Source: a virus. Taken from it: a stretch of 64,000 nt of DNA. How positions within the stretch are numbered: position 1 is the first letter of the stretch; every line of letters starts with the position of its first letter. The notes below the pieces were generated by a model. The model was given only the letters and a program-made list of their open reading frames with translations, was not told the origin of the DNA and did no database searches. This document shows positions 1 through 64,000 of this stretch, piece by piece. Where the stretch lies: the IMG/VR virus record IMGVR_UViG_3300045136_000892; one strand, 5' to 3'. The position numbers and the translations under genes are program-made.

Positions 1-439
1 CGAGTAGCGCTTCTTTCTCGCGCAAATAGGCCTTGGCAAAAGCCTTATCGTGCTCCACGATGGACCCCGTGTTGTCGATCAGGTCGGCCAGCTTGATCGT
101 AGCGCCGTCCGGCGACGATCGGGCCAGATGTTCCCTATCCAGCCGCTTCCTCACCTCGCGGCTCCCATCCTCAAGCCGGGACACATCGGTCACCTCGATC
201 ACGAGCAGAGTCACCCTTTCGCCGAAGACGTCCTGAAGCTCGGCCGGCGTCACTTCTGTGTCCTCCAGCACGTCGTGCAGAGCGGCGGCAGCGATCACGG
301 CAGGGTAACTGATGTACTCGGCAACGATGGAGGCGACGTTCCGGCAGTGGTTGGCATACGGCTCGCCGGTGTATTTCCGCTTCTGCTGCCGATGGGCACA
401 CTTGGCGAAGCCGAGGGCCAGAGTCGGCAGGTCTGTCAT
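1..439 (-). CDS. HD-domain RelA/SpoT-type hydrolase (small alarmone hydrolase/Mesh1-like), runs off the left edge
   Basis: Not in the ORF track. Manual translation from ATG 439 (ATGA overlap with the rtcB stop): MTDLPTLALGFAKCAHRQQKRKYTGEPYANHC...AAALHDVLEDT...IKLADLIDN. Contains the AHxxQxRK, PY, HDxxED and KLAD motifs. Confidence 0.85.
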   Translation of the reverse strand, partial: MTDLPTLALGFAKCAHRQQKRKYTGEPYANHCRNVASIVAEYISYPAVIAAAALHDVLEDTEVTPAELQDVFGERVTLLVIEVTDVSRLEDGSREVRKRLDREHLARSSPDGATIKLADLIDNTGSIVEHDKAFAKAYLREKEALL

Positions 440-1677
440 CCCTTCACGCATAGCACCTGCTTCAGCTCATAAGCGATTTCCACCAGATCCTGCTGCGCCG
501 CCATGACCGCATCGATCGGCTTGTAGGCCGCCGGGCTCTCGTCCAGGACCCCTTCGTCCTTTCGGCACTCGACACCAGCAGTCGCCTTTGCGTGGTCTTC
601 GAGGCTGACGCGTTTGCTGGCCTCGCCCCGGCTCATCACCCGTCCGGCGCCGTGCGAGCAGCTGCAGAATGATTCCTGGTTGCCCTTGCCCCGCACGATG
701 AACGACCGGGCACCCATCGAGCCGGGGATGATCCCCAGATCGCCTTGGCGGGCACGGACGGCCCCCTTGCGGGTGAGCCAGACGTTCTTGCCATAGTGCT
801 GCTCGCGGGCCACGTAGTTGTGGTGGCAGTTCACCGCAACCTCGTCCGGGCGGCCGACCCGGCCGGGGAAGTGCCGCTCCAGCACCCTGAGCACCGCCCG
901 CATCATCACCTCGCGGTTCGCCCGGGCGAAGTCCTGCGCCCAGGTCAGGGCCTCGACGTAGTCGTCGAAAAGGTCTGACCCTTCCGGAATGTAGGCCAGG
1001 TCGGCGTCCGGCAGGTTGACGAACCAGCGGCGCATCTCCGCCTTGGCCCGCTCGATGAAGTAAATGCCGAACTTGTTCCCGATGCCCCGACTGCCGGAGT
1101 GGAGCATCACCCAGATAGCCCCGTCGGTGTCGAGGCACAGCTCGATGAAGTGGTTTCCGGTGCCGAGCGTGCCGAGGTGGTGCGGAGCGCGTGTTGCGGA
1201 CCGGGCCAGGTCGGGGTGCTTGGCGACGATGGCTTCGAGGCGTTCCTGAAGCGACGGCCCGAAGGCATCACTCTTGAACGCCCACGCGGATTCGTCCGGC
1301 AGATCGCCCCAAGCCCCACGATCGCTCGCCCCGCCGTTGTCGGTGCGACCGTGCGGCACCGCCGCCTCGATGTCGGAGCGGATCTCGAACAGGTTGTCGG
1401 GCAGGTCCTCAGCCCGAAGTCCGGTCCGAACGGCCATCATGCCGCAACCGATATCCACGCCCACAGCCGCCGGAATGATCGCCCCGACTGTGGGGATGAC
1501 CGAGCCGACGGTGGCCCCCATGCCCCAGTGGACGTCAGGCATGACCGCGACATGGTGATGGATGAAGGGCATCCGGGCGACGTTGCGGAGCTGGTCGACG
1601 GCTTTCTGGTCGAGAGGTACGCCTTCGGTCCAGCCGTAGATCGGAACGGCTTCCTTGCCGAGGAACTGCCTACTCAT
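436..1677 (-). CDS. rtcB: RtcB RNA 3'-phosphate/5'-OH ligase
   Basis: Motifs MPDVH, GVDIGCG, GTLGTGNHFIE, HSGSRG, HHN, GSMG, HGAGR, DESPAAYK. Start placed at ATG 1677, which overlaps the upstream stop. Confidence 0.96.
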   Translation of the reverse strand: MSRQFLGKEAVPIYGWTEGVPLDQKAVDQLRNVARMPFIHHHVAVMPDVHWGMGATVGSVIPTVGAIIPAAVGVDIGCGMMAVRTGLRAEDLPDNLFEIRSDIEAAVPHGRTDNGGASDRGAWGDLPDESAWAFKSDAFGPSLQERLEAIVAKHPDLARSATRAPHHLGTLGTGNHFIELCLDTDGAIWVMLHSGSRGIGNKFGIYFIERAKAEMRRWFVNLPDADLAYIPEGSDLFDDYVEALTWAQDFARANREVMMRAVLRVLERHFPGRVGRPDEVAVNCHHNYVAREQHYGKNVWLTRKGAVRARQGDLGIIPGSMGARSFIVRGKGNQESFCSCSHGAGRVMSRGEASKRVSLEDHAKATAGVECRKDEGVLDESPAAYKPIDAVMAAQQDLVEIAYELKQVLCVKG

Positions 1678-2968
1678 TGGCAGATTCAAACTTCACGATG
1701 TAGTCGAGGACCTTGTTCGACCAGCCGTCGATGTGGACCCACTGGCCGTAGCCGACGCCATTCTTGTTGCTCGCGACGTTGATCAGGTAGCCCTTCATCT
1801 GCGGTACCGGGTCGTGGCTCTGCTCGTCGGTGATGACGATCAGCCGATCCCGAGCCGGCAGCGAGCGGACCGCCTTACCCAGTTCCGTCCCGCCGTGCGG
1901 CTGAGCACCAGTGATCGCATCCCGAAGGGCAAACCCACGCCGTCCCGGCACCTCGACCAGGCTGTTGGAGAAGGTGAAGACCCGCAGGTCGGAAAACATC
2001 TCCCGGCCGATCATCGCCAGCGAGCAGGCCACATCCATCCGGTTCAGCTCGGACTTGGAGGACAGCGCGGAGTCCATCGATCCCGACACGTCCACCAGGA
2101 TGATCGTCTTGCCGCCCAGCTTCTCGCGGCCCGCGAAGCACTCGAAGAACTTGGCCTCCAGCTCAGGCTCGAACTGGGGGTTGTGCCGCGCCGAGGCGAT
2201 GAAGTTGATCGGTAGGAGTCGACCGGCCTTCACGTCGCGCAGGCCTTCGCGGATCGCCTGGTCCTCCACGCCCGCCTTCGTCATATTGCGGACGTTGCGG
2301 AGCATGGCGAGTCCGCCAAGCTTGCCCTCGGAGAGTAGACGAGACCACGAGGCCTTCTTGTCACCACCCTTCGACAGCTCGACCTCCCAGGTATCCGGAG
2401 TAGCCAGCTCGCCTTTGACGAGCTTGCGCCAAAGCTCGGCCTGTTCGAGATTGGCCGGCTTGGGGCGGGTGATCCGCAGGGCGTCGCGCAGTTTGACCGC
2501 CTTCTGACCTCCGTTGTACTTGGCTAGCTGGTACTCGTCGAACTTGCGGAAGGAGTCGCCCAGGCCGCGCTTGACCTGCTTGGCCAGCGGTTCGTCCTTG
2601 TTAGCCTTCCAATAGATTGACAGGAACTCGGTGATATCGTCCGGGCGGAGGATGACGCGGGGAAAGAGCCCCTTGGCCTGCGCACGGCCTTCCTTGGTCC
2701 GCATCAGCTCACGGGCGAGCAGGAGCGGGACGTGGCGGAGGCGCATGTCCTCCTTCGCCTGGACGGCGACGCGGGCGACATCCTCGGCAGGCACGAGCTT
2801 CACCAGCTCGGCGATCCGCTGGCCGATGGTCTGGCCGTCCTCGTAGAACTCCGACTCCCAGAGCAGGCAGGACATGACGGAGCGTTCGAGTTGAGCGAGC
2901 GCGTTGATACGGGCAGCCGGAGCGCCTTCGTGGGTGAACTCCTTGCGGATTCGGTTCAGGGTAGCCAT
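1670..2968 (-). CDS. rsr: Ro60/TROVE-domain RNA-binding protein with C-terminal vWA domain
   Basis: N-terminal THEGA, FDEYQLAKY, TWEVELS, AMLRN; vWA MIDAS DVSGSM, GGT and ITDEQ. Lies between rtcB and the Y RNAs. Confidence 0.93.
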   Translation of the reverse strand: MATLNRIRKEFTHEGAPAARINALAQLERSVMSCLLWESEFYEDGQTIGQRIAELVKLVPAEDVARVAVQAKEDMRLRHVPLLLARELMRTKEGRAQAKGLFPRVILRPDDITEFLSIYWKANKDEPLAKQVKRGLGDSFRKFDEYQLAKYNGGQKAVKLRDALRITRPKPANLEQAELWRKLVKGELATPDTWEVELSKGGDKKASWSRLLSEGKLGGLAMLRNVRNMTKAGVEDQAIREGLRDVKAGRLLPINFIASARHNPQFEPELEAKFFECFAGREKLGGKTIILVDVSGSMDSALSSKSELNRMDVACSLAMIGREMFSDLRVFTFSNSLVEVPGRRGFALRDAITGAQPHGGTELGKAVRSLPARDRLIVITDEQSHDPVPQMKGYLINVASNKNGVGYGQWVHIDGWSNKVLDYIVKFESANE

Positions 2969-2989
2969 GACACACCTACTTTCAATTGC

Positions 2990-3116
2990 GGGCGGGGAAG
3001 ATTCGGAGAGGGACGAAACTGAGCTACTGAACCTTGCGGCCCAGGCGGGGATCGAACCCGCGACCTCCGGCGAACCGGCGCTCTATCCAAAGTATCCCTG
3101 TCCTGCACCACCGCCC
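2990..3116 (-). ncRNA. Y RNA unit 4 (closest to rsr); tRNA-like module opened in the D-loop
   Basis: Terminal stem GGGCGGUGGUGCAGGACAGGGAUACUU...UCCCUCUCCGAAUCUUCCCCGCCC. Inside: GAGC, CCGG-UUCG-CCGG, AGGUC, T-arm GCGGG-UUCGAUC-CCCGC, acceptor stem closed by GCAA, UA-GCUC. Confidence 0.85.
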
Positions 3117-3128
3117 TGTTGCGGAAAC

Positions 3129-3258
3129 CGTGCGGGGAAGAAACGACAAAGGTACAAAGCGTCCTAACCATTAGACGACGGCCCCGAAGGACCGGCGGGA
3201 TTCGAACCCGCATCTCTCTCGTGGAAAGAGAAGTAACCCTTGCCTGCACCACCGCACG
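3129..3258 (-). ncRNA. Y RNA unit 3, YrlA-like; permuted tRNA with a UCC anticodon loop
   Basis: Same terminal scaffold. CUC-UUUCCAC-GAGAG, T-arm GCGGG-UUCGAAU-CCCGC, acceptor CGGUCC-UUCG-GGGCCG, D-arm GUCU-AAUGGUUA-GGAC. Confidence 0.88.
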
Positions 3259-3269
3259 ATGGTTCAAGA

Positions 3270-3403
3270 GGAGGGGGAAGAGACGATAAAGGCACGTACG
3301 TGCTCTACCAGCTGAGCTACCGGCAGGTCGATCTGCCGGACGGGACTCGAACCCGCGACCACGCGATTACAAGTCGAAGTAACCCTTATCTGCACCACCC
3401 TCC
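3270..3403 (-). ncRNA. Y RNA unit 2, YrlA-like; permuted tRNA with a UGU anticodon loop
   Basis: Same scaffold. CGA-CUUGUAA-UCGCG, UGGUC, T-arm GCGGG-UUCGAGU-CCCGU, acceptor CCGGCAG-AUCGAC-CUGCCGG, D-arm GCUC-AGCUGGUA-GAGC. Confidence 0.88.
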
Positions 3404-3412
3404 AAAACTTAA

Positions 3413-3474
3413 GAGCCGGGAAGATCGTCGAAGGTTCGCTTTCCAATAAGTAGCCCTCGACTGCACCACGGCCC
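3413..3474 (-). ncRNA. Y RNA unit 1; minimal scaffold with no tRNA module
   Basis: GCCGUGGUGCAGUCGAGGGCUACUU-short loop-CCUUCGACGAUCUUCCCGGC. Shares the GUGGUGCAG, AGGGNUACUU and UCUUCCC motifs with the other three units. Confidence 0.75.
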
Positions 3475-3484
3475 GATGCAAATC

Positions 3485-3513
3485 ACCCTAGTGCAGGTTG
3501 CACGCAAGCGCAA
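3485..3513 (-). promoter_or_regulatory. Putative sigma70 promoter of the Y RNA-rsr-rtcB operon, with a palindrome in the spacer
   Basis: Minus strand TTGCGC-17 nt-TAGGGT; spacer contains GTGCA-ACC-TGCAC (3491-3503). Confidence 0.5.
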
Positions 3514-3625
3514 GCATTATTTTAATCGTCATTCAACCTCTTTGATTCCCGGCTATTGCGGCCTCGCGGGGGCTTGTTAAAATGGGCAATCTCGCGGCTG
3601 ATTCCCGCTACCTGACGAGGTCGCC

Positions 3626-4066
3626 ATGGCCCGCAAGAAGACGGCAGCCCCGAAGCACGTCGAGCCCGAGGAAGAGGGCCCGGAAGGCGAGGAGGGAGGC
3701 GGCCAGGAAGGGCACGGCATCATCTCGAAGGCGGAGGCAATCCGCCGAATGCTGGCCGAGGGTATCGAGAATCCCTCTGTGGCTTCGGCTGAGATCAGGA
3801 CCCGATTCGGCATCGACGTAACGCCGCAGCATTTCAGCGCGACCAAGAGCCAGATGAAGAGCCGAGAGGCCGCCAAGAAGGGCAAGCCAGGCCGGAAACC
3901 GAAGGCAGCCCCTAGCCAAGCCGTCGAGGGCTACCTGGCTCCGCCGCCGAAGCCATCAACGGACGGCGAGCAACCTGACCTGCTGGCGGCCATCGAAGCG
4001 ATGAAGCCGCTGGTGGAGGCGCTGGGTAAGGAGAAGGCCCATCGCATCGTCGATCTGCTGGGGTGA
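3626..4066 (+). CDS. Hypothetical basic protein, possibly DNA-binding
   Basis: RBS GAGG; Lys-rich; SKAEAIRRML helix and GKPGRKPK AT-hook-like segment; divergent from the Y RNA operon. Confidence 0.65.
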   Translation: MARKKTAAPKHVEPEEEGPEGEEGGGQEGHGIISKAEAIRRMLAEGIENPSVASAEIRTRFGIDVTPQHFSATKSQMKSREAAKKGKPGRKPKAAPSQAVEGYLAPPPKPSTDGEQPDLLAAIEAMKPLVEALGKEKAHRIVDLLG

Positions 4067-4159
4067 GCGACGATACAATCTGTGGAAGAGAACATCTGAC
4101 GGCTGATCCGACCGTCATCCTCAGGCTACTCGCAGCTAGGCCGCGGCCGGAGTCTATCG

Positions 4160-4717
4160 ATGCCAGAAGCACCACACGTACCAACCCTGACCGACCTCGC
4201 GCTCCTCCCTCGGTGGGCGAAGGTTCTGTTCCTTTCGAGGTGTGCCGCCAGGGTCATCCCTCTCATCCGTACTCAATGGCCCAGTTTGTCGGCCGGGGAC
4301 TTGATGGTCATCGGGATGGCTGGGGCGAACGCGGATGCGTCGGCGCGGCTCGGACGAGAGGTTCACGTTGGGGCGGACCCGCTACCACGGTTGATGGAAC
4401 TTATCGAGAGTGCCGAGCAGCAGGACAATATGGCTGGCTATGGCTTGGCGGTATGCGCTACAGCAGCTGGGCTGGCACAGGCCGAATCCGCCGAAAAGGC
4501 CACCAACCTTGCTGGTGCAGCACTTGAGCACATGATTCAGTCTTATGCTGTCAGCGGGCTAAACGAGGGCGCCGTTGTCGGGTCTGTATGGCTCGATTAC
4601 AAGGCCCTCCGGGACGCCGCACAAGCGGGCAGTTGGAACAACGAAACCCGGATGACCGACGGCATCCTCGGCGAGCTTTGGCCGCATGGCACCCCTCCGG
4701 GCTGGCCCACCGAATAA
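4160..4717 (+). CDS. Hypothetical protein
   Basis: 185-aa ORF with GGAG RBS and protein-like composition. Confidence 0.55.
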   Translation: MPEAPHVPTLTDLALLPRWAKVLFLSRCAARVIPLIRTQWPSLSAGDLMVIGMAGANADASARLGREVHVGADPLPRLMELIESAEQQDNMAGYGLAVCATAAGLAQAESAEKATNLAGAALEHMIQSYAVSGLNEGAVVGSVWLDYKALRDAAQAGSWNNETRMTDGILGELWPHGTPPGWPTE

Positions 4718-4790
4718 AGCTAAAATCGACCTGGTGTACATCGCGTACGTTTCGCTGGTCATGAGCCTGCGAACGGCGTATCCTCGCCGC

Positions 4791-5426
4791 ATGAAACGCC
4801 TTACCCTCATCCTCCTCATCCTCGCGGTCTGGCCGTTCCCGACCGTCGCCGCCGATTTCGCGGCCTGGGTCATTGGCGTCTCCGACGGCGACACGCTGAC
4901 TGTCCTGACCGCCGAGAAGCGGCAGGTCAAGGTTCGGCTGCACGGCATCGACGCACCGGAGACGGGGCAGGACTTTGGCACGCGCGCGAAGCAGGCGGCT
5001 TCGGAGCTGGCCTTCGGCAAGCAGGTAACCGTCCGGGAGGTGGACAGGGACCGCTATGGGCGCACCGTGGCCGAGGTAATCCTGCCGGATGGCCGTTCGC
5101 TCAATCGCGAGATGGTGCGCGGCGGGATGGCTTGGTGGCACAGGACCTATGCGCCGGCCGACCGCGAGCTGGCCTCGCTGGAAGCCGAGGCTAAGGCCAC
5201 GAAGCGCGGCCTGTGGGCCCAGCCCGGGGCCATCCCGCCGTGGGAATGGAGGAGTAGCAAGGGCGACCCCGTCACGGCGGAGGTCGTGGGGAACCGCCGG
5301 AGCATGATCTACCACGCACTGAACTGCCGGGGCGCAACCGCAATCAGCGAGAAGAACCGGGTGGCGTTCAAGACTGCGGCCGAGGCCGAGGCTGCGGGCT
5401 ACCGGAAGGCGAGGGATTGCAAATAG
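4791..5426 (+). CDS. Secreted thermonuclease (SNase-like) with C-terminal Ada-like metal-binding domain
   Basis: Signal peptide; DGDT, VRLHGIDAPE, DRYGR, LNREMVRGG, GLWA; C-terminal GNRRSMIYHALNC...AEAAGYRKARDC. Confidence 0.9.
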   Translation: MKRLTLILLILAVWPFPTVAADFAAWVIGVSDGDTLTVLTAEKRQVKVRLHGIDAPETGQDFGTRAKQAASELAFGKQVTVREVDRDRYGRTVAEVILPDGRSLNREMVRGGMAWWHRTYAPADRELASLEAEAKATKRGLWAQPGAIPPWEWRSSKGDPVTAEVVGNRRSMIYHALNCRGATAISEKNRVAFKTAAEAEAAGYRKARDCK

Positions 5427-5557
5427 CCGCCTGCTCGCTGGCGTTGCTGGTCGCCCCGCTCCGGCTCAGAATAGGTTGCCAATTTCCATGCGCAACTATT
5501 GCCTTGCGCGTTCCCGGGCCTACAATTCCTGTGGACATCAGTTCACAGGAGGCCGCC

Positions 5558-5824
5558 ATGAAGCCACGCCATGCGAACGTCCTCAAGGATATGGGCTGCA
5601 CCGTTGAGCTCGAAGCTTTCCGTCGCGTGCTGGCGGAGGTGAAGGCCGAATTGTTCCCGGACATGACCGACGAGGAGCTCTGCTACACCCGCGATCAGGC
5701 GTCCGACTACTGCGCGGAGGTCAAGAAGCGGGTCGGTGCCCCCAAGCTCACCCGAGTCTTCATCCTCCGGTCGCTGGTCGGGCTCAGGAAGCAGCGGAAG
5801 CGAGCGGCCGGGGCTCGGGCTTGA
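5558..5824 (+). CDS. Hypothetical protein
   Basis: AGGAGG RBS before ATG 5558; 88 aa. Confidence 0.6.
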   Translation: MKPRHANVLKDMGCTVELEAFRRVLAEVKAELFPDMTDEELCYTRDQASDYCAEVKKRVGAPKLTRVFILRSLVGLRKQRKRAAGARA

Positions 5825-5892
5825 CCGCCATTATGCACCAACCTCACCACCCGCCCGGCTGAATTCCCCGCCCCGCCTGCTACCCTGCCCGC

Positions 5893-6306
5893 ATGGCCGA
5901 TCCGCACGTCATCACCGCCCTCGTGGAGAAGTACAGCCGTACTCTCGGCAGGCTCAGGGACTGCGAGCGGGAGGCGGAGACGCTGCGGGCGGACCTTTCC
6001 CACCTGGAGGCCGCAATCCGGCTGTTTCGGGCCGACTATGATTTCACGGTAATCCTCCCGCGCCGCCGGTACACCCCGCAGGCTAGCCGGACCCTGATCC
6101 GCCGGGCGCTTGACGTGCTGCGGGATGCCGATGAGCCGCTGACTAGCCGAGGGGTGGCGCTGGCCCTGACCGAGGGAGAGCCGGAGGAACTGGCCCTGCG
6201 GAAGCTGGCGAACAACCTGACCGGACGGCTCCGCAGGCAGCAGAAGGCAGGCGTGGTGCGGGCGCTGGAGGGCAGCGGGGCGGTCAGGTGGGAGTTGGTG
6301 CGTTGA
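5893..6306 (+). CDS. Coiled-coil plus winged-HTH passenger protein
   Basis: N-terminal coiled coil; C-terminal DVLRDADEPLTSRGVA...GVVR...VRWEL wHTH-like pattern. Confidence 0.6.
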   Translation: MADPHVITALVEKYSRTLGRLRDCEREAETLRADLSHLEAAIRLFRADYDFTVILPRRRYTPQASRTLIRRALDVLRDADEPLTSRGVALALTEGEPEELALRKLANNLTGRLRRQQKAGVVRALEGSGAVRWELVR

Positions 6307-6514
6307 CGGGGCGGGGTTGCGGCCAAGTGGGCGGGGGCGAGCGGCGGGGGAAGCTGTGCGCGTGGAAGTGGGTGGAGGGGGCGGGGAGAGGTATGGGGTG
6401 GGGAAGTGAAGGGCGGATATTTTTAAAATATTTCAACACCATAGCGAGTTTCTAGCGCTATGCTTAAAAATCAGTTGCTTAACATTCCGAAGACGACTAC
6501 TTTATCCTTAGGCG

Positions 6515-6604
6515 TGCCCGTGATCGGACTCGAACCAACATACCCGCGTGAGCTAAGGTGCCAGGATGACAGCCTGGTGCGTCTACCAATTCCGCCACAC
6601 GGGC
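6515..6604 (-). tRNA. Atypical class II tRNA: Leu-type body with GUC (Asp) anticodon; CCA not encoded
   Basis: GCCCGUG acceptor/CACGGGC-A73; D-arm GGCGGAAUUGGUAGACGC; CCAGG-CU-GUC-AU-CCUGG; ~21-nt variable arm; GUUGG-UUCGAGU-CCGAU. Confidence 0.88.
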
Positions 6605-6707
6605 ACACCTAAGGATAAGTGCGTCCACACCGTAAAGCCGGGCATGGACGCGGTAGTCATCTAACTACGGAGGGGGCATATTCATGTTCCTTTTGTTGGT
6701 TGGACTC

Positions 6708-6753
6708 AGCAGCGGCCCGTTTGTTCATTGGTGATGAGGACGGGCCGTTTGCT
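6708..6753. other. Long hairpin (possible terminator or processing site) between the 134-aa ORF and the tRNA
   Basis: AGCAGCGGCCCGT...ACGGGCCGTTTGCT inverted repeat. Confidence 0.5.
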
Positions 6754-6763
6754 ATTCTGGGTG

Positions 6764-7168
6764 CTACACCAAAGACCAGATTTCGTCCTTGTAGCTAAAT
6801 ACGTCCTTTCGCTTCTGTAAGGCTCCTGAAACCACGTTTCCCGGCTTGGGTCCCGCGATAGCGATGCCCTGCTTCTCGGCAGCAAGCAGTATCTGCTTTG
6901 TGGCGCAGAAGTCGGCTTTCATAAGGTACAAGTACGCGATATTCTGGATTTGTTCTTCGACGGTTCGCGGTGTCGGGTTAGGCAGTCTGCCCTGCTCACC
7001 CCCTGCCGTTGCGCGCTGCGTGTAGAGCTTCACCAGTTCTTGCTCTTTGGATCGGCGCTCGTTGACGAGATGGCGGATTTCGCCCTGCTTTTTCTCGATC
7101 TGGGTGTCAATTCCGTGTATCTCGGCAATCAGTGCTTTTTCGGTGTCGGTGGAGGGGTCGGTAACCAT
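6764..7168 (-). CDS. Coiled-coil plus HARE/winged-HTH-like protein
   Basis: 134 aa; C-terminal KQILLAAEKQGIAIAGPKPGNVVSGALQKRKDVF...IWSL. Confidence 0.65.
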   Translation of the reverse strand: MVTDPSTDTEKALIAEIHGIDTQIEKKQGEIRHLVNERRSKEQELVKLYTQRATAGGEQGRLPNPTPRTVEEQIQNIAYLYLMKADFCATKQILLAAEKQGIAIAGPKPGNVVSGALQKRKDVFSYKDEIWSLV

Positions 7169-7200
7169 AACTCAAGGTGCTTATGTTGATAAGGTGCCTT

Positions 7201-7229
7201 ACCCTACCAATCGGTTGGCAACGTGTCAA
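7201..7229 (-). promoter_or_regulatory. Sigma70 promoter for the 134-aa ORF and possibly the tRNA
   Basis: TTGACA-17 nt-TAGGGT; AAGGTGC(C)TTA direct repeats near the predicted start site. Confidence 0.65.
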
Positions 7230-7304
7230 TCGTCAAGATTATTGAACTGCGTCGGGGACCCCTACCGCACCCACCGCTGGCTATCCCGACGCCTACGACC
7301 GGCG

Positions 7305-7333
7305 TTGACATTTCCCTCTTGTCTCTCTAGCCT
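7305..7333 (+). promoter_or_regulatory. Sigma70 promoter for the structured RNA and small peptide
   Basis: TTGACA-17 nt-TAGCCT. Confidence 0.7.
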
Positions 7334-7361
7334 CCCTCCCCGAGGCGGCATGTGTCGCCTT

Positions 7362-7500
7362 GGGGCTTGATAACCCCTTGGTTAGCGGTTTTGTACAGCC
7401 GTGATTTGTACTCCTCGCTTACGGCGGGGAGGCGTGCGCGCATGTTCAGGCGCGAGCTAAAGGCGCACGCGACCTTCTAACCAAGGTTTATCAACTCCCC
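7362..7500 (+). ncRNA. Structured multibranch RNA or 5' leader
   Basis: Closing stem GGGGCTTGATAACCCCTTGGTTAG/CTAACCAAGGTTTATCAACTCCCC encloses three hairpins: GTACA/TGTAC, CTCCTCGC/GCGGGGAG, GCGTGCGC/GCGCACGC. Confidence 0.65.
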
Positions 7501-7519
7501 GTCACCAGTGGGGATTGTT

Positions 7520-7624
7520 ATGGAAGATAGACACGGTAACCCGGCCATCGTGCTGGGCTTTGCGCTTATGGGCATTTCAGGCGGCCTGGCCGGGCTGCTG
7601 CTCGGATGGATCATCTGGGGGTAG
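7520..7624 (+). CDS. 34-aa single-TM peptide, type I toxin-like
   Basis: MEDRHGNPAIVLGFALMGISGGLAGLLLGWIIWG; GGGGA Shine-Dalgarno upstream. Below the ORF-track length cutoff. Confidence 0.6.
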   Translation: MEDRHGNPAIVLGFALMGISGGLAGLLLGWIIWG

Positions 7625-7631
7625 GTGCCGA

Positions 7632-8588
7632 TCAAGCCACCATCCACCTCTGGCTATACCCCTTCCACTGCCGCGACACAGGCGCAGCCAGGGCGGCGCC
7701 CACCAGCATCAGATACTGCTCGCCATTGCTCACCCGGCGGTTATCCTCGCGCCATGCCATCTCCGCGGCGTACAGGCCGAGATACGGCCCTGCAATGTGG
7801 TGATGCGTGCCGACCTCGGCCCGGCGCAGGCGGCTGAAATAGCTCTCTGCTTGATTGGTGCAGGCTCCGTTCTCGCTATAGGCCCATTTGTGGTTCACCC
7901 GCTTCGTCAGATATTTCGCGTGCAGCGCATCCCAAGCGGGCGCTTCATCGGCGTGGATCACCGAGCCAGCGGCCACATGCTTCTGCACCAGGGGCACGGC
8001 CTCATCCTCCGAGCGGAACACGAAGGGTAGCGTCCGGCCCTTGCGCTCGCGCATGACGACGACGACCTGGCGCTTGCCCGTTTGGTTTGCCGCCAGGCGG
8101 CGGTCCTTGCGGTCTTCCTTGCGGTTCTCCGGCTTCACATGCCCGCCGAAATAGCCGCCGTCCACCTCGACCTCCCCCGATAGCTGACACTCGGCACGCA
8201 TCGCCTCGCGGAGTTTGTGGGAGAGCACGAAGGCAGTCCGGTACTGGACGCCCAGGTCGCGGGATAGCTGCAGGGCGCTAATGCCCTTGGCCGCGTTCGT
8301 GAACAGGGCGATGGCCACCAGGATCTCGCGGATCGCCAGCTTGCGGGAGGCGAAGATCGTCCCCGAGGTCACGCTGAACTGGTGGCTGCATGCCTTGCAC
8401 TTCCAGAGCGCCCGCGTCGTGTAGGTGTAGAGGGCGGCGCAGCGGCAGCGGGGGCAGTAGGGCTTGCCGCCCGTATCGGCCCAGCGGATGGCCTGGAACG
8501 CCTCGGCGGCCTGCTCGTCCGTCATGGCCATGATCGCCCTCAGAGAGAGGGACCGGGCGGCGGAGGAGAGGAGGAAGTGCTGGGTCAT
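7632..8588 (-). CDS. IS1595-family DDE transposase
   Basis: Zn ribbon CPRC...CKAC, FSVTSGTIF, HTH, GEVEVDGGYFGG, IHADE, VNH, TNQAESYF, LYAAEMAWRE. Confidence 0.95.
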   Translation of the reverse strand: MTQHFLLSSAARSLSLRAIMAMTDEQAAEAFQAIRWADTGGKPYCPRCRCAALYTYTTRALWKCKACSHQFSVTSGTIFASRKLAIREILVAIALFTNAAKGISALQLSRDLGVQYRTAFVLSHKLREAMRAECQLSGEVEVDGGYFGGHVKPENRKEDRKDRRLAANQTGKRQVVVVMRERKGRTLPFVFRSEDEAVPLVQKHVAAGSVIHADEAPAWDALHAKYLTKRVNHKWAYSENGACTNQAESYFSRLRRAEVGTHHHIAGPYLGLYAAEMAWREDNRRVSNGEQYLMLVGAALAAPVSRQWKGYSQRWMVA

Positions 8589-8701
8589 GGTTCGCGCTAT
8601 CGGTTACTTGTTGTCATTTATAACAACACAGGCGGCGCGACTTGTCAAAGGAAAAGTTGTCGTTTATGCTAACTGAATCGCATTAGCGGCAAGGAATCGG
8701 C

Positions 8702-8944
8702 ATGGAGAAGGACGAGAAACGGCAGGATTTGGAGGAGCGGCTGGGACGTTACCTCAAGGCGATGCTGAAAGCGGGCGGGCTCACCTACGAGGAACTGGCC
8801 GAAGGGCTGAAGGCCCACGGCTTCCCGGAGGAGACCAAGGCATCCATCGCCAGCAAGCTGGCCCGAGGATCTTTCTCGGCAGCGTTCCTGGTGGCGGCGC
8901 TGCGGGTGGCGAAGCGGGAGGGGATCAGGTTGGAGGATGTGTAG
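8702..8944 (+). CDS. DUF6471-like HTH regulator, divergent from the transposase
   Basis: LKAMLKAGGLTYEELAEGL...ETKASIASKLARGSFSAAFL; GTTGTC(A/G)TTTAT repeats in the intergenic region. Confidence 0.8.
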   Translation: MEKDEKRQDLEERLGRYLKAMLKAGGLTYEELAEGLKAHGFPEETKASIASKLARGSFSAAFLVAALRVAKREGIRLEDV

Positions 8945-9019
8945 TTTTCGCTGTTTAAAGAAGGGTAATGATGGTAGAATAATCCTCGAACATCATAATG
9001 ACTATCGAGAAGCTTCGCT

Positions 9020-9208
9020 ATGAATGAGCGCGACATGTTGATTAGCATATTCTATGCTATCTGCGGACTAGCAGAGAAGCTGACCGGCGAGCAAATGGTC
9101 GTAACTATGACCAGCGAATCCGGCCAGCGTTTCTCTATGCATGGGCAGGGCGTGACTTGGGAACGTACTTCTCGGGAGGCGACTGAAGACCCGCCCTGTC
9201 AGTCGTAG
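9020..9208 (+). CDS. Small hypothetical protein
   Basis: 62-aa ORF overlapping the 3' end of the convergent ORF. Confidence 0.35.
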   Translation: MNERDMLISIFYAICGLAEKLTGEQMVVTMTSESGQRFSMHGQGVTWERTSREATEDPPCQS

Positions 9209-9506
9209 CCAAAGTGGACCAGGCTGATTGCAACTCGTCCTTCGCGGTGTGGACGTTCTTAAGTGCCTGATGAATCTGATCCGCAGTCGGCCAACGGTTT
9301 GCGTCTGGGCTTGGCCGCGAATCCGAGCGAATCATAACAGCTTCGGCTGGCATTATGACGCTGCAATTGCTGAATGAGAATCGTAGCGGCGATTCAAACA
9401 ACATCATCGCCACACCCCGAATCATGCCGATCATTTCGTCGCAGCGGGCGGTAGCTTCTTCGTACTTTACTCTGGCATCCAGATAGCGTCTTACAGGGTC
9501 GGTCAT
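9135..9506 (-). CDS. Hypothetical protein
   Basis: 123 aa with AGGAG RBS. Confidence 0.6.
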   Translation of the reverse strand: MTDPVRRYLDARVKYEEATARCDEMIGMIRGVAMMLFESPLRFSFSNCSVIMPAEAVMIRSDSRPSPDANRWPTADQIHQALKNVHTAKDELQSAWSTLATTDRAGLQSPPEKYVPKSRPAHA

Positions 9507-9556
9507 CAGTATGTACTCCTATGGCGTTTTGCGCAGCCACAGCAGCAGACGACCGC

Positions 9557-9672
9557 TTGACGGAAAGACAGGCAGAATGGTATCATTCGCCTTGTTATTG
9601 CTGATTCCACAAGCGGTCGTCCAAAACTACTGTGGATCTGAATGAAGGCCGGGTTCCTCCCGGCCTTTTTTC
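9557..9672 (+). ncRNA. Putative ~80-nt antisense sRNA with its own promoter and intrinsic terminator
   Basis: TTGACG-18 nt-(TG)TATCAT promoter; terminator AAGGCCGGG-TTCCT-CCCGGCCTT-TTTT; no ORF between them. Confidence 0.5.
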
Positions 9673-9727
9673 ATTTCAGACAAGCGATATGATATAAGTT
9701 TTTCATGCCATTGAATAGATTTAAAAA

Positions 9728-12571
9728 TTAGCTTTCCGTCCGCACGCAATCCCCTGTCACGAACTCCCCCGCGTCCTTTACGCACGGAGGAAGCCCCGGC
9801 CCGACGATGGGCTTCATTGAAGCCTCGCGGTCGGCCAGCTCGCCGTTCAGCTTCAGCAGGAATGCCAGCGGATCGTCCTTCGCCCTCATGCCGTAGGCGG
9901 CACGCACGGCAGCGTCCAGCGCGTCCTGGGCATCCCGCAGCGGGTTCTTGCCCGGCGTCTCCAGCGTGCGGTACAGCTCACGCAGGCTCCAGTTATTCTC
10001 GGCCATGACCTTGCGGCGCAACTGCCGCAGGGCAACGGCGGCCTCGGCCACATTCTTCGCCTGCGGCAGCGTCGGCTTCTGCGGCCAAGGGAAGGTGTCG
10101 AACACCGTGTCGCTCGTGTAACGGAAGTCGCCCTTGAGCGTGGAGCAGCGGGCGACGAACCACGCCCAGTGGATGCCCGATTGCAGGATGCCGAACGAGT
10201 AGTCGTCGGGGAGGGTGAAGAGCTGCAAAGCGTCGTTCGGATGGATGTCTGAAGCGATGAACTCGAAGATGGGGCGCTTCGTCACGCGGGCGCAGGCGAT
10301 GTAGCGGGGTAGCCCGGCCAGGCGTTCCAGCATCTCCGGGCGTCCACGCCAATATTTCCACCAGCGTTGGTAGTGGCTCTGGCGCGGCCCGTTGGGCTTG
10401 CCCGTCTCCTCCCGTTCCTTGTCGGCGTTCGCCTTCATCGTCGGCAGGACATGCGTTTCCACATGCCGGAAGGCCAGCCCATGCCGCTTCGCCGCCAGAA
10501 TGTCGGGGCAGTGGTTCAGGTCAATGGCGTAGCGTGAGGGCTCCCCCGTGGATAGAAGGTCATCCCCGGTGAGATAGGGATGAACGACCGGCTTTGCTGC
10601 CGCGTCCTTCATCATTTCCTGGGCCTCTGCCGGACTCAACAGGAATCCCTCGTGACCGTGCGTCTGCCCCTGGTAGCAGGCCCCGGAGTCCATGTTCGCC
10701 CGCAGGCGCTGCGCCCCCGTCACGTCAAATCCAGCCGAGAGGGCTGGGCCAATCTCATCTACCTCCACAGCCTCCCATGGGCTATGCCGATCATCCCCGA
10801 GCTGGGTGAACAGCTTTTTCTTGCCCGGGGCATCGCCCTTAACCCAGTTGGCGATTGAGACGTGCACCACCGCGTCTCCTGACCAGACCTGGGATGAGAC
10901 CGCCTCAGTGATCGTGCCGCCGTTGCCGACGATGTAATCCAGGCCGCCCTCCCGGCTGTAGTTCTGGCGGATGGTATTCGTGCCGACCAGCCCGGCATGG
11001 CCCCCGGCTGGCAGCTCGTCGTGGGCCTTGCGGAACCAGTACACGCAGTAATCCGCACGCCCCGGCACATCCGGGTAGGCCTCCCGCAGCCGGTTCAGGT
11101 AGGCCGGGCCGTATTCCTGCTGCATCTTGTTCTTGGACTGGAAGGGCGGGTTGCCCACGATGGCGTCCGCCTCGGGCCACTCGCAGAACAGGGCGTCGTC
11201 GGCTTTGATGTTGTCGTCCAGGTTGTCCAGAGGCAGGGCCGCGTCGAACTCGATGGGCAGGTCCAACTGCTCCGCGTCGATCCACGCATGGCTCTCGTCG
11301 ATCGCCAGTTCCTTGGCGATCATCAGCGTGACCTTCGCCAGCTCCACGGCGAACTCTTCCTTGTCGATGCCGAAGAACTGCTTGGTACTGACCAGGGAGC
11401 GTGTGCCAACGGCGGCTTGCGCCCGCCTGCCGAACTCGGCATGGATCTTTGCCATGAGGCTGAGTTCCAGCCGTTTCAGCTCCCGGAAGGCGACATAGAG
11501 GAAATTCCCACTGCCGCAGGCTGGGTCGAGGACCCGGAAGCCCCGCAGTTCTTCCAGCAGGGCGCGGAGGTCCTTTAGCGTCTTGGCCCCCTCGATACGC
11601 TCACGCCAGGGGCGGACGATGGTCGGCAGCACGACCTTCTGGATGTCCGCCTCGGAGGTGAAATGCGCCCCGTAGGCATGTCGCCGCTCCTTGCCCATGC
11701 TGCTCTGGAAGAGCGTGCCGAAGATGGGCGGCTGAACCTTGCTCCAGTTCTCCTCGGCGGCCTTCAGCAGCAGGTCGATCTCCTCCGGCACCAGCTCCAG
11801 CGGGTTGACCGTCTGGAAGATGCCGCCGTTGAAATAGCGCACGCCCTTGAAGCGCCCGCCCTTGGCCGGGGCCTGCGCGTTCATCTGCCGAAACAGCCCG
11901 CCGATTAGGTCGTAGGTGCTTTCGCCCCGCTTGCAATCATCCAGCAACTCGCTGAACAGCCCGCGCGGCAGCAGTTCCGCATCCTCGGAGAACATCGCCA
12001 CCACGCATTGCAGGGCGAACCGCTGGGCCTGCTCCCGGTCCTCGCCCCGCGCCACCAGCGAGTTGAACACACCCGCCACGTTCGCAGCCGCTGCCCGCGT
12101 GACGTCCACGCGGTTGTTGCCGAACTGCGGCTTCTTCTCGACGGGGAAGAGGAAGTTGAAGGCCGTGTACCGATGGGGCAACTCTTCGAGGGCCACCGTG
12201 TCCACAGGATCGTTGAGCTGGGAGTCGAAGTCGTAGATCCAGAATTCGTCGAAGTTGCAGAGCACCACATACTTGGGGCGCTGGGGGACGAGCTGGAGCC
12301 AGTATTCAAACGCCTGGGTATAGTGCTTCTGGAGCTTCTCGCCCCGTTTCTTCATCTCCATGAGCAGGCGGGGCCGCCAGAGGAGGTCGGCGAACTTCGT
12401 GCTCTTGGCTCCCTTCACCCGGAATTCCAGCGTGGCTCCGGCTTCCTTGTAGCCGCCATGCCCGAACGCCTTGAACAGGCGGTCGCAGAAGACCTGAGCC
12501 TCGCCCTTCTCGTCGCCTTTCAGCGTGCGGGCGTAGTCGATAAACTCGCGGATCGGCTCGGCGGGATTCAT
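9728..12571 (-). CDS. Type IIL (MmeI-like) fused restriction endonuclease-N6A methyltransferase
   Basis: N-terminal ADLL...EMK nuclease motif; GAHFTS, DPACGSGNF, GNPPF; C-terminal target-recognition region FGILQSGIHWAW...RYTSDTVFDTFPWP. Confidence 0.93.
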   Translation of the reverse strand: MNPAEPIREFIDYARTLKGDEKGEAQVFCDRLFKAFGHGGYKEAGATLEFRVKGAKSTKFADLLWRPRLLMEMKKRGEKLQKHYTQAFEYWLQLVPQRPKYVVLCNFDEFWIYDFDSQLNDPVDTVALEELPHRYTAFNFLFPVEKKPQFGNNRVDVTRAAAANVAGVFNSLVARGEDREQAQRFALQCVVAMFSEDAELLPRGLFSELLDDCKRGESTYDLIGGLFRQMNAQAPAKGGRFKGVRYFNGGIFQTVNPLELVPEEIDLLLKAAEENWSKVQPPIFGTLFQSSMGKERRHAYGAHFTSEADIQKVVLPTIVRPWRERIEGAKTLKDLRALLEELRGFRVLDPACGSGNFLYVAFRELKRLELSLMAKIHAEFGRRAQAAVGTRSLVSTKQFFGIDKEEFAVELAKVTLMIAKELAIDESHAWIDAEQLDLPIEFDAALPLDNLDDNIKADDALFCEWPEADAIVGNPPFQSKNKMQQEYGPAYLNRLREAYPDVPGRADYCVYWFRKAHDELPAGGHAGLVGTNTIRQNYSREGGLDYIVGNGGTITEAVSSQVWSGDAVVHVSIANWVKGDAPGKKKLFTQLGDDRHSPWEAVEVDEIGPALSAGFDVTGAQRLRANMDSGACYQGQTHGHEGFLLSPAEAQEMMKDAAAKPVVHPYLTGDDLLSTGEPSRYAIDLNHCPDILAAKRHGLAFRHVETHVLPTMKANADKEREETGKPNGPRQSHYQRWWKYWRGRPEMLERLAGLPRYIACARVTKRPIFEFIASDIHPNDALQLFTLPDDYSFGILQSGIHWAWFVARCSTLKGDFRYTSDTVFDTFPWPQKPTLPQAKNVAEAAVALRQLRRKVMAENNWSLRELYRTLETPGKNPLRDAQDALDAAVRAAYGMRAKDDPLAFLLKLNGELADREASMKPIVGPGLPPCVKDAGEFVTGDCVRTES

Positions 12572-12782
12572 TTGCTACCAAGGAGTTATGGCCAGAACAG
12601 CTTAGAGGAACGCGGCGGTTTGGCAAGCGATTCTACCGCCCCGCCATGCCCTCAACCACCCGCTGGTGAGGCTGGTGCATAATGGCGTGAGAATCACGAT
12701 GCCGCGTCTCTCCCCTGGTGATTATGCAAGCCTTGTTTTGGAGTCCGGGCCAGGCGCAGAACGCACTGGAGCTGTAGCCCGG

Positions 12783-13994
12783 TCAGCCCGGCGCGACGGG
12801 TGGGGTCCTCGGCGGGGGATTCTGGGTCCGTTGGCTGGCCGGGCTCGGGCAGAAGTGCTTGAAGTCGCAGGCAACGCAATCCCGCTCCTCGCCGCACGGC
12901 TGCCAGTTGTTAGGGATGTTCCCCGAATTGTGCTCCTGCATGGCCGATAGCTCGATCTGCTCGACCACCTGGTCGATCTGGGCCACTGCGTTCAGCACCT
13001 GGGCATCGGAGACGTCGATGACCCTGATCGCGCGCCGGAGGCGGAAGCCGATCGATAGTTGAGGAGCTGGCACCCCGGGGCCCGGCTGCCATTGGTGCAG
13101 GGCGTAGTAGTCCGCCGAGCCGTTCTGAGGCACCACATCCGTACGGCCGTGCCTGACCTCCTGCTGCAGCTCTTCCAGGTCGGTGCGTGACGGCCGAAGC
13201 TCATTGATGTAGATGAGCAATCCGGCGCCTATAGGCCTCGCCTGCGGCACCTGGCGGCAGAGCCACGCATACGTCTGGACTTGCCACTCCTCGTGCTCCC
13301 AGTGAGACGATGTGGTCGCTCCAGGGACGGGCAGGCGGGGGCGGCGGGCCGCCTTGTAATCCACGATGAGGTCGTAATCCGGCTCGGACACGGTCGCGAT
13401 GCTGTTGACCAGTTGCACGAGGGGATTCGTTGGCTGCGTGCTCATGCCGATGCTCGATATGACGTCGACCACGCCCGACAACTCGTATCGGTCGGCGCCA
13501 CCCCGGGCCGGGTTCCCTCCGCCAGGCAGCGGTGGCATTGCCCGCGTGCCAGAGATCCTGTGTTCGGCGGCAGTGATCAGCGGGAAGAGGTGCGGGGCGA
13601 GGATATTGATGGCCGCCTCGACTCGCGCGTAGGCCGAATCCCTGGCAGCCTGGCTCCGCGGCCGTTTCCCGCTGGCGGCCAACCGTGCCTCCACCATATC
13701 CCCGAGGACGCCGATGTCGTGAGGGGGCCGCGCCGGCGGCGTGGGCGGAGGCGGCCAAGGCGTCTGGTTGCAGGGCCAGGGGAAGGGCGTCTGGTACGCC
13801 AGCCAGTGCCGGTAAGCCTCCTCCAGAACGCTATGGACGAATTCGCCCGTCCACATCTGCACGGGACGCGACGGCGGCAGCGAGCTGCCATTGTAGTAAC
13901 GGTATTGCAGCGCACAGCGCTGAAAGGAAAGGATATCCCCTGTAAGGCTATAATTCGGGACCTGGAACGGCATCCCGCGCGTGCCCAAAGCCAT
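12783..13994 (-). CDS. PD-(D/E)XK RecB/Cas4-like nuclease with 4Fe-4S staple
   Basis: N-terminal FQRC and GEFVH; GVVDVI...IVDYK...QVQTY; C-terminal CVACDFKHFC. Confidence 0.85.
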   Translation of the reverse strand: MALGTRGMPFQVPNYSLTGDILSFQRCALQYRYYNGSSLPPSRPVQMWTGEFVHSVLEEAYRHWLAYQTPFPWPCNQTPWPPPPTPPARPPHDIGVLGDMVEARLAASGKRPRSQAARDSAYARVEAAINILAPHLFPLITAAEHRISGTRAMPPLPGGGNPARGGADRYELSGVVDVISSIGMSTQPTNPLVQLVNSIATVSEPDYDLIVDYKAARRPRLPVPGATTSSHWEHEEWQVQTYAWLCRQVPQARPIGAGLLIYINELRPSRTDLEELQQEVRHGRTDVVPQNGSADYYALHQWQPGPGVPAPQLSIGFRLRRAIRVIDVSDAQVLNAVAQIDQVVEQIELSAMQEHNSGNIPNNWQPCGEERDCVACDFKHFCPSPASQRTQNPPPRTPPVAPG

Positions 13995-14009
13995 GTTCCG
14001 CTCCTCCGG

Positions 14010-16394
14010 TCAGATGAGAGCTACAGTGCCAGCAGGGCAGTTCTGGCTCCATTGGTTCGCCGGCACGAACGTCAGCCCACGCGAGCCGTCGCTCAGGTTG
14101 CCTGCCGAGATGCAGGGTACCGGGCTGACGCGGATCTGCGTGGTGAGGCCGGCGAGGAGCAGTACGTTCTCGGGTCGGCTGTAGGCGACGAAGTAGAGCC
14201 GCCGGATGTCGTCCCAGGCGCGGTCAAGGTCGGACCTCGTGGTCCGGAGCGCCCCGATCGGACAGTATTGCGCCACGTCCGATTCGACAACGTGAACGCT
14301 GTCGCCCTGGTCGGGGCAGCGAGCACGGCGCTGCGTATGGTGGTTCGTCCTGAAATCACTCCCGACATCGACGATGACCAGCGGAAATTCGAGCCCCTTG
14401 GCCTGATGCACCGTCATCAAGGGGAAGTAATTCCTAGGCACATACGGCATGATCTCTTCGTCGACGTCCACGCTCTCCGTTGCGAAGGACTCGAAAACGG
14501 CACGGATAGCCTGCTGCACGGAATTGGCATCGTGCGGCGGATTCCCGTGCAGGATCTGCGCGCTGTAGGAGGACATCTGGCCGACCTCCGAAATCGTCCT
14601 GGCTACGGCCTCCAGATAGACCTGCCCCTCGGGGTTGTCCTGGAATTCGGGGAACCATGTGGTGAGCGTGAACATGAGCTCCAGAAGCGGCCATTCCCGG
14701 GGCCAGTTCGCCGTGCCGGTGCGTGGCGTGCGGGTCCGCCAGTCCTGGACGAACTGGCCAAGGCCGCCCGGCGCGGGATTGGTGGCGATGAAGGCTTGAG
14801 CCGCCGCACGCCAGGCCATCATCCTCGCGCGGACAGCCTGGCTCATCGACGTCGCCGGAATGGCACCGAGGACCGTGGCGTTCGGATCGATGCACTCCAG
14901 CCCCAAGCCGAGCAGCCGTTGCACCGCCGGAATGTCGCTGAGCGCCTGCCCGCGGGGGTTGAACGTGCTGATCCCCCGGGCCTGCAGCGATTGCCGCATC
15001 ATGAGCGGTAGTCGGTCTCGTGGATTGTTGCCGCCTGTCCTCTCCCGGACGGAGTGCGCCAGCAGCACGCTATCCCCGAAGTCGCCGCCCGGCGGTGAGG
15101 TGATGGTGAACGTCGCGTTGGCGCAGGCGACCTGACGACCCGGACCCCGGAAAATATCCCAGAGGAATTGGGTCAGGTCGCCGGCCAGCGTCTGGACGTC
15201 GGTCCTGAACATGCCGAGGATTGGCACGTTCCTGGTTGGATGCGTGGCGTGTGGTGCCGAGGCGACGAGCGGGACCTTCCCCGGCGCGCGAGCGGGCAGG
15301 AAGCCTGTGTCCATCGTGATGAAGTGCTGGCAGAAATTCACCACGCGCTGCGTCGAGCGGTAGTTCCTGAACAGGTCGACGCGGTTGGGCGCCCAGGCCG
15401 GGCCCAGGGCTTGCACGATCCGACTCTGGAAATTGGCAAAAATCTCTACCGTGGCCCCACGGAATCGGTAGATGGACTGGTCATCATCGCCGACGACGGT
15501 CAGGCTCGCGTTGCTGTGACGACACAGCTCCAGATAGATCTGCTCCTGGAGGTAATTGGTGTCCTGAAATTCGTCGATCAGCAAGGCGTCCAACCCGTCG
15601 ACGACGGGGCCAAGTTGGCCAGTCTGCAGTCGCTCAAGCACCAGGTGCTCCAGCCGCCCAAAATCCGCCAGATAATTCGCGCTCAGGTAGTTGAAGTAGT
15701 CGTTGATGGCGTCCACCAGCACCTGACGACCCGAGCCGGCCGCCGCATAGGCGGCCATGTCGATGAGGTCGTGTCGCATGCGATCGGCAAAGCCGGCGAC
15801 CGCCCGCAGCTTGTCAGCCAAGGAATTATTGAAGTTGGACGTCAACGACAGGGCGTTCAGCAGGGCGTCTAGCTGGGGATCGCGGAAGCGGCCTTGGGGG
15901 AATAGGGCGTGACGCCGCATGATGCTCTTCGCCAGAAACCCCTCGATCGTCGCCGGGATGATCTCGCCGGGGGCGCGGCACTCGACAAGGAATTCCTCGG
16001 CCAGCGAGTCCAGCGTGCCCGTCCGCAGCGCGTTGACGTCGATATTCCGGAGCCATGCCTCCCGGGCCACGTCGTGACTCGCCGCCGAATCGGCTACGGC
16101 GCGATTCATCACCGCGTAGCCCCACGACAGGGCCCGCGAGCGCAGTTCGCCCGCCGCTTTCCTCGTAAAGGTCGTGGCGATTATCCGACCCGGGGCAATC
16201 TGGTCCACCAGCATCAGCTTGAGCATTCGCAGAACCAGCACGGTCGTCTTGCCCGCGCCCGGTCCCGCCACAATGAAAGTGGGCGGGGTTGGGGGTGCCT
16301 GGACGGCCTGGTCTTGCTCCGCGTTGAGCCAATTCTGCTGGAATCGCGGGATGACAGCCCGCACGGTCGCTACAAATTCGGGGTAACTGAGCAT
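14010..16394 (-). CDS. UvrD/REP SF1 helicase
   Basis: AGPGAGKT, TFTRKAA, IDEFQD, VGDDDQSIYRFRGA, NYRS, TVHQAKGLEF, RRLYFVAYSR. Confidence 0.93.
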   Translation of the reverse strand: MLSYPEFVATVRAVIPRFQQNWLNAEQDQAVQAPPTPPTFIVAGPGAGKTTVLVLRMLKLMLVDQIAPGRIIATTFTRKAAGELRSRALSWGYAVMNRAVADSAASHDVAREAWLRNIDVNALRTGTLDSLAEEFLVECRAPGEIIPATIEGFLAKSIMRRHALFPQGRFRDPQLDALLNALSLTSNFNNSLADKLRAVAGFADRMRHDLIDMAAYAAAGSGRQVLVDAINDYFNYLSANYLADFGRLEHLVLERLQTGQLGPVVDGLDALLIDEFQDTNYLQEQIYLELCRHSNASLTVVGDDDQSIYRFRGATVEIFANFQSRIVQALGPAWAPNRVDLFRNYRSTQRVVNFCQHFITMDTGFLPARAPGKVPLVASAPHATHPTRNVPILGMFRTDVQTLAGDLTQFLWDIFRGPGRQVACANATFTITSPPGGDFGDSVLLAHSVRERTGGNNPRDRLPLMMRQSLQARGISTFNPRGQALSDIPAVQRLLGLGLECIDPNATVLGAIPATSMSQAVRARMMAWRAAAQAFIATNPAPGGLGQFVQDWRTRTPRTGTANWPREWPLLELMFTLTTWFPEFQDNPEGQVYLEAVARTISEVGQMSSYSAQILHGNPPHDANSVQQAIRAVFESFATESVDVDEEIMPYVPRNYFPLMTVHQAKGLEFPLVIVDVGSDFRTNHHTQRRARCPDQGDSVHVVESDVAQYCPIGALRTTRSDLDRAWDDIRRLYFVAYSRPENVLLLAGLTTQIRVSPVPCISAGNLSDGSRGLTFVPANQWSQNCPAGTVALI

Positions 16395-16402
16395 CGTGGG
16401 CC

Positions 16403-18151
16403 CTAGGGATTCCGGCTGGTAACGCGCTCAAAGAGCCGGAGCGTGTTGTGCGCTCCGCGCCGCTTGTTGCGATTGATGCCTCGAAAGATCAGGACCTCTA
16501 TCCCAAGGTCCTTGCAGACTTTGCAGCGGCAGGCCTTCCACGGCCGCTCCTCCAGCGTCTTCCGGTAGGCGTCGATCAGGCTGTCCCCCAGCAATTCGGC
16601 GCGGGAAAGCAGCCTGTCATAGGCGAGCACGGCCGAGAGGGCGGAATCGATCGACGTTTCCCCTCGGTCGTATGCACGGAGTTGGCGGAGAGCGCTCTTT
16701 TCGAGCCCGCGCAGCTTCGCTTCCGGCACCCCGGACGACTGCAGCCGCTTCAAGGTGCGGGGGTCGCTGAGCGGTGGTACCCTAATCGCTGCGTACCACC
16801 GTCCGTCGACGCCGAGGTAATTCTGGTCGGACCTGAGCCATGCCTTTCGGAAGTAGGTGGCGCTGTCAAAGCTCCCCACCTCGCACTCCCTGAAGTGGCC
16901 CTGAAGTGACGGGCGGAAAACGCCGAGCAAGTGAATCCAGGGCCTGATCCTGGTCTTTGATAGCTTGCCATGAACCGCCTTGACGATCTCAAGCACCTCG
17001 GCGTCGGACCTCGGCACGAGGCCGCCCAGGGCGATGTGGCGATAGCCCATCTCCGAATATAAGCCGACCTGGTTGGCGTAGCTCTCGGCGTCCAGCCCCT
17101 GAATGACGCCGACTGGCGTGAAACTCGCCGCCCGCTCACGATGGGTCTGGATGAACCGTTCGGCGTTGTCCTGGGTGAGCCTCACCCTCGCCGTGCGCTC
17201 GGCCTCGGAAAGCGACCGCTTACCGTTCGGCGTGACGATCTCGGGAATGGGGATGTGGTCGACGCTCGCCCCTAGGTCGAAGTCGTACAGGTCGTAGAGT
17301 GTCACGGCCTGTTCGACAGAGATGGTCGGCGCTTCCTCATTCGCATAGGAGAAGGCCCCGCAGTCACCGAACGCCCACTGGTCGTCATGGAGGTTGTAGA
17401 AGTCCCTGACCGACCGCGGAGCCAGGGAGTCCTCGCTGTCCTTGCCGACCCGCTTCAGCAGGCCCTTGGTGCCCAGATTCTGGGCGAGGCTCACCAGGAC
17501 TCCATCGCACAGGCGCTTCGGCCGCATCAGGCCGATGCTGTGCTGCTGCCGGCGCGACGCGCGCTGGCTGTGGGAAAAGCGGTCGTTCTCGAAGTCGTAG
17601 TCCAGGTCGAGGAAATCATCCCAGTCGGGAAGGAAGTAGAGCGGCCGCCCCAGCCTTGGCAGGTCGGCGACCCGCCGGGGCTTGGTCGGCACGATCTCCC
17701 GGAGCATGCTGCGGAGCCGGCTCAGCTTCATCCCGATCGGCCCATCGACTACCTGGACCGTCGGGCGAGGCGCCCGTAACAGATCGGGGGATATGCCGAG
17801 CAGGTAATCCTGCCCCAGCAGCAGGTCGATCCGGGCATGGGAGCCGGCCCAACCACGAAGCGTGCTGGTGACCGAACCGCCCAGTTCCGCAGCCCGCTCC
17901 GGCGTCATCCGCTGGTCGTAGGTCGAGATGGGGGAGACGCCCCCGATCATCCCGTACTTGGCGGAAAGGACCGCGATCGAGAGGGTAGAGGGCCAGCGGA
18001 ACTCACGCAGGAACGAGCGGAGCACCCGGAATGTCGGGCCGTCATAGAGGCTGACCGCCGGGAGGAGACACTCGGATTTCCGCTTAACTGCTGAGCAGCC
18101 CAGGACGATGAGCCGTTTTGCTCCGGTGGTGGAGGGCGCTGCTGGCGGCAT
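16403..18151 (-). CDS. dpdA: DpdA-like DNA transglycosylase (TGT fold) with N-terminal DUF6884/YaaA-like domain
   Basis: N-terminal ILGCSAVK...SLYDG...VLSAKYG; TGT core YFLPDWDD, DGVLVS, GDCGAFSY, SVDH, VIQG, ALGGLV, HLLG, SFDS; Zn site CRCKVC...RRGAHN. Start reassigned to ATG 18151. Confidence 0.82.
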   Translation of the reverse strand: MPPAAPSTTGAKRLIVLGCSAVKRKSECLLPAVSLYDGPTFRVLRSFLREFRWPSTLSIAVLSAKYGMIGGVSPISTYDQRMTPERAAELGGSVTSTLRGWAGSHARIDLLLGQDYLLGISPDLLRAPRPTVQVVDGPIGMKLSRLRSMLREIVPTKPRRVADLPRLGRPLYFLPDWDDFLDLDYDFENDRFSHSQRASRRQQHSIGLMRPKRLCDGVLVSLAQNLGTKGLLKRVGKDSEDSLAPRSVRDFYNLHDDQWAFGDCGAFSYANEEAPTISVEQAVTLYDLYDFDLGASVDHIPIPEIVTPNGKRSLSEAERTARVRLTQDNAERFIQTHRERAASFTPVGVIQGLDAESYANQVGLYSEMGYRHIALGGLVPRSDAEVLEIVKAVHGKLSKTRIRPWIHLLGVFRPSLQGHFRECEVGSFDSATYFRKAWLRSDQNYLGVDGRWYAAIRVPPLSDPRTLKRLQSSGVPEAKLRGLEKSALRQLRAYDRGETSIDSALSAVLAYDRLLSRAELLGDSLIDAYRKTLEERPWKACRCKVCKDLGIEVLIFRGINRNKRRGAHNTLRLFERVTSRNP

Positions 18152-18696
18152 CTGCACAATCCCCGGGCCTCGCCTCAGTCGCGTGGGGCCAGCCTTCGTA
18201 TAGTCTCTAAACTGCGTGGCGGCATGACAATTTTGCGTCACGGACGAAGCCGCCGCAAGCGAGTAGCTGGAGTACTCCCTGCATGCACGCCGCCCCGTTG
18301 TCGGCCCGAACTTCCCCGTTCCGGTGAGGGCGCGCCACGCCTGCAGCGAGTCCATGCCAGACGCCTCGCCCACACATCCCGCCGAGCACGCCGAGGACTT
18401 TGCGAGACGCTAAACGCAGGAACTGAACGGCCAGACGGGGTTCCAGTTCGCCGAACAATAAGCCCGGGAAGCCGTCGAATCGGTTACGCGAGGCCCAATC
18501 CCACGATAGCCAGCATGGATGGATATCCCGCTTTCCCCGCCTCAACTTCCCGATGGCCGCCTGATCTCTGCACGTGCAGAGAAACGGTCAGGGATGGCTT
18601 GAAATCCTCGAAAAATCTGGGAAAATCTAGAAGCGGTTTGGAGCGGCGATGTGGCATCTAAGTCATTGCGAGTTAAGAATTTACGCTGCGTTCGAT

Positions 18697-18745
18697 CGCA
18701 GCATTCGCAATGCTGAGGTTGAGGGTTCGATCCCCTTCCGCTCCA
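18697..18745 (+). repeat. 3' half of tRNA-Ala(CGC), an att-site duplication
   Basis: CAGCA-TT-CGC-AA-TGCTG, AGGTT, GAGGG-TTCGATC-CCCTT, CCGCTCCA. No D-arm or 5' acceptor strand upstream; integrase starts 87 bp downstream. Confidence 0.8.
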
Positions 18746-18792
18746 CTTTTCCCCGCAAGAACTTAGGGCGAGACGCGAAGTACTCTGGGACG

Positions 18793-18815
18793 TCTGACAG
18801 AGAAATCTGACAGAG
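18793..18815 (+). repeat. Direct repeat TCTGACAGAG x2, a probable integrase arm-type site
   Basis: Exact 10-bp repeats at 18793 and 18806, between att and int. Confidence 0.55.
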
Positions 18816-18831
18816 TTCTCGGGGTGCGACC

Positions 18832-20028
18832 ATGCCCGGACGACGCCGCAGGGAGCCGGCCCCCTTCTGGTGGGCGGCCCGCAATTCCTACTATCTCCAG
18901 GTCGGCGGGAAGCAGATCAAGCTCTCGCCCGACCTCGACGAGGCGAGGCGCCTCGCGCACGGGATCCTGGCCGAACGGTCCACGGAGGAGCTCCCGGCCG
19001 TGATCAGCCCGGCCGGGCCGCTCGTCGTCGAGGTCTGCGACCAGTTCCTCGAGTGGTGCCGGGCCCACAAGGCGCCCCTCACGTACGAGGCCTACCGCAG
19101 GAGGCTCCAGCACCTGGTAGATGACCTCAAGGGGCATGGCGAGTCGCTCCTTTCGGTCGTTGAATTTCGCCCGCGCCACGTCTCGCGCGTCATGACCGCG
19201 CACCCCGGATGGTCGGCCAACACCAAGGCCGACTTCGCTGGGGCGTGCGGCCGCGCGATGAACTGGGCCCTCAAGCAGGGGATCGTCGAGCGGAACCCGA
19301 TCGCCCACGTCGAGAAGCCGGGCCGTAAGACGCGGGACCTGATCGTCTCGCCGAAGGACCTGGAGCTCATCCTCTCGGCCGTGCTCGAGCCGACGCTCCG
19401 CGACCTGGTCGAGCTCGCCTGGGAGACCGGCGCCCGCGTCCAGGAGCTCCGGAAGATCGAGGCCCGCTTCGTCGACCTCGAACGCTCGCGGATCGTCCTC
19501 CCGCCCAAGGAATCCAAGGGCGGGCGGCACCATCGGGTGATCTACCTCGGCACGCCGCGCGCCCGGGGGATCGTCGCCCGCCTCGCGCGTGAGCGGCCCG
19601 AGGGCGCACTCCTCAGGAACGCCGACGGGGAGGCGTGGACCAAGGACGCCATCAACTGCGCCTTCCGCCGGCTCAGGTTCCGGATCGCGGAGCTCCTGAT
19701 GGAGCGGGAGGGGACGGCCCGGCCGCCCCACCCGGCCGGCGGGCTCCTCCCCGGGGCCCGGGCGGCCAGGCGTCTCGCGCTCGAGCGCTGGAAGGAGGAG
19801 CGGGGGCGCGTCGCGCGCGAGCGCGTGCCGAGGTTCCACCTGGGCGCGCTCCGCAAGGGCTTCGCCACCGAGGCCTTGAAGGCCGGGCTCGACACGGTCA
19901 CCGTCGCCCACCTGCTCGGCCACAGGGACGGAACGATGGTCTCCCGGCACTACGGCCACGTGCAGCAGGACCCCGAGCACATGGCGCGGGCGGCCGCCCG
20001 GGCTAGAGGCGGAGGTGGCGCAGGCTGA
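18832..20028 (+). CDS. Tyrosine integrase
   Basis: ETGARVQE, K, LRKGFAT, LLGH, RHYGH catalytic motifs; adjacent to the tRNA att site. Confidence 0.92.
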   Translation: MPGRRRREPAPFWWAARNSYYLQVGGKQIKLSPDLDEARRLAHGILAERSTEELPAVISPAGPLVVEVCDQFLEWCRAHKAPLTYEAYRRRLQHLVDDLKGHGESLLSVVEFRPRHVSRVMTAHPGWSANTKADFAGACGRAMNWALKQGIVERNPIAHVEKPGRKTRDLIVSPKDLELILSAVLEPTLRDLVELAWETGARVQELRKIEARFVDLERSRIVLPPKESKGGRHHRVIYLGTPRARGIVARLARERPEGALLRNADGEAWTKDAINCAFRRLRFRIAELLMEREGTARPPHPAGGLLPGARAARRLALERWKEERGRVARERVPRFHLGALRKGFATEALKAGLDTVTVAHLLGHRDGTMVSRHYGHVQQDPEHMARAAARARGGGGAG

Positions 20029-20242
20029 CCCGGCGACGGGGCGCCGGGGTCGCCTTGCCATCGGACGAGCTCGCGTCGACCGTGACCGCTCGGATGTACT
20101 CCTCGAGCGCGTCCTCGGGGATGCGGATGACGCCGCGCCCCAGGCCGATGCGGCAATGGCGGAGGAGGCCCGCGGCCAGGAGCCGGCGCACGAGCCCCGG
20201 CCTGGCATTGAGCCTCTCAGCCGCCTGCGCCACGGTCAGCAT
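20003..20242 (-). CDS. Excisionase (HTH_17)
   Basis: MLTVAQAAERL...VIRIPEDALEEYI; convergent with the integrase. Confidence 0.85.
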   Translation of the reverse strand: MLTVAQAAERLNARPGLVRRLLAAGLLRHCRIGLGRGVIRIPEDALEEYIRAVTVDASSSDGKATPAPRRRVSLRHLRL

Positions 20243-20325
20243 GCGCGCCCCTCGAGATCGCTCGCCCTCCTTGACGCGTGCTCAACGTCTCATCATCCGC
20301 CCCGGCGACCACCCCGACGGGTCGT

Positions 20326-21582
20326 CTAGCGCCCGCTCCGTGCGAGGATCGCCCCCGGCCACGCCTCGGCGTCGAGCCGGACCGAACCCGAGAGCGACGC
20401 CGACGCCCAGGGCCCCTCGAGCCGCCGGCCGTCGAAGGCGAGCTCGTAGGTCATCTGCTCCGGCGAGATGGCGCCCTCCCACCACTCGACCCGGAGGGTG
20501 AGCCGACGCCCGTCCCCGGAGATCCGTCCCTCGAGGCCCCTTCGGCCGAAGGGGCCGTAGTGCATGACGCCGCTGACCCGGTCGCCCAGGCGCTCGACGA
20601 CCTCGAGCCGCACGGGCGTCGAGAAGCCGTGCGACGGGGTGGAGAGCGTCCCCCGGAAGACCCACCCGGCCTGGAGCGCCGCGGCGCCGGGGCGCGGCGT
20701 GGGCGGGCCCTTAAACGCCGCGTTCACGGCCTCGGCCCGCACTCGCACCACGCGGGTCGGGGCGGGCGAGGGGACGAGGGTGGACGTCTCCCCGGCCGGC
20801 GGAGGGTCCTCGGCCGGGGGCGGCGGGGTTGTGGGGCCCTCGGGCTTCCCGAGCAGCTCCTCCTCGTAGCGCCGGACGACCGCGATGAACTGCCCGAGCG
20901 TGCGGCTGAACGCACGGCCGTCCGCCGCGACCTCGGGCGCTCGGCCCCCGCCCGAGAAGATCGCGAGCGCCGCCTCGGTGTCCCTCAGGCACCGCTCGCT
21001 CTCGGCCAGGTACCTCCTCACCTCCTCGAGCTCCCTGATGAATCGGTCGGTGAGCTCGATCCGCCGCGGCGTGTCGCCGGCGAGCCGGTCGAACTCCCTG
21101 GCGATGGCGAGGTTGATGGCCCTGTGGTCGGGGTCGGCGTAGCCCCGCGCGCGCTCGCGGTAGGAGGCCGCCGACGAGGCGTAGCCCACCTGGACGATCG
21201 GGAGCTGCACGCGGAGGTCGGTCGCCGCCCGGTGGATGGCGTCGCAGTCGCCGCGCGCCGACTCGATGAGCGGGCGCATGCGCTCGGAGACCCGCTTCAG
21301 GTCGCCCTCGATCCGCTCCCGGCCCCGGTAGCCCTCGTCGAGCCTCGTGAGCCGCTCGTGGATCCGGGCGATCGCGGCCGAGATGGCGTCCCCCGTCGAG
21401 GCCGACTCGGCCACCGCCGGGTCGTCCTTCGCGTCCCGCGGCGCGGGCGTCTTGAAGGTCTCGCCCGCGAGCGCCGCCCGGGCCTCCTTCTCCGGTTGGC
21501 AGCCCGTGAGCGTCAGGGCACCGGCGAGCGCGGCCAGCCCCGCGGCGACGCTGGGACCGGCGTTCAAAGCGCGAAGTCGCAT
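20326..21582 (-). CDS. Hypothetical coiled-coil lipoprotein
   Basis: GGAGG RBS at ATG 21582; signal peptide with lipobox LTGC; directly downstream of the coupling protein. Confidence 0.65.
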   Translation of the reverse strand: MRLRALNAGPSVAAGLAALAGALTLTGCQPEKEARAALAGETFKTPAPRDAKDDPAVAESASTGDAISAAIARIHERLTRLDEGYRGRERIEGDLKRVSERMRPLIESARGDCDAIHRAATDLRVQLPIVQVGYASSAASYRERARGYADPDHRAINLAIAREFDRLAGDTPRRIELTDRFIRELEEVRRYLAESERCLRDTEAALAIFSGGGRAPEVAADGRAFSRTLGQFIAVVRRYEEELLGKPEGPTTPPPPAEDPPPAGETSTLVPSPAPTRVVRVRAEAVNAAFKGPPTPRPGAAALQAGWVFRGTLSTPSHGFSTPVRLEVVERLGDRVSGVMHYGPFGRRGLEGRISGDGRRLTLRVEWWEGAISPEQMTYELAFDGRRLEGPWASASLSGSVRLDAEAWPGAILARSGR

Positions 21583-21599
21583 CGAACCTACCTCCCGGA

Positions 21600-23339
21600 T
21601 CACTTGACACCTCCCATCTCGTCCCAGGTCATCTCGATCGCGGCGATGAGTTCCGGGGTCGCCTCGAGCTTCAAGCGGCCCACGTCCTCGAGCCTCCACG
21701 GCATGAGCCGCTGGGCGGAGTCGGGCCGGAGCGGCATCGCGTCGACGGGCGGATCGGGCAGGTCGCGGAAGTGGGAGACGAACGGCGACTCGAAGTAGAA
21801 GGCGCCCGTCTCGGGATTGAACGCGTAGCCGTGGATTCGATCCGACACCGGGTCGGCGTAGGGCAGGTTCGTGAGCTCGCTCGGCAGCACCGCGTCGCGC
21901 ACGGTGAGCTGGAAGCTCTCGGCGTACGTCGAGCTGTGCGAGGTGGTCACCGAGTGCGACGAGCCGTGGCCCCGCGTGGAGCTGAAGCCGGGGCCCCACG
22001 AGGAGGTGTCGCTCGTGCCGCGCGTCTCGCTCGTGGCCGAGGTGAACGAGAGCGAGTAGCTTTTGAGCAGCCCCTCCACCTTGCCCACCGCCTTGCTGAA
22101 GGCCTCGGCCGTGTCGGGCCCCGCGGTGAGCGCCACCCAGGTCGAGACCAGGTCCACGAGCTCGTCGACCCGCGCCTTGCCCCACTTGTTGACGAGCCCC
22201 GGCGTGCCCTGGGCCGCGAAGATCGCCCCGAAGCCCGCCCCGCGCCCGCGGGCCGCGAGGTCCTCGAGCCCGGCCAGGTCGGCGAGGTAGCGGCCCTCGT
22301 CGAGCCAGAGCACGGTGTGGTCGAAGGGGTCGTCGCGCGCCGTGCCGACCAGCACGAGGATGTGCGTCAGGGCGTTGGCGATGCCGGCCAGGGACGGGAT
22401 CAGGACGGGCGTGTAGGCGAAGTGGAGCACCTGGCGGGCGTCCAGGAAGTCCCGGAGCGAGAAGGTGGCCTCGGCCCTCTGCCAGAGCGCGGCGGCGATG
22501 GCCATCGAGTTGGTGATGGAGCTCGCCGTCGAGATGATGTCGCGGCCGAGCCGGCCCACGAGCTCGTGCCTCGCGAGCCCGCGGGTGGTGATGCCCTGCT
22601 CGAGGAGCGGCTTCAGGAACTGGGGGTACTTGATCGGGATGATCAGGTCGTGGAACTCCCACGCCGAGCCCTTCTCGAGGAAGACGTCCACGACGCCCTC
22701 GGTCACCTCGCGGGCCTTGGTGTTCCAGAACGGGTCGCCGGCCTTCCTGGCCAGGGAGTCCGGGAAGAGCCCGGCCTGGAGCGCCCGGTTGAGCCCGGCG
22801 CTCGTGATGTCGTCGCGGATGGCCCAGCGCCTGCCGCCCGCGTCCATCGGCGTCGCCCGGACGATCGGGACGTCCGAGGGGACGACCTGGTAGAGAAGCC
22901 GGAAGTAGGCGTCGGTGGGGTCGACGACCAGCCAGCGCATCTTCCCTTCGCCCGGGTAGAGCCCCGCCCTCGACTGCTCGGGGAGGACGTGGAAGAGCCC
23001 GGCCACCGACTGCATCATCATCCGCATCATCGCGGTCTTGCCGGAGTCCGGCTTGCCGGTGATGAGCGTCAACTTGTTCAAGAATCGGCGCGCGGGCCAC
23101 AGCACGCCGGCGAGGAGGTAGAGCGGGCCGGGGTCGGCCGCGAGGTACCTCGCCGCGAGCTCCTGGGTCGTGCACACGGCGCCCCGGTGGCGGGTGAAGA
23201 GGTGGTGGTCGACGTGCGGGGGGCGCGTCGGCACCAAAGGTTTCGCGGCGGGGGCCGGGCACTTCGACTCGCGGGTCGCGCGCCGGAGCGCCCGGCGTGC
23301 GACCAGGAGGGCCGCGGCCAGGGTCAGGATCTCGAGCAT
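21600..23339 (-). CDS. VirD4/TrwB-like type IV coupling protein
   Basis: N-terminal TM; Walker A GKPDSGKT, VVDP, DPFW, Walker B LWLDE, ARGRGAG, AAQG. Confidence 0.85.
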   Translation of the reverse strand: MLEILTLAAALLVARRALRRATRESKCPAPAAKPLVPTRPPHVDHHLFTRHRGAVCTTQELAARYLAADPGPLYLLAGVLWPARRFLNKLTLITGKPDSGKTAMMRMMMQSVAGLFHVLPEQSRAGLYPGEGKMRWLVVDPTDAYFRLLYQVVPSDVPIVRATPMDAGGRRWAIRDDITSAGLNRALQAGLFPDSLARKAGDPFWNTKAREVTEGVVDVFLEKGSAWEFHDLIIPIKYPQFLKPLLEQGITTRGLARHELVGRLGRDIISTASSITNSMAIAAALWQRAEATFSLRDFLDARQVLHFAYTPVLIPSLAGIANALTHILVLVGTARDDPFDHTVLWLDEGRYLADLAGLEDLAARGRGAGFGAIFAAQGTPGLVNKWGKARVDELVDLVSTWVALTAGPDTAEAFSKAVGKVEGLLKSYSLSFTSATSETRGTSDTSSWGPGFSSTRGHGSSHSVTTSHSSTYAESFQLTVRDAVLPSELTNLPYADPVSDRIHGYAFNPETGAFYFESPFVSHFRDLPDPPVDAMPLRPDSAQRLMPWRLEDVGRLKLEATPELIAAIEMTWDEMGGVK

Positions 23340-23367
23340 CGTCAACTCCTCTCTGGTTGGTGGGTCT

Positions 23368-25014
23368 TTAGAGCTCGCGCGTGTGCCACCGCTGGTGGGA
23401 CTGCTGCTGGAGGTGCTGGAGCCGGTCGCATTCGGAGAGGACGACGGAGGCCCCGTCGCGCTTTGCGACCTTCGCGAGCAGGCGCAAGTCCCGGGGCGAG
23501 GCGAGCCCGCCCCGGGAGACGACCACGACCGAGTTCTTCGGGAGGCGCTCGTGCGAGCGGAGCGACTCGAAGACCCCCTCGGCGTGGGCGGCGCGATCGT
23601 GGGGATTGCCGCGTGCCCTGGCGATCCCCGCCCAGAGGGCCTTCCCGTGCGCCAGGAGGTACGGCGTCGGTCGCAGCCGGTCGACCAGCTCGGGGAGCCG
23701 CCCGGCATCCACCCGGATCGCCCGCGGCGGCGGGTTCACCGCCTCGGCCAGGCGCTCGACGACAGCCGTCGCCTTCCTGGCCGTCTGGACCAGCACCGCG
23801 GCCCCGAGCCCCCGGGCCGCCGCCTTCACCTCCTCCCAGGCCTCCTTCGTGTCGGCCCGGTAGGTGCGGGCGTTCTCCCTCGAGACCTTCGCCGACCCGC
23901 CCGCGACGTACCGGACGCTCCCGTCGGGCATCGTGCGCCCCTTGACGCCCGCGATCGAGCGGTCCCGCAGGACGGAGCGGCCCATGGCGTCGAGCGAGTC
24001 GAGCGTCGTGGGCCTGCCGATCCCGAGCGTGTAGAGCCGCTCGTAGAACTGCTCCGTCGTGAAGGCCCCGTGCCTCCTCGCGCAGGACTTCACGGCCTCC
24101 TTCGCCACGTGGAAGGCCGCGGCCATCTCGGTCGCGGGGTCACGCGGGGCGGCCTTGCCCCTGGTGAGCGAGTCGAGCGTCACGCCGTACCGTGCGGCAA
24201 CCTCCTTGCAGTCACGGTGGCACTCCTCGGGGGTCTTGTGGACGCGCGCCCCGAGCTCGCGTCGCGCCTCGCGGGCGTAGAAGTCGAGTGCCCGGGCCCC
24301 GCTGAACCCCTTCGCCTCGCGGGCCGCCTCGATGGCGCGTCTCGAGGGCGAGAGCTCCTCGATGAGCTCGCGCGGGACGCCGGCGAGCTCGACCTTCTTG
24401 CCGACCCGCACCGTCTCGATGCCGCGCGCCCGGAGCTCGTCGTCGAGGCCCTTCTGGACCCGGGCCCTCAAGACACCCTGGGCCTGAAACAGCTCGCGCG
24501 CGTTGGCGATCGAGCCGACCTTCCGGTCGGGGGTGGCCGACAGGTTGAAGACCGCGTAGTGGACGTGCGCCTGCGGCTGGCCGCGGAAGCCCTCCCTGTG
24601 GGGGAACGCCGCGGCGAGCCCGAAGCTTGCGAGCTTCTGCTTGCCCTGCGGACCAGAATTGATCCTCTGGCTCGAGAGGAGCTTCTCGACCTCCGGGGTC
24701 GCGATCCGCGTGAAGGTCTCGGTCCAGGCCTTCTGCGCCTTCGGCGGCGTGAGCCCGTAGGCCAGGAGCGACACCGACTTGCTGAACGAGAAGGTCAGGT
24801 CGAAGCAGCCGACCCGGTTGGCCTGCACATGCTTCAGGTACGCCCGCCCGTTCGAGAGCGCCTGGACCGCCTGCGGGTTGGGCTCCGCGCCGAGGCCCAG
24901 GATGGCCGGCGCCGGGCCCACCCAGAACGGCAGCACGCCCGCGTCTCTGGCCTCGGTCCACACGCGCTCGAAGTCGAAGAAGTAGCGACCGCTGCCCTTA
25001 CTCACCGCGGCCAT
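23368..25014 (-). CDS. MOBF (TrwC-like) relaxase with degenerate helicase remnant
   Basis: N-terminal Tyr (GRYF), FDLTFSFSKSVSLL, HUH motif FPH...PQAHVH, ELAGVPRELIEELSPSRRAI. Confidence 0.87.
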   Translation of the reverse strand: MAAVSKGSGRYFFDFERVWTEARDAGVLPFWVGPAPAILGLGAEPNPQAVQALSNGRAYLKHVQANRVGCFDLTFSFSKSVSLLAYGLTPPKAQKAWTETFTRIATPEVEKLLSSQRINSGPQGKQKLASFGLAAAFPHREGFRGQPQAHVHYAVFNLSATPDRKVGSIANARELFQAQGVLRARVQKGLDDELRARGIETVRVGKKVELAGVPRELIEELSPSRRAIEAAREAKGFSGARALDFYAREARRELGARVHKTPEECHRDCKEVAARYGVTLDSLTRGKAAPRDPATEMAAAFHVAKEAVKSCARRHGAFTTEQFYERLYTLGIGRPTTLDSLDAMGRSVLRDRSIAGVKGRTMPDGSVRYVAGGSAKVSRENARTYRADTKEAWEEVKAAARGLGAAVLVQTARKATAVVERLAEAVNPPPRAIRVDAGRLPELVDRLRPTPYLLAHGKALWAGIARARGNPHDRAAHAEGVFESLRSHERLPKNSVVVVSRGGLASPRDLRLLAKVAKRDGASVVLSECDRLQHLQQQSHQRWHTREL

Positions 25015-25273
25015 CGGCCACCTCCTTTCGGCCGTGCGTGACGTGGTCGTCGAAGAGATCGAGCGCCTCCTCGAAGGTGATCTCCTGGGAGAGGCAGGCG
25101 ACGACAAACGAACTCGCGCGCCGCAGCATGTCGCCGGGGGAGCGCGCCTCGACGGACTCGACGAGGGCTCGCCGCGCGAAGCTCGCGAGCTCCTCGCCGG
25201 CGGGCTTGGCCCGGGTGAGCGACTCGAACTCCTCGTCGCTCAGGCGGAGCATGACCGAATGACGTCGTTTCAT
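24998..25273 (-). CDS. MobC-like ribbon-helix-helix relaxosome protein
   Basis: KRRHSVMLRLSDEEFESL...LASFARRAL; overlaps the relaxase start. Confidence 0.75.
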   Translation of the reverse strand: MKRRHSVMLRLSDEEFESLTRAKPAGEELASFARRALVESVEARSPGDMLRRASSFVVACLSQEITFEEALDLFDDHVTHGRKEVADGRGE

Positions 25274-26354
25274 CGAAGAGCTCCCGGAAGAGTGGGGGAC
25301 CGACGGGCCGGCTCGGGGCCGGCGGGGGCGGCTTGGGGGCCGCGTAGGCCTCCCAGGCGAACTTCAACGCGTACGCGAGGACGACGACCAGGACGAAGAA
25401 GACAGAGACCGGGTCGAGGCGCCTGAGCCACCGCGGCGTCCTGCGACGTCGCCGGGGACGCTCCTTTCGCCCGAGGGCCTCGAGCCACATCTCGATCGCC
25501 CGGCACCAATCGTGCGCCGAGGGACGCAGGGTCGAGACGAATGCCGCGTGGAACAGCTGGTCGACCTCGGACGGCGGGTCGACCGGGTCGTAGGTCGGGG
25601 GATCGAACTCGGGGTGCTGGACGAAGCGGGGACAGATGCCCCGGCGGACGGCGTCGTCGGGCTCGAGGCTGACCGCGGCGGGGCACGGCCTGACGTCGTG
25701 GGGGGCGCGGCCGAAGAGGAGCTCGAAGAGGAGCACCGCCAGGGCGTACCGGTCGCTGGCCTCGCTCGGGATGACCCCGGGGTTCTCGAGCACCTCCTTG
25801 GGCACGTAGCCCGGGGTCGTGAGGGTCGAGACCGCGTCGCGGACGTCCCCGCCGGCGTCGCGGTACCCGAACAGGCTCACCGCGGCGGCGTCGACGAAGG
25901 TGGCGTTCTCGCCGTCGATGACGACGTTGCCGGACTTCAGCACGTCGCCGAGGACGAGCCTCGGCCCCCGGTGCGCGTGGGCCGACGCCACGGCGCCGGC
26001 GATCCGAAACGCGAGGAGCACCTTCGTCTCGAGCGGGATCGAGCGGGTGGCCCGGGCGTCGAGCAGGGACTCGAGCGTCTCGCCGGGGGCGAAGGGCATC
26101 AGGAAGCCCACGTCCTCGCCGGTCGAAGGGTCGCTCACGACCTCGGTCGGCCAGGTGAAGCCCGGGAGCTTCCTCGAGAGCGCGATGAGCGAGGCCAGGC
26201 GCGCCGCGTCTCCGGCGCCGGGCGCGTGGTCCAGCACCTTCACGCACTCGCTTTCGCCGAGGCGGAACACCTTCCCCTCGCTCCCCCGGCCCAGGAGGGC
26301 CGCGGGGTCGAGGGGGATGCGACGCCCGGTCTTCTTGCCGACGACCCGGTTCAT
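25002..26354 (-). CDS. Membrane-anchored YegI-like protein kinase; true 3' end uncertain
   Basis: LGRGSEGKVF, VK, WP, GFLMP, GDVLKSGNVVI, FVD, TPGYVPKE, DRYALAVLLFELL; TM helix near the C-terminus. Confidence 0.8.
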   Translation of the reverse strand: MNRVVGKKTGRRIPLDPAALLGRGSEGKVFRLGESECVKVLDHAPGAGDAARLASLIALSRKLPGFTWPTEVVSDPSTGEDVGFLMPFAPGETLESLLDARATRSIPLETKVLLAFRIAGAVASAHAHRGPRLVLGDVLKSGNVVIDGENATFVDAAAVSLFGYRDAGGDVRDAVSTLTTPGYVPKEVLENPGVIPSEASDRYALAVLLFELLFGRAPHDVRPCPAAVSLEPDDAVRRGICPRFVQHPEFDPPTYDPVDPPSEVDQLFHAAFVSTLRPSAHDWCRAIEMWLEALGRKERPRRRRRTPRWLRRLDPVSVFFVLVVVLAYALKFAWEAYAAPKPPPPAPSRPVGPPLFRELFDETTSFGHAPPERRGVRVAHPGQARRRGARELRAASPRRVRRGALPRRHAAAREFVCRRLPLPGDHLRGGARSLRRPRHARPKGGGRWPR

Positions 26355-26373
26355 CGCCCGCGGCTCCTCCGGG

Positions 26374-27084
26374 TCAGCGGATGCGGATCGCGGGGTTCGA
26401 GCCGCCGAGCGCGGGCCGGCTCGCCGAGAGCAGGCTGTCGAAGGTGATGTCGAGCACCGCCTTCGGGTCGGAGTCCAGGTACTTGACGCCGCGGCCCGAG
26501 ACGTCCAGGCGGCGCGCGAGGTCCTGGTTCATCGCCTCGTGGGCCGGGCCCACGAGCGTCACCTTCGCCTTGTACTTCGCCACGAGCGAGAGGAACTCCT
26601 CGACGCCCGCTTCGGTCTCCTCCTTCGACTCCCCGGTCGGCTGGAGGTCCGAGACGATCAGGAGCTCGAAGTTGCGTGTGGTCACCTCCTGCGGAAATAC
26701 CTTGGTTTGGAGGAACTCCTCGCACTTCGCAGCCACGACCTTGAACCCCCGGCCCAGGGGCGTCTGGCCGTCCGCCGTGAACTCCGGGTCGGCCGCGGCC
26801 TTCAGCGGCACGAACTCGGTGGCCATCACGCCGCCCGACACGACGACGTAGAGGATGTAGACGAGGTCACCGACCTTCGCCCCGCCGACCTCCATCAGGT
26901 GCGCGGCGACGGCCGGGATGAACTCTCCCTGGCGCTGCCGCCACCGCGCCATCGAGCCCGACTCGTCGCGGACGACGACGAAGACGACGATACGGCCCGG
27001 GAGGCGATCGGCGGAGCGAGCGAGGCCGCGCACACCGACGGCCGCCTCCTCGGCCTTGCGGGTGATCCTTCGCGAAACTGGCAT
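26374..27084 (-). CDS. TerY-like vWA domain protein
   Basis: AGGAG RBS at ATG 27084; MIDAS DESGSM, ADGQTPLG, LLIVSD. Confidence 0.8.
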   Translation of the reverse strand: MPVSRRITRKAEEAAVGVRGLARSADRLPGRIVVFVVVRDESGSMARWRQRQGEFIPAVAAHLMEVGGAKVGDLVYILYVVVSGGVMATEFVPLKAAADPEFTADGQTPLGRGFKVVAAKCEEFLQTKVFPQEVTTRNFELLIVSDLQPTGESKEETEAGVEEFLSLVAKYKAKVTLVGPAHEAMNQDLARRLDVSGRGVKYLDSDPKAVLDITFDSLLSASRPALGGSNPAIRIR

Positions 27085-27475
27085 GTCCTGCTCCTTGGTG
27101 GTCACGAGTGTGATCTCTGGGAGTGCAGGGAGTTGCGAGCGCGCCTCCCAGGTGCCTGGAATCCGCCGTCGGCCACTTCCGGTAAGTGGCAATCCTTGGC
27201 TTCGTTGCACGAGACGCTGGATTCGTAGCCGCTGTGGCCGGTGATCATCGGGCCGTCCTGATCGGTCATGCGGGCGTCTCAGGTGATCGCATTGGGGCCG
27301 TACGGTCCGGGGAGGGTGCCGGCGCGAATGGCACGGGCGCGCACCTTCCCCGCTCGGCCGATCGCGAGGCGACGCGTCCGGCACGGTCGATTTCCTCGGG
27401 GGCCGACCCGTGGGGACGGGACGGCGGGGTTGGATTAGGTGGGGACCCTTCCCGGGGATTACCCGGCTGGGCTGC

Positions 27476-27892
27476 TCACTCCTCCTGGACGCGGTGATCA
27501 GCCACGCGCACCGGCATGCGCAGGGCGTAGATCCAGCTCTGACCCAGGAGCCGAGCGAGCCGACGCGTGAATGAGACGAACCGGTCGAACGTCTCCTCCG
27601 TGTCGGGTGCGACGATCTGGAGGGGATGGACCGGGCACAGCGACCAAGCCTCGGCGCTGTACCAGCCCCCGGTCGAAGGCGGGATCAGCCTGTAGCCGGT
27701 CGAGCCGGTCACCTCCACCAGTTCCTCGATCGCCCTTCGGATCCCGGCGACCTCCCAGGCGGCGTTGGGCAGGAAGATCGTGAACATCGCGTGCGCGCCG
27801 TCGTGCATCGAACAGCGACATACCGACGGCTCCTCCGTCCGCTTCCGCGGTTCCTCTCGCATGAAGCAATCTCCTCGATAACTCCGGCACAT
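27476..27892 (-). CDS. Hypothetical protein
   Basis: Protein-like composition; start uncertain. Confidence 0.5.
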   Translation of the reverse strand: MCRSYRGDCFMREEPRKRTEEPSVCRCSMHDGAHAMFTIFLPNAAWEVAGIRRAIEELVEVTGSTGYRLIPPSTGGWYSAEAWSLCPVHPLQIVAPDTEETFDRFVSFTRRLARLLGQSWIYALRMPVRVADHRVQEE

Positions 27893-28141
27893 GCCGGATG
27901 CGGCCAGATTGCCAGCTCCGCGCGGAGCTGCAGGACGGCGAGGCCCCGGGGTACCGGCAGGAGACGGGGCCTGTAGCCCTCATGAGGACTACAAACTTAT
28001 TGTGGTCTCCATGAGGGTCACAATCAGGTGAAATCCCGTCGGAGATTGCGGTGGAGGACCCGCCACTCGGCCGCAGCCGGATTAGACAAGTCCGAGCGAC
28101 TTTAGGCGTTTTATGACATCGCCCACGCTTGCTGCGAGCGA

Positions 28142-29335
28142 TCAGACCGGGATGGCCCGGAGCAAAGGGAACTGCTTCGATCCTGCTTTCGGGACCGGTC
28201 GGCCTCCACGCTTAGCTCGCCGGGGCTGGAAGTAGCCGTCCCCGCGCTTGGCACAGCGGAGCCGAACCGCGATCTCGCCATTGAGCATCAGCTTGACGTC
28301 GTTCTTGGCGGCGAGCTGGTTGATCCACCGGACCGCGGCGTCGTTCAGCTCGAACGAGCCGAGCGTCCCCTGCCGATGGAATTGGTCCAAGATCACCTGG
28401 AAACGATGAGCGAATCGGGCGGGGGGCAGCGACTTCCTCTGGTCCCACAGGCCCGCGAGGCTCTCGATGACGGGATGCCCCTCGCAGGGGAGCGGGGTCG
28501 CGCGCCCGCGCCCCTGATTTGCCGCCGGCTCGACCTCGGCATGGCTGGGGCCCGACGCCGGATCGCCCGCCATCCGGACTTCGACGAGTTTCATCGACGT
28601 GCCTTCGTCTTGGGCGGCCGCGCCGTACAACGGGCGGACGACCTCGGACAGCGCGCCCCCGATCCGGTCCAGCAGCCGACGCAGCCGGCTGACGTCGGGC
28701 ACGGTGAGTTCGCTGATCTCTTCCAGCGCCCCGGCGATCTCTCCCAGCGGGGCGACGATCCGCGCCGGCAGATCGGGGACCCTGAGCTGTCCCGACCAAG
28801 CCTCCTCGGCTCCTGGCCCTTGCCCTTCCGCCCGGGCCGCTTGTTGCTCCTCTCCACGTCCGAGTCCCACCGCCTTCCGCCGCAAGGCGATCACCCGCGC
28901 TTGCTCCTCCTTCCCCGTCGATACGAGCCCAGGGTCGCATACACTCTCAGGCTTTAGCAAACTGGCCGCGACGGAGTGCCAGCCCGCGTCCGTTAGACGC
29001 GACGGATCGGCGGCGAACTCGCCCAGGAGCCGAATCATGCCGTCGACGGGGAAGCCGAGACGATTATCCTCCTCCGCGACCAGCACAATCTCCTTGACCG
29101 GTCCGACCGCGCCACGCAGGGCGCCCTGGTCGATCCGCCCGGACCCGAGGACCTGCTGCCGCACGATCAGGGCGAGCTGCTTGCTCGCGGCGCTGTCGGG
29201 ATCTAGCTCCGCAACGCTCAGACGGCCCCGCCCCGTCAGCACGAGCCGAACCGCCCCCATCGACCGCCCCCGCGCCGCCGGGACACCGGCCGAACTCGCC
29301 ATGCCCGGCGAACTCTTTCGCGACCCCATCGACAC
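28142..29335 (-). CDS. Hypothetical protein
   Basis: 397 aa; co-oriented with the upstream ORF, RBS present. Confidence 0.5.
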   Translation of the reverse strand: MSMGSRKSSPGMASSAGVPAARGRSMGAVRLVLTGRGRLSVAELDPDSAASKQLALIVRQQVLGSGRIDQGALRGAVGPVKEIVLVAEEDNRLGFPVDGMIRLLGEFAADPSRLTDAGWHSVAASLLKPESVCDPGLVSTGKEEQARVIALRRKAVGLGRGEEQQAARAEGQGPGAEEAWSGQLRVPDLPARIVAPLGEIAGALEEISELTVPDVSRLRRLLDRIGGALSEVVRPLYGAAAQDEGTSMKLVEVRMAGDPASGPSHAEVEPAANQGRGRATPLPCEGHPVIESLAGLWDQRKSLPPARFAHRFQVILDQFHRQGTLGSFELNDAAVRWINQLAAKNDVKLMLNGEIAVRLRCAKRGDGYFQPRRAKRGGRPVPKAGSKQFPLLRAIPV

Positions 29336-29344
29336 CCCTTCTCG

Positions 29345-30418
29345 TCACGTCCCGAGGATCCGGGAGAGCACCCGCGCGTGGGCCGAGCGTCCGAACGACC
29401 CGTCACCGAGGTACCCGACACGATCATGCAACACGCCGATGAAGATGACCCGCGAGGTCGTCCGATCGAAGTTGATCGTGAGCTCATCGTAGAGGACGTC
29501 GTCCCGGTTGGTCGCTCCGGGCCGCATGAAGAACCGCTGGGCCTTGAGGATCTGAACGTCCCAGACCCCGACCCCGTCGATGAGTCGCCCCGGCCGGACG
29601 CCGGCAGGGCGGGCGGAAGCCATCCCGACGGGGAGGGCACGCAAGAGGCCGGTGTCCGGGTCCCTCCAGAGGCCGAACATCCTGCCGTCGAGGGCCGGCA
29701 CCAGCCCACGTTTGAGGAACACCTCGTACTCCATCGAGAGCGCCGCCGCTCCCAGCCGCTCTCGATGGACGCCGGTGCCGACGTCCAGGCCCAGGACAAC
29801 CTCCGAGTCCTCCCAATATCGGACGAAACGCGGGTTCCAGGTTGCCATGCCGGCGGGTACGGCCCACCTGAGCCACTGCGGCCGGACTTCCACGTAATTC
29901 CTCGGCCTGACGGTGCCGGCCCAATTCCGCCCCGGGCGTCGCCAGTAGTCGAAACGGAGCCGGACCGGCTCCGTCGGCCCGTACTCCCGGTGGTCGAAGT
30001 TGCTCACCTCGACCTCGCCGCCCAGGTTGATGCGGGTCGTGCAGCGGTCGGTCCAGCACACGCTGTGCGTCCAGAACATGACGGGCAGGGCCGCGGCCGG
30101 CCTGAGGAAATGCTCCAGGATCCGCCCGATCTCGCCCCGGTGCAGCTCCCATTTCAAGGGCTCGCCCAGGCTGGGATTGGCCTGGGCGGTCAGCCCGCCC
30201 ACGACTTCCGGGAGCTTCTCGAGGATCTTCTCGCCCATCGCCAGGCTGTAGGCGGAGGCCGCGTCCTGCTTGATGCCGAGCTGCTCGGCCACCCGGCTTC
30301 CGTCGCTCGTCGGGTCGGCCCAGACTTGGGGCACGCGGCGGTCCGACGCCCAACCGGCCACGTCGAAGATGGCGTGCGGCGACGGGTAGATCGGACTACG
30401 CCTCGAGCGTCCGGCCAC
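29345..30418 (-). CDS. Hypothetical protein
   Basis: GGAGGAGG RBS; Trp/Tyr-rich protein-like composition. Confidence 0.6.
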   Translation of the reverse strand: MAGRSRRSPIYPSPHAIFDVAGWASDRRVPQVWADPTSDGSRVAEQLGIKQDAASAYSLAMGEKILEKLPEVVGGLTAQANPSLGEPLKWELHRGEIGRILEHFLRPAAALPVMFWTHSVCWTDRCTTRINLGGEVEVSNFDHREYGPTEPVRLRFDYWRRPGRNWAGTVRPRNYVEVRPQWLRWAVPAGMATWNPRFVRYWEDSEVVLGLDVGTGVHRERLGAAALSMEYEVFLKRGLVPALDGRMFGLWRDPDTGLLRALPVGMASARPAGVRPGRLIDGVGVWDVQILKAQRFFMRPGATNRDDVLYDELTINFDRTTSRVIFIGVLHDRVGYLGDGSFGRSAHARVLSRILGT

Positions 30419-31304
30419 GGCCCTCCTCCTCCCCGATCCTCCATTGTAACTGGTTACTCCTCGGGAGGATCTGCGGATCCGGACCTCGAGGTGGGTGTGC
30501 GGTTAATGCCAGCGAGGACGACCCGGACACCTTACCGGCGAGGGTTCGATGCGGGGTATCTGGTGCGCTACGGCCGGGACGGGGACGGGTCCATCGACCG
30601 ATCGGAGGCCTTCGAACACCTCGACGTTGCGGTCATGACCCTTTTCCAAGGGCACCGCGGCATGGCGCGCCGGGGTGAGCCCTCAAGATGGCGGGATCGG
30701 GGGATCTCCGACTCCTTGGCACCCAAGTCAGCCAGGATCCCCAGGGATTCGCGACGCTCGCCGTTCGCTCCGACCGCCAGGCGGCCCCCGAAGACGTTGG
30801 GCAGCGAGCGGAGGCCCCGCTACGGTCGCGCCTCGGCGTGACGTGCGTCGAGCGGTACGCGCGGGGCGGTGCTCACCTCGAGGTCACCGATGTCAACCCT
30901 CGCACCCTGCAGCGGAGGTCTCAATACAGAGACGCAGTAAGCGTGCGAAGGAGCCGCCAGCCTGCGCATCGGCGACAGGATCGACTGGGCCAACAACTTG
31001 AGGATTCGCCGCGTCGCCGATCCTCGTTGCCTCTTGGACGCCGTCCCCCAAGGAGGGGATCTGAGTATCTCAGGGCACAAGGCGAGCACCGGGCTCGAAA
31101 ACAAGTACGAGGCGACCGCGATGCTCGATCGCTACGAGTAGGTCGTCACGCTGCCGTTGTCCTCCGGCAGTCGCACGAGCGATTCGAGGACCGCCACGCT
31201 TGCGGGCGAGGAGTCGAAGGCCAGTGCAGGAGTGTGGCACCGGTCACCTAGTGCCGGTTCTGCGAGGGAAGAGGTCGGCCGCACCCCGCGGCCGACCCGC
31301 CCGA

Positions 31305-31783
31305 GAGTTACCCGCCCCCTGCAAGCCTCCCCGCCCCGGCGAAGCTGTACGCCCGGTCGCGGCCCACGATGATGTGGTCGAGGAAGTGAAGCCCCAGAAG
31401 CCTCGCCCCCCGGCGAGCCTCCGCGTCAACTCGACGTTACCCGAGGGGTGGTTGTGGGCCACGACGACGGCGGCACTCGCCGTCTTAAGGGCCACGGCGA
31501 AGACGAGCCGCGTGTCGACGGTGGAGGAGTCGAGCCCTCCCGTGTGGAGCCTCACCCACCCGAGCACGGTGAGCGAGGCGTCGAGGCAGAGCACGACGAA
31601 CTCCTCCCTGAGGTCGATGGTGCCTTGGTCCCAGAGCGTGCGGAGGTACTCCTCGGCCTTCACGGCCGTCGTGAGCACCCACGGCATCTCCGCCTGTCGC
31701 GAGTCCTTCCTCCTCGTTCGCTTGTAGGTCACTTTGAATTCGGCGAGGTGTGGTGTACGTTCGAGCGTCTTGAGCGTAATCAT
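31305..31783 (-). pseudogene. radC: RadC-like JAB domain protein, disrupted
   Basis: REEFVVLCLD...AHNHPSG present but PSxxD is missing. LLGLHFLDHIIVG continues in another frame after about 31410. Confidence 0.75.
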
Positions 31784-31846
31784 GGGTTACCTTCCTGGTT
31801 GCGATATCAAGCGGCCGAGGGGCTCCAACCCCCTCGGCGATGTTTC

Positions 31847-32209
31847 CTAATCCTCGTGCGGCAGCATGATCGTGACGACGGGCTCACCGTCGTCGCCCGG
31901 CCCGCACACCGCGTAGAGCCGCACCGACGGTAACTCGGGTGAATCGTCGCTACGGACTCGCACCGAGAAATCGACCCGGTGCCCGTCCCCGGCCTGGCGT
32001 ATCGCGAGCCTGAGCGTCACGAGCAGGTCCCGGAGCCTCCCGGCCTCGTCCTGCCCGCAGACGCATTCGGCCCAGACGCCGCACGTCACGGCGACCGGGA
32101 AGACGAAACCGGCCTCCCGGGCGGTCTTCGAGATGTCGACGAGCACGCCGTCTGCGATGGCCTGCTCCCGGCTGTAGGCGTGAATCAAGAGTTCTCTGCC
32201 GTGCGTCAT
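31847..32209 (-). CDS. DUF6573-like protein
   Basis: IHAYSREQAIADGVLVDIS..AREAGF.FPVAVT...QDEAGRLRD...CGPGDDGEPVVTIMLPHED. Confidence 0.8.
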   Translation of the reverse strand: MTHGRELLIHAYSREQAIADGVLVDISKTAREAGFVFPVAVTCGVWAECVCGQDEAGRLRDLLVTLRLAIRQAGDGHRVDFSVRVRSDDSPELPSVRLYAVCGPGDDGEPVVTIMLPHED

Positions 32210-32838
32210 ACGTCCTCCTCCCAGGACATCATGATCGTGAGGCCCGCGATGCGGCCCGCCTCGCGGCGGTGGAGGGCCTTGAGATTGAAGACCTGCGGCT
32301 CGCCCTGGCCCCCGACGGCGTAGAGCCACGTGTAGACGTCGCGACCCTCCTTCGCGTAGGCGTCGGCCACGACGCGGAGGACATGGGCGAGGCTTTTCTC
32401 TTCGCTCCCGAAGTCGAACGCCCAGTCGTGTGCGATGAGGTGCTCATAGACGCAGGCCGTGACCGCGACCGGGCAGGTGAATCCTGCTTCCTTGGCGGCC
32501 TCGGACACGTCGAGCGTCCCCCCGGCCAAGAACGCGGTACGCCTCTCTCTATGCTCGTCCTCCCCCGGCTTGGGCCGGCCATCCGGTCTCTCGTAGGTGG
32601 CCGATGTCCGCCAGCCCCCCGAGAGGCCGGCCTTTCGTGCGTCGACGTAGTCGTGCGGCGAGCAACTGACCCCACTGTTGAGCCAATTCGCGAGTTTCAC
32701 GAGGTGCTCGAAGATGTGCCCGTCGCGGGGACGGTTCTCGTAGTCCGTGAGCTCCGCGTCCCAGAGGTACTCGAGGACCTCGGTGATGGCGTCGAACGGG
32801 GCATCGCCGTCGATGACCCAGTGATAGATGGCGACCAT
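32206..32838 (-). CDS. Hypothetical protein with C-terminal DUF6573-like domain
   Basis: AGGAG RBS; LDVSEAAKEAGFTCPVAVT...LTIMMSWEED parallels the neighbouring gene. Confidence 0.65.
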   Translation of the reverse strand: MVAIYHWVIDGDAPFDAITEVLEYLWDAELTDYENRPRDGHIFEHLVKLANWLNSGVSCSPHDYVDARKAGLSGGWRTSATYERPDGRPKPGEDEHRERRTAFLAGGTLDVSEAAKEAGFTCPVAVTACVYEHLIAHDWAFDFGSEEKSLAHVLRVVADAYAKEGRDVYTWLYAVGGQGEPQVFNLKALHRREAGRIAGLTIMMSWEEDV

Positions 32839-33258
32839 GTTGTTTCTCCTTTGTTGCGTGCCGCGGTGGTCCCTCGCGTGCGGCAGTTTCCGTTTCACCC
32901 CGCCACCACCACGCTTTTTCGGCGGGTGGGGGGACCGGGCTTCTTCGCCCTCCTTGAGAAGCCCGGTCCCCCCACCTGACGAAAAACGAGGACTGAGCAC
33001 GGCCGGCAGGCCGTGACGAGAAAGGGCCTCCGTTTCGAGCCGCCTGCGGGGTAGCGGAGCGGTCGCAAGGGCAGTGGCGGAGAGGATCGGAGCGGACCGA
33101 TCGTCAGATCGGCACGCCCTTGCCTCCGCGGAGCGGGCGGGATCGCGTCACCGCTGCAAGAACCTCCAAGAGACCAGGAGGTTTCTGCATTCTCTACCGG
33201 CCTGCTCGAGGCGGACCCGAGGCGATTTGCCTTGAGCCGGCCGGCACATCGTGCGATA

Positions 33259-33292
33259 ATTCCTAGGTACATAGGGATCACTACCTAGGAAT
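33259..33292. promoter_or_regulatory. Inverted-repeat operator upstream of abiEi
   Basis: ATTCCTAGGTA...TACCTAGGAAT, overlapping a TTGAGC-17-GATAAT promoter. Confidence 0.65.
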
Positions 33293-33299
33293 CGTTGCA

Positions 33300-33905
33300 A
33301 TGGAGGACGTCACCAAGTTCGACGCTGCCCTGGAGCTCCTGAGGCGTAGAGGGACGCTCCGTCCACGCGATCTCACCGAGCGAGGCATACCCGCCGACTA
33401 CCTGGACCGCCTCTACCGGCGGGGGCTCGCCGACCGGGTGGCCCGCGGGCTCTACGCCTCGCCCGAGGCCGACGTCGGCGAGCACCACAGCCTGGTCGAG
33501 GCCCAGAAGCTCGTCCCGGTCGGCGTCGTGTGCCTGCTCTCGGCTCTCCGCTTCCACGGGATGACGACCCAGTCCCCGAGGGAGGTGTGGCTTGCGCTCC
33601 CGAACAAGGCCTGGACGCCGAGGGTCAATACGCCGAGGCTCAAGGTGGTGCGTTTCTCGGGGCCCGCCCTCACCGAGCTGGTCCACGTGCACGAGCTCGA
33701 GAACGTGGCGGTGAAGGTGTACTCACCGGCCAAGACCGTCGCCGATGCGTTCAAGTACCGGAACAAGATAGGGCTCGACGTGGCCCTCGAGGCGCTCCGA
33801 GACTGCTGGAAGCAGCGGAAGGCCACGATGGACGAGCTCTGGCACGCCGCGAAGATCTGCCGCATGGAGAACGTCATGCGGCCGTACCTCGAGTCGCTCG
33901 CATGA
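33300..33905 (+). CDS. abiEi: Type IV TA antitoxin AbiEi
   Basis: N-terminal wHTH RVARGLY; CLLSALRFHG.TTQ; YSPAKTVADAFKYRNKIGLDVALEAL. Confidence 0.92.
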   Translation: MEDVTKFDAALELLRRRGTLRPRDLTERGIPADYLDRLYRRGLADRVARGLYASPEADVGEHHSLVEAQKLVPVGVVCLLSALRFHGMTTQSPREVWLALPNKAWTPRVNTPRLKVVRFSGPALTELVHVHELENVAVKVYSPAKTVADAFKYRNKIGLDVALEALRDCWKQRKATMDELWHAAKICRMENVMRPYLESLA

Positions 33906-34831
33906 CGAGGAAGAATGTCGCCGCCTCGGTCAAGGAGCGGCTCCTGAACATGAGCCGGAAGACCGGCGAGGACTTTCAGCGGCTCCTGACCCGCTACGCC
34001 GTCGAGCGGCTGCTGTTCCGGCTGTCGGCGTCCGGGCACCGCGACGCCTTCGTGCTGAAGGGCGCGATGCTATTCGCCCTCTGGACCGGGGAGCTCCACC
34101 GGCCGACGCGTGACCTCGACCTACTCGGCTACGGCGACCCGGGCGGCGAGCGCCTGAGGCGAGTCCTCGCAGAGGTGTGCCGCGTGGAGGTCTCCGATGA
34201 CGGGCTCCGATTCGACGCGGAGTCGGTCACGGTCGATCCCATCCGCGAGGACCAGGAGTACGGCGGGCAGCGGGCGCGGATCGAGGCTAAGCTCGGGCAG
34301 GCGCGCATCGACCTCCAGGTTGACGTTGGCTTCGGGGACGCCGTCACGCCGCCCGCCGAGGAGGTCGACTTCCCGACGATCCTCGACATGGATGCACCGA
34401 GGCTCCGCGCGTATCCCAGGGAGACGGTCGTCGCCGAGAAGCTCGAGGCCTTGGTGAAGCTCGGACTCGCAAACTCCCGTATGAAGGACTTCTACGACCT
34501 CTTCGTCATGGCCAACACGTTCCCGTTCGAGGGGGAGCTCCTCTCACGGGCGATCACGAACACCTTCGAACGACGCTCGACCGCGTTCCCGAAGGGGATG
34601 CCCATAGGCTTGACCGACGCCTTCGCCCGAGAGGAGTCGAAGATGAAGCAGTGGCATGCGTTCATCAACAGGAGCGGGCTCTATGCCGCGGGGGAACTTG
34701 AGGAGGTGCTGAGGAGGCTCTCCGTGTTCCTCCTCCCGCCGCTCGATCACGCATCAAGCGGCGAGCCGTTCACACGCTCTTGGGTGCCTGAGTCGGGGTG
34801 GGGCAAGCAGCTCCCGGGGGAGGGGCGATGA
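33902..34831 (+). CDS. abiEii: Type IV TA nucleotidyltransferase toxin AbiEii
   Basis: FVLKGAM, RPTRDLD, DVGFGD, AEKLEA, NSRMKDFYD; ATGA overlap with abiEi. Confidence 0.92.
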   Translation: MTRKNVAASVKERLLNMSRKTGEDFQRLLTRYAVERLLFRLSASGHRDAFVLKGAMLFALWTGELHRPTRDLDLLGYGDPGGERLRRVLAEVCRVEVSDDGLRFDAESVTVDPIREDQEYGGQRARIEAKLGQARIDLQVDVGFGDAVTPPAEEVDFPTILDMDAPRLRAYPRETVVAEKLEALVKLGLANSRMKDFYDLFVMANTFPFEGELLSRAITNTFERRSTAFPKGMPIGLTDAFAREESKMKQWHAFINRSGLYAAGELEEVLRRLSVFLLPPLDHASSGEPFTRSWVPESGWGKQLPGEGR

Positions 34832-35414
34832 TCGACAGCTTCGAGCGTCACGACCTGGACGGCGAGCACGCGTTCTACTCGGGAGGCTCCCCGCACACCT
34901 CGCCGTGGACGCGGAGGGCTTCGTGCGGCTCTGGTCGCTCCTCCCCGAGGAATACCAGGAGATCACGATGCACGGCCGCCTCGTGAAGCTGCCCCGCTGG
35001 CAGCGGGCCTACGGCCGGGACTACCGCTTCTCGGGGCGCCTGAGCGAGTCACTGCCCGTCCCGCCGCCCCTAGAGCCGCTCCTCGCCTGGGCTAAGGCGT
35101 CGTTCCACGGGCGGCTCAACGGGCTCCTGCTCAACTGGTACGACGGCACGCTCGGCCACTACATCGGCCCGCACAACGACAGCATCAAACGCATGGTCGT
35201 GGGCGCCCCGATCGTCACGGTCTCGCTCGGGCAAACTCGCGTGTTCCGGCTGACGCTCCCTGGTTCGAAGACGCGGCGCGACTTCCCGGCGACGGACGGC
35301 ACCGTCTTCGTCATGCCCTACGACACGAATCTCGCCTGGAAGCACGAGGTGCCGAAGTCGGCGAAGGCTAAGGGACGCCGCATCTCGGTGACCGTGCGGG
35401 CCTTCCAGGATTGA
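34828..35414 (+). pseudogene. AlkB-like 2OG-Fe(II) dioxygenase with an N-terminal frameshift near 34880
   Basis: PRWQRAYG, LLNWY, HND, SLG, WKHEVPK, RISVTVR. The ATG at 34828 is out of frame with the main ORF (34905-35414). Confidence 0.75.
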
Positions 35415-35611
35415 ACGCTGTTTGCGTCGCAGGGACGCGTGAGGCCTGCCGATCGGCCGTGTCACACGCGATGCTTCGACTCGGCGGTCGAACGGATTGT
35501 ACCGTTGGGTCGTGTGCAAACTGCCCGCCGGGCGGGAAGGGTTAGGGCTCGTGCTCGATGCGTTCGAAGTTCCCGGCCGCACGGAGGTGGCCCGACAGGT
35601 CACCTCAAATT

Positions 35612-35640
35612 GTCAAGTTTACGAGCAAAAAAACTTGACT
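35612..35640. promoter_or_regulatory. Inverted-repeat operator overlapping the -35 of the second AbiE pair
   Basis: GTCAAGTTT...AAACTTGAC, including TTGACT. Confidence 0.55.
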
Positions 35641-35670
35641 TCTGGCGAGCCGGAAGCGATCTTAGAGGGT

Positions 35671-36435
35671 ATGGAGAAGCACGCGGAACACCACCAGACG
35701 CTGAGCGCGGCCGACCGGGTCCGCAGGGCGATCGACGGGGGCGGGGAGCGGGTCTGGTCCGTCCAGGACTTCCCGAAGCTGCCGTTTCCGGCCGTAGCCC
35801 AGACGCTCTCGCGCCTCGCCCGGGCGGGCGAGCTCCAGCGAGTCTCGAAGGGGCTCTACTACCGCCCGCGAAAGACTGCATTCGGCATGAGCCGCCCCAA
35901 TCCGGAGCTGCTTAGGGAGAAGGGAGCCAGGACGCGCGCGGTGTTCCCCTCGGGGCTGACCGCGGCGAATCAGCTGGGATTCAGCACGCAGGTGCCCGCC
36001 GTCGAGGAGGTTGCGACGACTCGGGGGAGCTTGCCACGAACGATGGTGGGGCAGAGAGCCCGCGTCCACACCCGTCGGCCCGCTGCGTGGGCGAAGCTCT
36101 CCGAGCGGGAGGGCGCCCTTCTGGACCTGATCAGGAGGCGAGCCCAGACGAGCGAACTTTCGCCGGAGGAGACGATCGCAAGGCTCCTCTCGCTCTTGAG
36201 AGAAGGAGGGATGTTCGAGCGGCTCGTCCGCGTCGCGAAGCACGAGCCCCCGCGGGTGCGTGCCATGCTCGGGGCCCTGGGCGAAGAGCTCGGGAAGGAC
36301 GGGAAGACGCTCGAGAAGCTGAGAACGAGCCTGAACCCGCTCACGAGGTTCGATTTCGGCCTCCTCTCAGCGCTCAAATCGGCTAAGGAATGGCAAGCGA
36401 AGGAGTGCAGGACGGATGAGACTCTTCGAGCATGA
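35671..36435 (+). CDS. DUF6088/AbiEi-like antitoxin
   Basis: TLSRLARAGELQRVSKGLYYRP, SGLTAANQLGFSTQVP. Confidence 0.85.
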   Translation: MEKHAEHHQTLSAADRVRRAIDGGGERVWSVQDFPKLPFPAVAQTLSRLARAGELQRVSKGLYYRPRKTAFGMSRPNPELLREKGARTRAVFPSGLTAANQLGFSTQVPAVEEVATTRGSLPRTMVGQRARVHTRRPAAWAKLSEREGALLDLIRRRAQTSELSPEETIARLLSLLREGGMFERLVRVAKHEPPRVRAMLGALGEELGKDGKTLEKLRTSLNPLTRFDFGLLSALKSAKEWQAKECRTDETLRA

Positions 36436-37372
36436 GGATTTCGAGCAACTGCTCCTAGCGGCCGCGGAACACTTCGGATCGTCGGGGCTCTCGGCGTCCG
36501 CGATCGAGAAGGACTACTACGTCACCGAAGCATTGAGGCTCATCGCCCAGGCGTACGGCCCGAAGGTCATCTTCAAGGGCGGTACGAGCTTGTCCAAAGG
36601 GTGGGGGCTCATCCAACGCTTCTCCGAGGACATCGACATCTTCCTCGACCCCGAGGCGTACACCCCGAAGCTCGGGAAGCGACCGATCGACCGAGAGCTC
36701 GAGAAGCTGCGGGACACGGTCGCCGCCCACCCGGGTCTCCACCTCGTCGTCGAAGACAGCAGGAAGATCGGCGGCATCGGACGCGACGACCACTTCGAAT
36801 ACAGGCAGCTCTTCCCGGGGAGCTTGAGGCCCCGCGTGCTGGTCGAGGCGGGGACCGCGAGCGGCCGGCAGCCGACCGAGGACTTGCAGCTCGATTCGTA
36901 CGCGGCCGCGTTCCTGCGAGAGACCGGAAACTCGGTCGGGGCCGAGGACGAGGCGCCGTTCACGATGCGGCTCCTCCACTTCCGACGGACCTTCGTCGAG
37001 AAGCTCTTCACGATCCACGGAAAGATCGAGCAGTACCTCAAAGGCGGGAAGCCCCTCGGCACCTACGCGAGGCACTACTACGACCTCTACAGGCTCGCCC
37101 AGAGGGACGAGGTGAGGGCGATGCTCAACTCGCGCGAGTACGACGAGCTTCGCATCGACTACGACCGCCTGAGCCGTGCCCACTTCCCGAAGTACTACCT
37201 GCCGCCCGAGGGGATGCGCTTCAACGAGAGCGCCGCCATCTTCCCGAGCGGGGCGCTCAAGGACATGGTCGCTCGCGAGTACAGGGCCCAGTGCGAGCTG
37301 CTCTGCTTCGGGGGGTATCCGGAGTGGGAGGAGGTCGAGCGGTGTCTTGTTGGGCTTCAGAACCTGCTCTAA
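36416..37372 (+). CDS. AbiEii/AbiGii nucleotidyltransferase toxin
   Basis: IEKDYYVT, FKGGTSLSK, RFSEDID, RTFVEK, ARHYYD. Confidence 0.92.
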   Translation: MRLFEHEDFEQLLLAAAEHFGSSGLSASAIEKDYYVTEALRLIAQAYGPKVIFKGGTSLSKGWGLIQRFSEDIDIFLDPEAYTPKLGKRPIDRELEKLRDTVAAHPGLHLVVEDSRKIGGIGRDDHFEYRQLFPGSLRPRVLVEAGTASGRQPTEDLQLDSYAAAFLRETGNSVGAEDEAPFTMRLLHFRRTFVEKLFTIHGKIEQYLKGGKPLGTYARHYYDLYRLAQRDEVRAMLNSREYDELRIDYDRLSRAHFPKYYLPPEGMRFNESAAIFPSGALKDMVAREYRAQCELLCFGGYPEWEEVERCLVGLQNLL

Positions 37373-37466
37373 CCAATCGTGTGAACGGGGACGTGAAAAG
37401 AGGAGCTGACCACCTTGTGGCTCCCATGGGGCGCGAGAACACCATGGAGATACAGGTCGGCAATTC

Positions 37467-37745
37467 TGACCTGTCCCCGCCGATGATGCCAACGACTTTG
37501 TCAGTGCCCCGGCCCGGCCATAGACGCCGCGCCGAGCGGCGCAGCTCCGAGCGCCGTCGTCCACGGCACGATCGCCTCGGGCGCCGGCGGGCGGTACTTC
37601 AGGTTGCTGTGGGGGGAGATGGTGTTGTGCCCGACCTGCCCCCGCTCGGTCAGCACCTTCGCCTCCAGCAGGGTGTCGAGGACCTCGCCGTCCAGGAACT
37701 CGCCGGAGAGCTGGCCGTTGAACGACTCGATGTACCCGTCCGCAA
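37467..37745 (-). mobile_element. IS3-family remnant (transposase C-terminus plus terminal repeat)
   Basis: GYIESFNG...LLEAKVL...HN...PHSNLKYRPPAPEA; TGACCTGTCCCC end at 37467. Confidence 0.75.
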
Positions 37746-37971
37746 CCTCTCCGCGTTCTTTCACGCCTTCCTCAGGCGGCCGATCAGGGGTAAGACACGT
37801 CAAATAGAGAGCTTACGTCGTCCCGCCGGGGATGACTCGTCCTGAAATACAACCACTGGACAAAAAATCAGAAAAATCTGTCCGGCGATAGCTCGATGCG
37901 TCGAGACGACCGAGGATAAGAGATGCCGGCACCGGATTGAAGCTTCAAAAGGTTGAGAGGGCTGGGGTTTC

Positions 37972-38625
37972 ATGGCAGCGACCGACCCCGTCAGTGAGGC
38001 GGATTTGGAATCCGCCTTTCGCGACGATCCCGACTTTGCCATTGAACTCCTCGACGCCGATTATCAGGAGCATATCCTTCGCTATATAAAGCGAGAAACC
38101 TATGGGCTGCTCGATCCTCACGAGCTGTTGGTCGCCTATCAAGAGACCATGCTTGCAATGATCGTGCTGGCCCGGAGGCCGGGGTTTGATCCTCAGCGTC
38201 CCCTGAGGATGGTGCAGTCGATCGCGCGCAATAAGGGGATGGACCTCCTGCGCGAGCACGGTCACAGCGTGAACACCAACGAGGACGCGATTCTCGACGC
38301 GGTAGCCGCAGACCTCAAGAACACCGACCTCGGCTTCGAGTGGCGACTGAACATCGCACCGGCGGAGGCCAAGGAGTTCCGGGTGGTCCTCCTGGAGATC
38401 ATCCAGACCCTTCCCCACCGCCAGCGGATCGTCGCTCGGTGTTTCGTCGACCACTTCGAGGACTTTCGCGAACGCGACACCTATCGCCCCCTGGCGGAGG
38501 CGGTCGGCGCCGTCACCGGCAAGACGGAGAGCGTCGCCGCCGTGAAGAGCGACTGGCGTTTCGCGCGAGAGAAGATCGCCGCGGCCCTCACCAAACGCGG
38601 CTACTCGTTCATCCCCGTGGAGTGA
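37972..38625 (+). CDS. ECF-type sigma factor-like protein
   Basis: Region-2-like YQET...IARNKGMDLLR and region-4-like IQTLPHRQRIV...LAEAVG...SVAAVKSDWRFAREKI. Confidence 0.7.
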   Translation: MAATDPVSEADLESAFRDDPDFAIELLDADYQEHILRYIKRETYGLLDPHELLVAYQETMLAMIVLARRPGFDPQRPLRMVQSIARNKGMDLLREHGHSVNTNEDAILDAVAADLKNTDLGFEWRLNIAPAEAKEFRVVLLEIIQTLPHRQRIVARCFVDHFEDFRERDTYRPLAEAVGAVTGKTESVAAVKSDWRFAREKIAAALTKRGYSFIPVE

Positions 38626-38628
38626 CTC

Positions 38629-39027
38629 ATGAGCGCAGGGGGCAAGCGAGAGCGGGAAGAGCGGGCATTGGACGCTCTGCTCGTCTCGGCACTCCGGCGA
38701 GCTGATAAGGACGACGAGGTGATCGACCCAGATCGACTGCCTCAGCTCACGGACGAGGAGAAGGCGGCGATGAGATCCCTCGGCAGCGATTTCGTCAAAC
38801 GCCTCCTGGCCGGCGAACGCCCGCTGGAGGCGAAACCGGAACAGCGACAACGGGAATCGTGCGATGAGGAGGATGCTCTCGCCCTCGCGGGCAGCGGAGC
38901 GGATTGGGGCCTGAACCGCGCCGAGGAGATCGATGGAGAGACAGCGGAGGAACTCGAGCGGCGCAAACGGGAGATACTCGAGCGCCGGGCCCGTGAACGG
39001 AAGGAAGGAGGCGGTGAGGACGCCTGA
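38629..39027 (+). CDS. Small charged hypothetical protein (candidate anti-sigma or peptidase substrate)
   Basis: Tightly coupled to both the sigma and peptidase genes. Confidence 0.6.
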   Translation: MSAGGKREREERALDALLVSALRRADKDDEVIDPDRLPQLTDEEKAAMRSLGSDFVKRLLAGERPLEAKPEQRQRESCDEEDALALAGSGADWGLNRAEEIDGETAEELERRKREILERRARERKEGGGEDA

Positions 39028-39838
39028 CATCGAGAACTTCGCCAAGTCGACGCTCATCGCGCTCGACATGTGGCGACTACCGGTCAATCCCTTCGCCATC
39101 GTCAAGGAGGAAGGGATTGAGCTTGCCCCCGGCAGGTACGGTCCGAAGTTCGACGCGAGGATCGAGTTCGTCGGCGCGGAGAGGGCCTTCATCCTCTACT
39201 ACCGGACCGCACAGCACGGACGCACCGAGAGCCGGGTCAGATTCTCACTCGCCCATGAGCTCGCGCACTTCTACCTCCCATCCCACCGGGAGTATCTGCT
39301 CAGCGGGCGCAGCCACAACTCGGTTATCGACTTCCGCTCGAGAAACCCTCGCGAGAACGAGGCGGACGAGTTCGCGTCGGCCCTGCTCATGCCGCGAGAG
39401 CTCTTCCTCGCCGAGATGGACAAGAGACGACGAAGCTTCTGGACCCTCTCCGACCTATGCAGACTGGCCGACGAGGAGTTCCAGACATCGGTGACCAGCA
39501 CCGTCAGGCGTTACTGCCAGTTCGACTTCGAGCCGTGCGCCATGGTCGTCAGCGAGGCCAACCGGGTCAACTGGGCCTGGCATTCCGACAGCATGAGGGC
39601 GCTCGGCATGTCCCACGTCCCGGCGGGTAGCCGGGTGCCGGGTACGAGTCGAACCGCCGGGCTTTGGAAGCGGCTCGAGGGCAGCGACTCCCTCGACGCG
39701 GTCGGCGGCTTGGTCCCCGCGCAGGCCTGGTACGAGCGACCGTACCGCGAAGAGTTGTGGGAAGAGGCGATGCCCCTGGGCTACACCGGCCTCGTCCTGA
39801 CCTACCTGACCCTGCAGGATCCAGGGAGCGACGACTGA
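39014..39838 (+). CDS. ImmA/IrrE (CapP-like) Zn metallopeptidase
   Basis: RFSLAHELAH (HExxH), ENEADEFASALLMP, C-terminal GAF-like region; GTG start after GGAGG. Confidence 0.9.
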   Translation: MRTPDIENFAKSTLIALDMWRLPVNPFAIVKEEGIELAPGRYGPKFDARIEFVGAERAFILYYRTAQHGRTESRVRFSLAHELAHFYLPSHREYLLSGRSHNSVIDFRSRNPRENEADEFASALLMPRELFLAEMDKRRRSFWTLSDLCRLADEEFQTSVTSTVRRYCQFDFEPCAMVVSEANRVNWAWHSDSMRALGMSHVPAGSRVPGTSRTAGLWKRLEGSDSLDAVGGLVPAQAWYERPYREELWEEAMPLGYTGLVLTYLTLQDPGSDD

Positions 39839-40017
39839 GCCGGGCCAAGGACAGGGCCCCGAGAGAAAAACCGAAATCCATAGCACGATGCGCGGTCTGC
39901 CCCGAGGTCATGTGTAGAGGACTCGGCTGAGCCAGCCGGCCCGACAACAGGCGTCGCCACTCCCAGCGCGGGAGTGGCACGCACGTCGACCCAATGATGC
40001 TGCCGAGAGGGGTTACC

Positions 40018-40284
40018 ATGACCGCCGTCGCTGCTCAGCTCGCCCGTGAGGACAAGCCCCACGGGCCCATGTTCAACGTCAACATCGAGGGCAAGGAGTA
40101 CGCCTGGGACCGCGAGACCATCACGGTCCCGGAGATCCGCGCCCTCGGCTCGCTGCCCTCGGACACCCCGGTGCTGGAGATCAACCTCCAGGACAACACC
40201 GAGCGGACGCTGGCCGAGAACGAGGTGGTCGAGCTCAAGCCCGGTCACGGCTTCGCCAAGAAGGTCCGCTTCCAGCGGGGGTGA
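40018..40284 (+). CDS. Ubiquitin-like (multiubiquitin-domain) protein ending in Gly
   Basis: VNIEGKEYAW...ITVPEIRALGSLP...VVELKPG; C-terminus KKVRFQRG. Confidence 0.85.
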   Translation: MTAVAAQLAREDKPHGPMFNVNIEGKEYAWDRETITVPEIRALGSLPSDTPVLEINLQDNTERTLAENEVVELKPGHGFAKKVRFQRG

Positions 40285-40289
40285 GGCCG

Positions 40290-40691
40290 ATGACCGAGCG
40301 CATCGCCAGAGAGATGGAGCTCCTCCGCTCGGTGTTCCCGGACGCCGAGTACCACGAGGTCGAAGGCGGCTGGATCCGCATCCCGCGGTATACGGTCCAG
40401 CACGGGGGCTGGGCACCGGGCGTGGTGGAGGTCTGCTTCCAGGTGCCCGCCGGGTACCCGGGAAACGCCCCCTACGCGTTCTGGGTCTCGCCCCCGCTCC
40501 GGCTCGCGGCCGACAACCGCGCCCCCGTCAACAACTACCAGGAGCCTTCGCCCACCCCGCTGCCCGGGACCTGGGCGAAGTTCTCCTGGTCGCACCTCGA
40601 CTCGTGGCAACCCGGGCCGGAGCCGGAGTCCGGAAGCAACTTCCTGAACTTCGTGCTGTCGTTCCGCGACCGCTTCGGGGAGGGGCCCTAA
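40290..40691 (+). CDS. Prokaryotic E2 (family E)
   Basis: WIRIPRY...GW...FQVPAGYPGNAPYAFWV...WAKFSWSH...W.P...NFLNF. Confidence 0.85.
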   Translation: MTERIAREMELLRSVFPDAEYHEVEGGWIRIPRYTVQHGGWAPGVVEVCFQVPAGYPGNAPYAFWVSPPLRLAADNRAPVNNYQEPSPTPLPGTWAKFSWSHLDSWQPGPEPESGSNFLNFVLSFRDRFGEGP

Positions 40692-40692
40692 C

Positions 40693-41232
40693 GTGAAAGT
40701 GACACTCGACCTCGGCGGTGGGCTCAAGAGACGCCTCTGGGCCCACCTGCTTCAGAATGAGTTGGAACAGGCGGCCTTCGTGTTCTCGAAGGTCGACTCC
40801 GGCAACGGGTCGGTCGTGTTCAAGCCCCAGGTCGTCTACCTCGTGCCGCCGCAGGACTTCGACGTCCATACCGGCTACCACATCGAGCTCGCCGACCACG
40901 TTCGGCCGAGAGTCATCAAGCAGGCCTGGGACTCGGGAACCGCGATCGTCGAATTCCACTCGCACCCGACCGAGAGCCGGCAGGCGACGTTCTCCGGCAG
41001 CGACCTGTCCGGCTTCGAGGAGTTCGTGCCTCACTGCCGGTGGCGTCTGCGGGGGAAGCCCTACCTGGCCGTCCTAGTCAACCCGATCAGCGTCGACTCC
41101 ATGGCGTGGGTCGACGACTCGCCGTCGCCGGTGCCCCTGGATGTCATCCGCCTGGGCTGGTTCAGGAAGATGGTCCCGACCGGCCGGACTTTGGACGCGA
41201 TGCGCGCGGAGGGGGTGAAGCGTGGACCTTGA
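40693..41232 (+). CDS. JAB/JAMM peptidase (deubiquitinase-like)
   Basis: E (LEQAAF) and EFHSHP...FSGSD JAMM motif. Confidence 0.85.
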   Translation: MKVTLDLGGGLKRRLWAHLLQNELEQAAFVFSKVDSGNGSVVFKPQVVYLVPPQDFDVHTGYHIELADHVRPRVIKQAWDSGTAIVEFHSHPTESRQATFSGSDLSGFEEFVPHCRWRLRGKPYLAVLVNPISVDSMAWVDDSPSPVPLDVIRLGWFRKMVPTGRTLDAMRAEGVKRGP

Positions 41233-42100
41233 GCGGTTCGACCGGCACCTCATGCTCTTCGGCCGCGAGGGCCAGGAGAGGCTCGCGGCGACCCGGGTCG
41301 CGATCGTCGGTCTGGGCGGGACCGGGTCCCACGTCGCCCAGCAGCTCGCCTACCTCGGCGTGCGGAGCTACGCGCTCATCGACGCCGATCGCGTCTCGAA
41401 GTCGAACCTCAATCGCCTGATCGGGGCCACGGAGCTCGACCTCGGGAAGCCCGAGGCGAAGGTGGACGTGGCGGCCCGAGGGATCCTCTCGGTCGAGCCC
41501 GACGCCGACGTTTCGCCGGTGCCGGACTCATTCGTCTCCGAGGCCGGGGAGGCCGCGTTGGGCGGGAGCCAGGTCATCTTCGGCTGCGTCGACCGCGACG
41601 GCGCGCGGCTGCTGCTCACGGAATTCGCCTGCGCCTACGACCGGCCGTATTTCGACCTGGCGACCGACACCTACAAGGACGAGTCGCACGTCGGCTTCGG
41701 GGGCCGGCTGATGATCCGCAAGTACGCGGGTGGGTGCCCCTATTGCCTCGACCTGCTGGACCCTGAAGCCGTCCAGCGCGACCTAACCTCGCCTGAACGC
41801 CGGGAGGAGGAGGCGGCAATGTATGGGGTCCGCCGGGAGGCTCTCGGCGACGGCGGCCCCTCCGTGGTCTCGCTCAACGGGATCCTGGCCTCGATCGCCG
41901 TCATGGAGTTCATGCTGCTGGTGACCGGGGCGATCAGGGCGCCCAAGCGTCTGCTCCGATACGACGGCATCCGCGGGATCGTGAACGAGTCGAAGGACCA
42001 ACCGCGCGCGGGCTGCCCCTACTGCAGCCAGGCGGGCATGGGAGATGCCCTGGATTGGGCCAGGCACATCCGCGCGGGCCTAGGGCGGTGGGTACGATGA
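41222..42100 (+). CDS. E1/ThiF-family adenylating enzyme
   Basis: RFDRH, GLGGTGS, DADRVSKSNLNR, K, GCVD, two CPYC Zn pairs. Confidence 0.92.
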   Translation: MDLERFDRHLMLFGREGQERLAATRVAIVGLGGTGSHVAQQLAYLGVRSYALIDADRVSKSNLNRLIGATELDLGKPEAKVDVAARGILSVEPDADVSPVPDSFVSEAGEAALGGSQVIFGCVDRDGARLLLTEFACAYDRPYFDLATDTYKDESHVGFGGRLMIRKYAGGCPYCLDLLDPEAVQRDLTSPERREEEAAMYGVRREALGDGGPSVVSLNGILASIAVMEFMLLVTGAIRAPKRLLRYDGIRGIVNESKDQPRAGCPYCSQAGMGDALDWARHIRAGLGRWVR

Positions 42101-42328
42101 TCTAACCGGCTGGGCGGATCGCGAGGATCAACGGAGTGAGGATTCCTCCTCCTCGCTCACCGACGCCTGAAGGGACAGGCACCTTGAGTGAGTAGCAGCC
42201 CGAGCCCCGACAGGACAGTCGGCGGGACGCCAAGGACATGGGCCTGGTGTGCGCGCCCGTCGCCTTCAGGCACACAGGGCCCATCCTCCGCCAGGTCGAG
42301 AGGAAGGCGGAGCTCGTTCTGAAGAGCT

Positions 42329-43285
42329 TTGGCTCGGGCGCCCTGGCCCCGCCTGCGGGGTCGCCCCTTTCTGCTCATAGCAGGACATGTTCTGGACGAC
42401 ATCTTCGGGGAGCTATCCGGGAATGATTGGCTGGTTCTCATGGTGTTTGAAGGGGATCGGCTTCCTGGCTTTATCCGGCGCCAAGAGTTTGGGTATGGGA
42501 TGAATCGAGCCGATCCGCACCATCTGGTCACCGCTGAGGAGGTGGCCGTTCCCCCCGACGCCATCGGCTTCATATCGATCCGGGCCGGGATTAAATTCCG
42601 CGGCCTCGTGAACGTCTCGGGCTTCCACGTGGACCTCGGATTCAAGGGCCAGTTGAAGTTCGCCGTGTACAACGCCGGGAGCCAGACCATCAGGCTGGAT
42701 CAGGGCCAGCCGATCTTCATGATCTGGTTCTGCGACCTGGACGACCCGACCAAGGACCTCTACAGGCCCAGGCCAGCGGCAAGGAATGTCATCACCGCGG
42801 ACGATGTCTCGAAAATCCAGGGCGAGGTCGCTTCTCCCGCTGAGCTGAAGAAGCGGATCGATGAACTGAGGGCGGCATACGATCACAGAATCCTTGCGAT
42901 CGAGAAGGAACAGCTCATCGTCAGAGCACTCCTGGTCGCCGTCATCGTGGCCGGCATCGGAATCCTCGTGAAGTCCCTGGTGGCAGGGGGCGGCAATCCG
43001 TCCCGGCCGGCGGCGAGTGCAGCCGAAGAAAGAGCAGTACCGGAGGGCGGTGGCGCCGGCGCGAGAAGCACCGGCGACGCCCCACGACGCCAGCCGAGGC
43101 AGTTCCTTCCCGACCTCAATGAGATCCGCGACTCTAGGGCCAACGCATCTCTATTCCGGCCTCTTTCCAGGGTTCGGACGAAGTGTCTCGGTTCTCAAAC
43201 GCTCGGAAGTTGGGCCGCCGACCCTGAAGATTCACGGATTTCCCCGAAATTGAGATGCGTTGGCCCTGTCCGTGACCCTGTCTAG
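42329..43285 (+). CDS. dCTP deaminase/dUTPase-fold protein with C-terminal coiled coil and TM helix; N-terminus probably damaged
   Basis: LVTAEEVAVPPDAIGFISIRAGIKFRGLVNVSGFHVDLGFKGQL...YNAG. Sequence before about 42515 does not resemble Dcd. Confidence 0.65.
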   Translation: MARAPWPRLRGRPFLLIAGHVLDDIFGELSGNDWLVLMVFEGDRLPGFIRRQEFGYGMNRADPHHLVTAEEVAVPPDAIGFISIRAGIKFRGLVNVSGFHVDLGFKGQLKFAVYNAGSQTIRLDQGQPIFMIWFCDLDDPTKDLYRPRPAARNVITADDVSKIQGEVASPAELKKRIDELRAAYDHRILAIEKEQLIVRALLVAVIVAGIGILVKSLVAGGGNPSRPAASAAEERAVPEGGGAGARSTGDAPRRQPRQFLPDLNEIRDSRANASLFRPLSRVRTKCLGSQTLGSWAADPEDSRISPKLRCVGPVRDPV

Positions 43286-44109
43286 GGCGGCTGGTTCGTT
43301 CGCACGGTCAGCCCAGCAGCCGCTTGATTCTGCCGTTGACCCATGCGCTCGGCACCGCCGTCGAGGCCGGCAAGTGGATGACGACAAGCCGATGCGTGTC
43401 CGTGACGGCGGGGGCGATATCTGCCCGAGCGTATTCTCCGTGACGACCCCGGCCAGAAGGAGCTACCCGTGGCCCGGGTGGCCCCCGGGCGGATAGGTCA
43501 CCCCGCGCCGCCAGCTCGCCATATCTCCTGTGGTTCGACGGCGTGTAGCCGCGAACGACTCTTACCGGAGGTTGCGACGATGGACGAGCAGAACCGTGCG
43601 AACGACCCGTCCCACGAGCTCCCGCAGCGGAGGCAGAGCGAACTGGTCCTCGAGCGGCTTCGGCTGACGGAGGATCGGCGCGCCGCGATCGACTCACGCC
43701 TCGCCGATCCGAACTACGTCCCCCGCCAGGTCGACTGGCTCGACGCCGGCCCGGACCCCTTCGGCATGGACTGGGACTGGCTCACCGAGCCCCCGGCCGC
43801 CGAAGGGAGCGAGTCGTAGGTCGACCGAGGACGCGCCCCCGCCCGGACCGCCCCGCGCTCCACCGTCGTGGTGTCGCGGGGCGGTCCGACGGCAGGGACG
43901 AGGCAGCTCGGAGGGCTTGCCGAGGTTTCTCCCCTGCAAGGTTTTCAGAGGCTAGTCGTCGAACCACCTCGTGCCTCCTCCGTCCCGTGCGCCGCCAAAT
44001 GGCTCAACGGGCCAAGCCAGAGTGTCAATTCTGCTAGCACGAAAACAAGACCCTCGGCGTGCCGGAAGCGATCGCCGAGGGTATGTAGCGGCACGCGAAA
44101 CCCGCTCAG

Positions 44110-44340
44110 AAGCTGAGCGCGGCCGGGGGGCGACCAGACGCCCGCGGCGGGCGTCTCGGCGGGCCAGGCCGGCGAGGCGGGGCACCTGGCCGCGGTGCTG
44201 GAATCGGTACGGCCGCACGGCGGCGTGCCGGGTCGGCCGAGACGGCTGGCCGACGACGAGGCGTACAGCTCCCGCTCGGTCCGCCGATACCTGCGTGCCG
44301 GCGTCCGGACGGTCATCCTGGTTCCCTCGGTCCTTGCCGA
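44110..44340 (+). pseudogene. IS5-family transposase fragment
   Basis: GRPRRLADDEAYSSRSVRRYL resembles the RPRRLxADKAYSSRxIRxYL motif. Confidence 0.55.
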
Positions 44341-44764
44341 TGGGCATGACGATCTCCGGCACCCGTCCCGAGGGCAGGGCCACGACTTGCCGCCCTTGCG
44401 TTCCCGGAGCAGGCGTCGCATCCCAAGGACCGCTCCCGGTCGCCCGTCTGCATCCCGACGCGGCGTGTGACGCGGAGTTCACGGGGACCCTCGGGGTCGC
44501 TGGCGACGCGGGGGGCGAGTCGACTCAATCCGTCGTCTCACGGCCGCAACCCCTTCCAGGCGGTGGCGGCGAGTGCCTTCACCCGGACGGCGTCGGGCGG
44601 CCGAATTCCCTTCCGCCTTCGAGCGATATTCGATATCGAAATAGCCGGGAACGTGATCGCGACAACGCGCGAGACCCCGACTCGACCCCCGTCCTCCGGC
44701 CACGAGGCGCGGGCGGCGAGTCGCCTCGCCGCGACGCGTCGACGGGGTGAGCTGAAGGAGACTT

Positions 44765-47700
44765 GTGCGAGGAGGACCAGACCGAGGGCGGCCCGAAGAA
44801 GACCGAGGCGACGCTCGACCTGCGGCGGGTCGACCGCCGCCCGCGGTGCGCGATCGCCCGGGGGACCGCGATCCGCGGGACGGGGCGGGCCTGGCCCGGG
44901 GGGAGTCGGCGGGTGCGACTCCGGGACCCGAAGGGTCAGGGGGCGACTCACCGGGCTCGGAGCTCGAGGCCCTCCGGCTCCCTGGTCGGCCGGCCGACGC
45001 CGAACCGACGAATGACTCCGCGGCCCGCGACGGTCCCGGCGCGACCCCCCGGCCGCCGGCCCAACGGGTGTTCTCCTTCGACGGCCCCTCCATCCCCGGC
45101 CCGGCCCCGATGGCGGGGGGACCGGCCGACGGCGGGTCGGGACACGCGACGCACGGCGGGGTCCACGACGGACCGGAGGGCGCGCCGGTCCCGCCGCCGG
45201 CCAACTCCGTCGCCGCGGCCCGCGCGACGGTGGAGGCGATCCGCGTGCTGAAGGGGCTCGAGCGTGACGGCCGCCCCCCCACCGAGGCGGAGCGGAGGAT
45301 CCTCGGGCGGTTCGGCGGGTTCGGGGCCCTGGCCCTCCGCATCTTCCCGGACCCGACGACCGGCCGTTTCAAGAGCCCCTCGTGGCGGGCCCTCGGCGAC
45401 GAACTCCGGCGGCTGCTGACGCCCGAGGAGTACGCGGGCGCCCGACGCACCGTCTTCAACGCCTTCTACACCTCGCCGACGGTCGTTTCGGCCATCTACC
45501 GGGCCTTGAAGCGGCTCGGAGTGCCCGAGGACGCCACGGTCCTGGAGCCCGGCTGCGGCCCGGGCGGTTTTCTGCGTCTCGCCCCCGAGGCGATGCGCTT
45601 CATCGGCGTCGAGCTCGACTCGCTCTCGGGCCGCATCGCCCGGGCCCTCCACCCGCGGCACGACATCCGCATCGAGGACTTCCGCGACACGCGTCTGCTC
45701 GAGGCGGTTGACGCGGTCGTCGGCAACCCGCCCTTCGCCGACCTCAGGCGCGAGCACGCCGGCGAGCGGTTCTCGCTCCACGACTACTTCCTCGCGAAGT
45801 CGCTCGACGCCCTCAGGCCCGGCGGCATCCTGGCGCTCGTCACGACGCACCACACGCTCGACAAGCGCAACGCCCGGGTTCGGGACTACCTCGCGGGGAA
45901 GGCCGACTTCCTGGGGGCGATCCGCCTGCCGTCGGACGCCTTCGCCCGACAGGGGACGCGGGTCGTCGCCGACATCGTCTTCCTGCGACGTCGCGGGGCG
46001 GGGGACGGGGCACGCCACGCCTGCGACGACTGGCTCACGGTCGCCCCGCTCCCCGTCGAGGGCGTGGACGTGCCCGTCAACCGCTACTTCCACGAACACC
46101 CCGAGATGGTGCTCGGGACGTGGAGCCGCTCCGACCGACTCTACGGGGGCGAAGGGGGCTACGGCGTCGCGTCGGCCGGGCCACTCGATGAGGCCCTCCG
46201 GGCCGCCGTGGACCGGCTGCCGCGATTCGAGACCAGTCCGGCCGCGAAGGGCGGCGGGCCGGAGGCCCCGGCCCTCGCGGCCCCGCCCCCGGAGCGGCAC
46301 GTCACCGAGGGGAGCTTTTTCATCGGCGAGGACCGGGTCATCCACCAGGTCGTCGACGGCCGGCCCGAAGCGGTCCTCTACGGCGGCAGGCGGCTCCGGG
46401 CCGACGGCACCATGACCGGTAGGCGCCTCGCGGCCCTCATCCGCCTCCGCGACGAGGCCCGGCGGGTCCTTCGATCCCAGAACGAGGGGTGGCCCGCGGG
46501 CCACCGCGACGCCGCCCGGGCCGCCCTCAACCGCGCCTACGACCTGTTCGTCCTCCGCCACGGGCTCATCAACAAGACGACCTTCAGCGAGTCGAGGGAC
46601 GGGGTCGTCATCCAGCGCATGCCGAACGTCGTGAAGTTCGTCGAGGACCCCGACGCCATGCTCGTCATGGCGCTCGAGGACTGCGACCCGACCACCGGCA
46701 CGGCCGTCAAGGCGGCCGTCATGACGCGGGACGTGGTGGGCAGGACGCCGCCCGTCACGACGGTCCGGAGTGCCGAGGAGGGGCTGCTCGTCTCGCTCGA
46801 CCGAAAGGGCGTGGTCGACGTCCCGTACATCGCCGCCCTCTACGGCAGGGAGGAGGCCCGCGTCGTCGAGGAGCTGGGCGAGCTCGTCTACCGCGACCCC
46901 GAGACCACGACCTGGCGGACGGCGGACGAGTACCTCTCGGGCGACGTCCGAGCGAAGCTCAAAGCGGCCGAGGGGGCGGGGGAGGACTACGCCCGCAATG
47001 TCCTGGCCCTGCGGGCGGTGCAACCCGAGGACGTGCTCCCCGGCGAGATCGACGCCAACCTCGGGGCCCCGTGGATCCCCGCGGGCGACGTCCGAGCCTT
47101 CGCCGCCGGGCTCTTCGGCGTGCCGCCCTCGTCCATCGAGGTGGGGCACTTGAGGAAGGACGCGCTCTGGTCGGTCGAGGGCGACCACGACGCGATGACG
47201 AGCGTCCCGGCGACCACCGACTACGGCACGGCCCGGGCCAACGGCGTCTCCCTCCTCGAGCAGGCGTTGAACCTCAAGGCCCCGGTCGTCTACGACGCCG
47301 TGAATCACGGCGGCCGCGAGGAGCGGGTCGTGAACCGGGACGAGACGCTCGCGGCCCGCGAGAAGCAGCGTCGCATCAAGGACGCCTTCCGCTCGTGGGT
47401 CTTCGCCGACCCCGGGCGGTGCGAGCGGCTGGTCCGGCTCTACAACGACACCTACAACAACCTTCGGCCGCGGGCCTTCGACGGCTCGCACCTCGAGTTC
47501 CCGGGCATGAACACGACGATCTCGCTCCACCCGCACCAGCGGGACGCCGTCTGGCGGGGGATGTGCGGCGGGAACACGCTCCTGGCCCACGTGGTCGGTG
47601 CCGGCAAGACCTTCACGATGGCCGCCATCGGCATGAAGCGCAGGGCCGCGGGCCTGTCGAGGAAGCCGCTCTACGTCGTCCCGAACCACATGCTGGAGCA

Positions 47701-50236
47701 GTTCGCCCGCGAGTTCCAGCAGCTCTACCCGAACGCGAAGCTCCTGGTCGCCACCAAGGACGACCTCGTCCAGCGGCGGCGGAAGCGGCTCACCGCGAAG
47801 GTCGCGAGCTCCGAGTGGGACGGCGTGGTCATCACGCATTCGAGCTTCGAGCGCATCGGGATGTCACGCGAGTACCGGGCCCGGTTCTTGAGAGAGCAGA
47901 TCGCCGAGTACGACCGGCTCCTCGTGGACGGCGAGGAGGGCTCGGGCCGGGCCCACCGGAACGTCATCAAGCAGGTCGAGAAGCAGAAGGCCCGCCACGA
48001 GGAGCGGCTCAAGGACCTCCTCGCCGAGGACAGGAAGGACGACGGCCTGGTCTTCGACGAGCTCGGGGTCGACTACCTCTTCATCGACGAGGCCCACTAC
48101 TTCAAGAACCTCGAGACGCCCACCAAGATGGAGCGGGTGGCCGGCATCCAGACGGGGGGGAGCGAGCGGGCCTTCGACCTCCTCATGAAGGTCAGGTACC
48201 TCGGCGAGCTCCACGAGGGACACGGCGTCACCTTCGCCACCGGGACGCCCATCTCGAACACGATGGTCGAGATGTACACGATGCAGCGGTACCTGGACCC
48301 GAGGGGCCTGAGGGACCGCGGCATCGAGCACTTCGACGCCTGGGCCGCGACCTTCGGCGAGGTCGTCGACGCGATGGAGATCGCCCCGGACGGGGCGAGC
48401 CTGCGCCCCCGCAGCCGGTTCGCGAGGTTCGTGAACCTGCCCGAGCTCCAGCGGATGTTCCGGGCGTTCGCCGACGTGCAGACGGCGGCCATGCTCGACT
48501 TGCCGCGGCTCCGGCTCGCCGGCGGCAAGCCGGCCGTCGTCTCGTGCCCGATGTCCGAGGAGCAGCGGGCCGTCCAGGGGACGCTCGTCGAGCGGTACGA
48601 GCGGATCCGCTCGGAGCGGGTCGACCCGCGCGAGGACAACGCGCTCGCCATCACGACCGAGGGCCGGAAGCTCGCCCTCGACGCCCGGCTCCTCTCGGCC
48701 GCGGCGCCCGCGTCCTCCGAATCGAAGGTAGAGGCGCTCGTCGGCCGCGTGGCCGAAATCTGGCGACGGACCGAAGGGACGAATGGGACGCAGTTGGTCT
48801 TCTGCGACCTGGGCGTCAACCCCACCCCCTGGGGCTACTCGGTCTACGACGAGCTCATCGCGAAGCTCGTCGCCGCCGGCGTCCCGAGGCGGCAGGTCGC
48901 CACCATCGGCGACGCCGACGGCGACGCCCGGAAGCAGGCCCTCTTCGAGCGGGTGCGGCAGGGGACCGTCCGGGTGCTCATCGGCTCGACGCAAAAGATG
49001 GGGACCGGGGCGAACGTCCAGCGCCGGCTCGCGGCCCTGCACCACCTGGACGCCCCGTGGAAGCCGGCCGAGGTCGAGCAGCGGGAGGGCCGCATCCTCC
49101 GGCAGGGGAACGAGAACGAGGTGGTCTCCATCTTCCGCTACGTGACCGAAGGGTCGTTCGACGCCTACATGTGGCAGGCGCTCGAGACCAAGGCCCGGTT
49201 CATCGGCCAGGTGATGACGGGCGAGAGCGGCGTCAGGCGTGCCGAGGACGTCGGCGGCCAGGAGCTGTCCTACGCGGAGGTGAAGGCGATCGCCTCGGGC
49301 AACCCGGCGGTCCTGACGCTCGCGGAGGCGGACGCCGACCTCCAGCGGCTCATGACGCTCCGGAAGCACCACGCGGACGAGCAGTTCCTCGCCCGCAGGA
49401 GCGTCCGGGAGCTGCCCGAGGCCATCGAACGCCTGAGGACGAGGCTCTCCGAGCTATCGGCCGACTCCGAGACCGCCCGTGCCCACGCGGATGACGCGGC
49501 GATCATCGGCGGCATCCCGTGCCCTCGGGACCGGCTCCAGGCCGTCCTCGGGGCCCGGCTCGACGCCCTGCCGGCCGAGGTGGCCCAGACCCGACGCTTC
49601 GTCCTCGGCCGGATGCGTGGGCTCTCGTTCGGCGTCGTCAAGCACCGCTGCGGCGCGCCCGAGGTGTTCGTCGAGGGGCGGGGGGTCCGGGAGAGGCCCC
49701 TCTCGCGAGGGTCGCAGGGGCCGCGGGCCGTCCTGAACGCCCTGGAGCGGCTCTTCGGGAGCTACGGGTCCCGCCGCGAGGAGGTCCGTCGCGAGCTGGC
49801 GCACTTGGAGGCCAAACTCCGCGACTTCGGGGCGAGGCTCGGGGCCGCGTTCCCGCACGAGGCGCACATCGCCGAGCTCTCGGGCCTGCGGGACGAGTTG
49901 AGGCTCGCGTTGTCGGCCCCGCGGGCCGAGGGCATCGAGCCGGAGACGCGGACGGCCGAGGAGTTGCGTCGGCTCATCCTGCATTTGAAGGAATCGCACG
50001 CGGCCGAGGCCGCAGCGCGGCCCGCGCGGGCGCGGCCGGTCACCGCCCGGGTTCGCCGGGACGACGGGCGGCCCCGCGTGGAGGACGCCTGGCCCGAGAC
50101 GGAGGAAGCAGCCGCGGGCGACGACCTCACCCCGAGACCCGACGCCGCCCGTCCCGCGGGGCCGGCTCCGTCCGGGCCGTCCGGGCACCCACCGAGGGAG
50201 GTCCACGGCCGGAAGTACCAGAAGTGGCTGTTCTAA
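44765..50236 (+). CDS. Large N6-adenine methylase-SNF2 helicase fusion (DarB-like); start uncertain
   Basis: NAFYTS, LEPGCGPG, GNPPF, SLHDYF; HVVGAGKT, IDEAH, FATGTP, MGTGANVQ, QREGRILRQGN. Confidence 0.9.
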   Translation: MRGGPDRGRPEEDRGDARPAAGRPPPAVRDRPGDRDPRDGAGLARGESAGATPGPEGSGGDSPGSELEALRLPGRPADAEPTNDSAARDGPGATPRPPAQRVFSFDGPSIPGPAPMAGGPADGGSGHATHGGVHDGPEGAPVPPPANSVAAARATVEAIRVLKGLERDGRPPTEAERRILGRFGGFGALALRIFPDPTTGRFKSPSWRALGDELRRLLTPEEYAGARRTVFNAFYTSPTVVSAIYRALKRLGVPEDATVLEPGCGPGGFLRLAPEAMRFIGVELDSLSGRIARALHPRHDIRIEDFRDTRLLEAVDAVVGNPPFADLRREHAGERFSLHDYFLAKSLDALRPGGILALVTTHHTLDKRNARVRDYLAGKADFLGAIRLPSDAFARQGTRVVADIVFLRRRGAGDGARHACDDWLTVAPLPVEGVDVPVNRYFHEHPEMVLGTWSRSDRLYGGEGGYGVASAGPLDEALRAAVDRLPRFETSPAAKGGGPEAPALAAPPPERHVTEGSFFIGEDRVIHQVVDGRPEAVLYGGRRLRADGTMTGRRLAALIRLRDEARRVLRSQNEGWPAGHRDAARAALNRAYDLFVLRHGLINKTTFSESRDGVVIQRMPNVVKFVEDPDAMLVMALEDCDPTTGTAVKAAVMTRDVVGRTPPVTTVRSAEEGLLVSLDRKGVVDVPYIAALYGREEARVVEELGELVYRDPETTTWRTADEYLSGDVRAKLKAAEGAGEDYARNVLALRAVQPEDVLPGEIDANLGAPWIPAGDVRAFAAGLFGVPPSSIEVGHLRKDALWSVEGDHDAMTSVPATTDYGTARANGVSLLEQALNLKAPVVYDAVNHGGREERVVNRDETLAAREKQRRIKDAFRSWVFADPGRCERLVRLYNDTYNNLRPRAFDGSHLEFPGMNTTISLHPHQRDAVWRGMCGGNTLLAHVVGAGKTFTMAAIGMKRRAAGLSRKPLYVVPNHMLEQFAREFQQLYPNAKLLVATKDDLVQRRRKRLTAKVASSEWDGVVITHSSFERIGMSREYRARFLREQIAEYDRLLVDGEEGSGRAHRNVIKQVEKQKARHEERLKDLLAEDRKDDGLVFDELGVDYLFIDEAHYFKNLETPTKMERVAGIQTGGSERAFDLLMKVRYLGELHEGHGVTFATGTPISNTMVEMYTMQRYLDPRGLRDRGIEHFDAWAATFGEVVDAMEIAPDGASLRPRSRFARFVNLPELQRMFRAFADVQTAAMLDLPRLRLAGGKPAVVSCPMSEEQRAVQGTLVERYERIRSERVDPREDNALAITTEGRKLALDARLLSAAAPASSESKVEALVGRVAEIWRRTEGTNGTQLVFCDLGVNPTPWGYSVYDELIAKLVAAGVPRRQVATIGDADGDARKQALFERVRQGTVRVLIGSTQKMGTGANVQRRLAALHHLDAPWKPAEVEQREGRILRQGNENEVVSIFRYVTEGSFDAYMWQALETKARFIGQVMTGESGVRRAEDVGGQELSYAEVKAIASGNPAVLTLAEADADLQRLMTLRKHHADEQFLARRSVRELPEAIERLRTRLSELSADSETARAHADDAAIIGGIPCPRDRLQAVLGARLDALPAEVAQTRRFVLGRMRGLSFGVVKHRCGAPEVFVEGRGVRERPLSRGSQGPRAVLNALERLFGSYGSRREEVRRELAHLEAKLRDFGARLGAAFPHEAHIAELSGLRDELRLALSAPRAEGIEPETRTAEELRRLILHLKESHAAEAAARPARARPVTARVRRDDGRPRVEDAWPETEEAAAGDDLTPRPDAARPAGPAPSGPSGHPPREVHGRKYQKWLF

Positions 50237-50569
50237 GAACGTCCGGGAATCCCGCAGTTTCTGCTTCTGTTGATATTATTAATAAGATTTATCTTATTAT
50301 TTAATTATCTATATAGCAGGTGGCGTAGCGGTGATGCCGCCGCCCTTCGCCGGCATCTTCGGCGAGGTTTCGCGCGTCCCGGTTCAGCGGCGAAGCAGGG
50401 CACGCGCACCGAGCCCTTGGTCCGAAGGGTCGCCGTTTCACCGCTCCGCCGGGCGCCGGGCAAAGGCAGCGGCGTCACCGTGCGCCTCAGGGCCGGGTGG
50501 GATGAGACGCCTGCCCCGGGTCCTGCAAGGTATCCCGGATAGGGCAGTGCGATGGCCCTGGGGAGCTGG

Positions 50570-50850
50570 GGCGGCCGATCCGGCGGCATCGGTCGGTGGA
50601 GAACGAGCTGCATTGGCCGCTCGACGCGGCCTTCGGCGTGGCCCGCCGCCGAGGCGTGTCGGCGACTGCTGGACATGGTCGCCGCCGGCAAGGCCGCCGC
50701 CGGGAGCTTGGCCCACGCCCACATCCTGCTCAAGGCCGAGGCCGCGGAGGCGCGGGTCCCACTGTCCCGACGGCTTTGCCTTCGAAGCCGTTGGGATGAC
50801 GTCGTCACCGTCGAGCGGGTCCGCCAGCGATCCGTCAAGCTGGACCTCCC
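50570..50850 (+). pseudogene. Fused ISAs1 and IS630 transposase remnants
   Basis: VENELHWPLDAAFG (ISAs1-like) followed by GKAAAGSLAHAHILLKAE...TVERVRQR (IS630 HTH-like). Confidence 0.6.
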
Positions 50851-51060
50851 GGGCGGCGTTGAGCTCGTGGCACTGGATGCTTTCCCCCGCAGACACCCAG
50901 CCGTGACCCGCCCTGGCCCCACCGCCGGATCGGCTTGAGGCGCCGGAACGCGAAGGGGATGCCTTCACGGGCGACCGACTGGTCCAGGGACCCGCGCTTC
51001 ACGCCGGGATCGGGAGCTCGGTTGAGCGACGGGCCATCGCGCGGCCGGGGCCCGGCTCGT

Positions 51061-51297
51061 TCACCCGATCCCCGCCGACTCGAGCAGGTACGCGAGCCTC
51101 ACGCCGTAGACGCGACAGAACTCGGCCAGCTCGACCACGTCGACCCGCCGCTCGCCCGACTCGCACTTCGAGACGTACGACGCGTAGGTCCCGAGCCTCT
51201 CGGCCACGTCGAGCTGGGTCAGCCCCGCATCCTTGCGCGCCCGGCGCAGGGCCACGAGCAGCCGCTCGTACCTGCGGGTGTGCTGGGACTTCTCCAT
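51061..51297 (-). CDS. XRE-family HTH regulator
   Basis: LRRARKDAGLTQLDVAERLG...YVSKCESGERRVDVVE. Confidence 0.9.
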   Translation of the reverse strand: MEKSQHTRRYERLLVALRRARKDAGLTQLDVAERLGTYASYVSKCESGERRVDVVELAEFCRVYGVRLAYLLESAGIG

Positions 51298-51348
51298 TGC
51301 GGCCCGCCGTAGGCTTCCCCTTGTCGGAGCCTACGGCCGGACCCTAGA

Positions 51349-51367
51349 ATTTCCCAAGTTGGGAAAT
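51349..51367. promoter_or_regulatory. Perfect palindromic operator between divergent genes
   Basis: ATTTCCCAA-G-TTGGGAAAT. Confidence 0.65.
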
Positions 51368-51668
51368 CTTCCCGACTGTCCCGAAGGCATGGACCGGGCG
51401 AACGACGAGTTGGCCCGGCGACGATGAACCCCATTCAGGAGGGCAGGGCGATGACGAACGGCGGCCATCCCGAGGGTGGCGCCGCGGGGAAGCCCGCTTC
51501 GGAGAAGCCCGCCCCGCCGCCCGAGAAGCAGGAGAAGAAGGAGGGCGGGAAGCCGCCCGCCACGACGTCGACCGCGGACGGTTCGCGGGAGGCTCGGGAA
51601 GCCCACGCCTGAGACGGCATCGTCGGACACGCCCCGGGGCCACCCGGGCCGGGGTTGCGACGCCCGCT

Positions 51669-52481
51669 TTGCCAAATGACTCAGCCCGTGTAGAGTCCCG
51701 GCTCGTGCGGGAACTCAAGCGGGACAATTTCGGGCTCCTGATCGCCTATCTCTTGCCGGGGTCGGTCGCCCTGTGGGGGGCCTCGTATCACGTCGTGGTC
51801 GTCCGCGACTGGCTCACGACCGCCCCGGCGGAGGGCCCCTCGATCGGGGGCTTCCTGCACGCGACGCTCGCGTCGACGGCCCTCGGACTCGTCATCAGCG
51901 CCGTCCGCTGGGCACTGATCGACCGGCTCCTGGCGCGGGCCGGCGTCCGGCAGCCCGCCTGGGATTTCGAGCTCTTCGCCGAGCGGCTCGCCGCCTACGA
52001 GTGGCTCGTCGCGAACCACTACCGCTACTACCAGTTCTACGCGAACATGCTCGTGGCCCTGGCCTGCGCCTACGTGGCGAGGCTCGCCGCCATCGGGGAC
52101 TTCGGACGACGCGAGGGCCCGGTCGCCGCGGGCTTCCTCCTCGTCGAGGTCGTCCTCCTCCTGGGCGCGCGGGACGCGCTTCGCAAGTACTACGCCAGGA
52201 CGCGAGCCCTCCTCGCGCGGAGGAACCGTCGCCGCCGGAAGGATGGAGCACGGCCGGTCGTTGCGCGCACGTCGTCGCGAGGGCCGAAGGCCCGCCGGGC
52301 GACGTCGGATCCCGCCGATCGGACGGAAGCAGCCCCTACATGCCCACCCAGCGGCCAGTCGACCGCCGAGCAGGCTCGCCACGGGGCGGCCCAGTCAGGG
52401 CCGGACGCCGGGGCATCGAGCCGGCGACGCGAACCGGGGGAGGGCGCCGGGGGAGGGGGCTCGACGGGGGGCCGGACTTGA
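51669..52481 (+). CDS. Multi-pass membrane protein
   Basis: Four hydrophobic segments; NFGLLIAYLLPG and NHYRYYQFYAN. Preceded by a short MTNGGHP ORF (51451-51612). Confidence 0.7.
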   Translation: MPNDSARVESRLVRELKRDNFGLLIAYLLPGSVALWGASYHVVVVRDWLTTAPAEGPSIGGFLHATLASTALGLVISAVRWALIDRLLARAGVRQPAWDFELFAERLAAYEWLVANHYRYYQFYANMLVALACAYVARLAAIGDFGRREGPVAAGFLLVEVVLLLGARDALRKYYARTRALLARRNRRRRKDGARPVVARTSSRGPKARRATSDPADRTEAAPTCPPSGQSTAEQARHGAAQSGPDAGASSRRREPGEGAGGGGSTGGRT

Positions 52482-52749
52482 ACCTGGTGTCGACTTCGGA
52501 GCTCGAACCCCGCCAGACCCGCCGGCTCAAGAGGATGGGGACGGGCTCGGTCGCGGGCGTCACGGATCGAGGGGCCCCCGTTGCGGGGCTCGAACCCGTC
52601 GGGACGGCCGGCCACTCGGACGGCCCCGCCGCGGCGCTCACGGCCCGTGGCCTCCTGGCCCGCCTCCCCGGCCAGCCGCTCGCCCGCGGTCGCCCCGAGC
52701 GGCCCATGGCGCTTCCCCATGCCTTCCCCTGCGCAAGCCGCAGGACAGC

Positions 52750-52890
52750 TCAGATGGCGATGTGCCCGATCTCAACTGGCGTGATCTTGTCACTGGTGCG
52801 GTCGTAGAGCTTGGTCGTCTCGGGCGATTCCTGGGTGGCGAACTGCCGGGCCCTCTCTATCGTCCCGCCGGCCTCGACGAGCGGGACGCT
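52750..52890 (-). pseudogene. C-terminal remnant of a tyrosine recombinase
   Basis: GGTIERARQFATQESPETTKLYDRTSDKIT...IAI matches a Xer-like tail with the catalytic His lost. Confidence 0.65.
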
Positions 52891-53612
52891 GGCGGCCTTG
52901 GCGGCCACCCTCAAGTCCGCGTCGAGCGTAGCCTGCGGCAGGCCCCGTCGCATGGGGAGAAAAAAGGTAAGCCGCCTCGTAGGCTGATAGGTTGCGGGCC
53001 CGCGCAAGGGCCATGGTTTCGCCTTCGTGACGGTGGGGGCGCGGAGAGGTGAGCGGCCCACGCCAGAGAGCGTCAATCCTCATCCTGTCGTCGAACACCT
53101 CATGCCCAGGGGTTTGGGCAATGACCGGTTCGGGTGGCCCTGCAGCTCGATGGCCAAGAGGCAAACCGGAGCGGGTGAGTTGCCGTGGTTGCGGTCGACT
53201 CACCTGCGTCCCCGCGGGCCGCACCCGGTTAAGTCTTCCGCGTCAGAACCGTCTCGCCCTGGGCGTAGCAGATCCACTCGTACGACTGACGAGCCACCTC
53301 CTGCAACGAGAGCAGGTCGTCGCGGGCGAACCCCGGAGAACGGTTCGCGTCCCCCGAGTGCCCCACGGTCGCCAGTTCAACGGAATACGACCCGGCCTCC
53401 TCCCGGATGGCCGCTTCGACCCGTCCGACCAGGATCCGATGAACCGCTTGAGTCTCGGACATGGTAACCTCCGAAAAAGCACCCCCGGCAACTCACCGCT
53501 CGTCAGCCACCGGCGGTGGCTCACGAGGGGTTGATCGCTAGGGCGGAGGTCACGCGGCTGAACTGAGGCGGCCCGGGCCTCCGATCGTCATAACCCGGGA
53601 CACCAGCTCGAG

Positions 53613-54536
53613 TCAAATCACCCCGGAGTCCGTGAAAGCGCGCTCGATCTCGGCCTCGAACTCCTCGGCCGTCTTGAAGCGGAGTTCGTCCGTGTCGTCC
53701 AGGCAGGTGTCGACGACGGCGGCGACTTGGGCCGGGACGTCGGGGCGGCGAGCCCGGATCGGCACGACGGGCTGGGTCTCGATGATCGTGAGCCGGTTCC
53801 CCCGTCCGAAGTCCCGCGGGGGCGACTTAGTCAGGAGGAAATAGAGGACGGCCGCAGCCGACCAGACGTCCACCTCCGGCTCGGCTTCGAGGTAGTCGTG
53901 GTACTGCTGGCGACACATGTACTCCGGGGTCCCGCCCACCTGCGACCGGTCCGTGATCCTGCTCCAGCCGGCGGCCCGGAACGCCTTGGCCAGACCGCAG
54001 TCGCTCACCTTGACCAGCCGGGCCGCGACGGTCCCGCCGAACAGGATGTTGGCGGGCTTGAGGTCCCGGTGGACGACGCCCACCTCAGGGCGGGTGCCGC
54101 CGTCTCGGTCGACGGCCGTCACCGGAGCAGTGGCCAGATATCGGAGGGCGGCGAGGACTGGGAGTATGATCGCGCGGGCCTCGGCGAGCGGGAGGGCGGG
54201 GCGGTCCCGCATGTACTCGTTCAGGTCGCCGCCGTCGCAGTACTCCATCGTGAAGTACGGCGCGCCAGCGTGCTCCCCGTGGCCGAAGAACCGGACGACG
54301 TTGGGGTGGTCCAGGGCCTTGAGCGTCTCGATCTCGCGGAGGAACCGGGCGCGGACGAGCGAGTCGCCGGAGTGGAGGGCCTGTTGGCGGATGACCTTCA
54401 ATACCAGGTCGGCCTGTCCCGGGATGGTCGAATGGTAGAGATGGGCCTCGCCCATCGCACCCCCGGAGAACTTACTAACGTAGCGGAACCCAGGAAGGTC
54501 GGGGAGGTGATCGGGGAGCTTGGGGGCGGGAGTCAT
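53613..54536 (-). CDS. Hanks-type Ser/Thr protein kinase
   Basis: GGAMGEA, VLK, RFLREI, HPNVV, MEYCDGG, HRDLKPANIL, DCGLAK, GTPEYM, DVWS; ATGA overlap with the upstream kinase. Confidence 0.92.
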   Translation of the reverse strand: MTPAPKLPDHLPDLPGFRYVSKFSGGAMGEAHLYHSTIPGQADLVLKVIRQQALHSGDSLVRARFLREIETLKALDHPNVVRFFGHGEHAGAPYFTMEYCDGGDLNEYMRDRPALPLAEARAIILPVLAALRYLATAPVTAVDRDGGTRPEVGVVHRDLKPANILFGGTVAARLVKVSDCGLAKAFRAAGWSRITDRSQVGGTPEYMCRQQYHDYLEAEPEVDVWSAAAVLYFLLTKSPPRDFGRGNRLTIIETQPVVPIRARRPDVPAQVAAVVDTCLDDTDELRFKTAEEFEAEIERAFTDSGVI

Positions 54537-56872
54537 ATGGCCTCCGGTGCGCGGACGGGAAGGAGCGGCTCGAGGATGGCTCGGACGCGGCCGACCTCTC
54601 GCGCGAAGGAGGGCTTCGACCGAGGGTCGGGGTCGGTGCCGGCCGCGGCAAGTTCCGCCTGCGCGGCGGCGACGTCCGCCTCGACCTCGCGACTGCTTGC
54701 CCCCGGATCCAACGGTGCGCCACGCGCCCGCGCCCGCACCGCGAGCGCCCGCGCGAGGGTGAGGCGATGCCGGGTCTGTCCTTCGGTGCGAACCAACCGG
54801 GTCAAGATCTCCACCGCACGGGTGACGAGATCGGAGCCGCGGACGGGGTCGCCAGCGTCCATCCACAGGGTTCCCGCGTGCAGGCACGTCGACGCCAACT
54901 CGAACCGGTAGCCCCGGTCGCCGTCGAGCTCGACCAAGTCCCGGTAGACGCCGACCGCCCGCTCGCACGCCTCAGCGGCCTCAACGTCGCGGTCATCAAA
55001 ACCCAGCCGCCGTGCCTGCTCACGGTACGCTCGGGCGAGGTGCGGCCGCCACTCCGTCCGCCCCAGCTCATCTTTGAAACGCTCGAAGATGGCGACGGCC
55101 CGGTCGTCGAACGGGGCGGCGGGCCGCTCATCCCCGTCTTGGATCAGCCGCGAGCGTTCGACCAGGCATTCGGCGAAGTGGGGCTCGTACGTCGCGCCGC
55201 CCTCAGACCCCGTCAGGTCCGAGTAAATATCGGTCGCCTTGTTCAGGTACAGGGCCGCCTGGACCCGATCGTCGGCGTCCTTCCGAATACGGGCGAACAA
55301 GAGGTAGCACGCCGCGAGCTCGTGCCACCGGGCCGGCTTGGCCCCGGCCGGGCACGCCCTCTCGTAGGCGGCGATGGCCGCCCGGCACTCGTTCTGGGCC
55401 TGCTCCGGGCGGGCGGCGAACCGGAGCGCGAGCGCGAAGTTGGCGTGGACCGAGGCCAGCAACCCGGCGTCCACCCGAGCCTCGACTCGGCGGTACAGGG
55501 CCACTGCTTGTGGAAAGAGCTTGAGGGCCCCCTCCACGTCGCCCTGGACGGTCATCGCCCCAGCCTTCGCCTCGAACGCGTCGGCCAGGAGAGTGATGAG
55601 GCGATCGTCGGCCGGGACCGGCGGGAGCGATGTGATGACACGGTCGTAGGCGGCCAGTGCCCCTGGGATGTCGCCGGCCGCCTCGTGCGCGGCCGCGCGT
55701 TGCAGGCGGAGCTTCCCGAGATACAGGAGGCCCTCGTCCGTCGCCGGAGTGACCCGCTCCAGTTCCCGTTCCAGCTCCCCGTAATCGAGCATGTCGCAGA
55801 AGGCGACGGCCCGAGGGGCGGAGTGCCGTGCGGCCGCGCCCCGGTTCGCCGCATCCCTGTTAAGGATGTGGTCAAGCTCCTGCCCGAGCAGCGAGGCAAC
55901 CGGAACTCCGCCGCAGAGCTCGGTGGCCCATTGCGCCGGTGCAATGTAGGTAATCGTCCCGAGCCGGCGAAGCGGACCCCCCTCCCGCCGCCGCAAGGCG
56001 GGCGGTCGGGCCCGGGGGTACTCCACCCCGGTCAGATCCCGGTACGCCGCGACGAGGTTCCCCGCAGCCTCGGCCATGGACGTCCAGCCGGCCCCGCTCG
56101 GTTCGAAGCAACGATCGATGGTCTGCGCCACCCGGGGCGGCACCGCGAGTCGGGTGGGCCGGCGAAGATATCGGCGGAAAGTCGACCGGGCGAAGCGTCC
56201 ATGTATGCACGCCGGCCGACCTGCGAACAGTTCGAAGACGGTGAGCCCCCAACTCCAGAGGTCCGCAAGCGGCGACGGCGGGCCTTCGGGCGGGTGAAAT
56301 GGTGACTCGTACTCCGGTGTCGCGGCGCATGTCGCTACGGCGAGGACGGCCTGCTCCTCGGGCGTCAGCCGGGCGGCGTCCGGGAGGCACGACCCAAAAT
56401 CGACGAGCTTCACCACACCGGCGGGCGTCCGTATCAGGTTCTTCGGCTTGACGTCCAGATGGATCCATCCCAGCTCGTGAACTGCCGCCAAGGCCCACCC
56501 GGCCTGGATGGCCGTGTCCAGCACCTCGACGAGGTCCCGTCCCGCGGCGCACCACTCGCTCACGGGCTCTCCCGTGATCAATTCGCTCGCGATGACCCAC
56601 TCGTCCCCGACCCGGGCGAAGTTGGCACAGCGGGGCAGGTGCGGGTGGTCTCCGAGCTCTAGCAGCCGGGCGAGCTCGTCCTCGATGGCCCGGGGCGACT
56701 GAACGGCACCGCGGCGTGCGCGTTTGACTGCGAACCGGGCATTCAGGGAGGGGCTGAAGGCCTCGTAGACCTCCCCACAACCGCCGAACCCTCGGAGGCC
56801 CTCGATGCGGTAGTCCTCGAAGCACAAGTCGTTGGTGTCCCACCCCTGCGGCGCTGGGAGGTCCTCGGACAT
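54533..56872 (-). CDS. Ser/Thr kinase with C-terminal TPR repeats
   Basis: GFGGCGEVY, AVK, HLDVKPKN, DFG, TPEYESP, DLWSWG; helical TPR-like repeats follow. Confidence 0.88.
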   Translation of the reverse strand: MSEDLPAPQGWDTNDLCFEDYRIEGLRGFGGCGEVYEAFSPSLNARFAVKRARRGAVQSPRAIEDELARLLELGDHPHLPRCANFARVGDEWVIASELITGEPVSEWCAAGRDLVEVLDTAIQAGWALAAVHELGWIHLDVKPKNLIRTPAGVVKLVDFGSCLPDAARLTPEEQAVLAVATCAATPEYESPFHPPEGPPSPLADLWSWGLTVFELFAGRPACIHGRFARSTFRRYLRRPTRLAVPPRVAQTIDRCFEPSGAGWTSMAEAAGNLVAAYRDLTGVEYPRARPPALRRREGGPLRRLGTITYIAPAQWATELCGGVPVASLLGQELDHILNRDAANRGAAARHSAPRAVAFCDMLDYGELERELERVTPATDEGLLYLGKLRLQRAAAHEAAGDIPGALAAYDRVITSLPPVPADDRLITLLADAFEAKAGAMTVQGDVEGALKLFPQAVALYRRVEARVDAGLLASVHANFALALRFAARPEQAQNECRAAIAAYERACPAGAKPARWHELAACYLLFARIRKDADDRVQAALYLNKATDIYSDLTGSEGGATYEPHFAECLVERSRLIQDGDERPAAPFDDRAVAIFERFKDELGRTEWRPHLARAYREQARRLGFDDRDVEAAEACERAVGVYRDLVELDGDRGYRFELASTCLHAGTLWMDAGDPVRGSDLVTRAVEILTRLVRTEGQTRHRLTLARALAVRARARGAPLDPGASSREVEADVAAAQAELAAAGTDPDPRSKPSFAREVGRVRAILEPLLPVRAPEAI

Positions 56873-57439
56873 CGGAGCACTCCGGCTCGGTCGGGCACGG
56901 GTGGCCGCGTCGAACGTGCAGCCGATGCCCTAACCGCGCAGCCGTCGGTTGGCCTTCTGCCGGCAATATCATAACCGAGAGTTGGGTATGAGCGGCAGGC
57001 AGCCTGGGGGGCCCATGGTGCCACGCCCGGCGGCCTCTCTCTTCTTCGCCAACTCGGCCCTGGAGTTCCGCTTCTCCACCGGCGCCGGTCACCCGATGTC
57101 TGGGATGGCGATGGGCCGCCACGAAAGGCTCGGATGGAGGGGTACTCTTCCGGGACGGGCATGTCCCGCGCCCCGCTCACGCGATGCCTCGCACGGACGC
57201 GCCTCCGACCGACGGGGTTTCCGGACCGCGATCGCGTCCGGGGCCGTTCTCCGCCCAGCGACGCGATCCGAGTGGGCGGTCCCTGCGCTACCGGGCTGGC
57301 GCTTGCCATGGCTAGCCGCACCCGTCGGGGAGGCGAAGACCAGGCGGCCTGCGGGCCCCGTCCGCGACCGCCTTGACTTTCTCGAGGCCTGGCCTTACCG
57401 TTATTGAGTCGATAGCAGTGCCACGTCACGTGGCAGAGT

Positions 57440-60400
57440 ATGAAACCCACTATCGACCTCTTCATCGGCTCCCCGATCGAGCTCGATTCGGAGAAGGACT
57501 TCCTAGGGCAACTGTCCGCGGAGCTCCTCGCGCGGGGCCGGCCCGCGCTGGTCTTCGCGAACTTCTTCCCGCTCCGGAATCCCCATCAGATCGACTTCCT
57601 CGTCGTGACGGCAGACTGCGCCTGCCACGTCGAGCTCAAGCGCCTGACGGCCCCCGTCGTCGGTGGGCTCAACGGCCGCTGGTCGTTGCGTCGCCCGGAC
57701 GGCTCGCTCTCGCCGCTCGAGGCGAAGAACCCGTACCGCCAGGCGCTCGACGGGAAGTTGGCGATCAGCGACGAGATGCACGCGTTCGCGCGCGCCAACC
57801 GTTCCGTCCCGGTCCCGTCCCAGGGAGAGAAGTTCTTCAGGTACCTCGAGAGCGTCGTCTGCGTCTTCCCGGAGCTGCTCCCGGGGTCTTCGGTTCCAGA
57901 CGATCACAAGGTTCGCTCTCGAGGGTTCCAGGGGCTGCTTCGGCTCCTCGACGAGCGGAAGACCCATCCGCCGGGGTGGTCGCGAGCGACGTGGGTCGCC
58001 TTCGCCATGCACCTCAACCTCACGCGGGTCGACGAGGCCGATGAGCGATTGCCGCTCGAGGCCAAGGAGGCACGTCGAGCGGTCACGGAGTACGCAGGTC
58101 GGTTCGAGGGCTACTACGCGAAGGGGCTTCCGGCTCTCGTGCCGACGAACATCCGGCAGCCGGACGGCACGGAGGCGCCGTCCTCGGCGATCATCAATCA
58201 GCTCCTCCGCGGGGCGCACACTCAGCTCGTCGGCCCGTCGGGATACGGGAAGACGCTCCACGCGAAGCAGATGGCCCTCGCCGCGCTCCGCGGCGGCCGG
58301 ATCCCGGTTTTCGCGTCGGCGAGGGAGTACGAGGGCAAGCTCTCGACGTTGCTGGATCGGAGCGTCTCTCACCTCCACCCGGACACGGCCCTCCACCTGC
58401 TCGATGCGGCCGACCGGAACGGCAGCCCCGTGAGCCTCGTCATCGATGGCTTCAACGAATGCCCGAAGAAGTGGCAGAAGAACCTCCTGAAGGACTTGCA
58501 GGCGTTCTATCTGCGATGGCGCGTCCCGATCCTCATCACCGCGCAAGAATCGCCGGAGCTGACGGAGCCGCTGGCGGGCGAACGCTATGTCTTCGCACCG
58601 CTCAACTCGGAGCAGCGGTACGCGGTCCTGAATTCGTACGTCGCCGGCGGGGCGTCCGAGGAGATCACCTCGCTCTGCGAGCCGTTCGAGACGCCGTACG
58701 AGCTCAGCCTCGCCGCCGAGTGCCTCTCCGAGATCGGAAGCCTGGCGACGCGTGCATCGCTCTTCGACGCGTACGTGCACAAGCGTTGCCAGGGGACTGA
58801 TTCCCCGGCCGTCGTCCGGAGCATCCTCTGCGGCCTCGCCGACCGTATGCAGAGGAGATTCGTCAGCACGCTGACGATGAACGAGGTCTGGCGCGTCGCC
58901 CAGGGCGTCGTCGCGAGCGAAGGCGGTCGCTCGGTGCTGGTCCCCGAAGTGCTCGCATGCGGCCTGCTCGACGTGAGGCAGAACTGGTGCGCGTTCCGGC
59001 ACGAGATCCTCGAGCGCTTCTTCCAGGCGGAGGCGCTCACGCGAACACACCCGTCCCTGGACGAACTGGCCCGCGCGATCGCCCTGCCGCGACATCGTCA
59101 CCTCGTCGAGTTCGTGCTCGGGTCGGAGGGTGACGAGTCATCAATCCGCGAATGCCTCGTCTCGCTGGCGGATGGACGGGCCCTCGCCGACTGCCTGCGA
59201 GGGAGGCTCGGCGATGTGGCACGCGACGTGGCGAGGTCGGAGTGCATCCGCCTGCTGCATGCCGCCGAATCGTCGCTCGACGGCATGGACGTCGAGCTTG
59301 AGGGATCGGAGTCGATAAGTCTGCTCACCATCCCCCGCGGCCCGCGCTGGTCGCCGTACGATCTTGCGCTGATGAACGCGATCGGCGAGATGCTCGCCGA
59401 AGGTCAGTTCGTCGACGGCTTCCTCCGCCTCCTCCGCCGGACCGAGGGAACGTGCCGGTTGGCCCTCTCGGACAAGGCCGGCTTGAACGGCCGCCTCCGG
59501 CCGGGGGATGCTACCTGGATGTACGCATCCCTGTTCGTCATCCAACGTGGCGGGGACGAATCGTACTTCCCGGTCTCCGTGATCTATCACAAGGCCCGCT
59601 TCTCGCTCGTCTCGCGGGGCGTCGCGAAGATCCCGGAGCCCGTCGTGGCGCTCATGGCGGAGCTCCCGGAGCGTAGTCCCGGCGAGTTGCTCGTCCTCTG
59701 CTGGTATCTCCGCGGCGCGCCGCCGGAGCTCGCACCGTCTGTTCCTTCGCTCGTGCGTGCATGCTGGGAGACACGCATTTACCATCTCCGCCTGGAGGCC
59801 TTGGACCTCGCCGGCGTGGCATCGCGCTCCCTCGAGGGGGCTCCTCGCGAGGAGATGATTGAGCTCCTCGGCTCGCTCTCCACGAGCAACGTCATGCTGA
59901 GTACGTCCATCGTCGACGCGATGATGGGCTACGAGATGCTTGGGCCGATAATCGGCGGCGACCAGGCCGCGGCCGAGATCGCCCAGATCCTCCAGACCCC
60001 GGACGATTCCGAGGCGTTGCAGCGCGCGTACGGAGTCGTGAACAACATCTTTGAGGATGTGTATCAAGGCGTATACTGGGACGTGATTGAGTCGCTCGCC
60101 CGCGAGTCCCGCGTGAAGCTCTTCACGATGGCTGCACTCGGCGCGCCCGTTTACGCGATGTTTACCGACTGGACCCTCCGCCGACTCGTCGAGCTCGGCG
60201 ATCAAGCCGCCCTCCCGGCATTCGAGCGGTGGTGCTCCCCGCCCGCGGCCGGGAGCAGCTGTCCGCAGGATGCGACGGCGTGCTTCGTCGAGGCGATCCT
60301 CGGCCGCGCCGTGTTCGTCGACGCGCCCCCTCCGGGCGGGGCCCTCGAGACGGATGATCACCGAACGTGGTCGATCTACGGGGCAATCCTCCACTGGTCG

Positions 60401-60811
60401 TTCCGCCCCGGGCTCTCGGATGCGGAGAAGGTTGCCCTCTGTGCGCCGCTCTGGGAGGAGCTCCAGAGGGACCTGCCGTTCGAGGCGGTCGACCCGCTCC
60501 ATCGGCTGGCGGCCGTGGCGGACTCGAGGCCCGATCGGCAACGTCCGGTCCTCGAAACATTGTGTACTCTCTTCCCGGATGAGATCCGTCGCATCCTCGA
60601 GTTCGGCGTGAAGCAGCGAGATCGCCTCACGAGCCGCTTCCGCGGGCCTCGCGACGCCGAAGCCCGAGTCAAATTCATGATCCGCTGGCTCGGCTGGATC
60701 GGTAATCCAGATTCCTTGAAGACACTCGAGCCCCTGGTCAACTCTCCTGACCTCGGGCGCGACGCGGTCGCCTCCGTTCGTGCGATCAAGTCGGCGGGGG
60801 GCCGCGGGTAG
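57440..60811 (+). CDS. NERD nuclease-NACHT/STAND NTPase protein
   Basis: SE...ANF...QIDFLVV...VELK...W...NPYRQ; Walker A GPSGYGKT, Walker B LVIDGFNE, FRHEI winged-helix motif; helical C-terminus. Confidence 0.85.
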   Translation: MKPTIDLFIGSPIELDSEKDFLGQLSAELLARGRPALVFANFFPLRNPHQIDFLVVTADCACHVELKRLTAPVVGGLNGRWSLRRPDGSLSPLEAKNPYRQALDGKLAISDEMHAFARANRSVPVPSQGEKFFRYLESVVCVFPELLPGSSVPDDHKVRSRGFQGLLRLLDERKTHPPGWSRATWVAFAMHLNLTRVDEADERLPLEAKEARRAVTEYAGRFEGYYAKGLPALVPTNIRQPDGTEAPSSAIINQLLRGAHTQLVGPSGYGKTLHAKQMALAALRGGRIPVFASAREYEGKLSTLLDRSVSHLHPDTALHLLDAADRNGSPVSLVIDGFNECPKKWQKNLLKDLQAFYLRWRVPILITAQESPELTEPLAGERYVFAPLNSEQRYAVLNSYVAGGASEEITSLCEPFETPYELSLAAECLSEIGSLATRASLFDAYVHKRCQGTDSPAVVRSILCGLADRMQRRFVSTLTMNEVWRVAQGVVASEGGRSVLVPEVLACGLLDVRQNWCAFRHEILERFFQAEALTRTHPSLDELARAIALPRHRHLVEFVLGSEGDESSIRECLVSLADGRALADCLRGRLGDVARDVARSECIRLLHAAESSLDGMDVELEGSESISLLTIPRGPRWSPYDLALMNAIGEMLAEGQFVDGFLRLLRRTEGTCRLALSDKAGLNGRLRPGDATWMYASLFVIQRGGDESYFPVSVIYHKARFSLVSRGVAKIPEPVVALMAELPERSPGELLVLCWYLRGAPPELAPSVPSLVRACWETRIYHLRLEALDLAGVASRSLEGAPREEMIELLGSLSTSNVMLSTSIVDAMMGYEMLGPIIGGDQAAAEIAQILQTPDDSEALQRAYGVVNNIFEDVYQGVYWDVIESLARESRVKLFTMAALGAPVYAMFTDWTLRRLVELGDQAALPAFERWCSPPAAGSSCPQDATACFVEAILGRAVFVDAPPPGGALETDDHRTWSIYGAILHWSFRPGLSDAEKVALCAPLWEELQRDLPFEAVDPLHRLAAVADSRPDRQRPVLETLCTLFPDEIRRILEFGVKQRDRLTSRFRGPRDAEARVKFMIRWLGWIGNPDSLKTLEPLVNSPDLGRDAVASVRAIKSAGGRG

Positions 60812-61432
60812 GGCTGCCCGAGGAACTGGAGGGGGCAGCGGTCCGTCGAGTCGAACGATTGCTCGAAGAGCGGGTGGAGGCGTTCCCCGGCTGCGGTAGA
60901 TGACAGAGCGAGAGCCGACGCCGCCCGCAGGCCGACATCCCGCTCCAGTTGCATCACGCGGCGGTTCAGGTCCGCGAGCTGGTTCTCCTCGGCACCCCAG
61001 ATCTCATGCAGCAGGTTCTCCGCCACGACCTCGAAGTAGCGCATGACCCGCTCCTCGGACGCGGCGATCTTCTCGTAGATCCGCTCGTCCATCACCGGTT
61101 CAAGTTCAGCGGCCGCGAGCTCGCCCGCGTCGCAGAGCCCCTGCGGCGTCACCTCCACCCCGTAGGCCTGCAAGATGGCCCTCCGGTAGGGCCGATCCTC
61201 GTCGTCTGATGCTCATCCGCGGTGCGGGTCGTACCCTCCGGGGTTACGGCGATAATCTCCTCACCGCAGCGCAGTACGCGGCCGAGCTCTGGAACGTCTG
61301 CACCCTTCCGGTCGCTGCCCGTGGCGGATTCGGCCTGTCCGGCCTGCGAGGCAATTCCCAAGGCCACCACCACCTCATCCCTGCGCTTCATCGAGCACGA
61401 CCCCATATCCAGGGCGTGGTACAATGGCCGCT

Positions 61433-61651
61433 ATGGAACCGACAGCCACCCGAGTCACCGAGCCGCACGAGCCCGCGACGAGCCAGGCCAGCCCCACGCT
61501 GGAGGAGCTTCTCGACCTCGAGTTTGAGGCGTTCTGCGCCCGCGAAGCGGCCGAGGATGTGACACTCGACGAGGTGCTCAGGGCCACGGCCAGCATTCCC
61601 GGCAGCATGGCCCGAGCCGTCATCGAGGAAGAGCGGGCGAATAGGTTCTGA
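61433..61651 (+). CDS. Putative VapB-type antitoxin
   Basis: Small acidic ORF (VTLDEVLRATASIPGSMARAVIEER) coupled by TGATG to the PIN gene. Confidence 0.7.
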   Translation: MEPTATRVTEPHEPATSQASPTLEELLDLEFEAFCAREAAEDVTLDEVLRATASIPGSMARAVIEEERANRF

Positions 61652-62101
61652 TGGCCCGCTCCTTCTTTCGATACCAGTGCCCTCGTCAAGAACTACCACT
61701 CCGAGGGCGGCCCCCCGCACGTCCAAGCCATCCTTGGGACCGCCGGCTCGGAGTTCTTCATCTCGCGGCTCTCCGCCGTCGAGATGCTCTCCGGCTTCGC
61801 GGGGAAGGTCAGGGCCGGCGCCCTCTCCAGCACCGACTACGGCACCCTCCGCAAAGGGTTCTTCGCCGACATCCGGCGAAAGACGCTCCGGCCGCTCTGG
61901 GTCTTTAGACACCCGCTACAAGCTCGCGGGCACCTCATCGGCAAGCAGGCCATGACCCGCCAGTTCCGCACGCTCGACGCGATCCCCCTTGCCGTCGCCC
62001 TGCGTTTTCATCGCTCCTTCCCGCTCGACGCGTTCGTCTGCGCCGACCAGCGGCTGAGCGATGTTTCCCGCCCGGAAGGGCTCACGGTCATCCAGCCCTG
62101 A
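61651..62101 (+). pseudogene. vapC: VapC PIN-domain toxin with a frameshift near 61668
   Basis: MARSFF, then DTSALVKNY...VE...LDAI.LA.AL...FVCADQRL in another frame. Confidence 0.78.
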
Positions 62102-62108
62102 CTTGGGC

Positions 62109-63095
62109 CTAAAGACCAACCTTGGCCGCCGCGTTCTCCCGAAACAGCGACCCGTCGCGGATATAGCGCCGCATGACGGCGAGGCTTTTGTGCCCCGACT
62201 GGTCCTGGATCGCCCGCTCGGAGACGCCCGCCATCGCCGCCTGGGTAATGAGGCCCGCTCGTAAGCTATGCGCCGCGTACTTCCGAGCGCTCTTGCCTGC
62301 GGCGATGAGGCTACGCTTCACGACGTCGGCCACGACTTGATCGGTCAGTCTCCGGTCACTCACGTCCCCGTGCTTGTTCACCGAGCGGAAGAGGGGACCC
62401 TCGTCGATGTCGGCCTCCTCGATCCAGGCCTGGACCGCTCGTACGGGGCAGGTCTCGGCGTGCTCACCGAACGGGATGCCGATCTTCCTCCCGACACCCA
62501 CCTGGTCGGTCTTGCTCTTCCGGATAATGACCACGAGGCCCTCCTCGGCAATCGCGAGATCGGTGACGTCGAGGCCCACCAACTCGCTCCGCCGCATGGC
62601 GCCGGCGTAGCCGAGGAGGAGGAGCGCGCGATCCCTCACGCCGAGGAGCGAGTCCGGGAGGTGCTCGACCATCTCGCGGATGTGTTTCGTGAGGGTCGGC
62701 TTCATGTGCGACTGGGCGACGCCTTTCTCGCGGCGGATGCCGGCCCAGACGTAGCGTACCTGGGCGTGCTTCGTGGGCGACTCGAATCCGGCGGCCCGGT
62801 GGGCCTCGGCGATCGTCGAGAGCCGGCGCCGGAGGGTGCTCGTCTTCAGGTCCTGGGATCGGTCGGCCAGGTAGTAGGCCACCGTGTCGGGCGCCGCAGG
62901 CATCGAGGGCCTGCGGTACTTCTCGCACCAGGCGGCGAAGTCGCCCCAATCCGAGCGGTAGCTCTTCTTCGTGTTCTCGGCCTTGGAGTTGTCAATGTAG
63001 GCGGAGGTCAGGGCGCCCAGGCGCTCGAGCTTCTGGGCGGCGGAGGCGGCGCCTCGCGGGCGTGGCAGATCGTCGTTCTGGCGTTGGTTCGTCAT
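62109..63095 (-). CDS. Cre-like tyrosine recombinase/resolvase
   Basis: NTKKSYRSDW SAM-like domain; RDRALLL, MRRSE, KSKTDQ, HSLRAG, SGH, RRYIR. Confidence 0.93.
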   Translation of the reverse strand: MTNQRQNDDLPRPRGAASAAQKLERLGALTSAYIDNSKAENTKKSYRSDWGDFAAWCEKYRRPSMPAAPDTVAYYLADRSQDLKTSTLRRRLSTIAEAHRAAGFESPTKHAQVRYVWAGIRREKGVAQSHMKPTLTKHIREMVEHLPDSLLGVRDRALLLLGYAGAMRRSELVGLDVTDLAIAEEGLVVIIRKSKTDQVGVGRKIGIPFGEHAETCPVRAVQAWIEEADIDEGPLFRSVNKHGDVSDRRLTDQVVADVVKRSLIAAGKSARKYAAHSLRAGLITQAAMAGVSERAIQDQSGHKSLAVMRRYIRDGSLFRENAAAKVGL

Positions 63096-63219
63096 ACCGG
63101 TCGGGCGGGTACTCTACGCCTCGAGCGTACCACCGGGCCGGGAAGAGGGCGAGCGGCGAAGGATGGCCGCGGCCGGGCGGTTCGACGACCCGCGCTGGCC
63201 CGCGAGCAAAGACGCGCGA

Positions 63220-63735
63220 TCACGACCTCGGGAAAGCGGCCGAGGCGGTGGCGATGGGAAGGTAGAGGTGGAGATCCGAGTCGACGAGCGACCGGAACTG
63301 GTACTTCTCGTAGAAGGCCTTGGCCTTCTGGTCGATGGCGTCGACTACCACGGCGTAAATCCCGATCTTCGCCGAGATATCGACGGAGCGCGCGAGCGCG
63401 TCCATCAGGAGCTTCTCGCCGAGGCGTTGCCCCTGGGCGCTTCGGTCCACCGCGAGCCGCGCAATGAGGACGACAGGCACGGGATGCCGCGGGAGCTTCT
63501 TCGCGCCCTCGGTGGGCAGGTTCTCGAAGGCCACGGCGCCGCTGGCGATCGTGTAGTAGCCGAGCACCTTCGGGTCGTGCTCACGAACCGCGACGTAGGT
63601 GCGGCCGAGGTTCCGCTTCTCGTACTGGCTGACGAGCGATCTGAGAAATGTGTCCAGGGACGGCACGCCCGAGTCGAAGGCGTCCCGCGCGTGCGAGCGT
63701 TCGAGCCGCACGATCGAGACATCACTTGCTGCCAT
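63220..63735 (-). CDS. GNAT acetyltransferase toxin (TacT/AtaT-like)
   Basis: FDSG...LDTFL, GYYTI, PVVLIARLAVD..QGQRLG, VVDAID..AKAFYEKYQF. Confidence 0.92.
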   Translation of the reverse strand: MAASDVSIVRLERSHARDAFDSGVPSLDTFLRSLVSQYEKRNLGRTYVAVREHDPKVLGYYTIASGAVAFENLPTEGAKKLPRHPVPVVLIARLAVDRSAQGQRLGEKLLMDALARSVDISAKIGIYAVVVDAIDQKAKAFYEKYQFRSLVDSDLHLYLPIATASAAFPRS

Positions 63736-64000
63736 GGACGTGCCGCGCCGCCGCGCGAAGCAGTGCCGGGCCGGGCTCGGGAGGGTGCTCGAGGGCTTCG
63801 AGGAACCGATCGCGGTCGATGTCGGAGAGGACGAGCGGCGACTCCTCCCGGAACCGGACCTCGTCCTCGGGGACGACGCGAGCCTTCCGCACCCGGAGCT
63901 CGGTGTCGCTCACCTGCTCGATGATGACCGTCGAGTTGGCGAACCCCTTGGGGAGGCTCACCCGGCCCTTGGAATCGGTCGTGCGTGTCTCGGCGTCCAT
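63722..64000 (-). CDS. Antitoxin with AbrB/MraZ-like N-terminus and DUF1778-like C-terminus
   Basis: TTDSKGRVSLPK followed by LVLSDIDRDRFLEALEHPPEP..ALLRAA; overlaps the toxin start. Confidence 0.8.
   Translation of the reverse strand: MDAETRTTDSKGRVSLPKGFANSTVIIEQVSDTELRVRKARVVPEDEVRFREESPLVLSDIDRDRFLEALEHPPEPGPALLRAAARHVHGSK

What the first reader, a model, noticed from the sequence alone, without database searches (positions are those of the whole stretch)
2990..3474. Array of four Y RNAs built on one scaffold with interchangeable tRNA modules
Seen: four tandem minus-strand units share a terminal helix (5' GUGGUGCAG..AGGGNUACUU / 3' CCU..CG..UCUUCCC). Directly after the conserved UACUU, one unit has only a short loop and three carry circularly permuted tRNAs whose acceptor stems are closed by AUCGAC, UUCG or GCAA loops. 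Known: bacterial Ro60 (Rsr) genes sit beside Y RNAs, and YrlA RNAs mimic tRNA. Inference: this is a cassette-like repertoire in which one Ro60 loads different tRNA-mimic payloads. A four-member array mixing permutation topologies goes beyond the one or two Y RNAs I know from model loci.
Basis: partly seen in the sequence, partly recalled or inferred. Interest (0 to 1): 0.9.

Follow-up and report, generated by a model that had tools for sequence, protein, structure and literature searches.

The report
Four-gene Y RNA array beside Ro60
Just upstream of a bacterial Ro60 (Rsr) and RtcB RNA-repair operon lie four small-RNA genes that share one Ro60-type "handle" but carry different heads, three of them rearranged tRNA look-alikes. 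One head is rearranged in a way I could not find described, and such arrays turn out to be common beside Ro60 genes in many bacteria and phages.

Summary
Window 2990-3472 (minus strand) holds four tandem units with one conserved scaffold. They lie directly upstream of, and co-oriented with, rsr (TROVE/Ro60) and rtcB.

- **Unit 1:** a short hairpin, YrlB-like.
- **Units 2 and 3:** YrlA-type permuted tRNA mimics. ARAGORN calls them as full cloverleaves once they are de-permuted.
- **Unit 4:** a tRNA mimic opened in the D-loop instead, with both the anticodon-like and acceptor stems capped by tetraloops.

Both long-unit folds are strongly supported by covariation (96-98% of cells paired, against 37-52% in slid controls). 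Rfam YrlA covers only the tRNA-like cores, at scores below its threshold.

The host is an Isosphaeraceae planctomycete, and relatives carry 2-5 units. My covariance models show arrays of 3-6 units beside rsr in many phyla and phages, so four units is typical rather than exceptional. The D-loop-permuted class recurs next to rsr in Planctomycetota, Acidobacteriota and one viral contig. The same head sits on different scaffolds in different genomes, so the modules are exchanged.

Expression and Ro60 binding are untested here. This scan has already noted handle-sharing RNA arrays beside Ro60-like genes on other (phage) DNA.

Verdict: a real Y RNA array, and a new variant of a known kind.

The parts
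3415..3472 (-). Unit 1: short Y RNA (scaffold plus small apical loop), YrlB-like. Its 3' half contains the conserved GAACCT-N17-TCT promoter-like motif.
   Evidence: Scaffold pattern match. R1 scores it 68.1 bits at full length, but it was one of the seed sequences. Helix 2 covaries among 11 short units. Identical unit in L004.
3270..3403 (-). Unit 2: YrlA-type Y RNA. The scaffold joins a complete tRNA-like body at anticodon-stem position 28/29. It has a 7-bp acceptor stem closed by AUCGAC and a 7-nt anticodon-like loop CUUGUAA.
   Evidence: Rfam YrlA 43.1 bits over model positions 24-84. R2 142.5 bits; it is a seed. Structure 98% paired across 19 homologues. ARAGORN calls tRNA-Thr(tgt) after de-permutation.
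3130..3257 (-). Unit 3: YrlA-type Y RNA with a different body. It has a GUCUAAUGGUUAGGAC D arm, a 6-bp acceptor stem closed by UUCG, and the loop UUUCCAC.
   Evidence: Rfam YrlA 27.1 bits. R2 117.3 bits; it is a seed. Included in A3. ARAGORN calls tRNA-Gly(tcc) after de-permutation.
2990..3116 (-). Unit 4: D-loop-permuted tRNA-mimic Y RNA ('type P'). Order along the RNA: scaffold, then GGAUA + GAGC, a CCGG-UUCG-CCGG hairpin, the T arm, a 7-bp acceptor stem closed by GCAA, then UA-GCUC-AGUU and the scaffold again.
   Evidence: Rfam YrlA only 20.3 bits. R3 148 bits (it is a seed) against R2 62.8 bits. Structure 96-97% paired with 9-20 compensatory pairs. Homologues in Acidobacteriota and a viral contig.
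3412..3437 (-). ECF-sigma-like promoter motif GAACCT-N17-TCT. It ends about 10 nt before the 5' end of unit 2.
   Evidence: Found at a fixed distance upstream of the first long unit in 16 of 17 planctomycete loci. Consensus resemblance only; not tested.
1670..2968 (-). rsr: Ro60 orthologue (TROVE plus vWA), 432 aa. Its start codon lies 22 nt after unit 4.
   Evidence: Pfam TROVE, E 4.7e-18. The best solved relative is Thermus phage phiLo Ro60 (9KOP/9L5Y), E 1.4e-23. 93% aa identity to Tundrisphaera lichenicola.
436..1689 (-). rtcB RNA ligase, overlapping the end of rsr.
   Evidence: Pfam RtcB, E 1.7e-132. NCBIfam RtcB family hits.
2..451 (-). Small HD-domain (SpoT/Mesh1-like hydrolase) gene downstream of rtcB, cut by the window edge.
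   Evidence: Pfam HD_4, E 1.2e-16. NCBIfam spoT_relA N-terminal region.

Best explanation
The region encodes four tandem bacterial Y RNA genes that belong to an rsr-rtcB RNA-repair operon of an Isosphaeraceae planctomycete.

Each RNA has two parts. The first is a common handle: a terminal helix with a bulged U, a UGCA//..UCUU internal loop, a G-rich helix and a UACUU junction. This is the local version of the Ro60/Rsr-binding stem of YrlA/YrlB RNAs. The second part is a variable head.
- Unit 1 has a short loop and is YrlB-like.
- Units 2 and 3 have full L-shaped tRNA mimics. They are joined to the handle through the anticodon stem and are YrlA-like.
- Unit 4 has a tRNA mimic joined to the handle through its D-loop, with the anticodon-like and acceptor stems both capped by tetraloops.

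The most likely mechanism is as follows; every step in it is inferred. The array is co-transcribed with rsr, at least units 2-4, from a conserved ECF-sigma-like promoter. It is then cut at the short conserved spacers into separate RNAs. Each RNA docks on the single Rsr ring through the handle. The head then either recruits or blocks a different tRNA-recognising partner, or tethers PNPase as in the known Ro60-Y RNA-PNPase complex. One Ro60 would thus be diversified into several RNPs for stress-induced RNA decay or repair.

Shown here: the sequence anatomy, the conservation, the covariation-supported folds, strict linkage and co-orientation with rsr, and exchange of heads between handles.

Not shown: transcription, processing, Rsr binding and partner choice.
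For: 1. Four exact scaffold matches occur only here, with 0 expected by chance, and nowhere else in the 143-kb record.
2. rsr (TROVE/vWA) and rtcB follow directly on the same strand.
3. Rfam YrlA aligns the T-acceptor-D core of units 2-4. The Rfam consensus 5' end (stem, AUGC loop, GGG helix, CUA) has the same architecture as this handle.
4. Covariation. The short-unit scaffold has 6 of 13 pairs compensatory. The canonical long units are 98.0% paired with 22 of 38 pairs compensatory, against 38-48% paired in slid controls. Type P is 95.9% and 96.8% paired with 9 and 20 compensatory pairs, against 39-57% in slid controls.
5. ARAGORN of 19 de-permuted heads as tRNAs. Orthologous bodies nevertheless carry different 'anticodons' (UGU, AUU, GUU, UCC, AGA and others), while U33 is kept in 18 of 19.
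6. Linkage. All 157 R2 hits in 84 sources lie on the rsr strand. So do all 66 R1 hits and all 125 R2 hits in 80 IMG/VR rsr loci, and nearly all are upstream of rsr. In four of five complete planctomycete genomes, full-length hits occur only at the rsr locus.
7. The same CCGGCAG/AUCGAC head sits on handle A in the window, L004, L005 and L008, but on handle B in L095, L103 and L015.
8. Literature. M. smegmatis YrlA and YrlB lie upstream of rsr and are processed from one precursor; every studied species has at least two Y RNAs (PMC4201824). The closest solved homologue, phiLo Ro60, binds two Y-like RNAs encoded just upstream of it and forms a complex with PNPase (PMC12135203).
Against: - There are no expression data.
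- No unit reaches Rfam's YrlA gathering score. The published 5' motif GNCGAAN0-1G is replaced here by GGUGCAG.
- No sigma-70 promoter or intrinsic terminator was called in the region.
- The D-stem pairing that defines type P never varies in the aligned set, so it is supported by conservation rather than covariation.
- The 3' half of unit 1 coincides with a promoter-like motif. That motif is conserved even in genomes that lack unit 1's 5' half, so unit 1 may matter more as DNA than as RNA.
Confidence: 0.85

Rival explanations
1. The array is mainly a cis-acting structured leader of the rsr-rtcB mRNA. For example, Rsr could bind its own 5' UTR handles to autoregulate translation or stability, rather than the array being a source of stable trans-acting RNAs.
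For: Unit 4 ends 22 nt before the rsr start codon, and no terminator is called between the array and rsr. A single conserved promoter-like motif precedes units 2-4.
Against: In M. smegmatis the equivalent upstream RNAs are processed from the precursor and accumulate bound to Rsr (PMC4201824). The same units lie downstream of rsr in some loci, such as L078. Each unit has its own closing helix, and the spacers are conserved. This reading does not exclude the best explanation.
Confidence: 0.07
2. Units 2-4 are circularly permuted tRNA genes. Cleavage plus RtcB ligation would mature them into working tRNAs, as happens with permuted pre-tRNAs of red algae and some archaea.
For: ARAGORN reads the de-permuted heads as complete cloverleaves. 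An RtcB ligase gene is in the operon. M. smegmatis YrlA is cut by RNase P and receives CCA (PMC4201824).
Against: Orthologous heads with the same acceptor, D and T arms carry unrelated 'anticodons' in different genomes, and one has a 6-nt loop. Unit 4 and all other type P units have a tetraloop in place of the anticodon loop. The acceptor stems of units 3 and 4 are closed by stable UUCG and GCAA tetraloops. The handle is far more conserved than an intron would need to be.
Confidence: 0.04
3. The units are decaying tRNA-derived repeats or integration scars on a mobile element, with no function of their own.
For: The record is classed as a provirus by IMG/VR. An IS1595 transposase lies about 4 kb away. 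The flanks of the array-rsr-rtcB block differ from those in the nearest relative.
Against: Compensatory changes maintain every helix across genera and phyla. The heads have no close copy among tRNA genes of three related genomes. The linkage to rsr is strict across phyla and phages.
Confidence: 0.02

Closest known systems
YrlA (Y RNA-like A) of Salmonella Typhimurium, M. smegmatis and mycobacteriophages; Rfam RF02553; Chen et al. 2014 (PMC4201824); Wang et al. 2018 (bioRxiv 10.1101/312249)
   Same: Encoded next to rsr and on the same strand. It has an Rsr-binding stem plus a circularly permuted tRNA-like domain in the order T arm, closed acceptor stem, D arm, often with an extra 'V' hairpin 5' of the T arm. 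Units 2 and 3 have exactly this plan.
   Different: The handle sequence differs: GGUGCAG...UACUU in place of the GNCGAAN0-1G motif. Scores are below Rfam's threshold (43 and 27 bits against 69). The extra hairpin here is a covarying 7-nt, U33-containing anticodon-like loop. There are two such units plus two others in one array.
YrlB (Salmonella, M. smegmatis) and Yrn2 (D. radiodurans): the short second Y RNAs
   Same: A simple long hairpin that shares the Rsr-binding end with the tRNA-like Y RNA of the same locus. Unit 1 has this plan.
   Different: The published examples have a small pyrimidine-rich loop, and M. smegmatis YrlB has a T arm. Unit 1 has neither, and it overlaps a promoter-like motif.
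Yrn1 of Deinococcus radiodurans
   Same: Chen et al. 2014 report that its T and D elements lie in the opposite order relative to the 5' end compared with YrlA, with an anticodon-arm-like hairpin between them. Unit 4 shares this D, anticodon-like hairpin, T order.
   Different: Unit 4 also keeps a closed 7-bp acceptor stem. Its D stem is formed by long-range pairing of two halves that flank the whole body, so the handle enters through the D-loop (between nt 17 and 18). I could not compare sequences directly.
Thermus phage phiLo Ro60 with Yrl1 and Yrl2 (PMC12135203; PDB 9KOP, 9L5Y)
   Same: It is the closest solved homologue of this Rsr. Y-like RNAs encoded immediately upstream bind it and, with PNPase, form a ternary complex.
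   Different: It has two stem-bulge-stem RNAs with a CGAA motif. No tRNA-like heads are reported.
Circularly permuted tRNA genes of Cyanidioschyzon merolae and some archaea
   Same: The acceptor stem is closed by a loop and the ends lie elsewhere in the cloverleaf.
   Different: Those genes are matured into decoding tRNAs with fixed identities. Here the 'anticodons' drift or are replaced by tetraloops, and the ends are held by a conserved Ro60-type handle.

Membership tests
Bacterial Y RNA (YrlA/YrlB class, Chen et al. 2014) | Encoded within about 4 kb of a TROVE/Ro60 gene, on the same strand | tested here: met
   The array ends 22 nt upstream of rsr on the same strand. The same holds for all model hits in 160+ rsr loci.
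Bacterial Y RNA (YrlA/YrlB class, Chen et al. 2014) | 5'/3' ends pair into a bulged stem that carries the Rsr-binding motif (published as GNCGAAN0-1G, resembling GGUCCGA) | tested here: inconclusive
   The bulged terminal stem and internal loop are present and covary. The literal motif is absent: GGUGCAG occupies its place. The architecture parallels the Rfam consensus cggCgaAUGCuuggGgaaCUA.
YrlA (Rfam RF02553) | tRNA-like module in the order T arm, closed acceptor stem-loop, D arm | tested here: met
   Met for units 2 and 3. Not met for unit 4, which has a different order, or for unit 1, which has no module.
YrlA (Rfam RF02553) | Score at or above the Rfam gathering threshold (69 bits) | tested here: not met
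   43.1, 27.1 and 20.3 bits, with no hit for unit 1. No hit at the gathering score in 20 related loci.
Bacterial Y RNA | Stable RNA bound and stabilised by Rsr | not testable with these tools
This needs RIP-seq or Northern blots.
YrlA | tRNA-type modifications (D, T, pseudouridine); substrate for tRNA enzymes (RNase P, CCA-adding enzyme) | not testable with these tools
   Indirect only: the T-loop UUCGA, G18G19, U8 and A14 equivalents are present, and units 2 and 4 have 7-bp acceptor stems.
Functional circularly permuted tRNA gene | Conserved anticodon and identity across orthologues | tested here: not met
   Orthologous bodies carry UGU, AUU, GUU, UCC or AGA, or a 6-nt loop. Type P has a tetraloop instead.
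Ro60/Rsr protein | TROVE HEAT-repeat ring plus C-terminal vWA domain | tested here: met
   Pfam TROVE E 4.7e-18. The vWA_Ro60 and VWA_2 hits are just below their cut-offs. PDB phiLo Ro60 E 1.4e-23, and human RO60 vWA region E 7e-5.

The most novel reading that the evidence does not exclude
The D-loop-permuted unit ('type P') represents a distinct Y RNA class that I could not find described. It is conserved in the rsr-proximal slot in Planctomycetota, Acidobacteriota and at least one virus. It presents the tRNA-shaped body to Ro60 from the elbow side rather than the anticodon side.

More generally, bacterial and phage Ro60 systems would run on recombining 'handle plus head' arrays of up to six RNAs. 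These include class I-like, class II-like, truncated and D-loop-permuted tRNA mimics. Each would aim the same Ro60 ring at a different tRNA-recognising partner or tRNA-targeting nuclease.
Probability: 0.35. Interest if true: 0.75.

Novelty: new variant of a known kind. Interest (0 to 1): 0.6.

Why it matters
What the tRNA-like head of bacterial Y RNAs is for remains an open question (Chen et al. 2014; Hughes et al. 2020).

A natural repertoire gives comparative and experimental leverage on that question. Here one Ro60 gene is served by several RNAs with the same handle but different heads. Those heads include a second permutation topology that changes how the tRNA body is oriented relative to Ro60.

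The heads can be swapped, deleted or pulled down one by one in culturable planctomycetes to find their partners.

There is also a practical point. Rfam's YrlA model with its current threshold misses these genes, so Y RNA arrays are going unannotated beside Ro60 genes in many bacteria and phages.

Tried and rejected
- **Rfam at gathering threshold:** no YrlA hit in the window or in 20 related loci. Only sub-threshold partial hits appeared.
- **ARAGORN on native sequence:** no tRNA called in the array. It calls tRNAs only after de-permutation.
- **Promoter/terminator scan:** nothing called. A possible TTGCGC-N17-TAGGGT upstream of unit 1 is weak, and I do not rely on it.
- **My first regex/complementarity scanner:** it gave many false positives in coding DNA and was dropped.
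- **A regex for D-loop-permuted units:** it missed the acidobacterial examples that the covariance model and reading by eye later found.
- **MAFFT alignment of planctomycete plus acidobacterial type P units (A4):** it mis-registered the acceptor stems, so I used the model-guided alignment A5. A5 leans towards the model's structure.
- **Relatives of the window's own record:** cannot be drawn because it is a virus record. I re-centred on the Tundrisphaera genome.
- **Phylum-wide sample:** only the centre genome itself (Tundrisphaera, G001) had rsr, 1 of 401 genomes searched.
- **Payload BLAST against three related genomes:** no close tRNA-gene source for the heads (also for unit 4). I therefore rejected recent capture of host tRNAs.
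- **Literature I could not read (not held):** Burroughs and Aravind 2016, Sim and Wolin 2018, Sim et al. 2020, and the supplementary tables of Chen et al. 2014. I cannot exclude that multi-unit arrays or type P are mentioned there.
- **ECF sigma gene:** none found among the 13 ORFs I scanned within about 5.6 kb of the array.

Full report
**Observation.**
On the minus strand of window 2990-3472 the pattern GTGGTGCAG-N4-GGG-N-TACTT occurs four times and nowhere else in the window. Shuffles give zero matches.

Each copy is paired with a 3' strand of the form CCUU..CG..UCUUCCC. Together they close:
- a terminal helix of 4-6 bp, a bulged U and a GG/CC step;
- an internal loop, UGCA opposite about 7 nt ending in CUU;
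- a second helix.

The units are u1 3415-3472, u2 3270-3403, u3 3130-3257 and u4 2990-3116. After UACUU, u1 has only a short loop. u2, u3 and u4 carry tRNA-like elements whose acceptor stems are closed by AUCGAC, UUCG and GCAA.

**Context.**
Unit 4 ends 22 nt before a 432-aa ORF (1670-2968, minus strand) with a TROVE domain and a vWA-like C-terminus. The best solved relative of this protein is the Ro60 of Thermus phage phiLo.

An rtcB ligase gene overlaps its end (436-1689), and a small SpoT/Mesh1-like HD hydrolase gene follows.

The window belongs to a 143-kb record that IMG/VR classes as a provirus. The Rsr protein, however, is 93% identical to that of the Tundrisphaera lichenicola P12 chromosome and 83-88% identical to those of the four closest Singulisphaera-type loci (L005-L008).

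The block from promoter through array, rsr and rtcB is 85% identical in DNA to the Tundrisphaera locus, while the flanks differ. rsr was found in 18 of 120 genomes of the order. In an even sample of the phylum, only the centre genome itself had it, 1 of 401 genomes.

**What the units are.**
Rfam's YrlA model aligns only the T arm, acceptor and D arm core. It scores 43.1 bits on u2, 27.1 on u3 and 20.3 on u4, against a gathering score of 69. It does not hit u1.

u2 and u3 have the YrlA plan plus a small hairpin 5' of the T arm.

Reading the sequence, u2 is a complete cloverleaf:
- acceptor CUGCCGG/CCGGCAG;
- D stem GCUC/GAGC;
- anticodon stem CGCGA/UCGCG;
- loop CUUGUAA;
- T stem GCGGG/CCCGU.

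It is broken between positions 28 and 29, and the handle enters at that break. u3 is the same kind of object with a different body.

I aligned 19 such units from 15 sources (the window and 14 related planctomycete loci), giving alignment A3, and scored my hand-drawn structure on it:
- 98.0% of cells pair;
- 22 of 38 pairs show compensatory changes;
- every one of the seven helices is supported, including the small anticodon-like hairpin (3 of 3 pairs);
- sliding the partners by 1-3 columns drops pairing to 38-48%.

I then joined the two halves of each head in tRNA order. ARAGORN of 19 as tRNAs.

The 'anticodons' differ even among orthologous bodies. The CCGGCAG/AUCGAC body carries UGU, AUU, GUU, UCC, AGA or a 6-nt loop. 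The loop itself keeps Y32, U33 (18 of 19) and a purine at position 37.

So the loop shape is under selection but the triplet is not. That argues against a decoding role.

**Unit 4 is a different permutation.**
Its order along the RNA is:
1. handle 5' strand;
2. GGAUA, the 3' half of a D-loop including G18 G19;
3. GAGC, the D-stem 3' strand;
4. a CCGG-UUCG-CCGG hairpin where the anticodon arm would be;
5. GGUC;
6. the T arm;
7. a 7-bp acceptor stem closed by GCAA;
8. UA;
9. GCUC, the D-stem 5' strand;
10. AGUU, the 5' half of the D-loop;
11. handle 3' strand.

AGUU plus GGAUA is exactly an ordinary D-loop cut between nucleotides 17 and 18.

Six planctomycete examples (alignment A2) fit this structure. 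95.9% of cells pair and 9 pairs are compensatory, against 40-57% pairing in slid controls.

I built a covariance model from those six (R3). It then picked out the rsr-proximal units of four Acidobacteriota loci (L028, L037, L052, L056) at 68-84 bits, and one IMG/VR contig (L160) at 72.6 bits. The best canonical unit scored at most 58.6 bits. Read by eye, these have the same plan and share the core AGAGCGCC..GGAGGU.

On the 11-sequence model-guided alignment (A5), 96.8% of cells pair and 20 of 37 pairs are compensatory. Slid controls give 39-52%.

There is a caveat. The long-range D stem that defines this topology is invariant (GAGC/GCUC) in the aligned set. The only compensatory example I saw is by eye, in L051 (GAGU/ACUC).

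In other Isosphaeraceae the same array slot and the same handle (GGGCGG...CCGCCC) hold one of two alternatives. One is a shorter 'hairpin plus T arm' head that aligns with the 5' part of type P, as if the acceptor and D half had been deleted. The other is only a short loop.

**How common are arrays?**
The planctomycete loci carry 2-5 units:
- L012 has 5;
- L010, L011 (Zavarzinella) and L014 have 4;
- Tundrisphaera has the same 4 as the window.

I built two further models. R1 is a scaffold model from 11 short units. R2 is a full-length model from alignment A3.

All their significant hits lie on the rsr strand and nearly all are just upstream of rsr:
- 157 of 157 R2 hits in 84 sources;
- 66 of 66 R1 hits in 80 viral loci;
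- 125 of 125 R2 hits in the same 80 viral loci.

Non-overlapping hits per locus:

| Locus | Units |
|---|---|
| L039 (Acidobacteriota) | 6 |
| L052 | 5 |
| L078 (Chryseobacterium; four of the five units downstream of rsr) | 5 |
| L020, L028, L056, L069 | 4 |
| Xylella phage Usme | 4 |
| Brevundimonas jumbo phage | 3 |
| Viral contigs L121, L182 | 5 |
| Viral contigs L117, L124, L130, L140, L142, L160, L177, L179 | 4 |

None of the phage units is annotated in the GenBank records.

In four of five complete planctomycete genomes, full-length R2 hits occur only at the rsr locus.

So a four-unit array is typical of a widespread and largely unannotated arrangement. It is not an outlier.

**Modularity.**
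I compared handle columns and head columns of A3 separately. The handle of window u3 is 94-96% identical to those of L103_u2 and L015_u2. Its head, however, is close only to L006_u2 (93%).

The heads of L103_u2, L015_u2 and L095_u3 are instead the CCGGCAG/AUCGAC head, 82-95% identical to one another and to the handle-A copies in the window, L004, L005 and L008. In the window that head sits on the other handle, u2.

Heads and handles have therefore been re-assorted during evolution.

The heads are not recent copies of host tRNA genes. In three related genomes they match strongly only at the rsr locus. Elsewhere the matches are only 16-43-nt T-arm or D-arm stretches (for u4).

**Regulation (inferred).**
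A motif GAACCT-N17-TCT lies at a fixed distance, about 35 nt, upstream of the first long unit in 16 of 17 planctomycete loci. From general knowledge it resembles ECF-sigma promoters, which have the form GGAAC..N16-17..TCT/CGTC.

In the window it lies inside the 3' half of unit 1 (3412-3437). Several relatives keep the motif but have lost the 5' half of unit 1.

Short inter-unit spacers are conserved across genera (CUUGAACCAUCG, ACGGUUUCCGCAACAG), which suggests processing sites.

In M. smegmatis, YrlA and YrlB are likewise processed from one precursor upstream of rsr (PMC4201824).

**Mechanism and comparison with what is known.**
Published work gives four relevant points:
- Y RNA tethers Rsr to PNPase (PMC4201824; PMC12135203).
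- YrlA is an L-shaped tRNA mimic that resembles a permuted tRNA with a closed acceptor stem (bioRxiv 10.1101/312249).
- Hughes et al. 2020 propose that the YrlA head might competitively inhibit an anticodon nuclease (PMC7790460).

The array fits this framework as one Rsr with several alternative partner RNAs. Units 2 and 3 are YrlA-type members in architecture, although they fail Rfam's threshold and lack the literal 5' motif. Unit 1 is YrlB-like.

Unit 4 works like a Y RNA but is not a YrlA by arm order. Its nearest published relative in arm order is D. radiodurans Yrn1, from which it differs by keeping a closed acceptor stem and a split D stem.

I found no paper in the searchable library describing more than two YrlA/B-type RNAs per locus, planctomycete Y RNAs, or a D-loop-permuted mimic. 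Several key reviews and the supplementary tables were not available to me.

Earlier notes of this scan report handle-sharing arrays of 4-12 RNAs beside Ro60-like genes in phages, with other handles. The general theme has therefore been seen before on other DNA.

**Verdict.**
This is a real Y RNA array whose anatomy is well supported. Function is inferred by homology of context and architecture.

Novelty lies in three things: the conserved D-loop-permuted class, the demonstrated handle/head re-assortment, and the breadth of multi-unit arrays. The existence of Y RNAs beside Ro60 is not itself new.

Noticed in passing
window 3412-3437 (minus); L004-L015, L094-L108 upstream of the first long unit: A conserved GAACCT-N17-TCT motif (ECF-sigma-like) lies about 35 nt upstream of the first long Y RNA in 16 of 17 planctomycete loci. 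In the window and in Zavarzinella it lies inside the 3' half of the first short unit. No ECF sigma gene was found among the 13 ORFs scanned within about 5.6 kb.
   Followed up: partly
window 6514-6604 (minus): A 91-nt tRNA with a long variable arm and a class II-type D arm (GUGGCGGAAUUGGUAGACGC) has the anticodon GUC (Asp). ARAGORN and Rfam both call it (53.7 bits). This is an odd combination of body and anticodon.
   Followed up: no
window 7632-8588 (minus) and 7423-7511 (plus): An IS1595-family transposase gene. Next to it is a sub-threshold match to sRNA-Xcc1 (30 bits against a gathering score of 53).
   Followed up: no
L030 and L046 (proteobacterial MAGs): Here rsr and its Y RNA units are embedded in arrays of about 20 or more tRNA genes on the same strand.
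   Followed up: no
L059 2807-2942, L060 2811-2943, L018 2471-2607, L110 2309-2453: Some Y RNA heads mimic class II tRNAs. They have a GUGGCGGAA..AGACGC D arm and a long variable-arm hairpin before the T arm. Examples come from Acetivibrio, from the uncultured 'Bacterium UASB14' scaffold (L018) and from a Brevundimonas jumbo phage.
   Followed up: partly
L109 (Xylella phage Usme, LR743523.1) 1828-2435; L110 (Brevundimonas phage Bambus) 1816-2453: Cultured phages carry unannotated arrays of four and three Y RNA units upstream of their Ro60 genes. The Ro60 genes are annotated only as 'hypothetical' or 'RNA-binding protein'.
   Followed up: partly
G003 (Zavarzinella formosa) C6:570983-571112, C9:29590-29868, C2:287189-287302: There are additional full-length matches to the long-unit model away from the rsr locus I fetched. 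They may mark further Ro60 loci or orphan Y RNAs.
   Followed up: no
window 3258-3269 and 3117-3129; the same spacers in L004-L009 and L092-L103: The spacers between units are conserved across genera (CUUGAACCAUCG; ACGGUUUCCGCAACAG). They may be processing signals.
   Followed up: no
L101 1141-1289: In one orthologue of unit 2, the acceptor-stem loop is replaced by a 25-nt insert that contains an extra hairpin.
   Followed up: no

What the first reader, a model, noticed from the sequence alone, without database searches (positions are those of the whole stretch)
2990..3116. Y RNA with a different topology: tRNA opened in the D-loop and anticodon loop replaced by UUCG
Seen: the order is UGGAUA-GAGC (3' half of D-arm), CCGG-UUCG-CCGG, variable AGGUC, T-arm, acceptor closed by GCAA, then UA-GCUC-AG (5' half of D-arm). 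The Ro-binding helix therefore exits from the D-loop, not from the anticodon stem as in its neighbours and in YrlA. Inference: this is an independent capture of a tRNA into the scaffold and a distinct Y RNA class that presents a different face of the L-shape.
Basis: partly seen in the sequence, partly recalled or inferred. Interest (0 to 1): 0.8.

Follow-up and report, generated by a model that had tools for sequence, protein, structure and literature searches.

The report
Y RNA built on D-loop-opened tRNA
Just upstream of a Ro60 RNA-surveillance gene lies a small RNA whose Ro60-binding handle enters a tRNA-shaped module through the D-loop; this wiring recurs in several bacterial phyla, in viral contigs and in many soil metagenomes, and I found no paper describing it.

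Summary

It is not a one-off:
- A covariance model built from it finds the same wiring with a clean score gap: at least 86 bits, against at most 66 bits for every other Y RNA unit in 160 Ro60 loci.
- Members occur in Isosphaerales, a Gemmatales MAG, Acidobacteriaceae, viral contigs (one beside a classical 615-aa Ro60) and over 70 peat or soil metagenome contigs.
- 53 of 59 metagenome hits sit 22-322 nt upstream of Ro60.
- Handle, anticodon stub, T arm and acceptor hairpin all covary. The D stem (GAGC/GCUC) never varies, so its pairing is inferred.

Rfam's YrlA model gives only 20 bits and mispairs the D-arm columns.

"Distinct Y RNA class" is supported. "Independent capture of a tRNA" is not shown: the class is old, widespread and patchy on the Ro60 tree. 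"Presents a different face" is untested.

This is a new variant of a known kind. Earlier scan notes describe other Ro60-linked permuted tRNA mimics on other DNA; a sequence look-up and the eight notes returned by a word search showed none with this wiring.

The parts
2990..3116 (-). Whole D-loop-opened Y RNA unit (127 nt), the Ro60-proximal member of a four-unit array
   Evidence: Sequence read. R1 161 bits and R2 138 bits. The orthologue L002:2855-2981 differs at 6 positions, all structure-neutral.
3108..3116 (-). Handle stem 1, 5' strand (GGGCGG-U-GG); pairs with 2990-2997
   Evidence: Minimum-free-energy fold. Helix 1: 96% of cells paired, 4 pairs with changes on both sides.
3103..3109 (-). 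GGUGCAG, a variant of the conserved 5' Ro60/Rsr-binding motif GNCGAAN0-1G; overlaps the ends of stems 1 and 2
   Evidence: Shared by all four units of the array and by units in about 160 Ro60 loci as GG[C/U]G[A/C/U]AG. Motif definition from PMC4201824.
3094..3103 (-). Handle stem 2, 5' strand (GGACAGGGAU, one C/C mismatch); pairs with 3005-3014
   Evidence: Helix 2: 98% of cells paired, 6 pairs with changes on both sides.
3090..3095 (-). AUACUU, the conserved YUAY-type motif that follows the handle in YrlA-like RNAs; its first two bases close stem 2
   Evidence: Present in all four units. YUAY is described in PMC4201824. Its UA forms a kink in the YrlA crystal structure (10.1101/312249).
3084..3089 (-). 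3' half of the D-loop (U-G18-G19-A-U-A21)
   Evidence: The 5' joiner ends in GGNA in most of 55 unique class members; in four variants it holds a single G.
3080..3083 (-). D-stem 3' strand GAGC (tRNA positions 22-25); proposed to pair with 3021-3024
   Evidence: Invariant in all members found without fixing it. RNAalifold on the MAFFT core alignment predicts the stem. There is no covariation.
3067..3079 (-). G26 plus the anticodon-arm stub CCGG-UUCG-CCGG
   Evidence: Stub stems are 4-6 bp in most members, longer in L369, and capped by GNRA or UNCG tetraloops or by 5-9 nt loops. 3 of the 4 modelled pairs covary.
3062..3066 (-). Variable region AGGUC (positions 44-48)
   Evidence: AGGU(C) is conserved across the class.
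3045..3061 (-). T arm GCGGG-UUCGAUC-CCCGC
   Evidence: C-G to U-A compensatory change in L002. Covariation.
3027..3044 (-). Acceptor stem closed by a GCAA tetraloop (CUGGGCC-GCAA-GGUUCAG)
   Evidence: 6 of 7 pairs covary. GCAA becomes GCGA and G.U becomes A-U in L002. Compensatory CCGAACC/GGUUCGG in L436.
3015..3026 (-). U8-A9, D-stem 5' strand GCUC (positions 10-13), A14-G15 and the UUUC joiner back to the handle
   Evidence: UA precedes GCU in 50 of 55 unique members.
2990..3014 (-). Returning handle strand: stem 2 3' strand, GAAUCUU internal loop, stem 1 3' strand
1670..2968 (-). Ro60-like gene (432 aa, TROVE + vWA); its ATG lies 21 nt downstream of the unit
   Evidence: ORF. Pfam TROVE E 4.7e-18; VWA_2 and vWA_Ro60 score below their cut-offs.
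436..1689 (-). RtcB RNA ligase gene, overlapping the end of the Ro60 gene
   Evidence: Pfam RtcB E 1.7e-132.
3125..3472 (-). Three further Y RNA units with the same handle: C about 3125-3257, B about 3268-3403, A 3409-3472
   Evidence: YrlA partial hits of 27 and 43 bits. R2 scores 49 and 47 bits.

Best explanation
The 127-nt stretch is a gene for a bacterial Y RNA, the non-coding partner of the Ro60 ring protein encoded 21 nt downstream. It belongs to a distinct, conserved topological subclass.

Structure:
- Its 5' and 3' ends pair into the Ro60-binding handle. This is two helices around an internal loop that carries the GGUGCAG variant of the known Rsr-binding motif.
- The distal module is a tRNA-type four-way junction with every tRNA joiner in place: U8-A9, G26, a 5-nt variable region, and no gap between the T and acceptor arms.
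- The chain is circularly permuted. The acceptor stem is closed by GCAA and the anticodon arm is cut down to a UUCG-capped 4-bp stub.
- The only opening is in the D-loop, around positions 16/17, through which the handle enters.

Shown: the order of elements, the recurrence of the class, covariation in five of six helices, and constant adjacency to Ro60.

Inferred from sequence and textbook tRNA structure: the module folds into an L-shape. The residues for U8-A14, G15-C48, G18-U55, G19-C56, U54-A58, G26-A44 and the 9-23-12, 13-22-46 and 10-25-45 triples are all present in this copy.

Inferred from what is published for YrlA and Yrn1: like those RNAs, it tethers or presents a tRNA-shaped surface on Ro60. 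This would recruit, or competitively occupy, a tRNA-recognising factor in an RNA repair and decay operon with RtcB. With no anticodon loop and no free 3' end it cannot decode, cannot be charged, and cannot be cut by an anticodon nuclease. Because the handle leaves from the elbow side rather than the anticodon end, the tRNA body is held in a different orientation from YrlA.
For: Sequence and context:
- The order of elements is read directly.
- The Ro60 gene (TROVE, E 4.7e-18) and RtcB (E 1.7e-132) follow immediately on the same strand.
- The handle and its motifs are shared with the three neighbouring units.

Class membership:
- R2 scores: window 138, L002 137, L026 113, L050 108, L035 108, L012 103, L130 93 and L054 86 bits. 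All other units in 160 Ro60 loci score at most 66 bits.
- R3, trained without the window, recovers it at 61.8 bits, E 1.3e-10.

Conservation and covariation:
- Window versus the Tundrisphaera orthologue: 6 substitutions, all structure-neutral. These include a compensatory C-G to U-A change in the T stem, G.U to A-U in the acceptor stem, and GCAA to GCGA.
- On 7 sequences, 98% of cells are paired and 21 pairs change on both sides; 0 of 500 shuffles reach this.

Distribution:
- 4 of 120 Isosphaerales genomes and 2 of 151 genomes of the Acidobacteriaceae family sample.
- 53 of 59 of these hits have a Ro60 start 22-322 nt downstream on the same strand.
- The same wiring with a different handle sits 24 nt upstream of a 615-aa classical Ro60 on viral contigs.

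D stem:
- Sister genomes that lost the acceptor hairpin and the GCUC strand also let GAGC decay.
- RNAalifold on a MAFFT core alignment predicts the D stem.
- The D-stem-forced fold lies within 0.6 kcal/mol of the minimum free energy.

Functional analogy: PMC4201824, 10.1101/312249 and PMC7790460.
Against: - The D stem GAGC/GCUC never varies, so there is no covariation evidence for the one helix that defines the topology.
- Minimum-free-energy folds of the window copy, and RNAalifold on six full-length sequences, prefer to pair GA-C with G-UC of the variable region instead.
- About half of the metagenome members have a 0-1 nt 3' joiner, lack A14/R15, and have a variable position 13. In those the canonical tRNA core cannot be complete.
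- There is no expression, processing, Ro60-binding or modification data.
- The effector of any bacterial tRNA-like Y RNA module is still unknown in the literature I could read.
Confidence: 0.72

Rival explanations
1. The GAGC/GCUC stem does not form. The module would then be three independent hairpins (stub, T arm, closed acceptor) in a multiloop closed directly by handle stem 2. The two conserved tetramers would be kept for another reason, such as protein contacts or the alternative GA-C/G-UC pairing. On this view it is a tRNA-derived Y RNA but not an L-shaped, D-loop-opened tRNA.
For: - No covariation in the D stem.
- The minimum-free-energy fold and the six-sequence RNAalifold consensus choose the alternative pairing.
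- D-stem pair probability is only 0.27.
- Position 13 varies against a fixed G22, and many members lack A14/R15.
Against: - Both tetramers keep an exact tRNA register. GAGC is one base before the stub, and GCUC is two bases (UA in 50 of 55 members) after the acceptor hairpin.
- The GG of the D-loop is conserved in most members.
- Loss of GCUC goes with decay of GAGC in L003, L004 and L006.
- RNAalifold on 26 MAFFT-aligned cores predicts the stem.
- The energy penalty is 0.6 kcal/mol, and a genuine tRNA in the window also fails to give a cloverleaf by minimum free energy.
- D stems are likewise nearly invariant in YrlA, where the crystal structure shows them paired (10.1101/312249).
Confidence: 0.13
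2. The unit acts mainly in cis, as the structured 5' leader of the Ro60 mRNA. It could be an autoregulatory Ro60-binding site or a processing and stability element, rather than a free trans-acting Y RNA.
For: - It ends 21 nt before the Ro60 ATG, with only a Shine-Dalgarno-like AGGUG in between.
- In 53 of 59 metagenome hits the Ro60 start is 22-322 nt downstream, typically about 43 nt.
- No promoter-like or terminator-like site was found between the units and the gene.
Against: - It carries the same complete handle as the three upstream units, and as units that in other loci lie further from Ro60.
- In L130 another short unit lies between it and Ro60.
- Some contigs carry two such units in tandem.
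- The two roles are not exclusive.
Confidence: 0.1
3. It is an ordinary colinear YrlA whose D arm has simply diverged.
For: Rfam's YrlA model gives a weak partial hit of 20.3 bits covering the T arm, the acceptor hairpin and UAGCUCA.
Against: - The score is far below the gathering score of 69.
- Most of the D-arm columns are marked as non-pairs.
- Only 6 nt follow GCUC before the handle strand.
- The D-loop GG and GAGC lie upstream of the stub.
- R2 separates the class by at least 20 bits from canonical units.
Confidence: 0.02
4. It is a permuted pre-tRNA gene, like the D-loop-junction type I genes of Cyanidioschyzon merolae, matured into a working tRNA, perhaps with RtcB as the ligase.
For: - Permuted tRNA genes with a junction at 20/21 in the D-loop exist (PMC3978253).
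- An RNA ligase gene lies in the operon.
- 10.1101/312249 raises processing as a possibility for YrlA.
Against: - The anticodon loop is a UUCG tetraloop on a 4-bp stem, so there is no anticodon.
- The acceptor stem is closed by a tetraloop, with no discriminator base or CCA.
- ARAGORN and Rfam's tRNA model find no tRNA here.
- The flanks form the Ro60 handle, not a bulge-helix-bulge motif.
Confidence: 0.01
5. It is a decaying remnant of a Y RNA or of tRNA fragments with no function.
For: Truncated derivatives occupy the same position in Singulisphaera-like genomes. Distribution on the Ro60 tree is patchy.
Against: - Conservation across phyla with compensatory changes.
- Dozens of intact metagenomic members, nearly all beside Ro60.
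Confidence: 0.02

Closest known systems
YrlA (Y RNA-like A; Rfam RF02553; Chen et al. 2014, PMC4201824; crystal structure in Wang et al. 2018, 10.1101/312249)
   Same: - Encoded next to Ro60 and RtcB on the same strand.
- The 5'/3' handle carries a GNCGAA-type motif followed by YUAY.
- The tRNA-like module has a UUCRANY T-loop, an acceptor stem closed by a loop, and the same near-invariant GCUC/GAGC D-stem letters.
- It is described as resembling a circularly permuted tRNA.
   Different: - In YrlA the opening is at the anticodon end. The anticodon stem is made from the two flanks, and a complete D hairpin follows the acceptor hairpin.
- Here the opening is in the D-loop. The D stem is made from the two flanks, and the anticodon arm is a capped stub located 5' of the T arm.
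- The Rfam model scores 20.3 bits against a gathering score of 69.
Deinococcus radiodurans Yrn1 (as described in PMC4201824)
   Same: It has an anticodon-like arm lying 5' of the T arm, D-loop-like features upstream of that, and a different orientation from YrlA. It was already taken as a sign that tRNA-like Y RNA modules come in more than one topology.
   Different: - Yrn1 is described without a closed acceptor hairpin and without an evident full D arm; the Ro60-binding stem takes the acceptor position.
- I had no Yrn1 sequence, so this rests on the paper's description.
- The truncated units in L003, L004 and L006 (stub plus T arm only) look more like that description than the window's unit does.
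Circularly permuted tRNA genes, type I (junction 20/21 in the D-loop) of Cyanidioschyzon merolae (PMC3978253)
   Same: The 3' part of a tRNA lies upstream of the 5' part, the acceptor ends are joined, and the chain ends fall in the D-loop.
   Different: - Those are eukaryotic pre-tRNAs processed through a circular intermediate into decoding tRNAs, with bulge-helix-bulge motifs at the ends.
- This one is bacterial or proviral, has no anticodon loop, and its ends form a Ro60 handle.
Neighbouring units B and C of the same array (window 3268-3403 and 3125-3257)
   Same: Same handle, same YUAY motif, same T arm, closed acceptor hairpin and D-stem letters; same presumed transcript.
   Different: - They have a complete local D arm after the acceptor hairpin.
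- They keep a hairpin with a 7-nt anticodon-like loop (CUUGUAA, UUUCCAC) right after YUAY.
- Their opening lies at the D-arm/anticodon-stem boundary.

Membership tests
Bacterial Y RNA (Ro60/Rsr-associated ncRNA) | Encoded within a few kb of a Ro60/TROVE gene, on the same strand | tested here: met
   The unit ends 21 nt upstream of the TROVE/vWA ORF at 1670-2968 (-). The same holds for 53 of 59 metagenome members.
Bacterial Y RNA (Ro60/Rsr-associated ncRNA) | 5' and 3' ends pair into a long stem interrupted by an internal loop or bulge | tested here: met
   Minimum-free-energy fold. Helices 1 and 2 are 96-98% paired, with 10 pairs changed on both sides.
Bacterial Y RNA (Ro60/Rsr-associated ncRNA) | Conserved 5'-strand motif GNCGAAN0-1G (PMC4201824) | tested here: inconclusive
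   The window has GGUGCAG. Related loci have GGCGAAG, GGCGCAG, GGCGUAG or GGUGAAG at the same place. It is a variant, not the literal motif.
Bacterial Y RNA (Ro60/Rsr-associated ncRNA) | Expressed as a stable small RNA and bound by Ro60 | not testable with these tools
YrlA (Rfam RF02553) | Reaches the family's gathering score (69 bits) | tested here: not met
   20.3 bits, E 0.14. Units B and C also fall short, at 43.1 and 27.1 bits.
YrlA (Rfam RF02553) | Order: flank strand of anticodon stem, T arm, closed acceptor hairpin, complete D hairpin, other flank strand | tested here: not met
   No D hairpin follows the acceptor hairpin. GAGC and the GG of the D-loop lie 5' of the stub. Most of the D-arm columns are mispaired in the cmscan alignment.
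YrlA (Rfam RF02553) | tRNA-like T arm, loop-closed acceptor stem, conserved D-stem and T-stem sequences | tested here: met
   GCGGG-UUCGAUC-CCCGC; CUGGGCC-GCAA-GGUUCAG; GCUC/GAGC.
tRNA (Rfam RF00005 / ARAGORN) | Colinear cloverleaf with a 7-nt anticodon loop and open acceptor ends | tested here: not met
   The only tRNA called in the window is at 6515-6604. Here the anticodon loop is UUCG and the acceptor stem is closed.
Circularly permuted tRNA gene (algal/archaeal type) | 3' half upstream of 5' half, with the junction in a loop | tested here: met
   The order of elements is read directly; the junction lies in the D-loop between G15/U16-17 and G18.
Circularly permuted tRNA gene (algal/archaeal type) | Matures into a decoding tRNA (anticodon present, bulge-helix-bulge at the termini) | tested here: not met
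   There is no anticodon loop, and the termini form the Ro60 handle.
D. radiodurans Yrn1-type Y RNA | D-like region, anticodon-like arm, T arm; Ro60-binding stem in place of the acceptor stem | not tested
   No Yrn1 sequence or model was at hand. The comparison rests on the description in PMC4201824. The window's unit has an additional closed acceptor hairpin and a D-stem 5' strand.

The most novel reading that the evidence does not exclude
D-loop-opened units would be a third, ancient architectural class of tRNA-derived Y RNA and the Ro60-proximal 'core' partner in a large group of Ro60-RtcB operons of soil bacteria and their viruses.

The same loci also hold units opened at the D-arm/anticodon-stem boundary, which keep anticodon-like loops, and units opened between the anticodon arm and the variable loop. 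Together these would show that evolution has grafted one Ro60 handle onto several different points of the tRNA fold, a natural circular-permutation scan.

That would imply each topology presents a different tRNA surface to a different client. For example, they could be uncleavable decoys or docking sites for distinct tRNA-targeting nucleases, repair enzymes or modification enzymes in phage-host conflicts.
Probability: 0.3. Interest if true: 0.75.

Novelty: new variant of a known kind. Interest (0 to 1): 0.62.

Why it matters
What the tRNA-like domain of bacterial Y RNAs is for remains open. No effector is known, and the literature I could read reasons from one topology (YrlA) plus the poorly tRNA-like Yrn1.

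A second, well-conserved and clearly tRNA-like topology changes the question:
- It keeps the same invariant D-stem and T-stem letters but ties the handle to the elbow side and frees the anticodon end.
- Whatever binds both classes must recognise surfaces that both leave exposed. That excludes the anticodon loop and a free 3' end.
- Whatever binds only one class gives a handle on specificity.

It also supplies about 90 new sequences and two covariance models. Ro60 loci annotated only with Rfam's YrlA model, which scores this unit at 20 bits, are unlikely to pick the class up.

Tundrisphaera lichenicola P12, a sequenced strain, carries a near-identical copy (L002) and would be a natural system for experiments.

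Finally, the finding bears on how Y RNAs arose from tRNAs, for instance under the dimeric-tRNA model. The same scaffold with different break points fits a tandem-tRNA origin with variable trimming.

Tried and rejected
Approaches that did not yield usable results:
- Relatives of the window could not be drawn directly, because the record is an IMG/VR provirus. I reached relatives through loci and handles instead.
- The 5'-anchored pattern scan of viral contigs returned 29 chance matches in GC-rich coding DNA and one true member.
- The 3'-anchored pattern scan returned no further high-scoring member. Its one new member was L369, at 62.7 bits.
- A relaxed hand-written structural parser over all loci was too noisy to use.
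- The search for related loci with the single 615-aa Ro60 found only two contigs with identical genes. The breadth of the class beside classical Ro60 therefore remains unknown.

Analyses that did not resolve the question:
- The Ro60 protein tree did not settle one origin versus several. The label needs 6 changes and is not clustered (56 of 500 shuffles).
- RNAalifold on six full-length sequences did not recover the D stem.

Checks with a clear negative result:
- blastn against the phage and plasmid collections found only partial matches, under annotated tRNA genes in the phage records and under unannotated sequence in the plasmid records. There was no full-length relative.

Literature gaps:
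- The 2020 Annual Review on bacterial Ro60 (PMC10870794) and the supplements of PMC4201824 are not held.
- I therefore cannot exclude that a member of this class sits unremarked in those supplementary alignments.

Readings considered and rejected: ordinary YrlA, pre-tRNA, and pseudogene (see the rival explanations).

Full report
**Locus.** On the minus strand the window begins with an operon. Four tandem small-RNA units occupy 3472 down to 2990. They are followed by a 432-aa ORF (2968-1670) with a TROVE domain (E 4.7e-18) and a weak vWA match. Next comes RtcB (1689-436, E 1.7e-132) and then an HD_4 gene. All four units share one scaffold:
- a terminal stem;
- a 5' GGUGCAG;
- a second stem;
- N-UACUU;
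- on the way back, CG-N3-4-CUUCCC.

GGUGCAG is a variant of the published Rsr-binding motif GNCGAAN0-1G, and UACUU is the published YUAY motif (PMC4201824). The window belongs to an IMG/VR record classed as a provirus of 142,954 b. The closest Ro60 gene (93% identity) is on the chromosome of Tundrisphaera lichenicola P12, locus L002.

**The observation.** After the handle and AUACUU come:
- UGGAUA-GAGC, the 3' half of a D arm;
- G26;
- CCGG-UUCG-CCGG;
- AGGUC;
- a canonical T arm;
- a 7-bp acceptor stem closed by GCAA;
- UA-GCUC-AG, the 5' half of the D arm;
- 4 more nt (UUUC) and the returning handle strand.

No local D hairpin is possible. In this copy the partners of every classical tRNA tertiary contact are present: U8-A14, G15-C48, G18-U55, G19-C56, U54-A58, G26-A44, and the triples 9-23-12, 13-22-46 and 10-25-45. 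This follows from the sequence plus textbook tRNA structure, not from a tool result.

ARAGORN and Rfam's tRNA model call nothing here. Rfam's YrlA model gives 20.3 bits (gathering score 69) and marks most of the D-arm columns as non-pairs.

**Is it a class?** I fetched 160 loci around relatives of the Ro60 protein, 80 from genomes and 80 from IMG/VR.
- Model R1 was built from the window plus L002. Model R2 was then built from seven members.
- R2 scores eight units at 86-138 bits: the window, L002 (Tundrisphaera), L012 (a Gemmatales MAG), L026, L035, L050 and L054 (Acidobacteriaceae/Terracidiphilus MAGs), and L130 (a viral contig).
- Every other Y RNA unit in those loci scores at most 66 bits.
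- Model R3 covers only the tRNA-like core. It was trained on 26 other sequences, without the window, L002, L012, L050 or L130. It still finds the window core at 61.8 bits (E 1.3e-10), while genuine tRNAs reach about 47 bits.
- Whole-genome searches found the class in 4 of 120 Isosphaerales genomes and 2 of 151 genomes of the Acidobacteriaceae family sample.
73 matches in them score at least 71.9 bits with R2, and most come from peat and soil samples.
- Of 59 such hits, 53 have a Ro60 start 22-322 nt downstream on the same strand, typically about 43 nt. Four more lie at a contig end.
- L369:4721-4863 has the same wiring on a different handle. It lies 24 nt upstream of a 615-aa classical Ro60 (TROVE 151 bits, vWA_Ro60 187 bits) on viral contigs.

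**Support for the structure.**
- The window and L002 differ at six positions, all structure-neutral: C-G to U-A in the T stem, G.U to A-U in the acceptor stem, GCAA to GCGA, a purine swap in the T-loop, and a change inside an existing mismatch.
- On seven sequences, 98% of cells pair and 21 of 37 pairs change on both sides. No shuffle and no slid register comes close.
- The anticodon stub is 4-6 bp in most members, longer in L369. It is capped by GNRA or UNCG tetraloops or by short loops.
- Acceptor stems are 5-9 bp and mostly tetraloop-capped.
- The exception is the D stem. GAGC and GCU(C) never vary, so covariation is silent on the helix that defines the topology.

Indirect evidence favours the D stem:
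- Both strands keep the exact tRNA register relative to G26 and U8-A9.
- The GG of the D-loop is kept in most members.
- RNAalifold on a MAFFT alignment of cores predicts the stem.
- Forcing it costs 0.6 kcal/mol.
- In the sister genomes L003, L004 and L006, the Ro60-proximal unit has lost the acceptor hairpin and GCUC, and GAGC has decayed as well. L005 keeps both strands.

Evidence against the D stem:
- Minimum-free-energy folds, and RNAalifold on six full-length sequences, prefer a short alternative pairing.
- About half of the metagenomic members have a 0-1 nt 3' joiner without A14/R15. Those cannot have a complete tRNA core.
- The window's copy belongs to the fuller subtype, with GCUC-AG and a 6-nt joiner.

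**What it most likely is and does.** It is a Y RNA. The handle binds the Ro60 ring, and the distal module is a tRNA-shaped four-way junction entered through the D stem. Published work gives three possible roles for tRNA-like Y RNA modules:
- tethering Ro60 to another factor, such as PNPase in Deinococcus;
- protection from nucleases;
- competitive inhibition of a tRNA nuclease (PMC4201824; PMC7790460).

None of these is proven for YrlA. This unit has no anticodon loop and no free end. It can only act through its body: the T arm, the acceptor helix, the D stem and perhaps the elbow. The handle leaves from the D-loop, so the elbow side faces the handle and the anticodon end points away, the reverse of YrlA. 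I take the adaptor or decoy role as most likely. A cis role as the leader of the Ro60 mRNA is a non-exclusive rival, given the constant 20-90 nt spacing.

**Origin.** The claim of an independent capture is not supported as stated.
- The class is shared by distant phyla, at the same position and with similar flanks.
- On the Ro60 tree it needs 6 changes, at least 4 of them forced, and it is not significantly clustered.
- Decayed derivatives are seen directly.
- Frequent loss from an old class and repeated origin cannot be separated with these data.
- The dimeric-tRNA model cited in 10.1101/312249 would produce this topology simply by trimming at a different point.

**Comparison and novelty.** The closest known RNAs are:
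- YrlA, which has the same parts but a different opening;
- Yrn1, which has an anticodon-like arm before the T arm and no closed acceptor hairpin, by the paper's description;
- formally, the type I permuted tRNA genes of Cyanidioschyzon, with a junction at 20/21 in the D-loop (PMC3978253).

Searches of the paper library found no description of a Y RNA opened in the D-loop. The phage Ro60 paper PMC12135203 does not mention one either. Two key sources were not available.

Earlier notes of this scan describe other Ro60-like genes with permuted tRNA mimics on other DNA. A sequence look-up found this unit only in this genome.

I class the finding as a new variant of a known kind.

Noticed in passing
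window 3125-3257 and 3268-3403 (minus strand): Units C and B carry, right after the YUAY motif, a hairpin with a 7-nt anticodon-like loop (UUUCCAC; CUUGUAA). They then run through the variable region, T arm, closed acceptor hairpin and a full D arm, so they are opened at the D-arm/anticodon-stem boundary. In L002 the unit at the position of C has a different module, whose anticodon-type stem is made from the flanks. Modules therefore turn over between close relatives.
   Followed up: partly
L003:2745-2870, L006:2745-2870, L008:2781-2904; similar in L144 and L147: A further wiring: handle, T arm, closed acceptor hairpin, D arm, then a short GAAA-capped hairpin, then handle. This looks like a tRNA opened between the anticodon arm and the variable loop.
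   Followed up: partly
L004:2882-2978, L006:2884-2979, L003:2884-2979; L005:2852-2972: In Singulisphaera-like genomes the Ro60-proximal unit is a cut-down relative of the D-loop-opened unit. It keeps the stub and T arm but has lost the acceptor hairpin and GCUC, and GAGC has decayed. This resembles the published description of Deinococcus Yrn1. L005 keeps GAGC and GCUC but has no acceptor hairpin.
   Followed up: partly
L369:4721-4863 (minus strand); the same in L431/L432 at about 1330-1470: A D-loop-opened unit with a different handle (no GGUGGYGYAG) and a roughly 10-bp UUCG-capped stub lies 24 nt upstream of a 615-aa classical Ro60. A DUF2201 vWA-like gene lies upstream and more Y-like units downstream, on IMG/VR contigs.
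   Followed up: partly
L217, L226, L293, L294, L295 (metagenome contigs): Some contigs carry two D-loop-opened units in tandem just upstream of Ro60. The class splits into two subtypes: a 3' joiner of 0-1 nt, or one of 6-13 nt that mostly starts with AG.
   Followed up: partly
window 6515-6604 (minus strand): This is the only tRNA called in the window. It is 90 nt long with a long variable arm, yet has a GUC (Asp) anticodon (Rfam 53.7 bits; ARAGORN calls it tRNA-Asp). That combination is odd, and other first-reader notes flagged it too.
   Followed up: no
window 2-451 (minus strand): An HD_4/HD domain gene overlaps the end of RtcB.
   Followed up: no
window 4686-5426 (plus strand): A 246-aa ORF joins a staphylococcal-nuclease domain to an Ada-type zinc-binding domain.
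   Followed up: no

What the first reader, a model, noticed from the sequence alone, without database searches (positions are those of the whole stretch)
3129..3403. Two Y RNAs contain complete permuted tRNAs opened at the same position (28/29) with intact anticodon loops UCC and UGU
Seen: joining the end of each D-arm to the start of its module rebuilds perfect 5-bp anticodon stems, CU|CUC with GAGAG and CG|CGA with UCGCG. The 7-nt loops are UU-UCC-AC (Gly) and CU-UGU-AA (Thr). Inference: retained anticodon loops suggest decoys or sensors for anticodon nucleases, which the co-encoded RtcB could re-seal. Alternatively, excision at the shared junction plus RtcB ligation and opening of the acceptor loop could yield a tRNA-shaped product, as for permuted tRNA genes in red algae. 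The acceptor stems lack clear Gly/Thr identity, which favours the decoy model.
Basis: partly seen in the sequence, partly recalled or inferred. Interest (0 to 1): 0.85.

Follow-up and report, generated by a model that had tools for sequence, protein, structure and literature searches.

The report
Y RNAs carrying true anticodon-arm mimics
Two small RNAs upstream of a Ro60 (rsr) gene are known-type tRNA look-alikes that also carry a complete anticodon arm, and this overlooked arm recurs in about 60% of such RNAs across many bacteria and phages, copying the anticodon loops of specific real tRNAs.

Summary
On the minus strand, Y RNAs U1 (3403-3270) and U2 (3257-3130) lie upstream of rsr-rtcB-HD. 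Each is a circularly permuted cloverleaf entered at tRNA position 28/29, with a 5-bp anticodon stem (3 bp in cis, 2 bp in trans). The 7-nt loops are CUUGUAA (UGU) and UUUCCAC (UCC).

It is not chance, and it is not special to this window. 53 of 88 modules beside rsr in at least 8 phyla have this exact architecture (shuffle null about 1). So do 86 of 143 in an independent viral and metagenome sample, and so do phage Y RNAs. Both helices covary. U33 and R37 are nearly invariant.

The triplet is not conserved, but it is not free either. It is U-rich whatever the genome GC, G37 tracks G36, and 103 of 139 loops equal real tRNA loop heptamers (flank-shuffle null exceeded in 0 of 5000).

These RNAs are YrlA-class Y RNAs. 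The hairpin is the stem-loop that Chen et al. 2014 called "V" (variable arm), and its position is that of an anticodon arm.

A tRNA-precursor role is unlikely. An rtcB gene is adjacent in only 4 of 43 loci. An anticodon-specific bait or decoy role is plausible but untested.

This scan had already noted other Y RNA wirings on other DNA.

The parts
3270..3403 (-). Y RNA U1: a YrlA-class Y RNA made of a terminal Ro60-type stem and a complete permuted tRNA module (anticodon UGU).
   Evidence: Rfam YrlA partial hit of 43.1 bits. R1 model score 88.9 bits. Sequence read. ARAGORN calls tRNA-Thr(tgt) after re-permutation.
3364..3376 (-). U1 anticodon-arm hairpin: CGA / CUUGUAA / UCG (tRNA positions 29-41), with the triplet UGU at 3371-3369.
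   Evidence: Read. The pairs covary in homologs. The loop heptamer is identical to real tRNA-Thr(UGU) loops in the reference set.
3362..3363 (-). U1 positions 42-43 (CG). They pair in trans with 27-28 (CG at 3300-3299) and complete the 5-bp anticodon stem.
   Evidence: Read. Pair 28:42 covaries as AU/GC/CG/UA.
3299..3300 (-). U1 positions 27-28 (CG), which follow the D arm and A26. The Y stem leaves the module after this point.
3302..3356 (-). U1 T arm, 7-bp acceptor stem closed by the loop AUCGAC, U8-A9, and D arm.
3130..3257 (-). Y RNA U2: a YrlA-class Y RNA with a complete permuted tRNA module (anticodon UCC).
   Evidence: Rfam YrlA partial hit of 27.1 bits. R1 model score 72.1 bits. ARAGORN calls tRNA-Gly(tcc) after re-permutation.
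3218..3230 (-). U2 anticodon-arm hairpin: CUC / UUUCCAC / GAG, with the triplet UCC at 3225-3223. It competes with a slipped 8-bp hairpin that has a CAC triloop.
   Evidence: The ortholog in L006 keeps the 3-bp/7-nt form with GUA. The ortholog in L004 lacks the hairpin.
3216..3217 (-). U2 positions 42-43 (AG), pairing in trans with CU at 3159-3158.
3158..3159 (-). U2 positions 27-28 (CU), which follow the D arm and G26.
1670..2968 (-). rsr (Ro60 ortholog; TROVE plus vWA domains), directly downstream of the Y RNA array on the same strand.
   Evidence: Pfam TROVE, E = 4.7e-18.
436..1689 (-). rtcB RNA ligase, overlapping the end of rsr.
   Evidence: Pfam RtcB, E = 1.7e-132.
2..451 (-). HD_4 (RelA/SpoT-type hydrolase fold) gene. 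It runs off the window.
   Evidence: Pfam HD_4, E = 1.2e-16.

Best explanation
What it is (shown):
- U1 and U2 are YrlA-class Y RNAs.
- A terminal stem, presumably the Ro60 (Rsr) handle, carries a circularly permuted tRNA module.
- Unlike the crystallised Salmonella YrlA, the module also contains a full anticodon arm. Three base pairs and a 7-nt loop are made in cis. They stack on two pairs (27-28 with 42-43) made with the strand that leaves the D arm. The Y stem therefore branches off at a nick between positions 28 and 29.
- This arm is the "V" stem-loop of Chen et al. 2014. Its position is that of an anticodon arm, not a variable arm.
- It is a family-wide, selected feature. Its loop copies the anticodon loop of particular real tRNAs, including the position-37 rule, while the triplet itself switches between relatives.

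How it works (inferred):
- The Ro60-bound RNA presents an anticodon-specific tRNA look-alike to factors that read anticodon loops. The most likely such factors are tRNA-directed nucleases or modifiers used in phage-host or inter-bacterial conflict.
- It would act as a competitive bait or damage sensor.
- In this window, RtcB and an HD hydrolase are co-expressed to mend tRNA-type damage.
- It is not a tRNA gene.

My odds: about 0.9 for the structural part and about 0.4 for the bait mechanism.
For: Architecture:
- Sequence read. Re-permuted modules are called tRNA by ARAGORN in 52 of 53 cases.

Recurrence:
- 53 of 88 rsr-linked modules have the exact architecture, against a null of 1.07.
- 86 of 143 modules in a pattern sample not chosen for the hairpin have it, against a null of 5.9. 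The trans pairs are intact in 70 of 73, against a null of 33.
- Phage loci have it too.

Covariation:
- Pair 31:39: AU 31, CG 31, UA 17, GC 9.
- Pair 28:42: GC 41, AU 30, CG 23, UA 8.

Loop signature:
- U33 in 51 of 53 and 84 of 86 loops. R37 in 51 of 53 and 84 of 86 loops.

Anticodon-specific mimicry:
- G37 goes with G36 (Fisher p = 3e-7).
- 103 of 139 loops are identical to real tRNA loop heptamers. The flank-shuffle null is 19.2 +/- 2.6 against 32 unique matches observed, reached in 0 of 5000 shuffles.
- The triplet is 50-59% U at locus GC of 0.60 or 0.42, whereas the acceptor loop tracks GC.

Turnover:
- Triplet divergence is 0.43 per site against 0.065 for the rest of the module in close pairs.

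Context:
- Defence island: type IIG restriction-modification enzyme, DpdA, a GajB-like helicase and an IS1595 transposase.
- Phage and tRNA-array neighbourhoods.

Literature:
- Hughes et al. 2020 raised a nuclease-competitor role for YrlA (PMC7790460).
- The commonest triplets (GUU, UGU, UUU) are the targets of the PARIS AriB nuclease (PMC12409363).
Against: - No expression, cleavage, modification or binding data exist for these RNAs.
- Triplet turnover is not clearly faster than silent sites. The rsr 4-fold divergence averages 0.33 for the same pairs, and in metagenome pairs the triplet is only about twice as divergent as the rest. Diversifying selection is therefore not shown.
- The excess of GUU, UGU and UUU is explained by per-position composition, mainly U-richness.
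- The U2 loop differs from real Gly(UCC) loops at positions 32 and 38. Its ortholog in the closest genome lacks the arm, so the arm is dispensable there.
- rtcB is rarely adjacent and no other partner gene is conserved.
- Nearest-neighbour energies favour other folds.
- A Toprim nuclease such as AriB would probably leave ends that RtcB cannot join. This is from my own knowledge and was not checked.
Confidence: 0.45

Rival explanations
1. Structural tether only. The anticodon arm merely completes the L-shape, so that a housekeeping tRNA-binding or single-strand-binding partner of the Ro60 particle docks on it. [quoted passage not shown] Under this reading the triplet has no meaning of its own.
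For: - Y RNAs are known to tether Rsr to PNPase through the effector domain (papers read).
- No conserved neighbour other than rsr.
- The triplet changes at about the silent-site rate.
- The arm is absent from about 40% of modules and from the L004 ortholog of U2.
- A U-rich loop would suit KH/S1 binding.
Against: - The flanks change with the triplet as in real tRNAs: G36 goes with G37, and heptamers match real loops far more often than after flank shuffling. A meaningless triplet would not do this.
- Triplet composition is held U-rich against genome GC.
Confidence: 0.3
2. Precursor of a working tRNA. One route is a split tRNA that keeps the Ro60 handle after RNase P opens the acceptor loop and CCA is present or added. 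The other route is excision at 28/29 followed by RtcB ligation.
For: - The cloverleaf is complete.
- 7-bp acceptor stems predominate.
- 13 of 59 modules encode CCA at positions 74-76 of the acceptor loop.
- M. smegmatis YrlA is cut by RNase P and receives CCA in vivo (PMC4201824). Its published probe sequence contains the hairpin CCA/CUUCUAA/UGG.
- rtcB is adjacent in this window.
Against: - Ser, Leu, Tyr and Sec triplets sit on bodies with 4-5 nt variable loops.
- A34 triplets that bacteria do not use occur (AUU, ACU, AAG).
- One conserved body carries many different triplets.
- The junction has no bulge-helix-bulge motif, and bacteria are not known to have the splicing endonuclease (Wang et al. 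2018).
- rtcB is adjacent in only 4 of 43 loci.
- U2 has a 6-bp acceptor stem with a UUCG loop.
- A helix branching from the anticodon stem should clash with the ribosome. This is an inference.
Confidence: 0.06
3. The hairpin is a true variable arm (the published "V" reading), a neutral spacer hairpin, or a chance pairing in these two RNAs.
For: - Chen et al. 2014 placed V at the variable-arm position.
- The cis stem has only 3 bp.
- Minimum-free-energy folds differ from the family fold.
Against: - A 4-5 nt variable loop still separates pairs 42-43 from the T stem.
- The hairpin lies distal to the covarying pairs 27-28:42-43, with no linker on its 3' side.
- Loop length and the U33/R37 signature are conserved far above chance.
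Confidence: 0.04

Closest known systems
YrlA (Y RNA-like A; Rfam RF02553; Chen et al. 2014, PMC4201824; structure in Wang et al. 2018, bioRxiv 10.1101/312249)
   Same: - Encoded just upstream of rsr on the same strand.
- The terminal stem is formed by the 5' and 3' ends.
- The order is T arm, closed acceptor-like stem, D arm, with the tRNA invariant bases.
- Several paralogs occur per locus.
[quoted passage not shown]
- The M. smegmatis YrlA probe sequence printed in that paper contains CCA/CUUCUAA/UGG.
   Different: - The published reading calls that stem-loop a variable arm.
- The structure paper states that YrlA lacks the anticodon loop, which is true for Salmonella.
- Here the hairpin sits at the anticodon position and has a 7-nt loop with U33/R37 and tRNA-specific flanks.
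- U1 and U2 score below the Rfam gathering threshold (43 and 27 bits against 69) and match only model positions 24-84.
D. radiodurans Yrn1
   Same: Chen et al. 2014 model a possible anticodon arm with a 5-bp stem in this Ro60-bound Y RNA.
   Different: - The Yrn1 loop has 6 nt.
- The arm lies between the T-like and D-like elements, which is a different wiring.
- The D arm is doubtful.
- The authors infer an independent origin.
Circularly permuted tRNA genes of red algae and one archaeon (Soma et al. 2007, as cited)
   Same: The acceptor stem is closed by a loop. The two ends of the transcript meet in the anticodon arm. A full cloverleaf appears after re-permutation.
   Different: - Those genes carry a bulge-helix-bulge junction that is cut by a splicing endonuclease.
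- They yield essential, identity-correct tRNAs.
- Here the junction is a Ro60-type stem, identity elements are missing, and the triplet varies on a fixed body.
Phage-encoded tRNAs that neutralise tRNA-cleaving defences (T5 tRNAs against PARIS AriB; PMC12409363, PMC11464382)
   Same: - Carried on mobile elements or phages, often within tRNA arrays.
- The anticodons concerned (Lys UUU, Thr UGU, Asn GUU) are among the commonest Y RNA triplets.
   Different: Those are working tRNAs that replace cleaved host tRNAs. The Y RNAs cannot decode and are tied to Ro60.
b7a-tRNA (band-7-associated tRNA-like RNA; Burroughs and Aravind 2016, as described)
   Same: A predicted tRNA look-alike that keeps an anticodon arm. 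It is linked to RtcB-type repair loci and is sometimes swapped with YrlA next to Rsr.
   Different: It has ordinary tRNA wiring with open ends and no Ro60-type stem. I could not read the original paper.

Membership tests
YrlA-class bacterial Y RNA | Encoded within about 4 kb of a Ro60 (TROVE) gene, on the same strand. | tested here: met
   U1 and U2 lie 160-435 nt upstream of rsr (1670-2968) on the minus strand.
YrlA-class bacterial Y RNA | tRNA-like domain in the order T arm, closed acceptor-like stem-loop, D arm, with tRNA invariant bases. | tested here: met
   Rfam alignment to model positions 24-84. Parse. Covariation.
YrlA-class bacterial Y RNA | Rfam RF02553 gathering score of 69 bits. 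| tested here: not met
   The scores are 43.1 and 27.1 bits, both partial matches. None of 20 related loci reached the threshold either. I therefore file these RNAs as a divergent branch of the class on anatomy, not on the Rfam score.
YrlA-class bacterial Y RNA | 5' motif GNCGAAN0-1G in the Ro60-binding stem. | tested here: inconclusive
   U1 and U2 have GGUGCAGR at that place, with no literal CGAA. Relatives such as L020 do have GGCGAAG.
YrlA-class bacterial Y RNA | Bound by Rsr in vivo. | not testable with these tools
   Needs immunoprecipitation.
Circularly permuted tRNA gene | Complete cloverleaf after joining the ends. | tested here: met
   ARAGORN calls Thr(tgt) and Gly(tcc). 52 of 53 family members are called.
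Circularly permuted tRNA gene | Bulge-helix-bulge motif at the processing junction. | tested here: not met
   By reading, the junction has a 2-nt and a 3-nt linker, a 2-bp AC/GU helix, and then the Y stem. There is no 3-4-3 motif.
Circularly permuted tRNA gene | Identity elements agree with the anticodon, as expected of a usable tRNA. | tested here: not met
   Class II and Sec triplets sit on short variable loops, A34 triplets occur, and one body carries many triplets. U1 starts with C1:G72 and U2:A71.
Canonical tRNA gene (RF00005) | Detected as a tRNA on the native sequence. | tested here: not met
   ARAGORN and Rfam find only the tRNA at 6514-6604 in window 1-12000.
Anticodon-nuclease decoy or bait (functional class, not a curated family) | The loop matches that of a specific target tRNA. 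| tested here: met
   The U1 loop is identical to real Thr(UGU) loops. Family-wide, heptamers match real loops above the shuffle null. The U2 loop differs from real Gly loops at positions 32 and 38.
Anticodon-nuclease decoy or bait (functional class, not a curated family) | Is bound or cut by such a nuclease and protects real tRNAs. | not testable with these tools
   Needs biochemistry and genetics.

The most novel reading that the evidence does not exclude
Most Ro60-linked YrlA RNAs of bacteria and phages are anticodon-specific tRNA baits. Each displays the exact anticodon loop of a chosen tRNA on a Ro60 handle (Asn GUU most often, then Cys, Ile, Thr, Pro, Lys and Arg). It serves as a decoy or tripwire for anticodon-loop nucleases or modifiers. 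Lineages would retarget it by switching the triplet together with position 37. That would give bacterial Ro60 particles a defined role in tRNA-centred conflict.
Probability: 0.3. Interest if true: 0.85.

Novelty: new variant of a known kind. Interest (0 to 1): 0.62.

Why it matters
**Open question.** Bacterial Ro60 and Y RNAs have no agreed function outside Deinococcus. The field's structural picture comes from Salmonella YrlA and says the tRNA mimic lacks an anticodon loop.

**What this changes.**
- Most relatives, apparently including the experimentally studied M. smegmatis YrlA, carry a faithful, tRNA-specific anticodon arm.
- This changes what partners to look for: enzymes that read anticodon loops, not only the tRNA elbow.
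- It gives direct, cheap tests: cleavage by known anticodon nucleases, t6A/m1G/Q mapping, and triplet swaps.

**Practical point.** Genome annotators sometimes call pieces of these RNAs as tRNA genes.

Tried and rejected
1. **Rfam at gathering threshold.** No YrlA call in the window or in 20 related loci, so I built my own covariance model.
2. **Minimum-free-energy folding.** It mis-folds the conserved T arm of U1 and prefers a slipped hairpin in U2. I rejected it as an arbiter.
3. **Positive selection on the triplet.** Divergence of 0.43 per site looked striking against 0.065 for the module. But rsr 4-fold sites diverge 0.08-0.55 in the same pairs, and metagenome pairs give only 0.167 against 0.074. 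I do not claim it.
4. **Enrichment of PARIS, PrrC or colicin targets.** This is explained by per-position composition. I keep it only as a lead.
5. **Alternative pairing.** I asked whether pairing of the conserved GGUUA with U36-A37-A38 plus the 3' strand causes the U36 excess. UAA is as frequent with AUAC/UUUC motifs (12 of 21) as with UUAC (21 of 32), so I rejected it.
6. **A conserved partner gene downstream of rsr.** None was found. rtcB is adjacent in only 4 of 43 loci with such Y RNAs.
7. **Sigma-70 promoter or terminators between units.** None was found.
8. **Papers I could not read.** These were Burroughs and Aravind 2016, Sim et al. 2020, Boccitto and Wolin 2019, and the supplements of Chen et al. 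2014. The statement that the anticodon-arm reading is not in print rests only on the papers I could search.

Full report
**1. What is in the window**

- The minus strand of 2990-3476 holds four tandem Y RNA-like units.
- They are followed directly by three genes:
  - rsr at 1670-2968 (TROVE domain, E = 4.7e-18)
  - rtcB at 436-1689 (E = 1.7e-132)
  - an HD_4 hydrolase at 2-451
- No sigma-70-type promoter or intrinsic terminator separates the units, so they are probably co-transcribed with rsr.
- Rfam gives only partial, sub-threshold YrlA matches to two units: 43.1 and 27.1 bits against a gathering score of 69, covering model positions 24-84.
- The record is an IMG/VR "provirus" of 143 kb. The Rsr protein is 93% identical to that of Tundrisphaera lichenicola, a member of the Isosphaeraceae.
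- The neighbours form a defence island:
  - a type IIG restriction-methylase (1414 bits)
  - DpdA (336 bits)
  - a GajB-like UvrD helicase
  - a Cas4-like nuclease
  - an IS1595 transposase

**2.

- In U1 (3403-3270) the strand runs in this order:
  - UUACUU, then the hairpin CGA/CUUGUAA/UCG
  - CG, then the variable loop UGGUC
  - a T arm
  - a 7-bp acceptor stem closed by AUCGAC
  - UA, a D arm, A26 and CG
  - the 3' strand of the Y stem
- U2 (3257-3130) has the same plan with these differences:
  - the hairpin is CUC/UUUCCAC/GAG
  - the trans pairs are AG with CU
  - the variable loop has 4 nt
  - the acceptor stem has 6 bp and a UUCG loop
- The two trans pairs (27-28 with 42-43) abut the 3' strand of the hairpin with no linker. 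Stacking therefore gives a 5-bp stem nicked at 28/29.
- After in-silico re-permutation ARAGORN calls tRNA-Thr(tgt) and tRNA-Gly(tcc). On the native DNA it calls nothing.
- Thermodynamic folding does not help.
  - The family fold lies 12.7 kcal/mol (U1) and 14.1 kcal/mol (U2) above the minimum-free-energy fold.
  - The minimum-free-energy fold breaks the conserved T arm of U1.
  - In U2 it prefers a slipped 8-bp hairpin.

**3. It is a conserved family feature, not chance**

- I fetched 80 rsr loci from genomes, built covariance model R1 and searched these loci.
- Of 88 Y RNA-type modules, 53 have exactly a 5-bp stem and a 7-nt loop.
  - 43 are split 3+2 (opened at 28/29) and 10 are split 2+3 (opened at 29/30).
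  - Shuffling the 15 nt concerned gives a mean of 1.07 and a maximum of 6 in 2000 trials.
- The carriers come from at least 8 phyla: Planctomycetota, Acidobacteriota, Pseudomonadota, Desulfobacterota, Bacillota, Bacteroidota, a Leptospiraceae MAG and a Paceibacterota MAG.
- An independent sample did not select for the hairpin.
  - It used a pattern anchored on GUUACUU and the T arm, with a free gap of 4-26 nt.
  - It gave 143 unique modules from viral and metagenome contigs.
  - 86 of them have the 3-bp/7-nt hairpin in register (null 5.9, maximum 15).
  - The trans pairs are intact in 70 of 73 (null 33).
- Both helices covary.
  - Pair 31:39: AU 31, CG 31, UA 17, GC 9.
  - Pair 28:42: GC 41, AU 30, CG 23, UA 8.
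- Phage loci carry the arm as well: Caulobacter phage CcrPW, Xanthomonas phage 10KY502B, a Rhizobium phage and Gordonia phage Neville.
- In the Xanthomonas phage record a "tRNA-Thr" is annotated across the 5' part of such a Y RNA.

**4. The loop is an anticodon loop in detail**

| Position | Genome set (53 loops) | Viral/metagenome set (86 loops) |
|---|---|---|
| 32 is a pyrimidine | 47 | 78 |
| 33 is U | 51 | 84 |
| 37 is a purine | 51 | 84 |

- Position 38 is mostly A or C in both sets.
- The triplet varies: 22 and 23 kinds in the two sets. GUU is commonest, at 12 of 53 and 26 of 86.
- The triplet is not free.
  - It is 50-59% U whether the locus GC is 0.60 or 0.42, while the acceptor loop follows genome GC.
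  - G37 appears almost only after G36, as in real tRNAs: 10 of 15 unique loops with G36 against 1 of 46 without (Fisher p = 3e-7).
  - 103 of 139 loops (32 of 61 unique heptamers) are identical to anticodon-loop heptamers of 309 real tRNAs found by ARAGORN in the same loci.
  - Shuffling the flanks among triplets gives 19.2 +/- 2.6 matches and reaches 32 in 0 of 5000 trials.
- The loop of U1 equals the usual Thr(UGU) loop. The loop of U2 differs from the Gly(UCC) loop CUUCCAA at positions 32 and 38.
- The stem does not follow the triplet: positions 29-30 are mostly CG whatever the triplet. Wholesale copying of tRNA arms is therefore unlikely.

**5. Turnover**

- Between close relatives the triplet differs at 0.43 per site. 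The rest of the module differs at 0.065 and the other loop positions at 0.075.
- Silent 4-fold sites of rsr in the same genome pairs differ by 0.08-0.55, with a mean of 0.33.
- Independent close pairs from metagenomes give 0.167 for the triplet against 0.074 for the rest.
- The triplet is therefore the least conserved part of the module. Faster-than-neutral change is not shown.
- The particular anticodons of this window are not conserved.
  - U1 has UGU here and in L004, but AUU and GUU in two Singulisphaera genomes.
  - U2 has UCC here and GUA in L006. Its clear ortholog in L004 has no hairpin and instead a 4-bp CCGG/CCGG continuation of the stem.

**6. What it is**

- By anatomy these are YrlA-class Y RNAs (PMC4201824).
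- The structure paper says that YrlA "lacks the anticodon loop".
- In the RNAs studied here a 4-5 nt variable loop still lies between position 43 and the T stem. The hairpin lies on the far side of the covarying pairs 27-28:42-43. Its position is therefore that of an anticodon arm.
- The M. smegmatis YrlA 5' probe printed in Chen et al. reads, as its complement, UUA-CCA-CUUCUAA-UGG-AA-UGGUC. This is the same hairpin with triplet UCU. I could not check its trans pairs.
- That RNA binds Rsr, is cut by RNase P and receives CCA in vivo.
- I found no paper that calls this element an anticodon arm.
- The finding fits the published ideas that YrlA derives from a permuted or dimeric tRNA.

**7. How it probably works**

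- A tRNA-precursor role is unlikely, for these reasons:
  - Ser, Leu, Tyr and Sec triplets sit on bodies with short variable loops.
  - A34 triplets occur.
  - One conserved body carries many different triplets.
  - There is no bulge-helix-bulge junction.
  - rtcB lies next to rsr in only 4 of 43 loci with such RNAs.
- No other neighbour is conserved, so the arm goes with Ro60 itself.
- Two readings remain.
  - Tether reading: the arm only completes the tRNA shape for a housekeeping partner such as PNPase.
  - Bait reading: the arm offers a specific tRNA's anticodon loop to loop-reading enzymes.
- The coupling of triplet and flanks, and the composition held against genome GC, favour the bait reading.
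- So do the settings: a defence island here, and phages and tRNA arrays elsewhere.
- So does the suggestion of Hughes et al. that YrlA may compete with an anticodon nuclease.
- In this window RtcB would complete a tRNA-damage kit, possibly together with the HD_4 hydrolase. This step is inference.
- I put the structural claim at about 0.9 and the bait mechanism at about 0.4.

**8. Verdict**

- The family is known and the hairpin itself is in print under another name.
- Three points appear to be new:
  - the reading of the hairpin as a faithful, tRNA-specific anticodon arm
  - its prevalence of about 60%
  - its triplet behaviour
- Earlier notes of this scan describe other Y RNA wirings on other DNA. 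One describes fast-changing anticodon loops in band-7-linked tRNA mimics. They served as leads only.

Noticed in passing
L064, L069 and several metagenome loci (for example the clade whose acceptor loop is UCCAU): In modules with an anticodon arm and an acceptor stem of at least 7 bp, 13 of 59 have CCA exactly at positions 74-76 of the acceptor loop, in loops of the form N-CCA-N. About 1 would be expected by chance. Several of them belong to one clade. This suggests that RNase P opening could leave a near-mature CCA end, as shown for M. smegmatis YrlA.
   Followed up: partly
L085:2810-2877 (Xanthomonas phage 10KY502B) and L086:2891-2975 (Microcystis phage Mvi-JY20): GenBank annotates a 68-nt "tRNA-Thr" that overlaps the 5' part of a Y RNA whose hairpin carries UGU (R1 hit at 2827-2911). 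The Microcystis phage has an 85-nt "tRNA-Leu" ending 25 nt before rsr that my model does not match. ARAGORN calls overlapped my Y RNA model hits 78 times across all loci.
   Followed up: partly
L030, L031, L046, L053, L054 and L057, upstream of rsr: Arrays of 5-13 tRNA-type T loops (tRNA gene clusters) lie directly upstream of the Y RNA and rsr genes. Such arrays are typical of phages and prophages.
   Followed up: no
L066:2017-2072: A type III hammerhead ribozyme (56.9 bits, above the gathering score) lies about 40 nt upstream of a Y RNA module in a Clostridiales MAG. It might define the 5' end of the Y RNA.
   Followed up: no
window 7632-23262: Defence and mobile island next to the operon: IS1595 transposase (7632-8588), type IIG restriction-methylase (9728-12571), Cas4-like PD-(D/E)XK nuclease (12783-13994), GajB-like UvrD helicase (14010-16394) and a DUF6884-DpdA fusion (16403-18373). 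An SNase plus Ada zinc-finger protein lies at 4686-5426.
   Followed up: partly
window 2990-3117 and 3410-3476: The other two units of the array differ. U3 has a T arm and a 7-bp acceptor stem, a CCGG/UUCG/CCGG hairpin and a degenerate D region (R1 score 36.6 bits). U0 is a 67-nt stem with no tRNA module, similar to YrlB.
   Followed up: no
window 6514-6604: A 90-nt tRNA with a long variable arm and the anticodon GUC (called Asp), scoring 53.7 bits. Earlier notes of the scan discuss it as a chimeric tRNA.
   Followed up: no
L119, L123, L133, L136, L139, L147 and L157 (human gut contigs): A repeated variant has CGU/UUGGG/ACG (a 5-nt loop) followed by ACCAUA in place of the 7-nt loop arm. Other variants carry 9-nt loops (L063, L066, L073) or 25-nt inserts that contain a second hairpin.
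   Followed up: no
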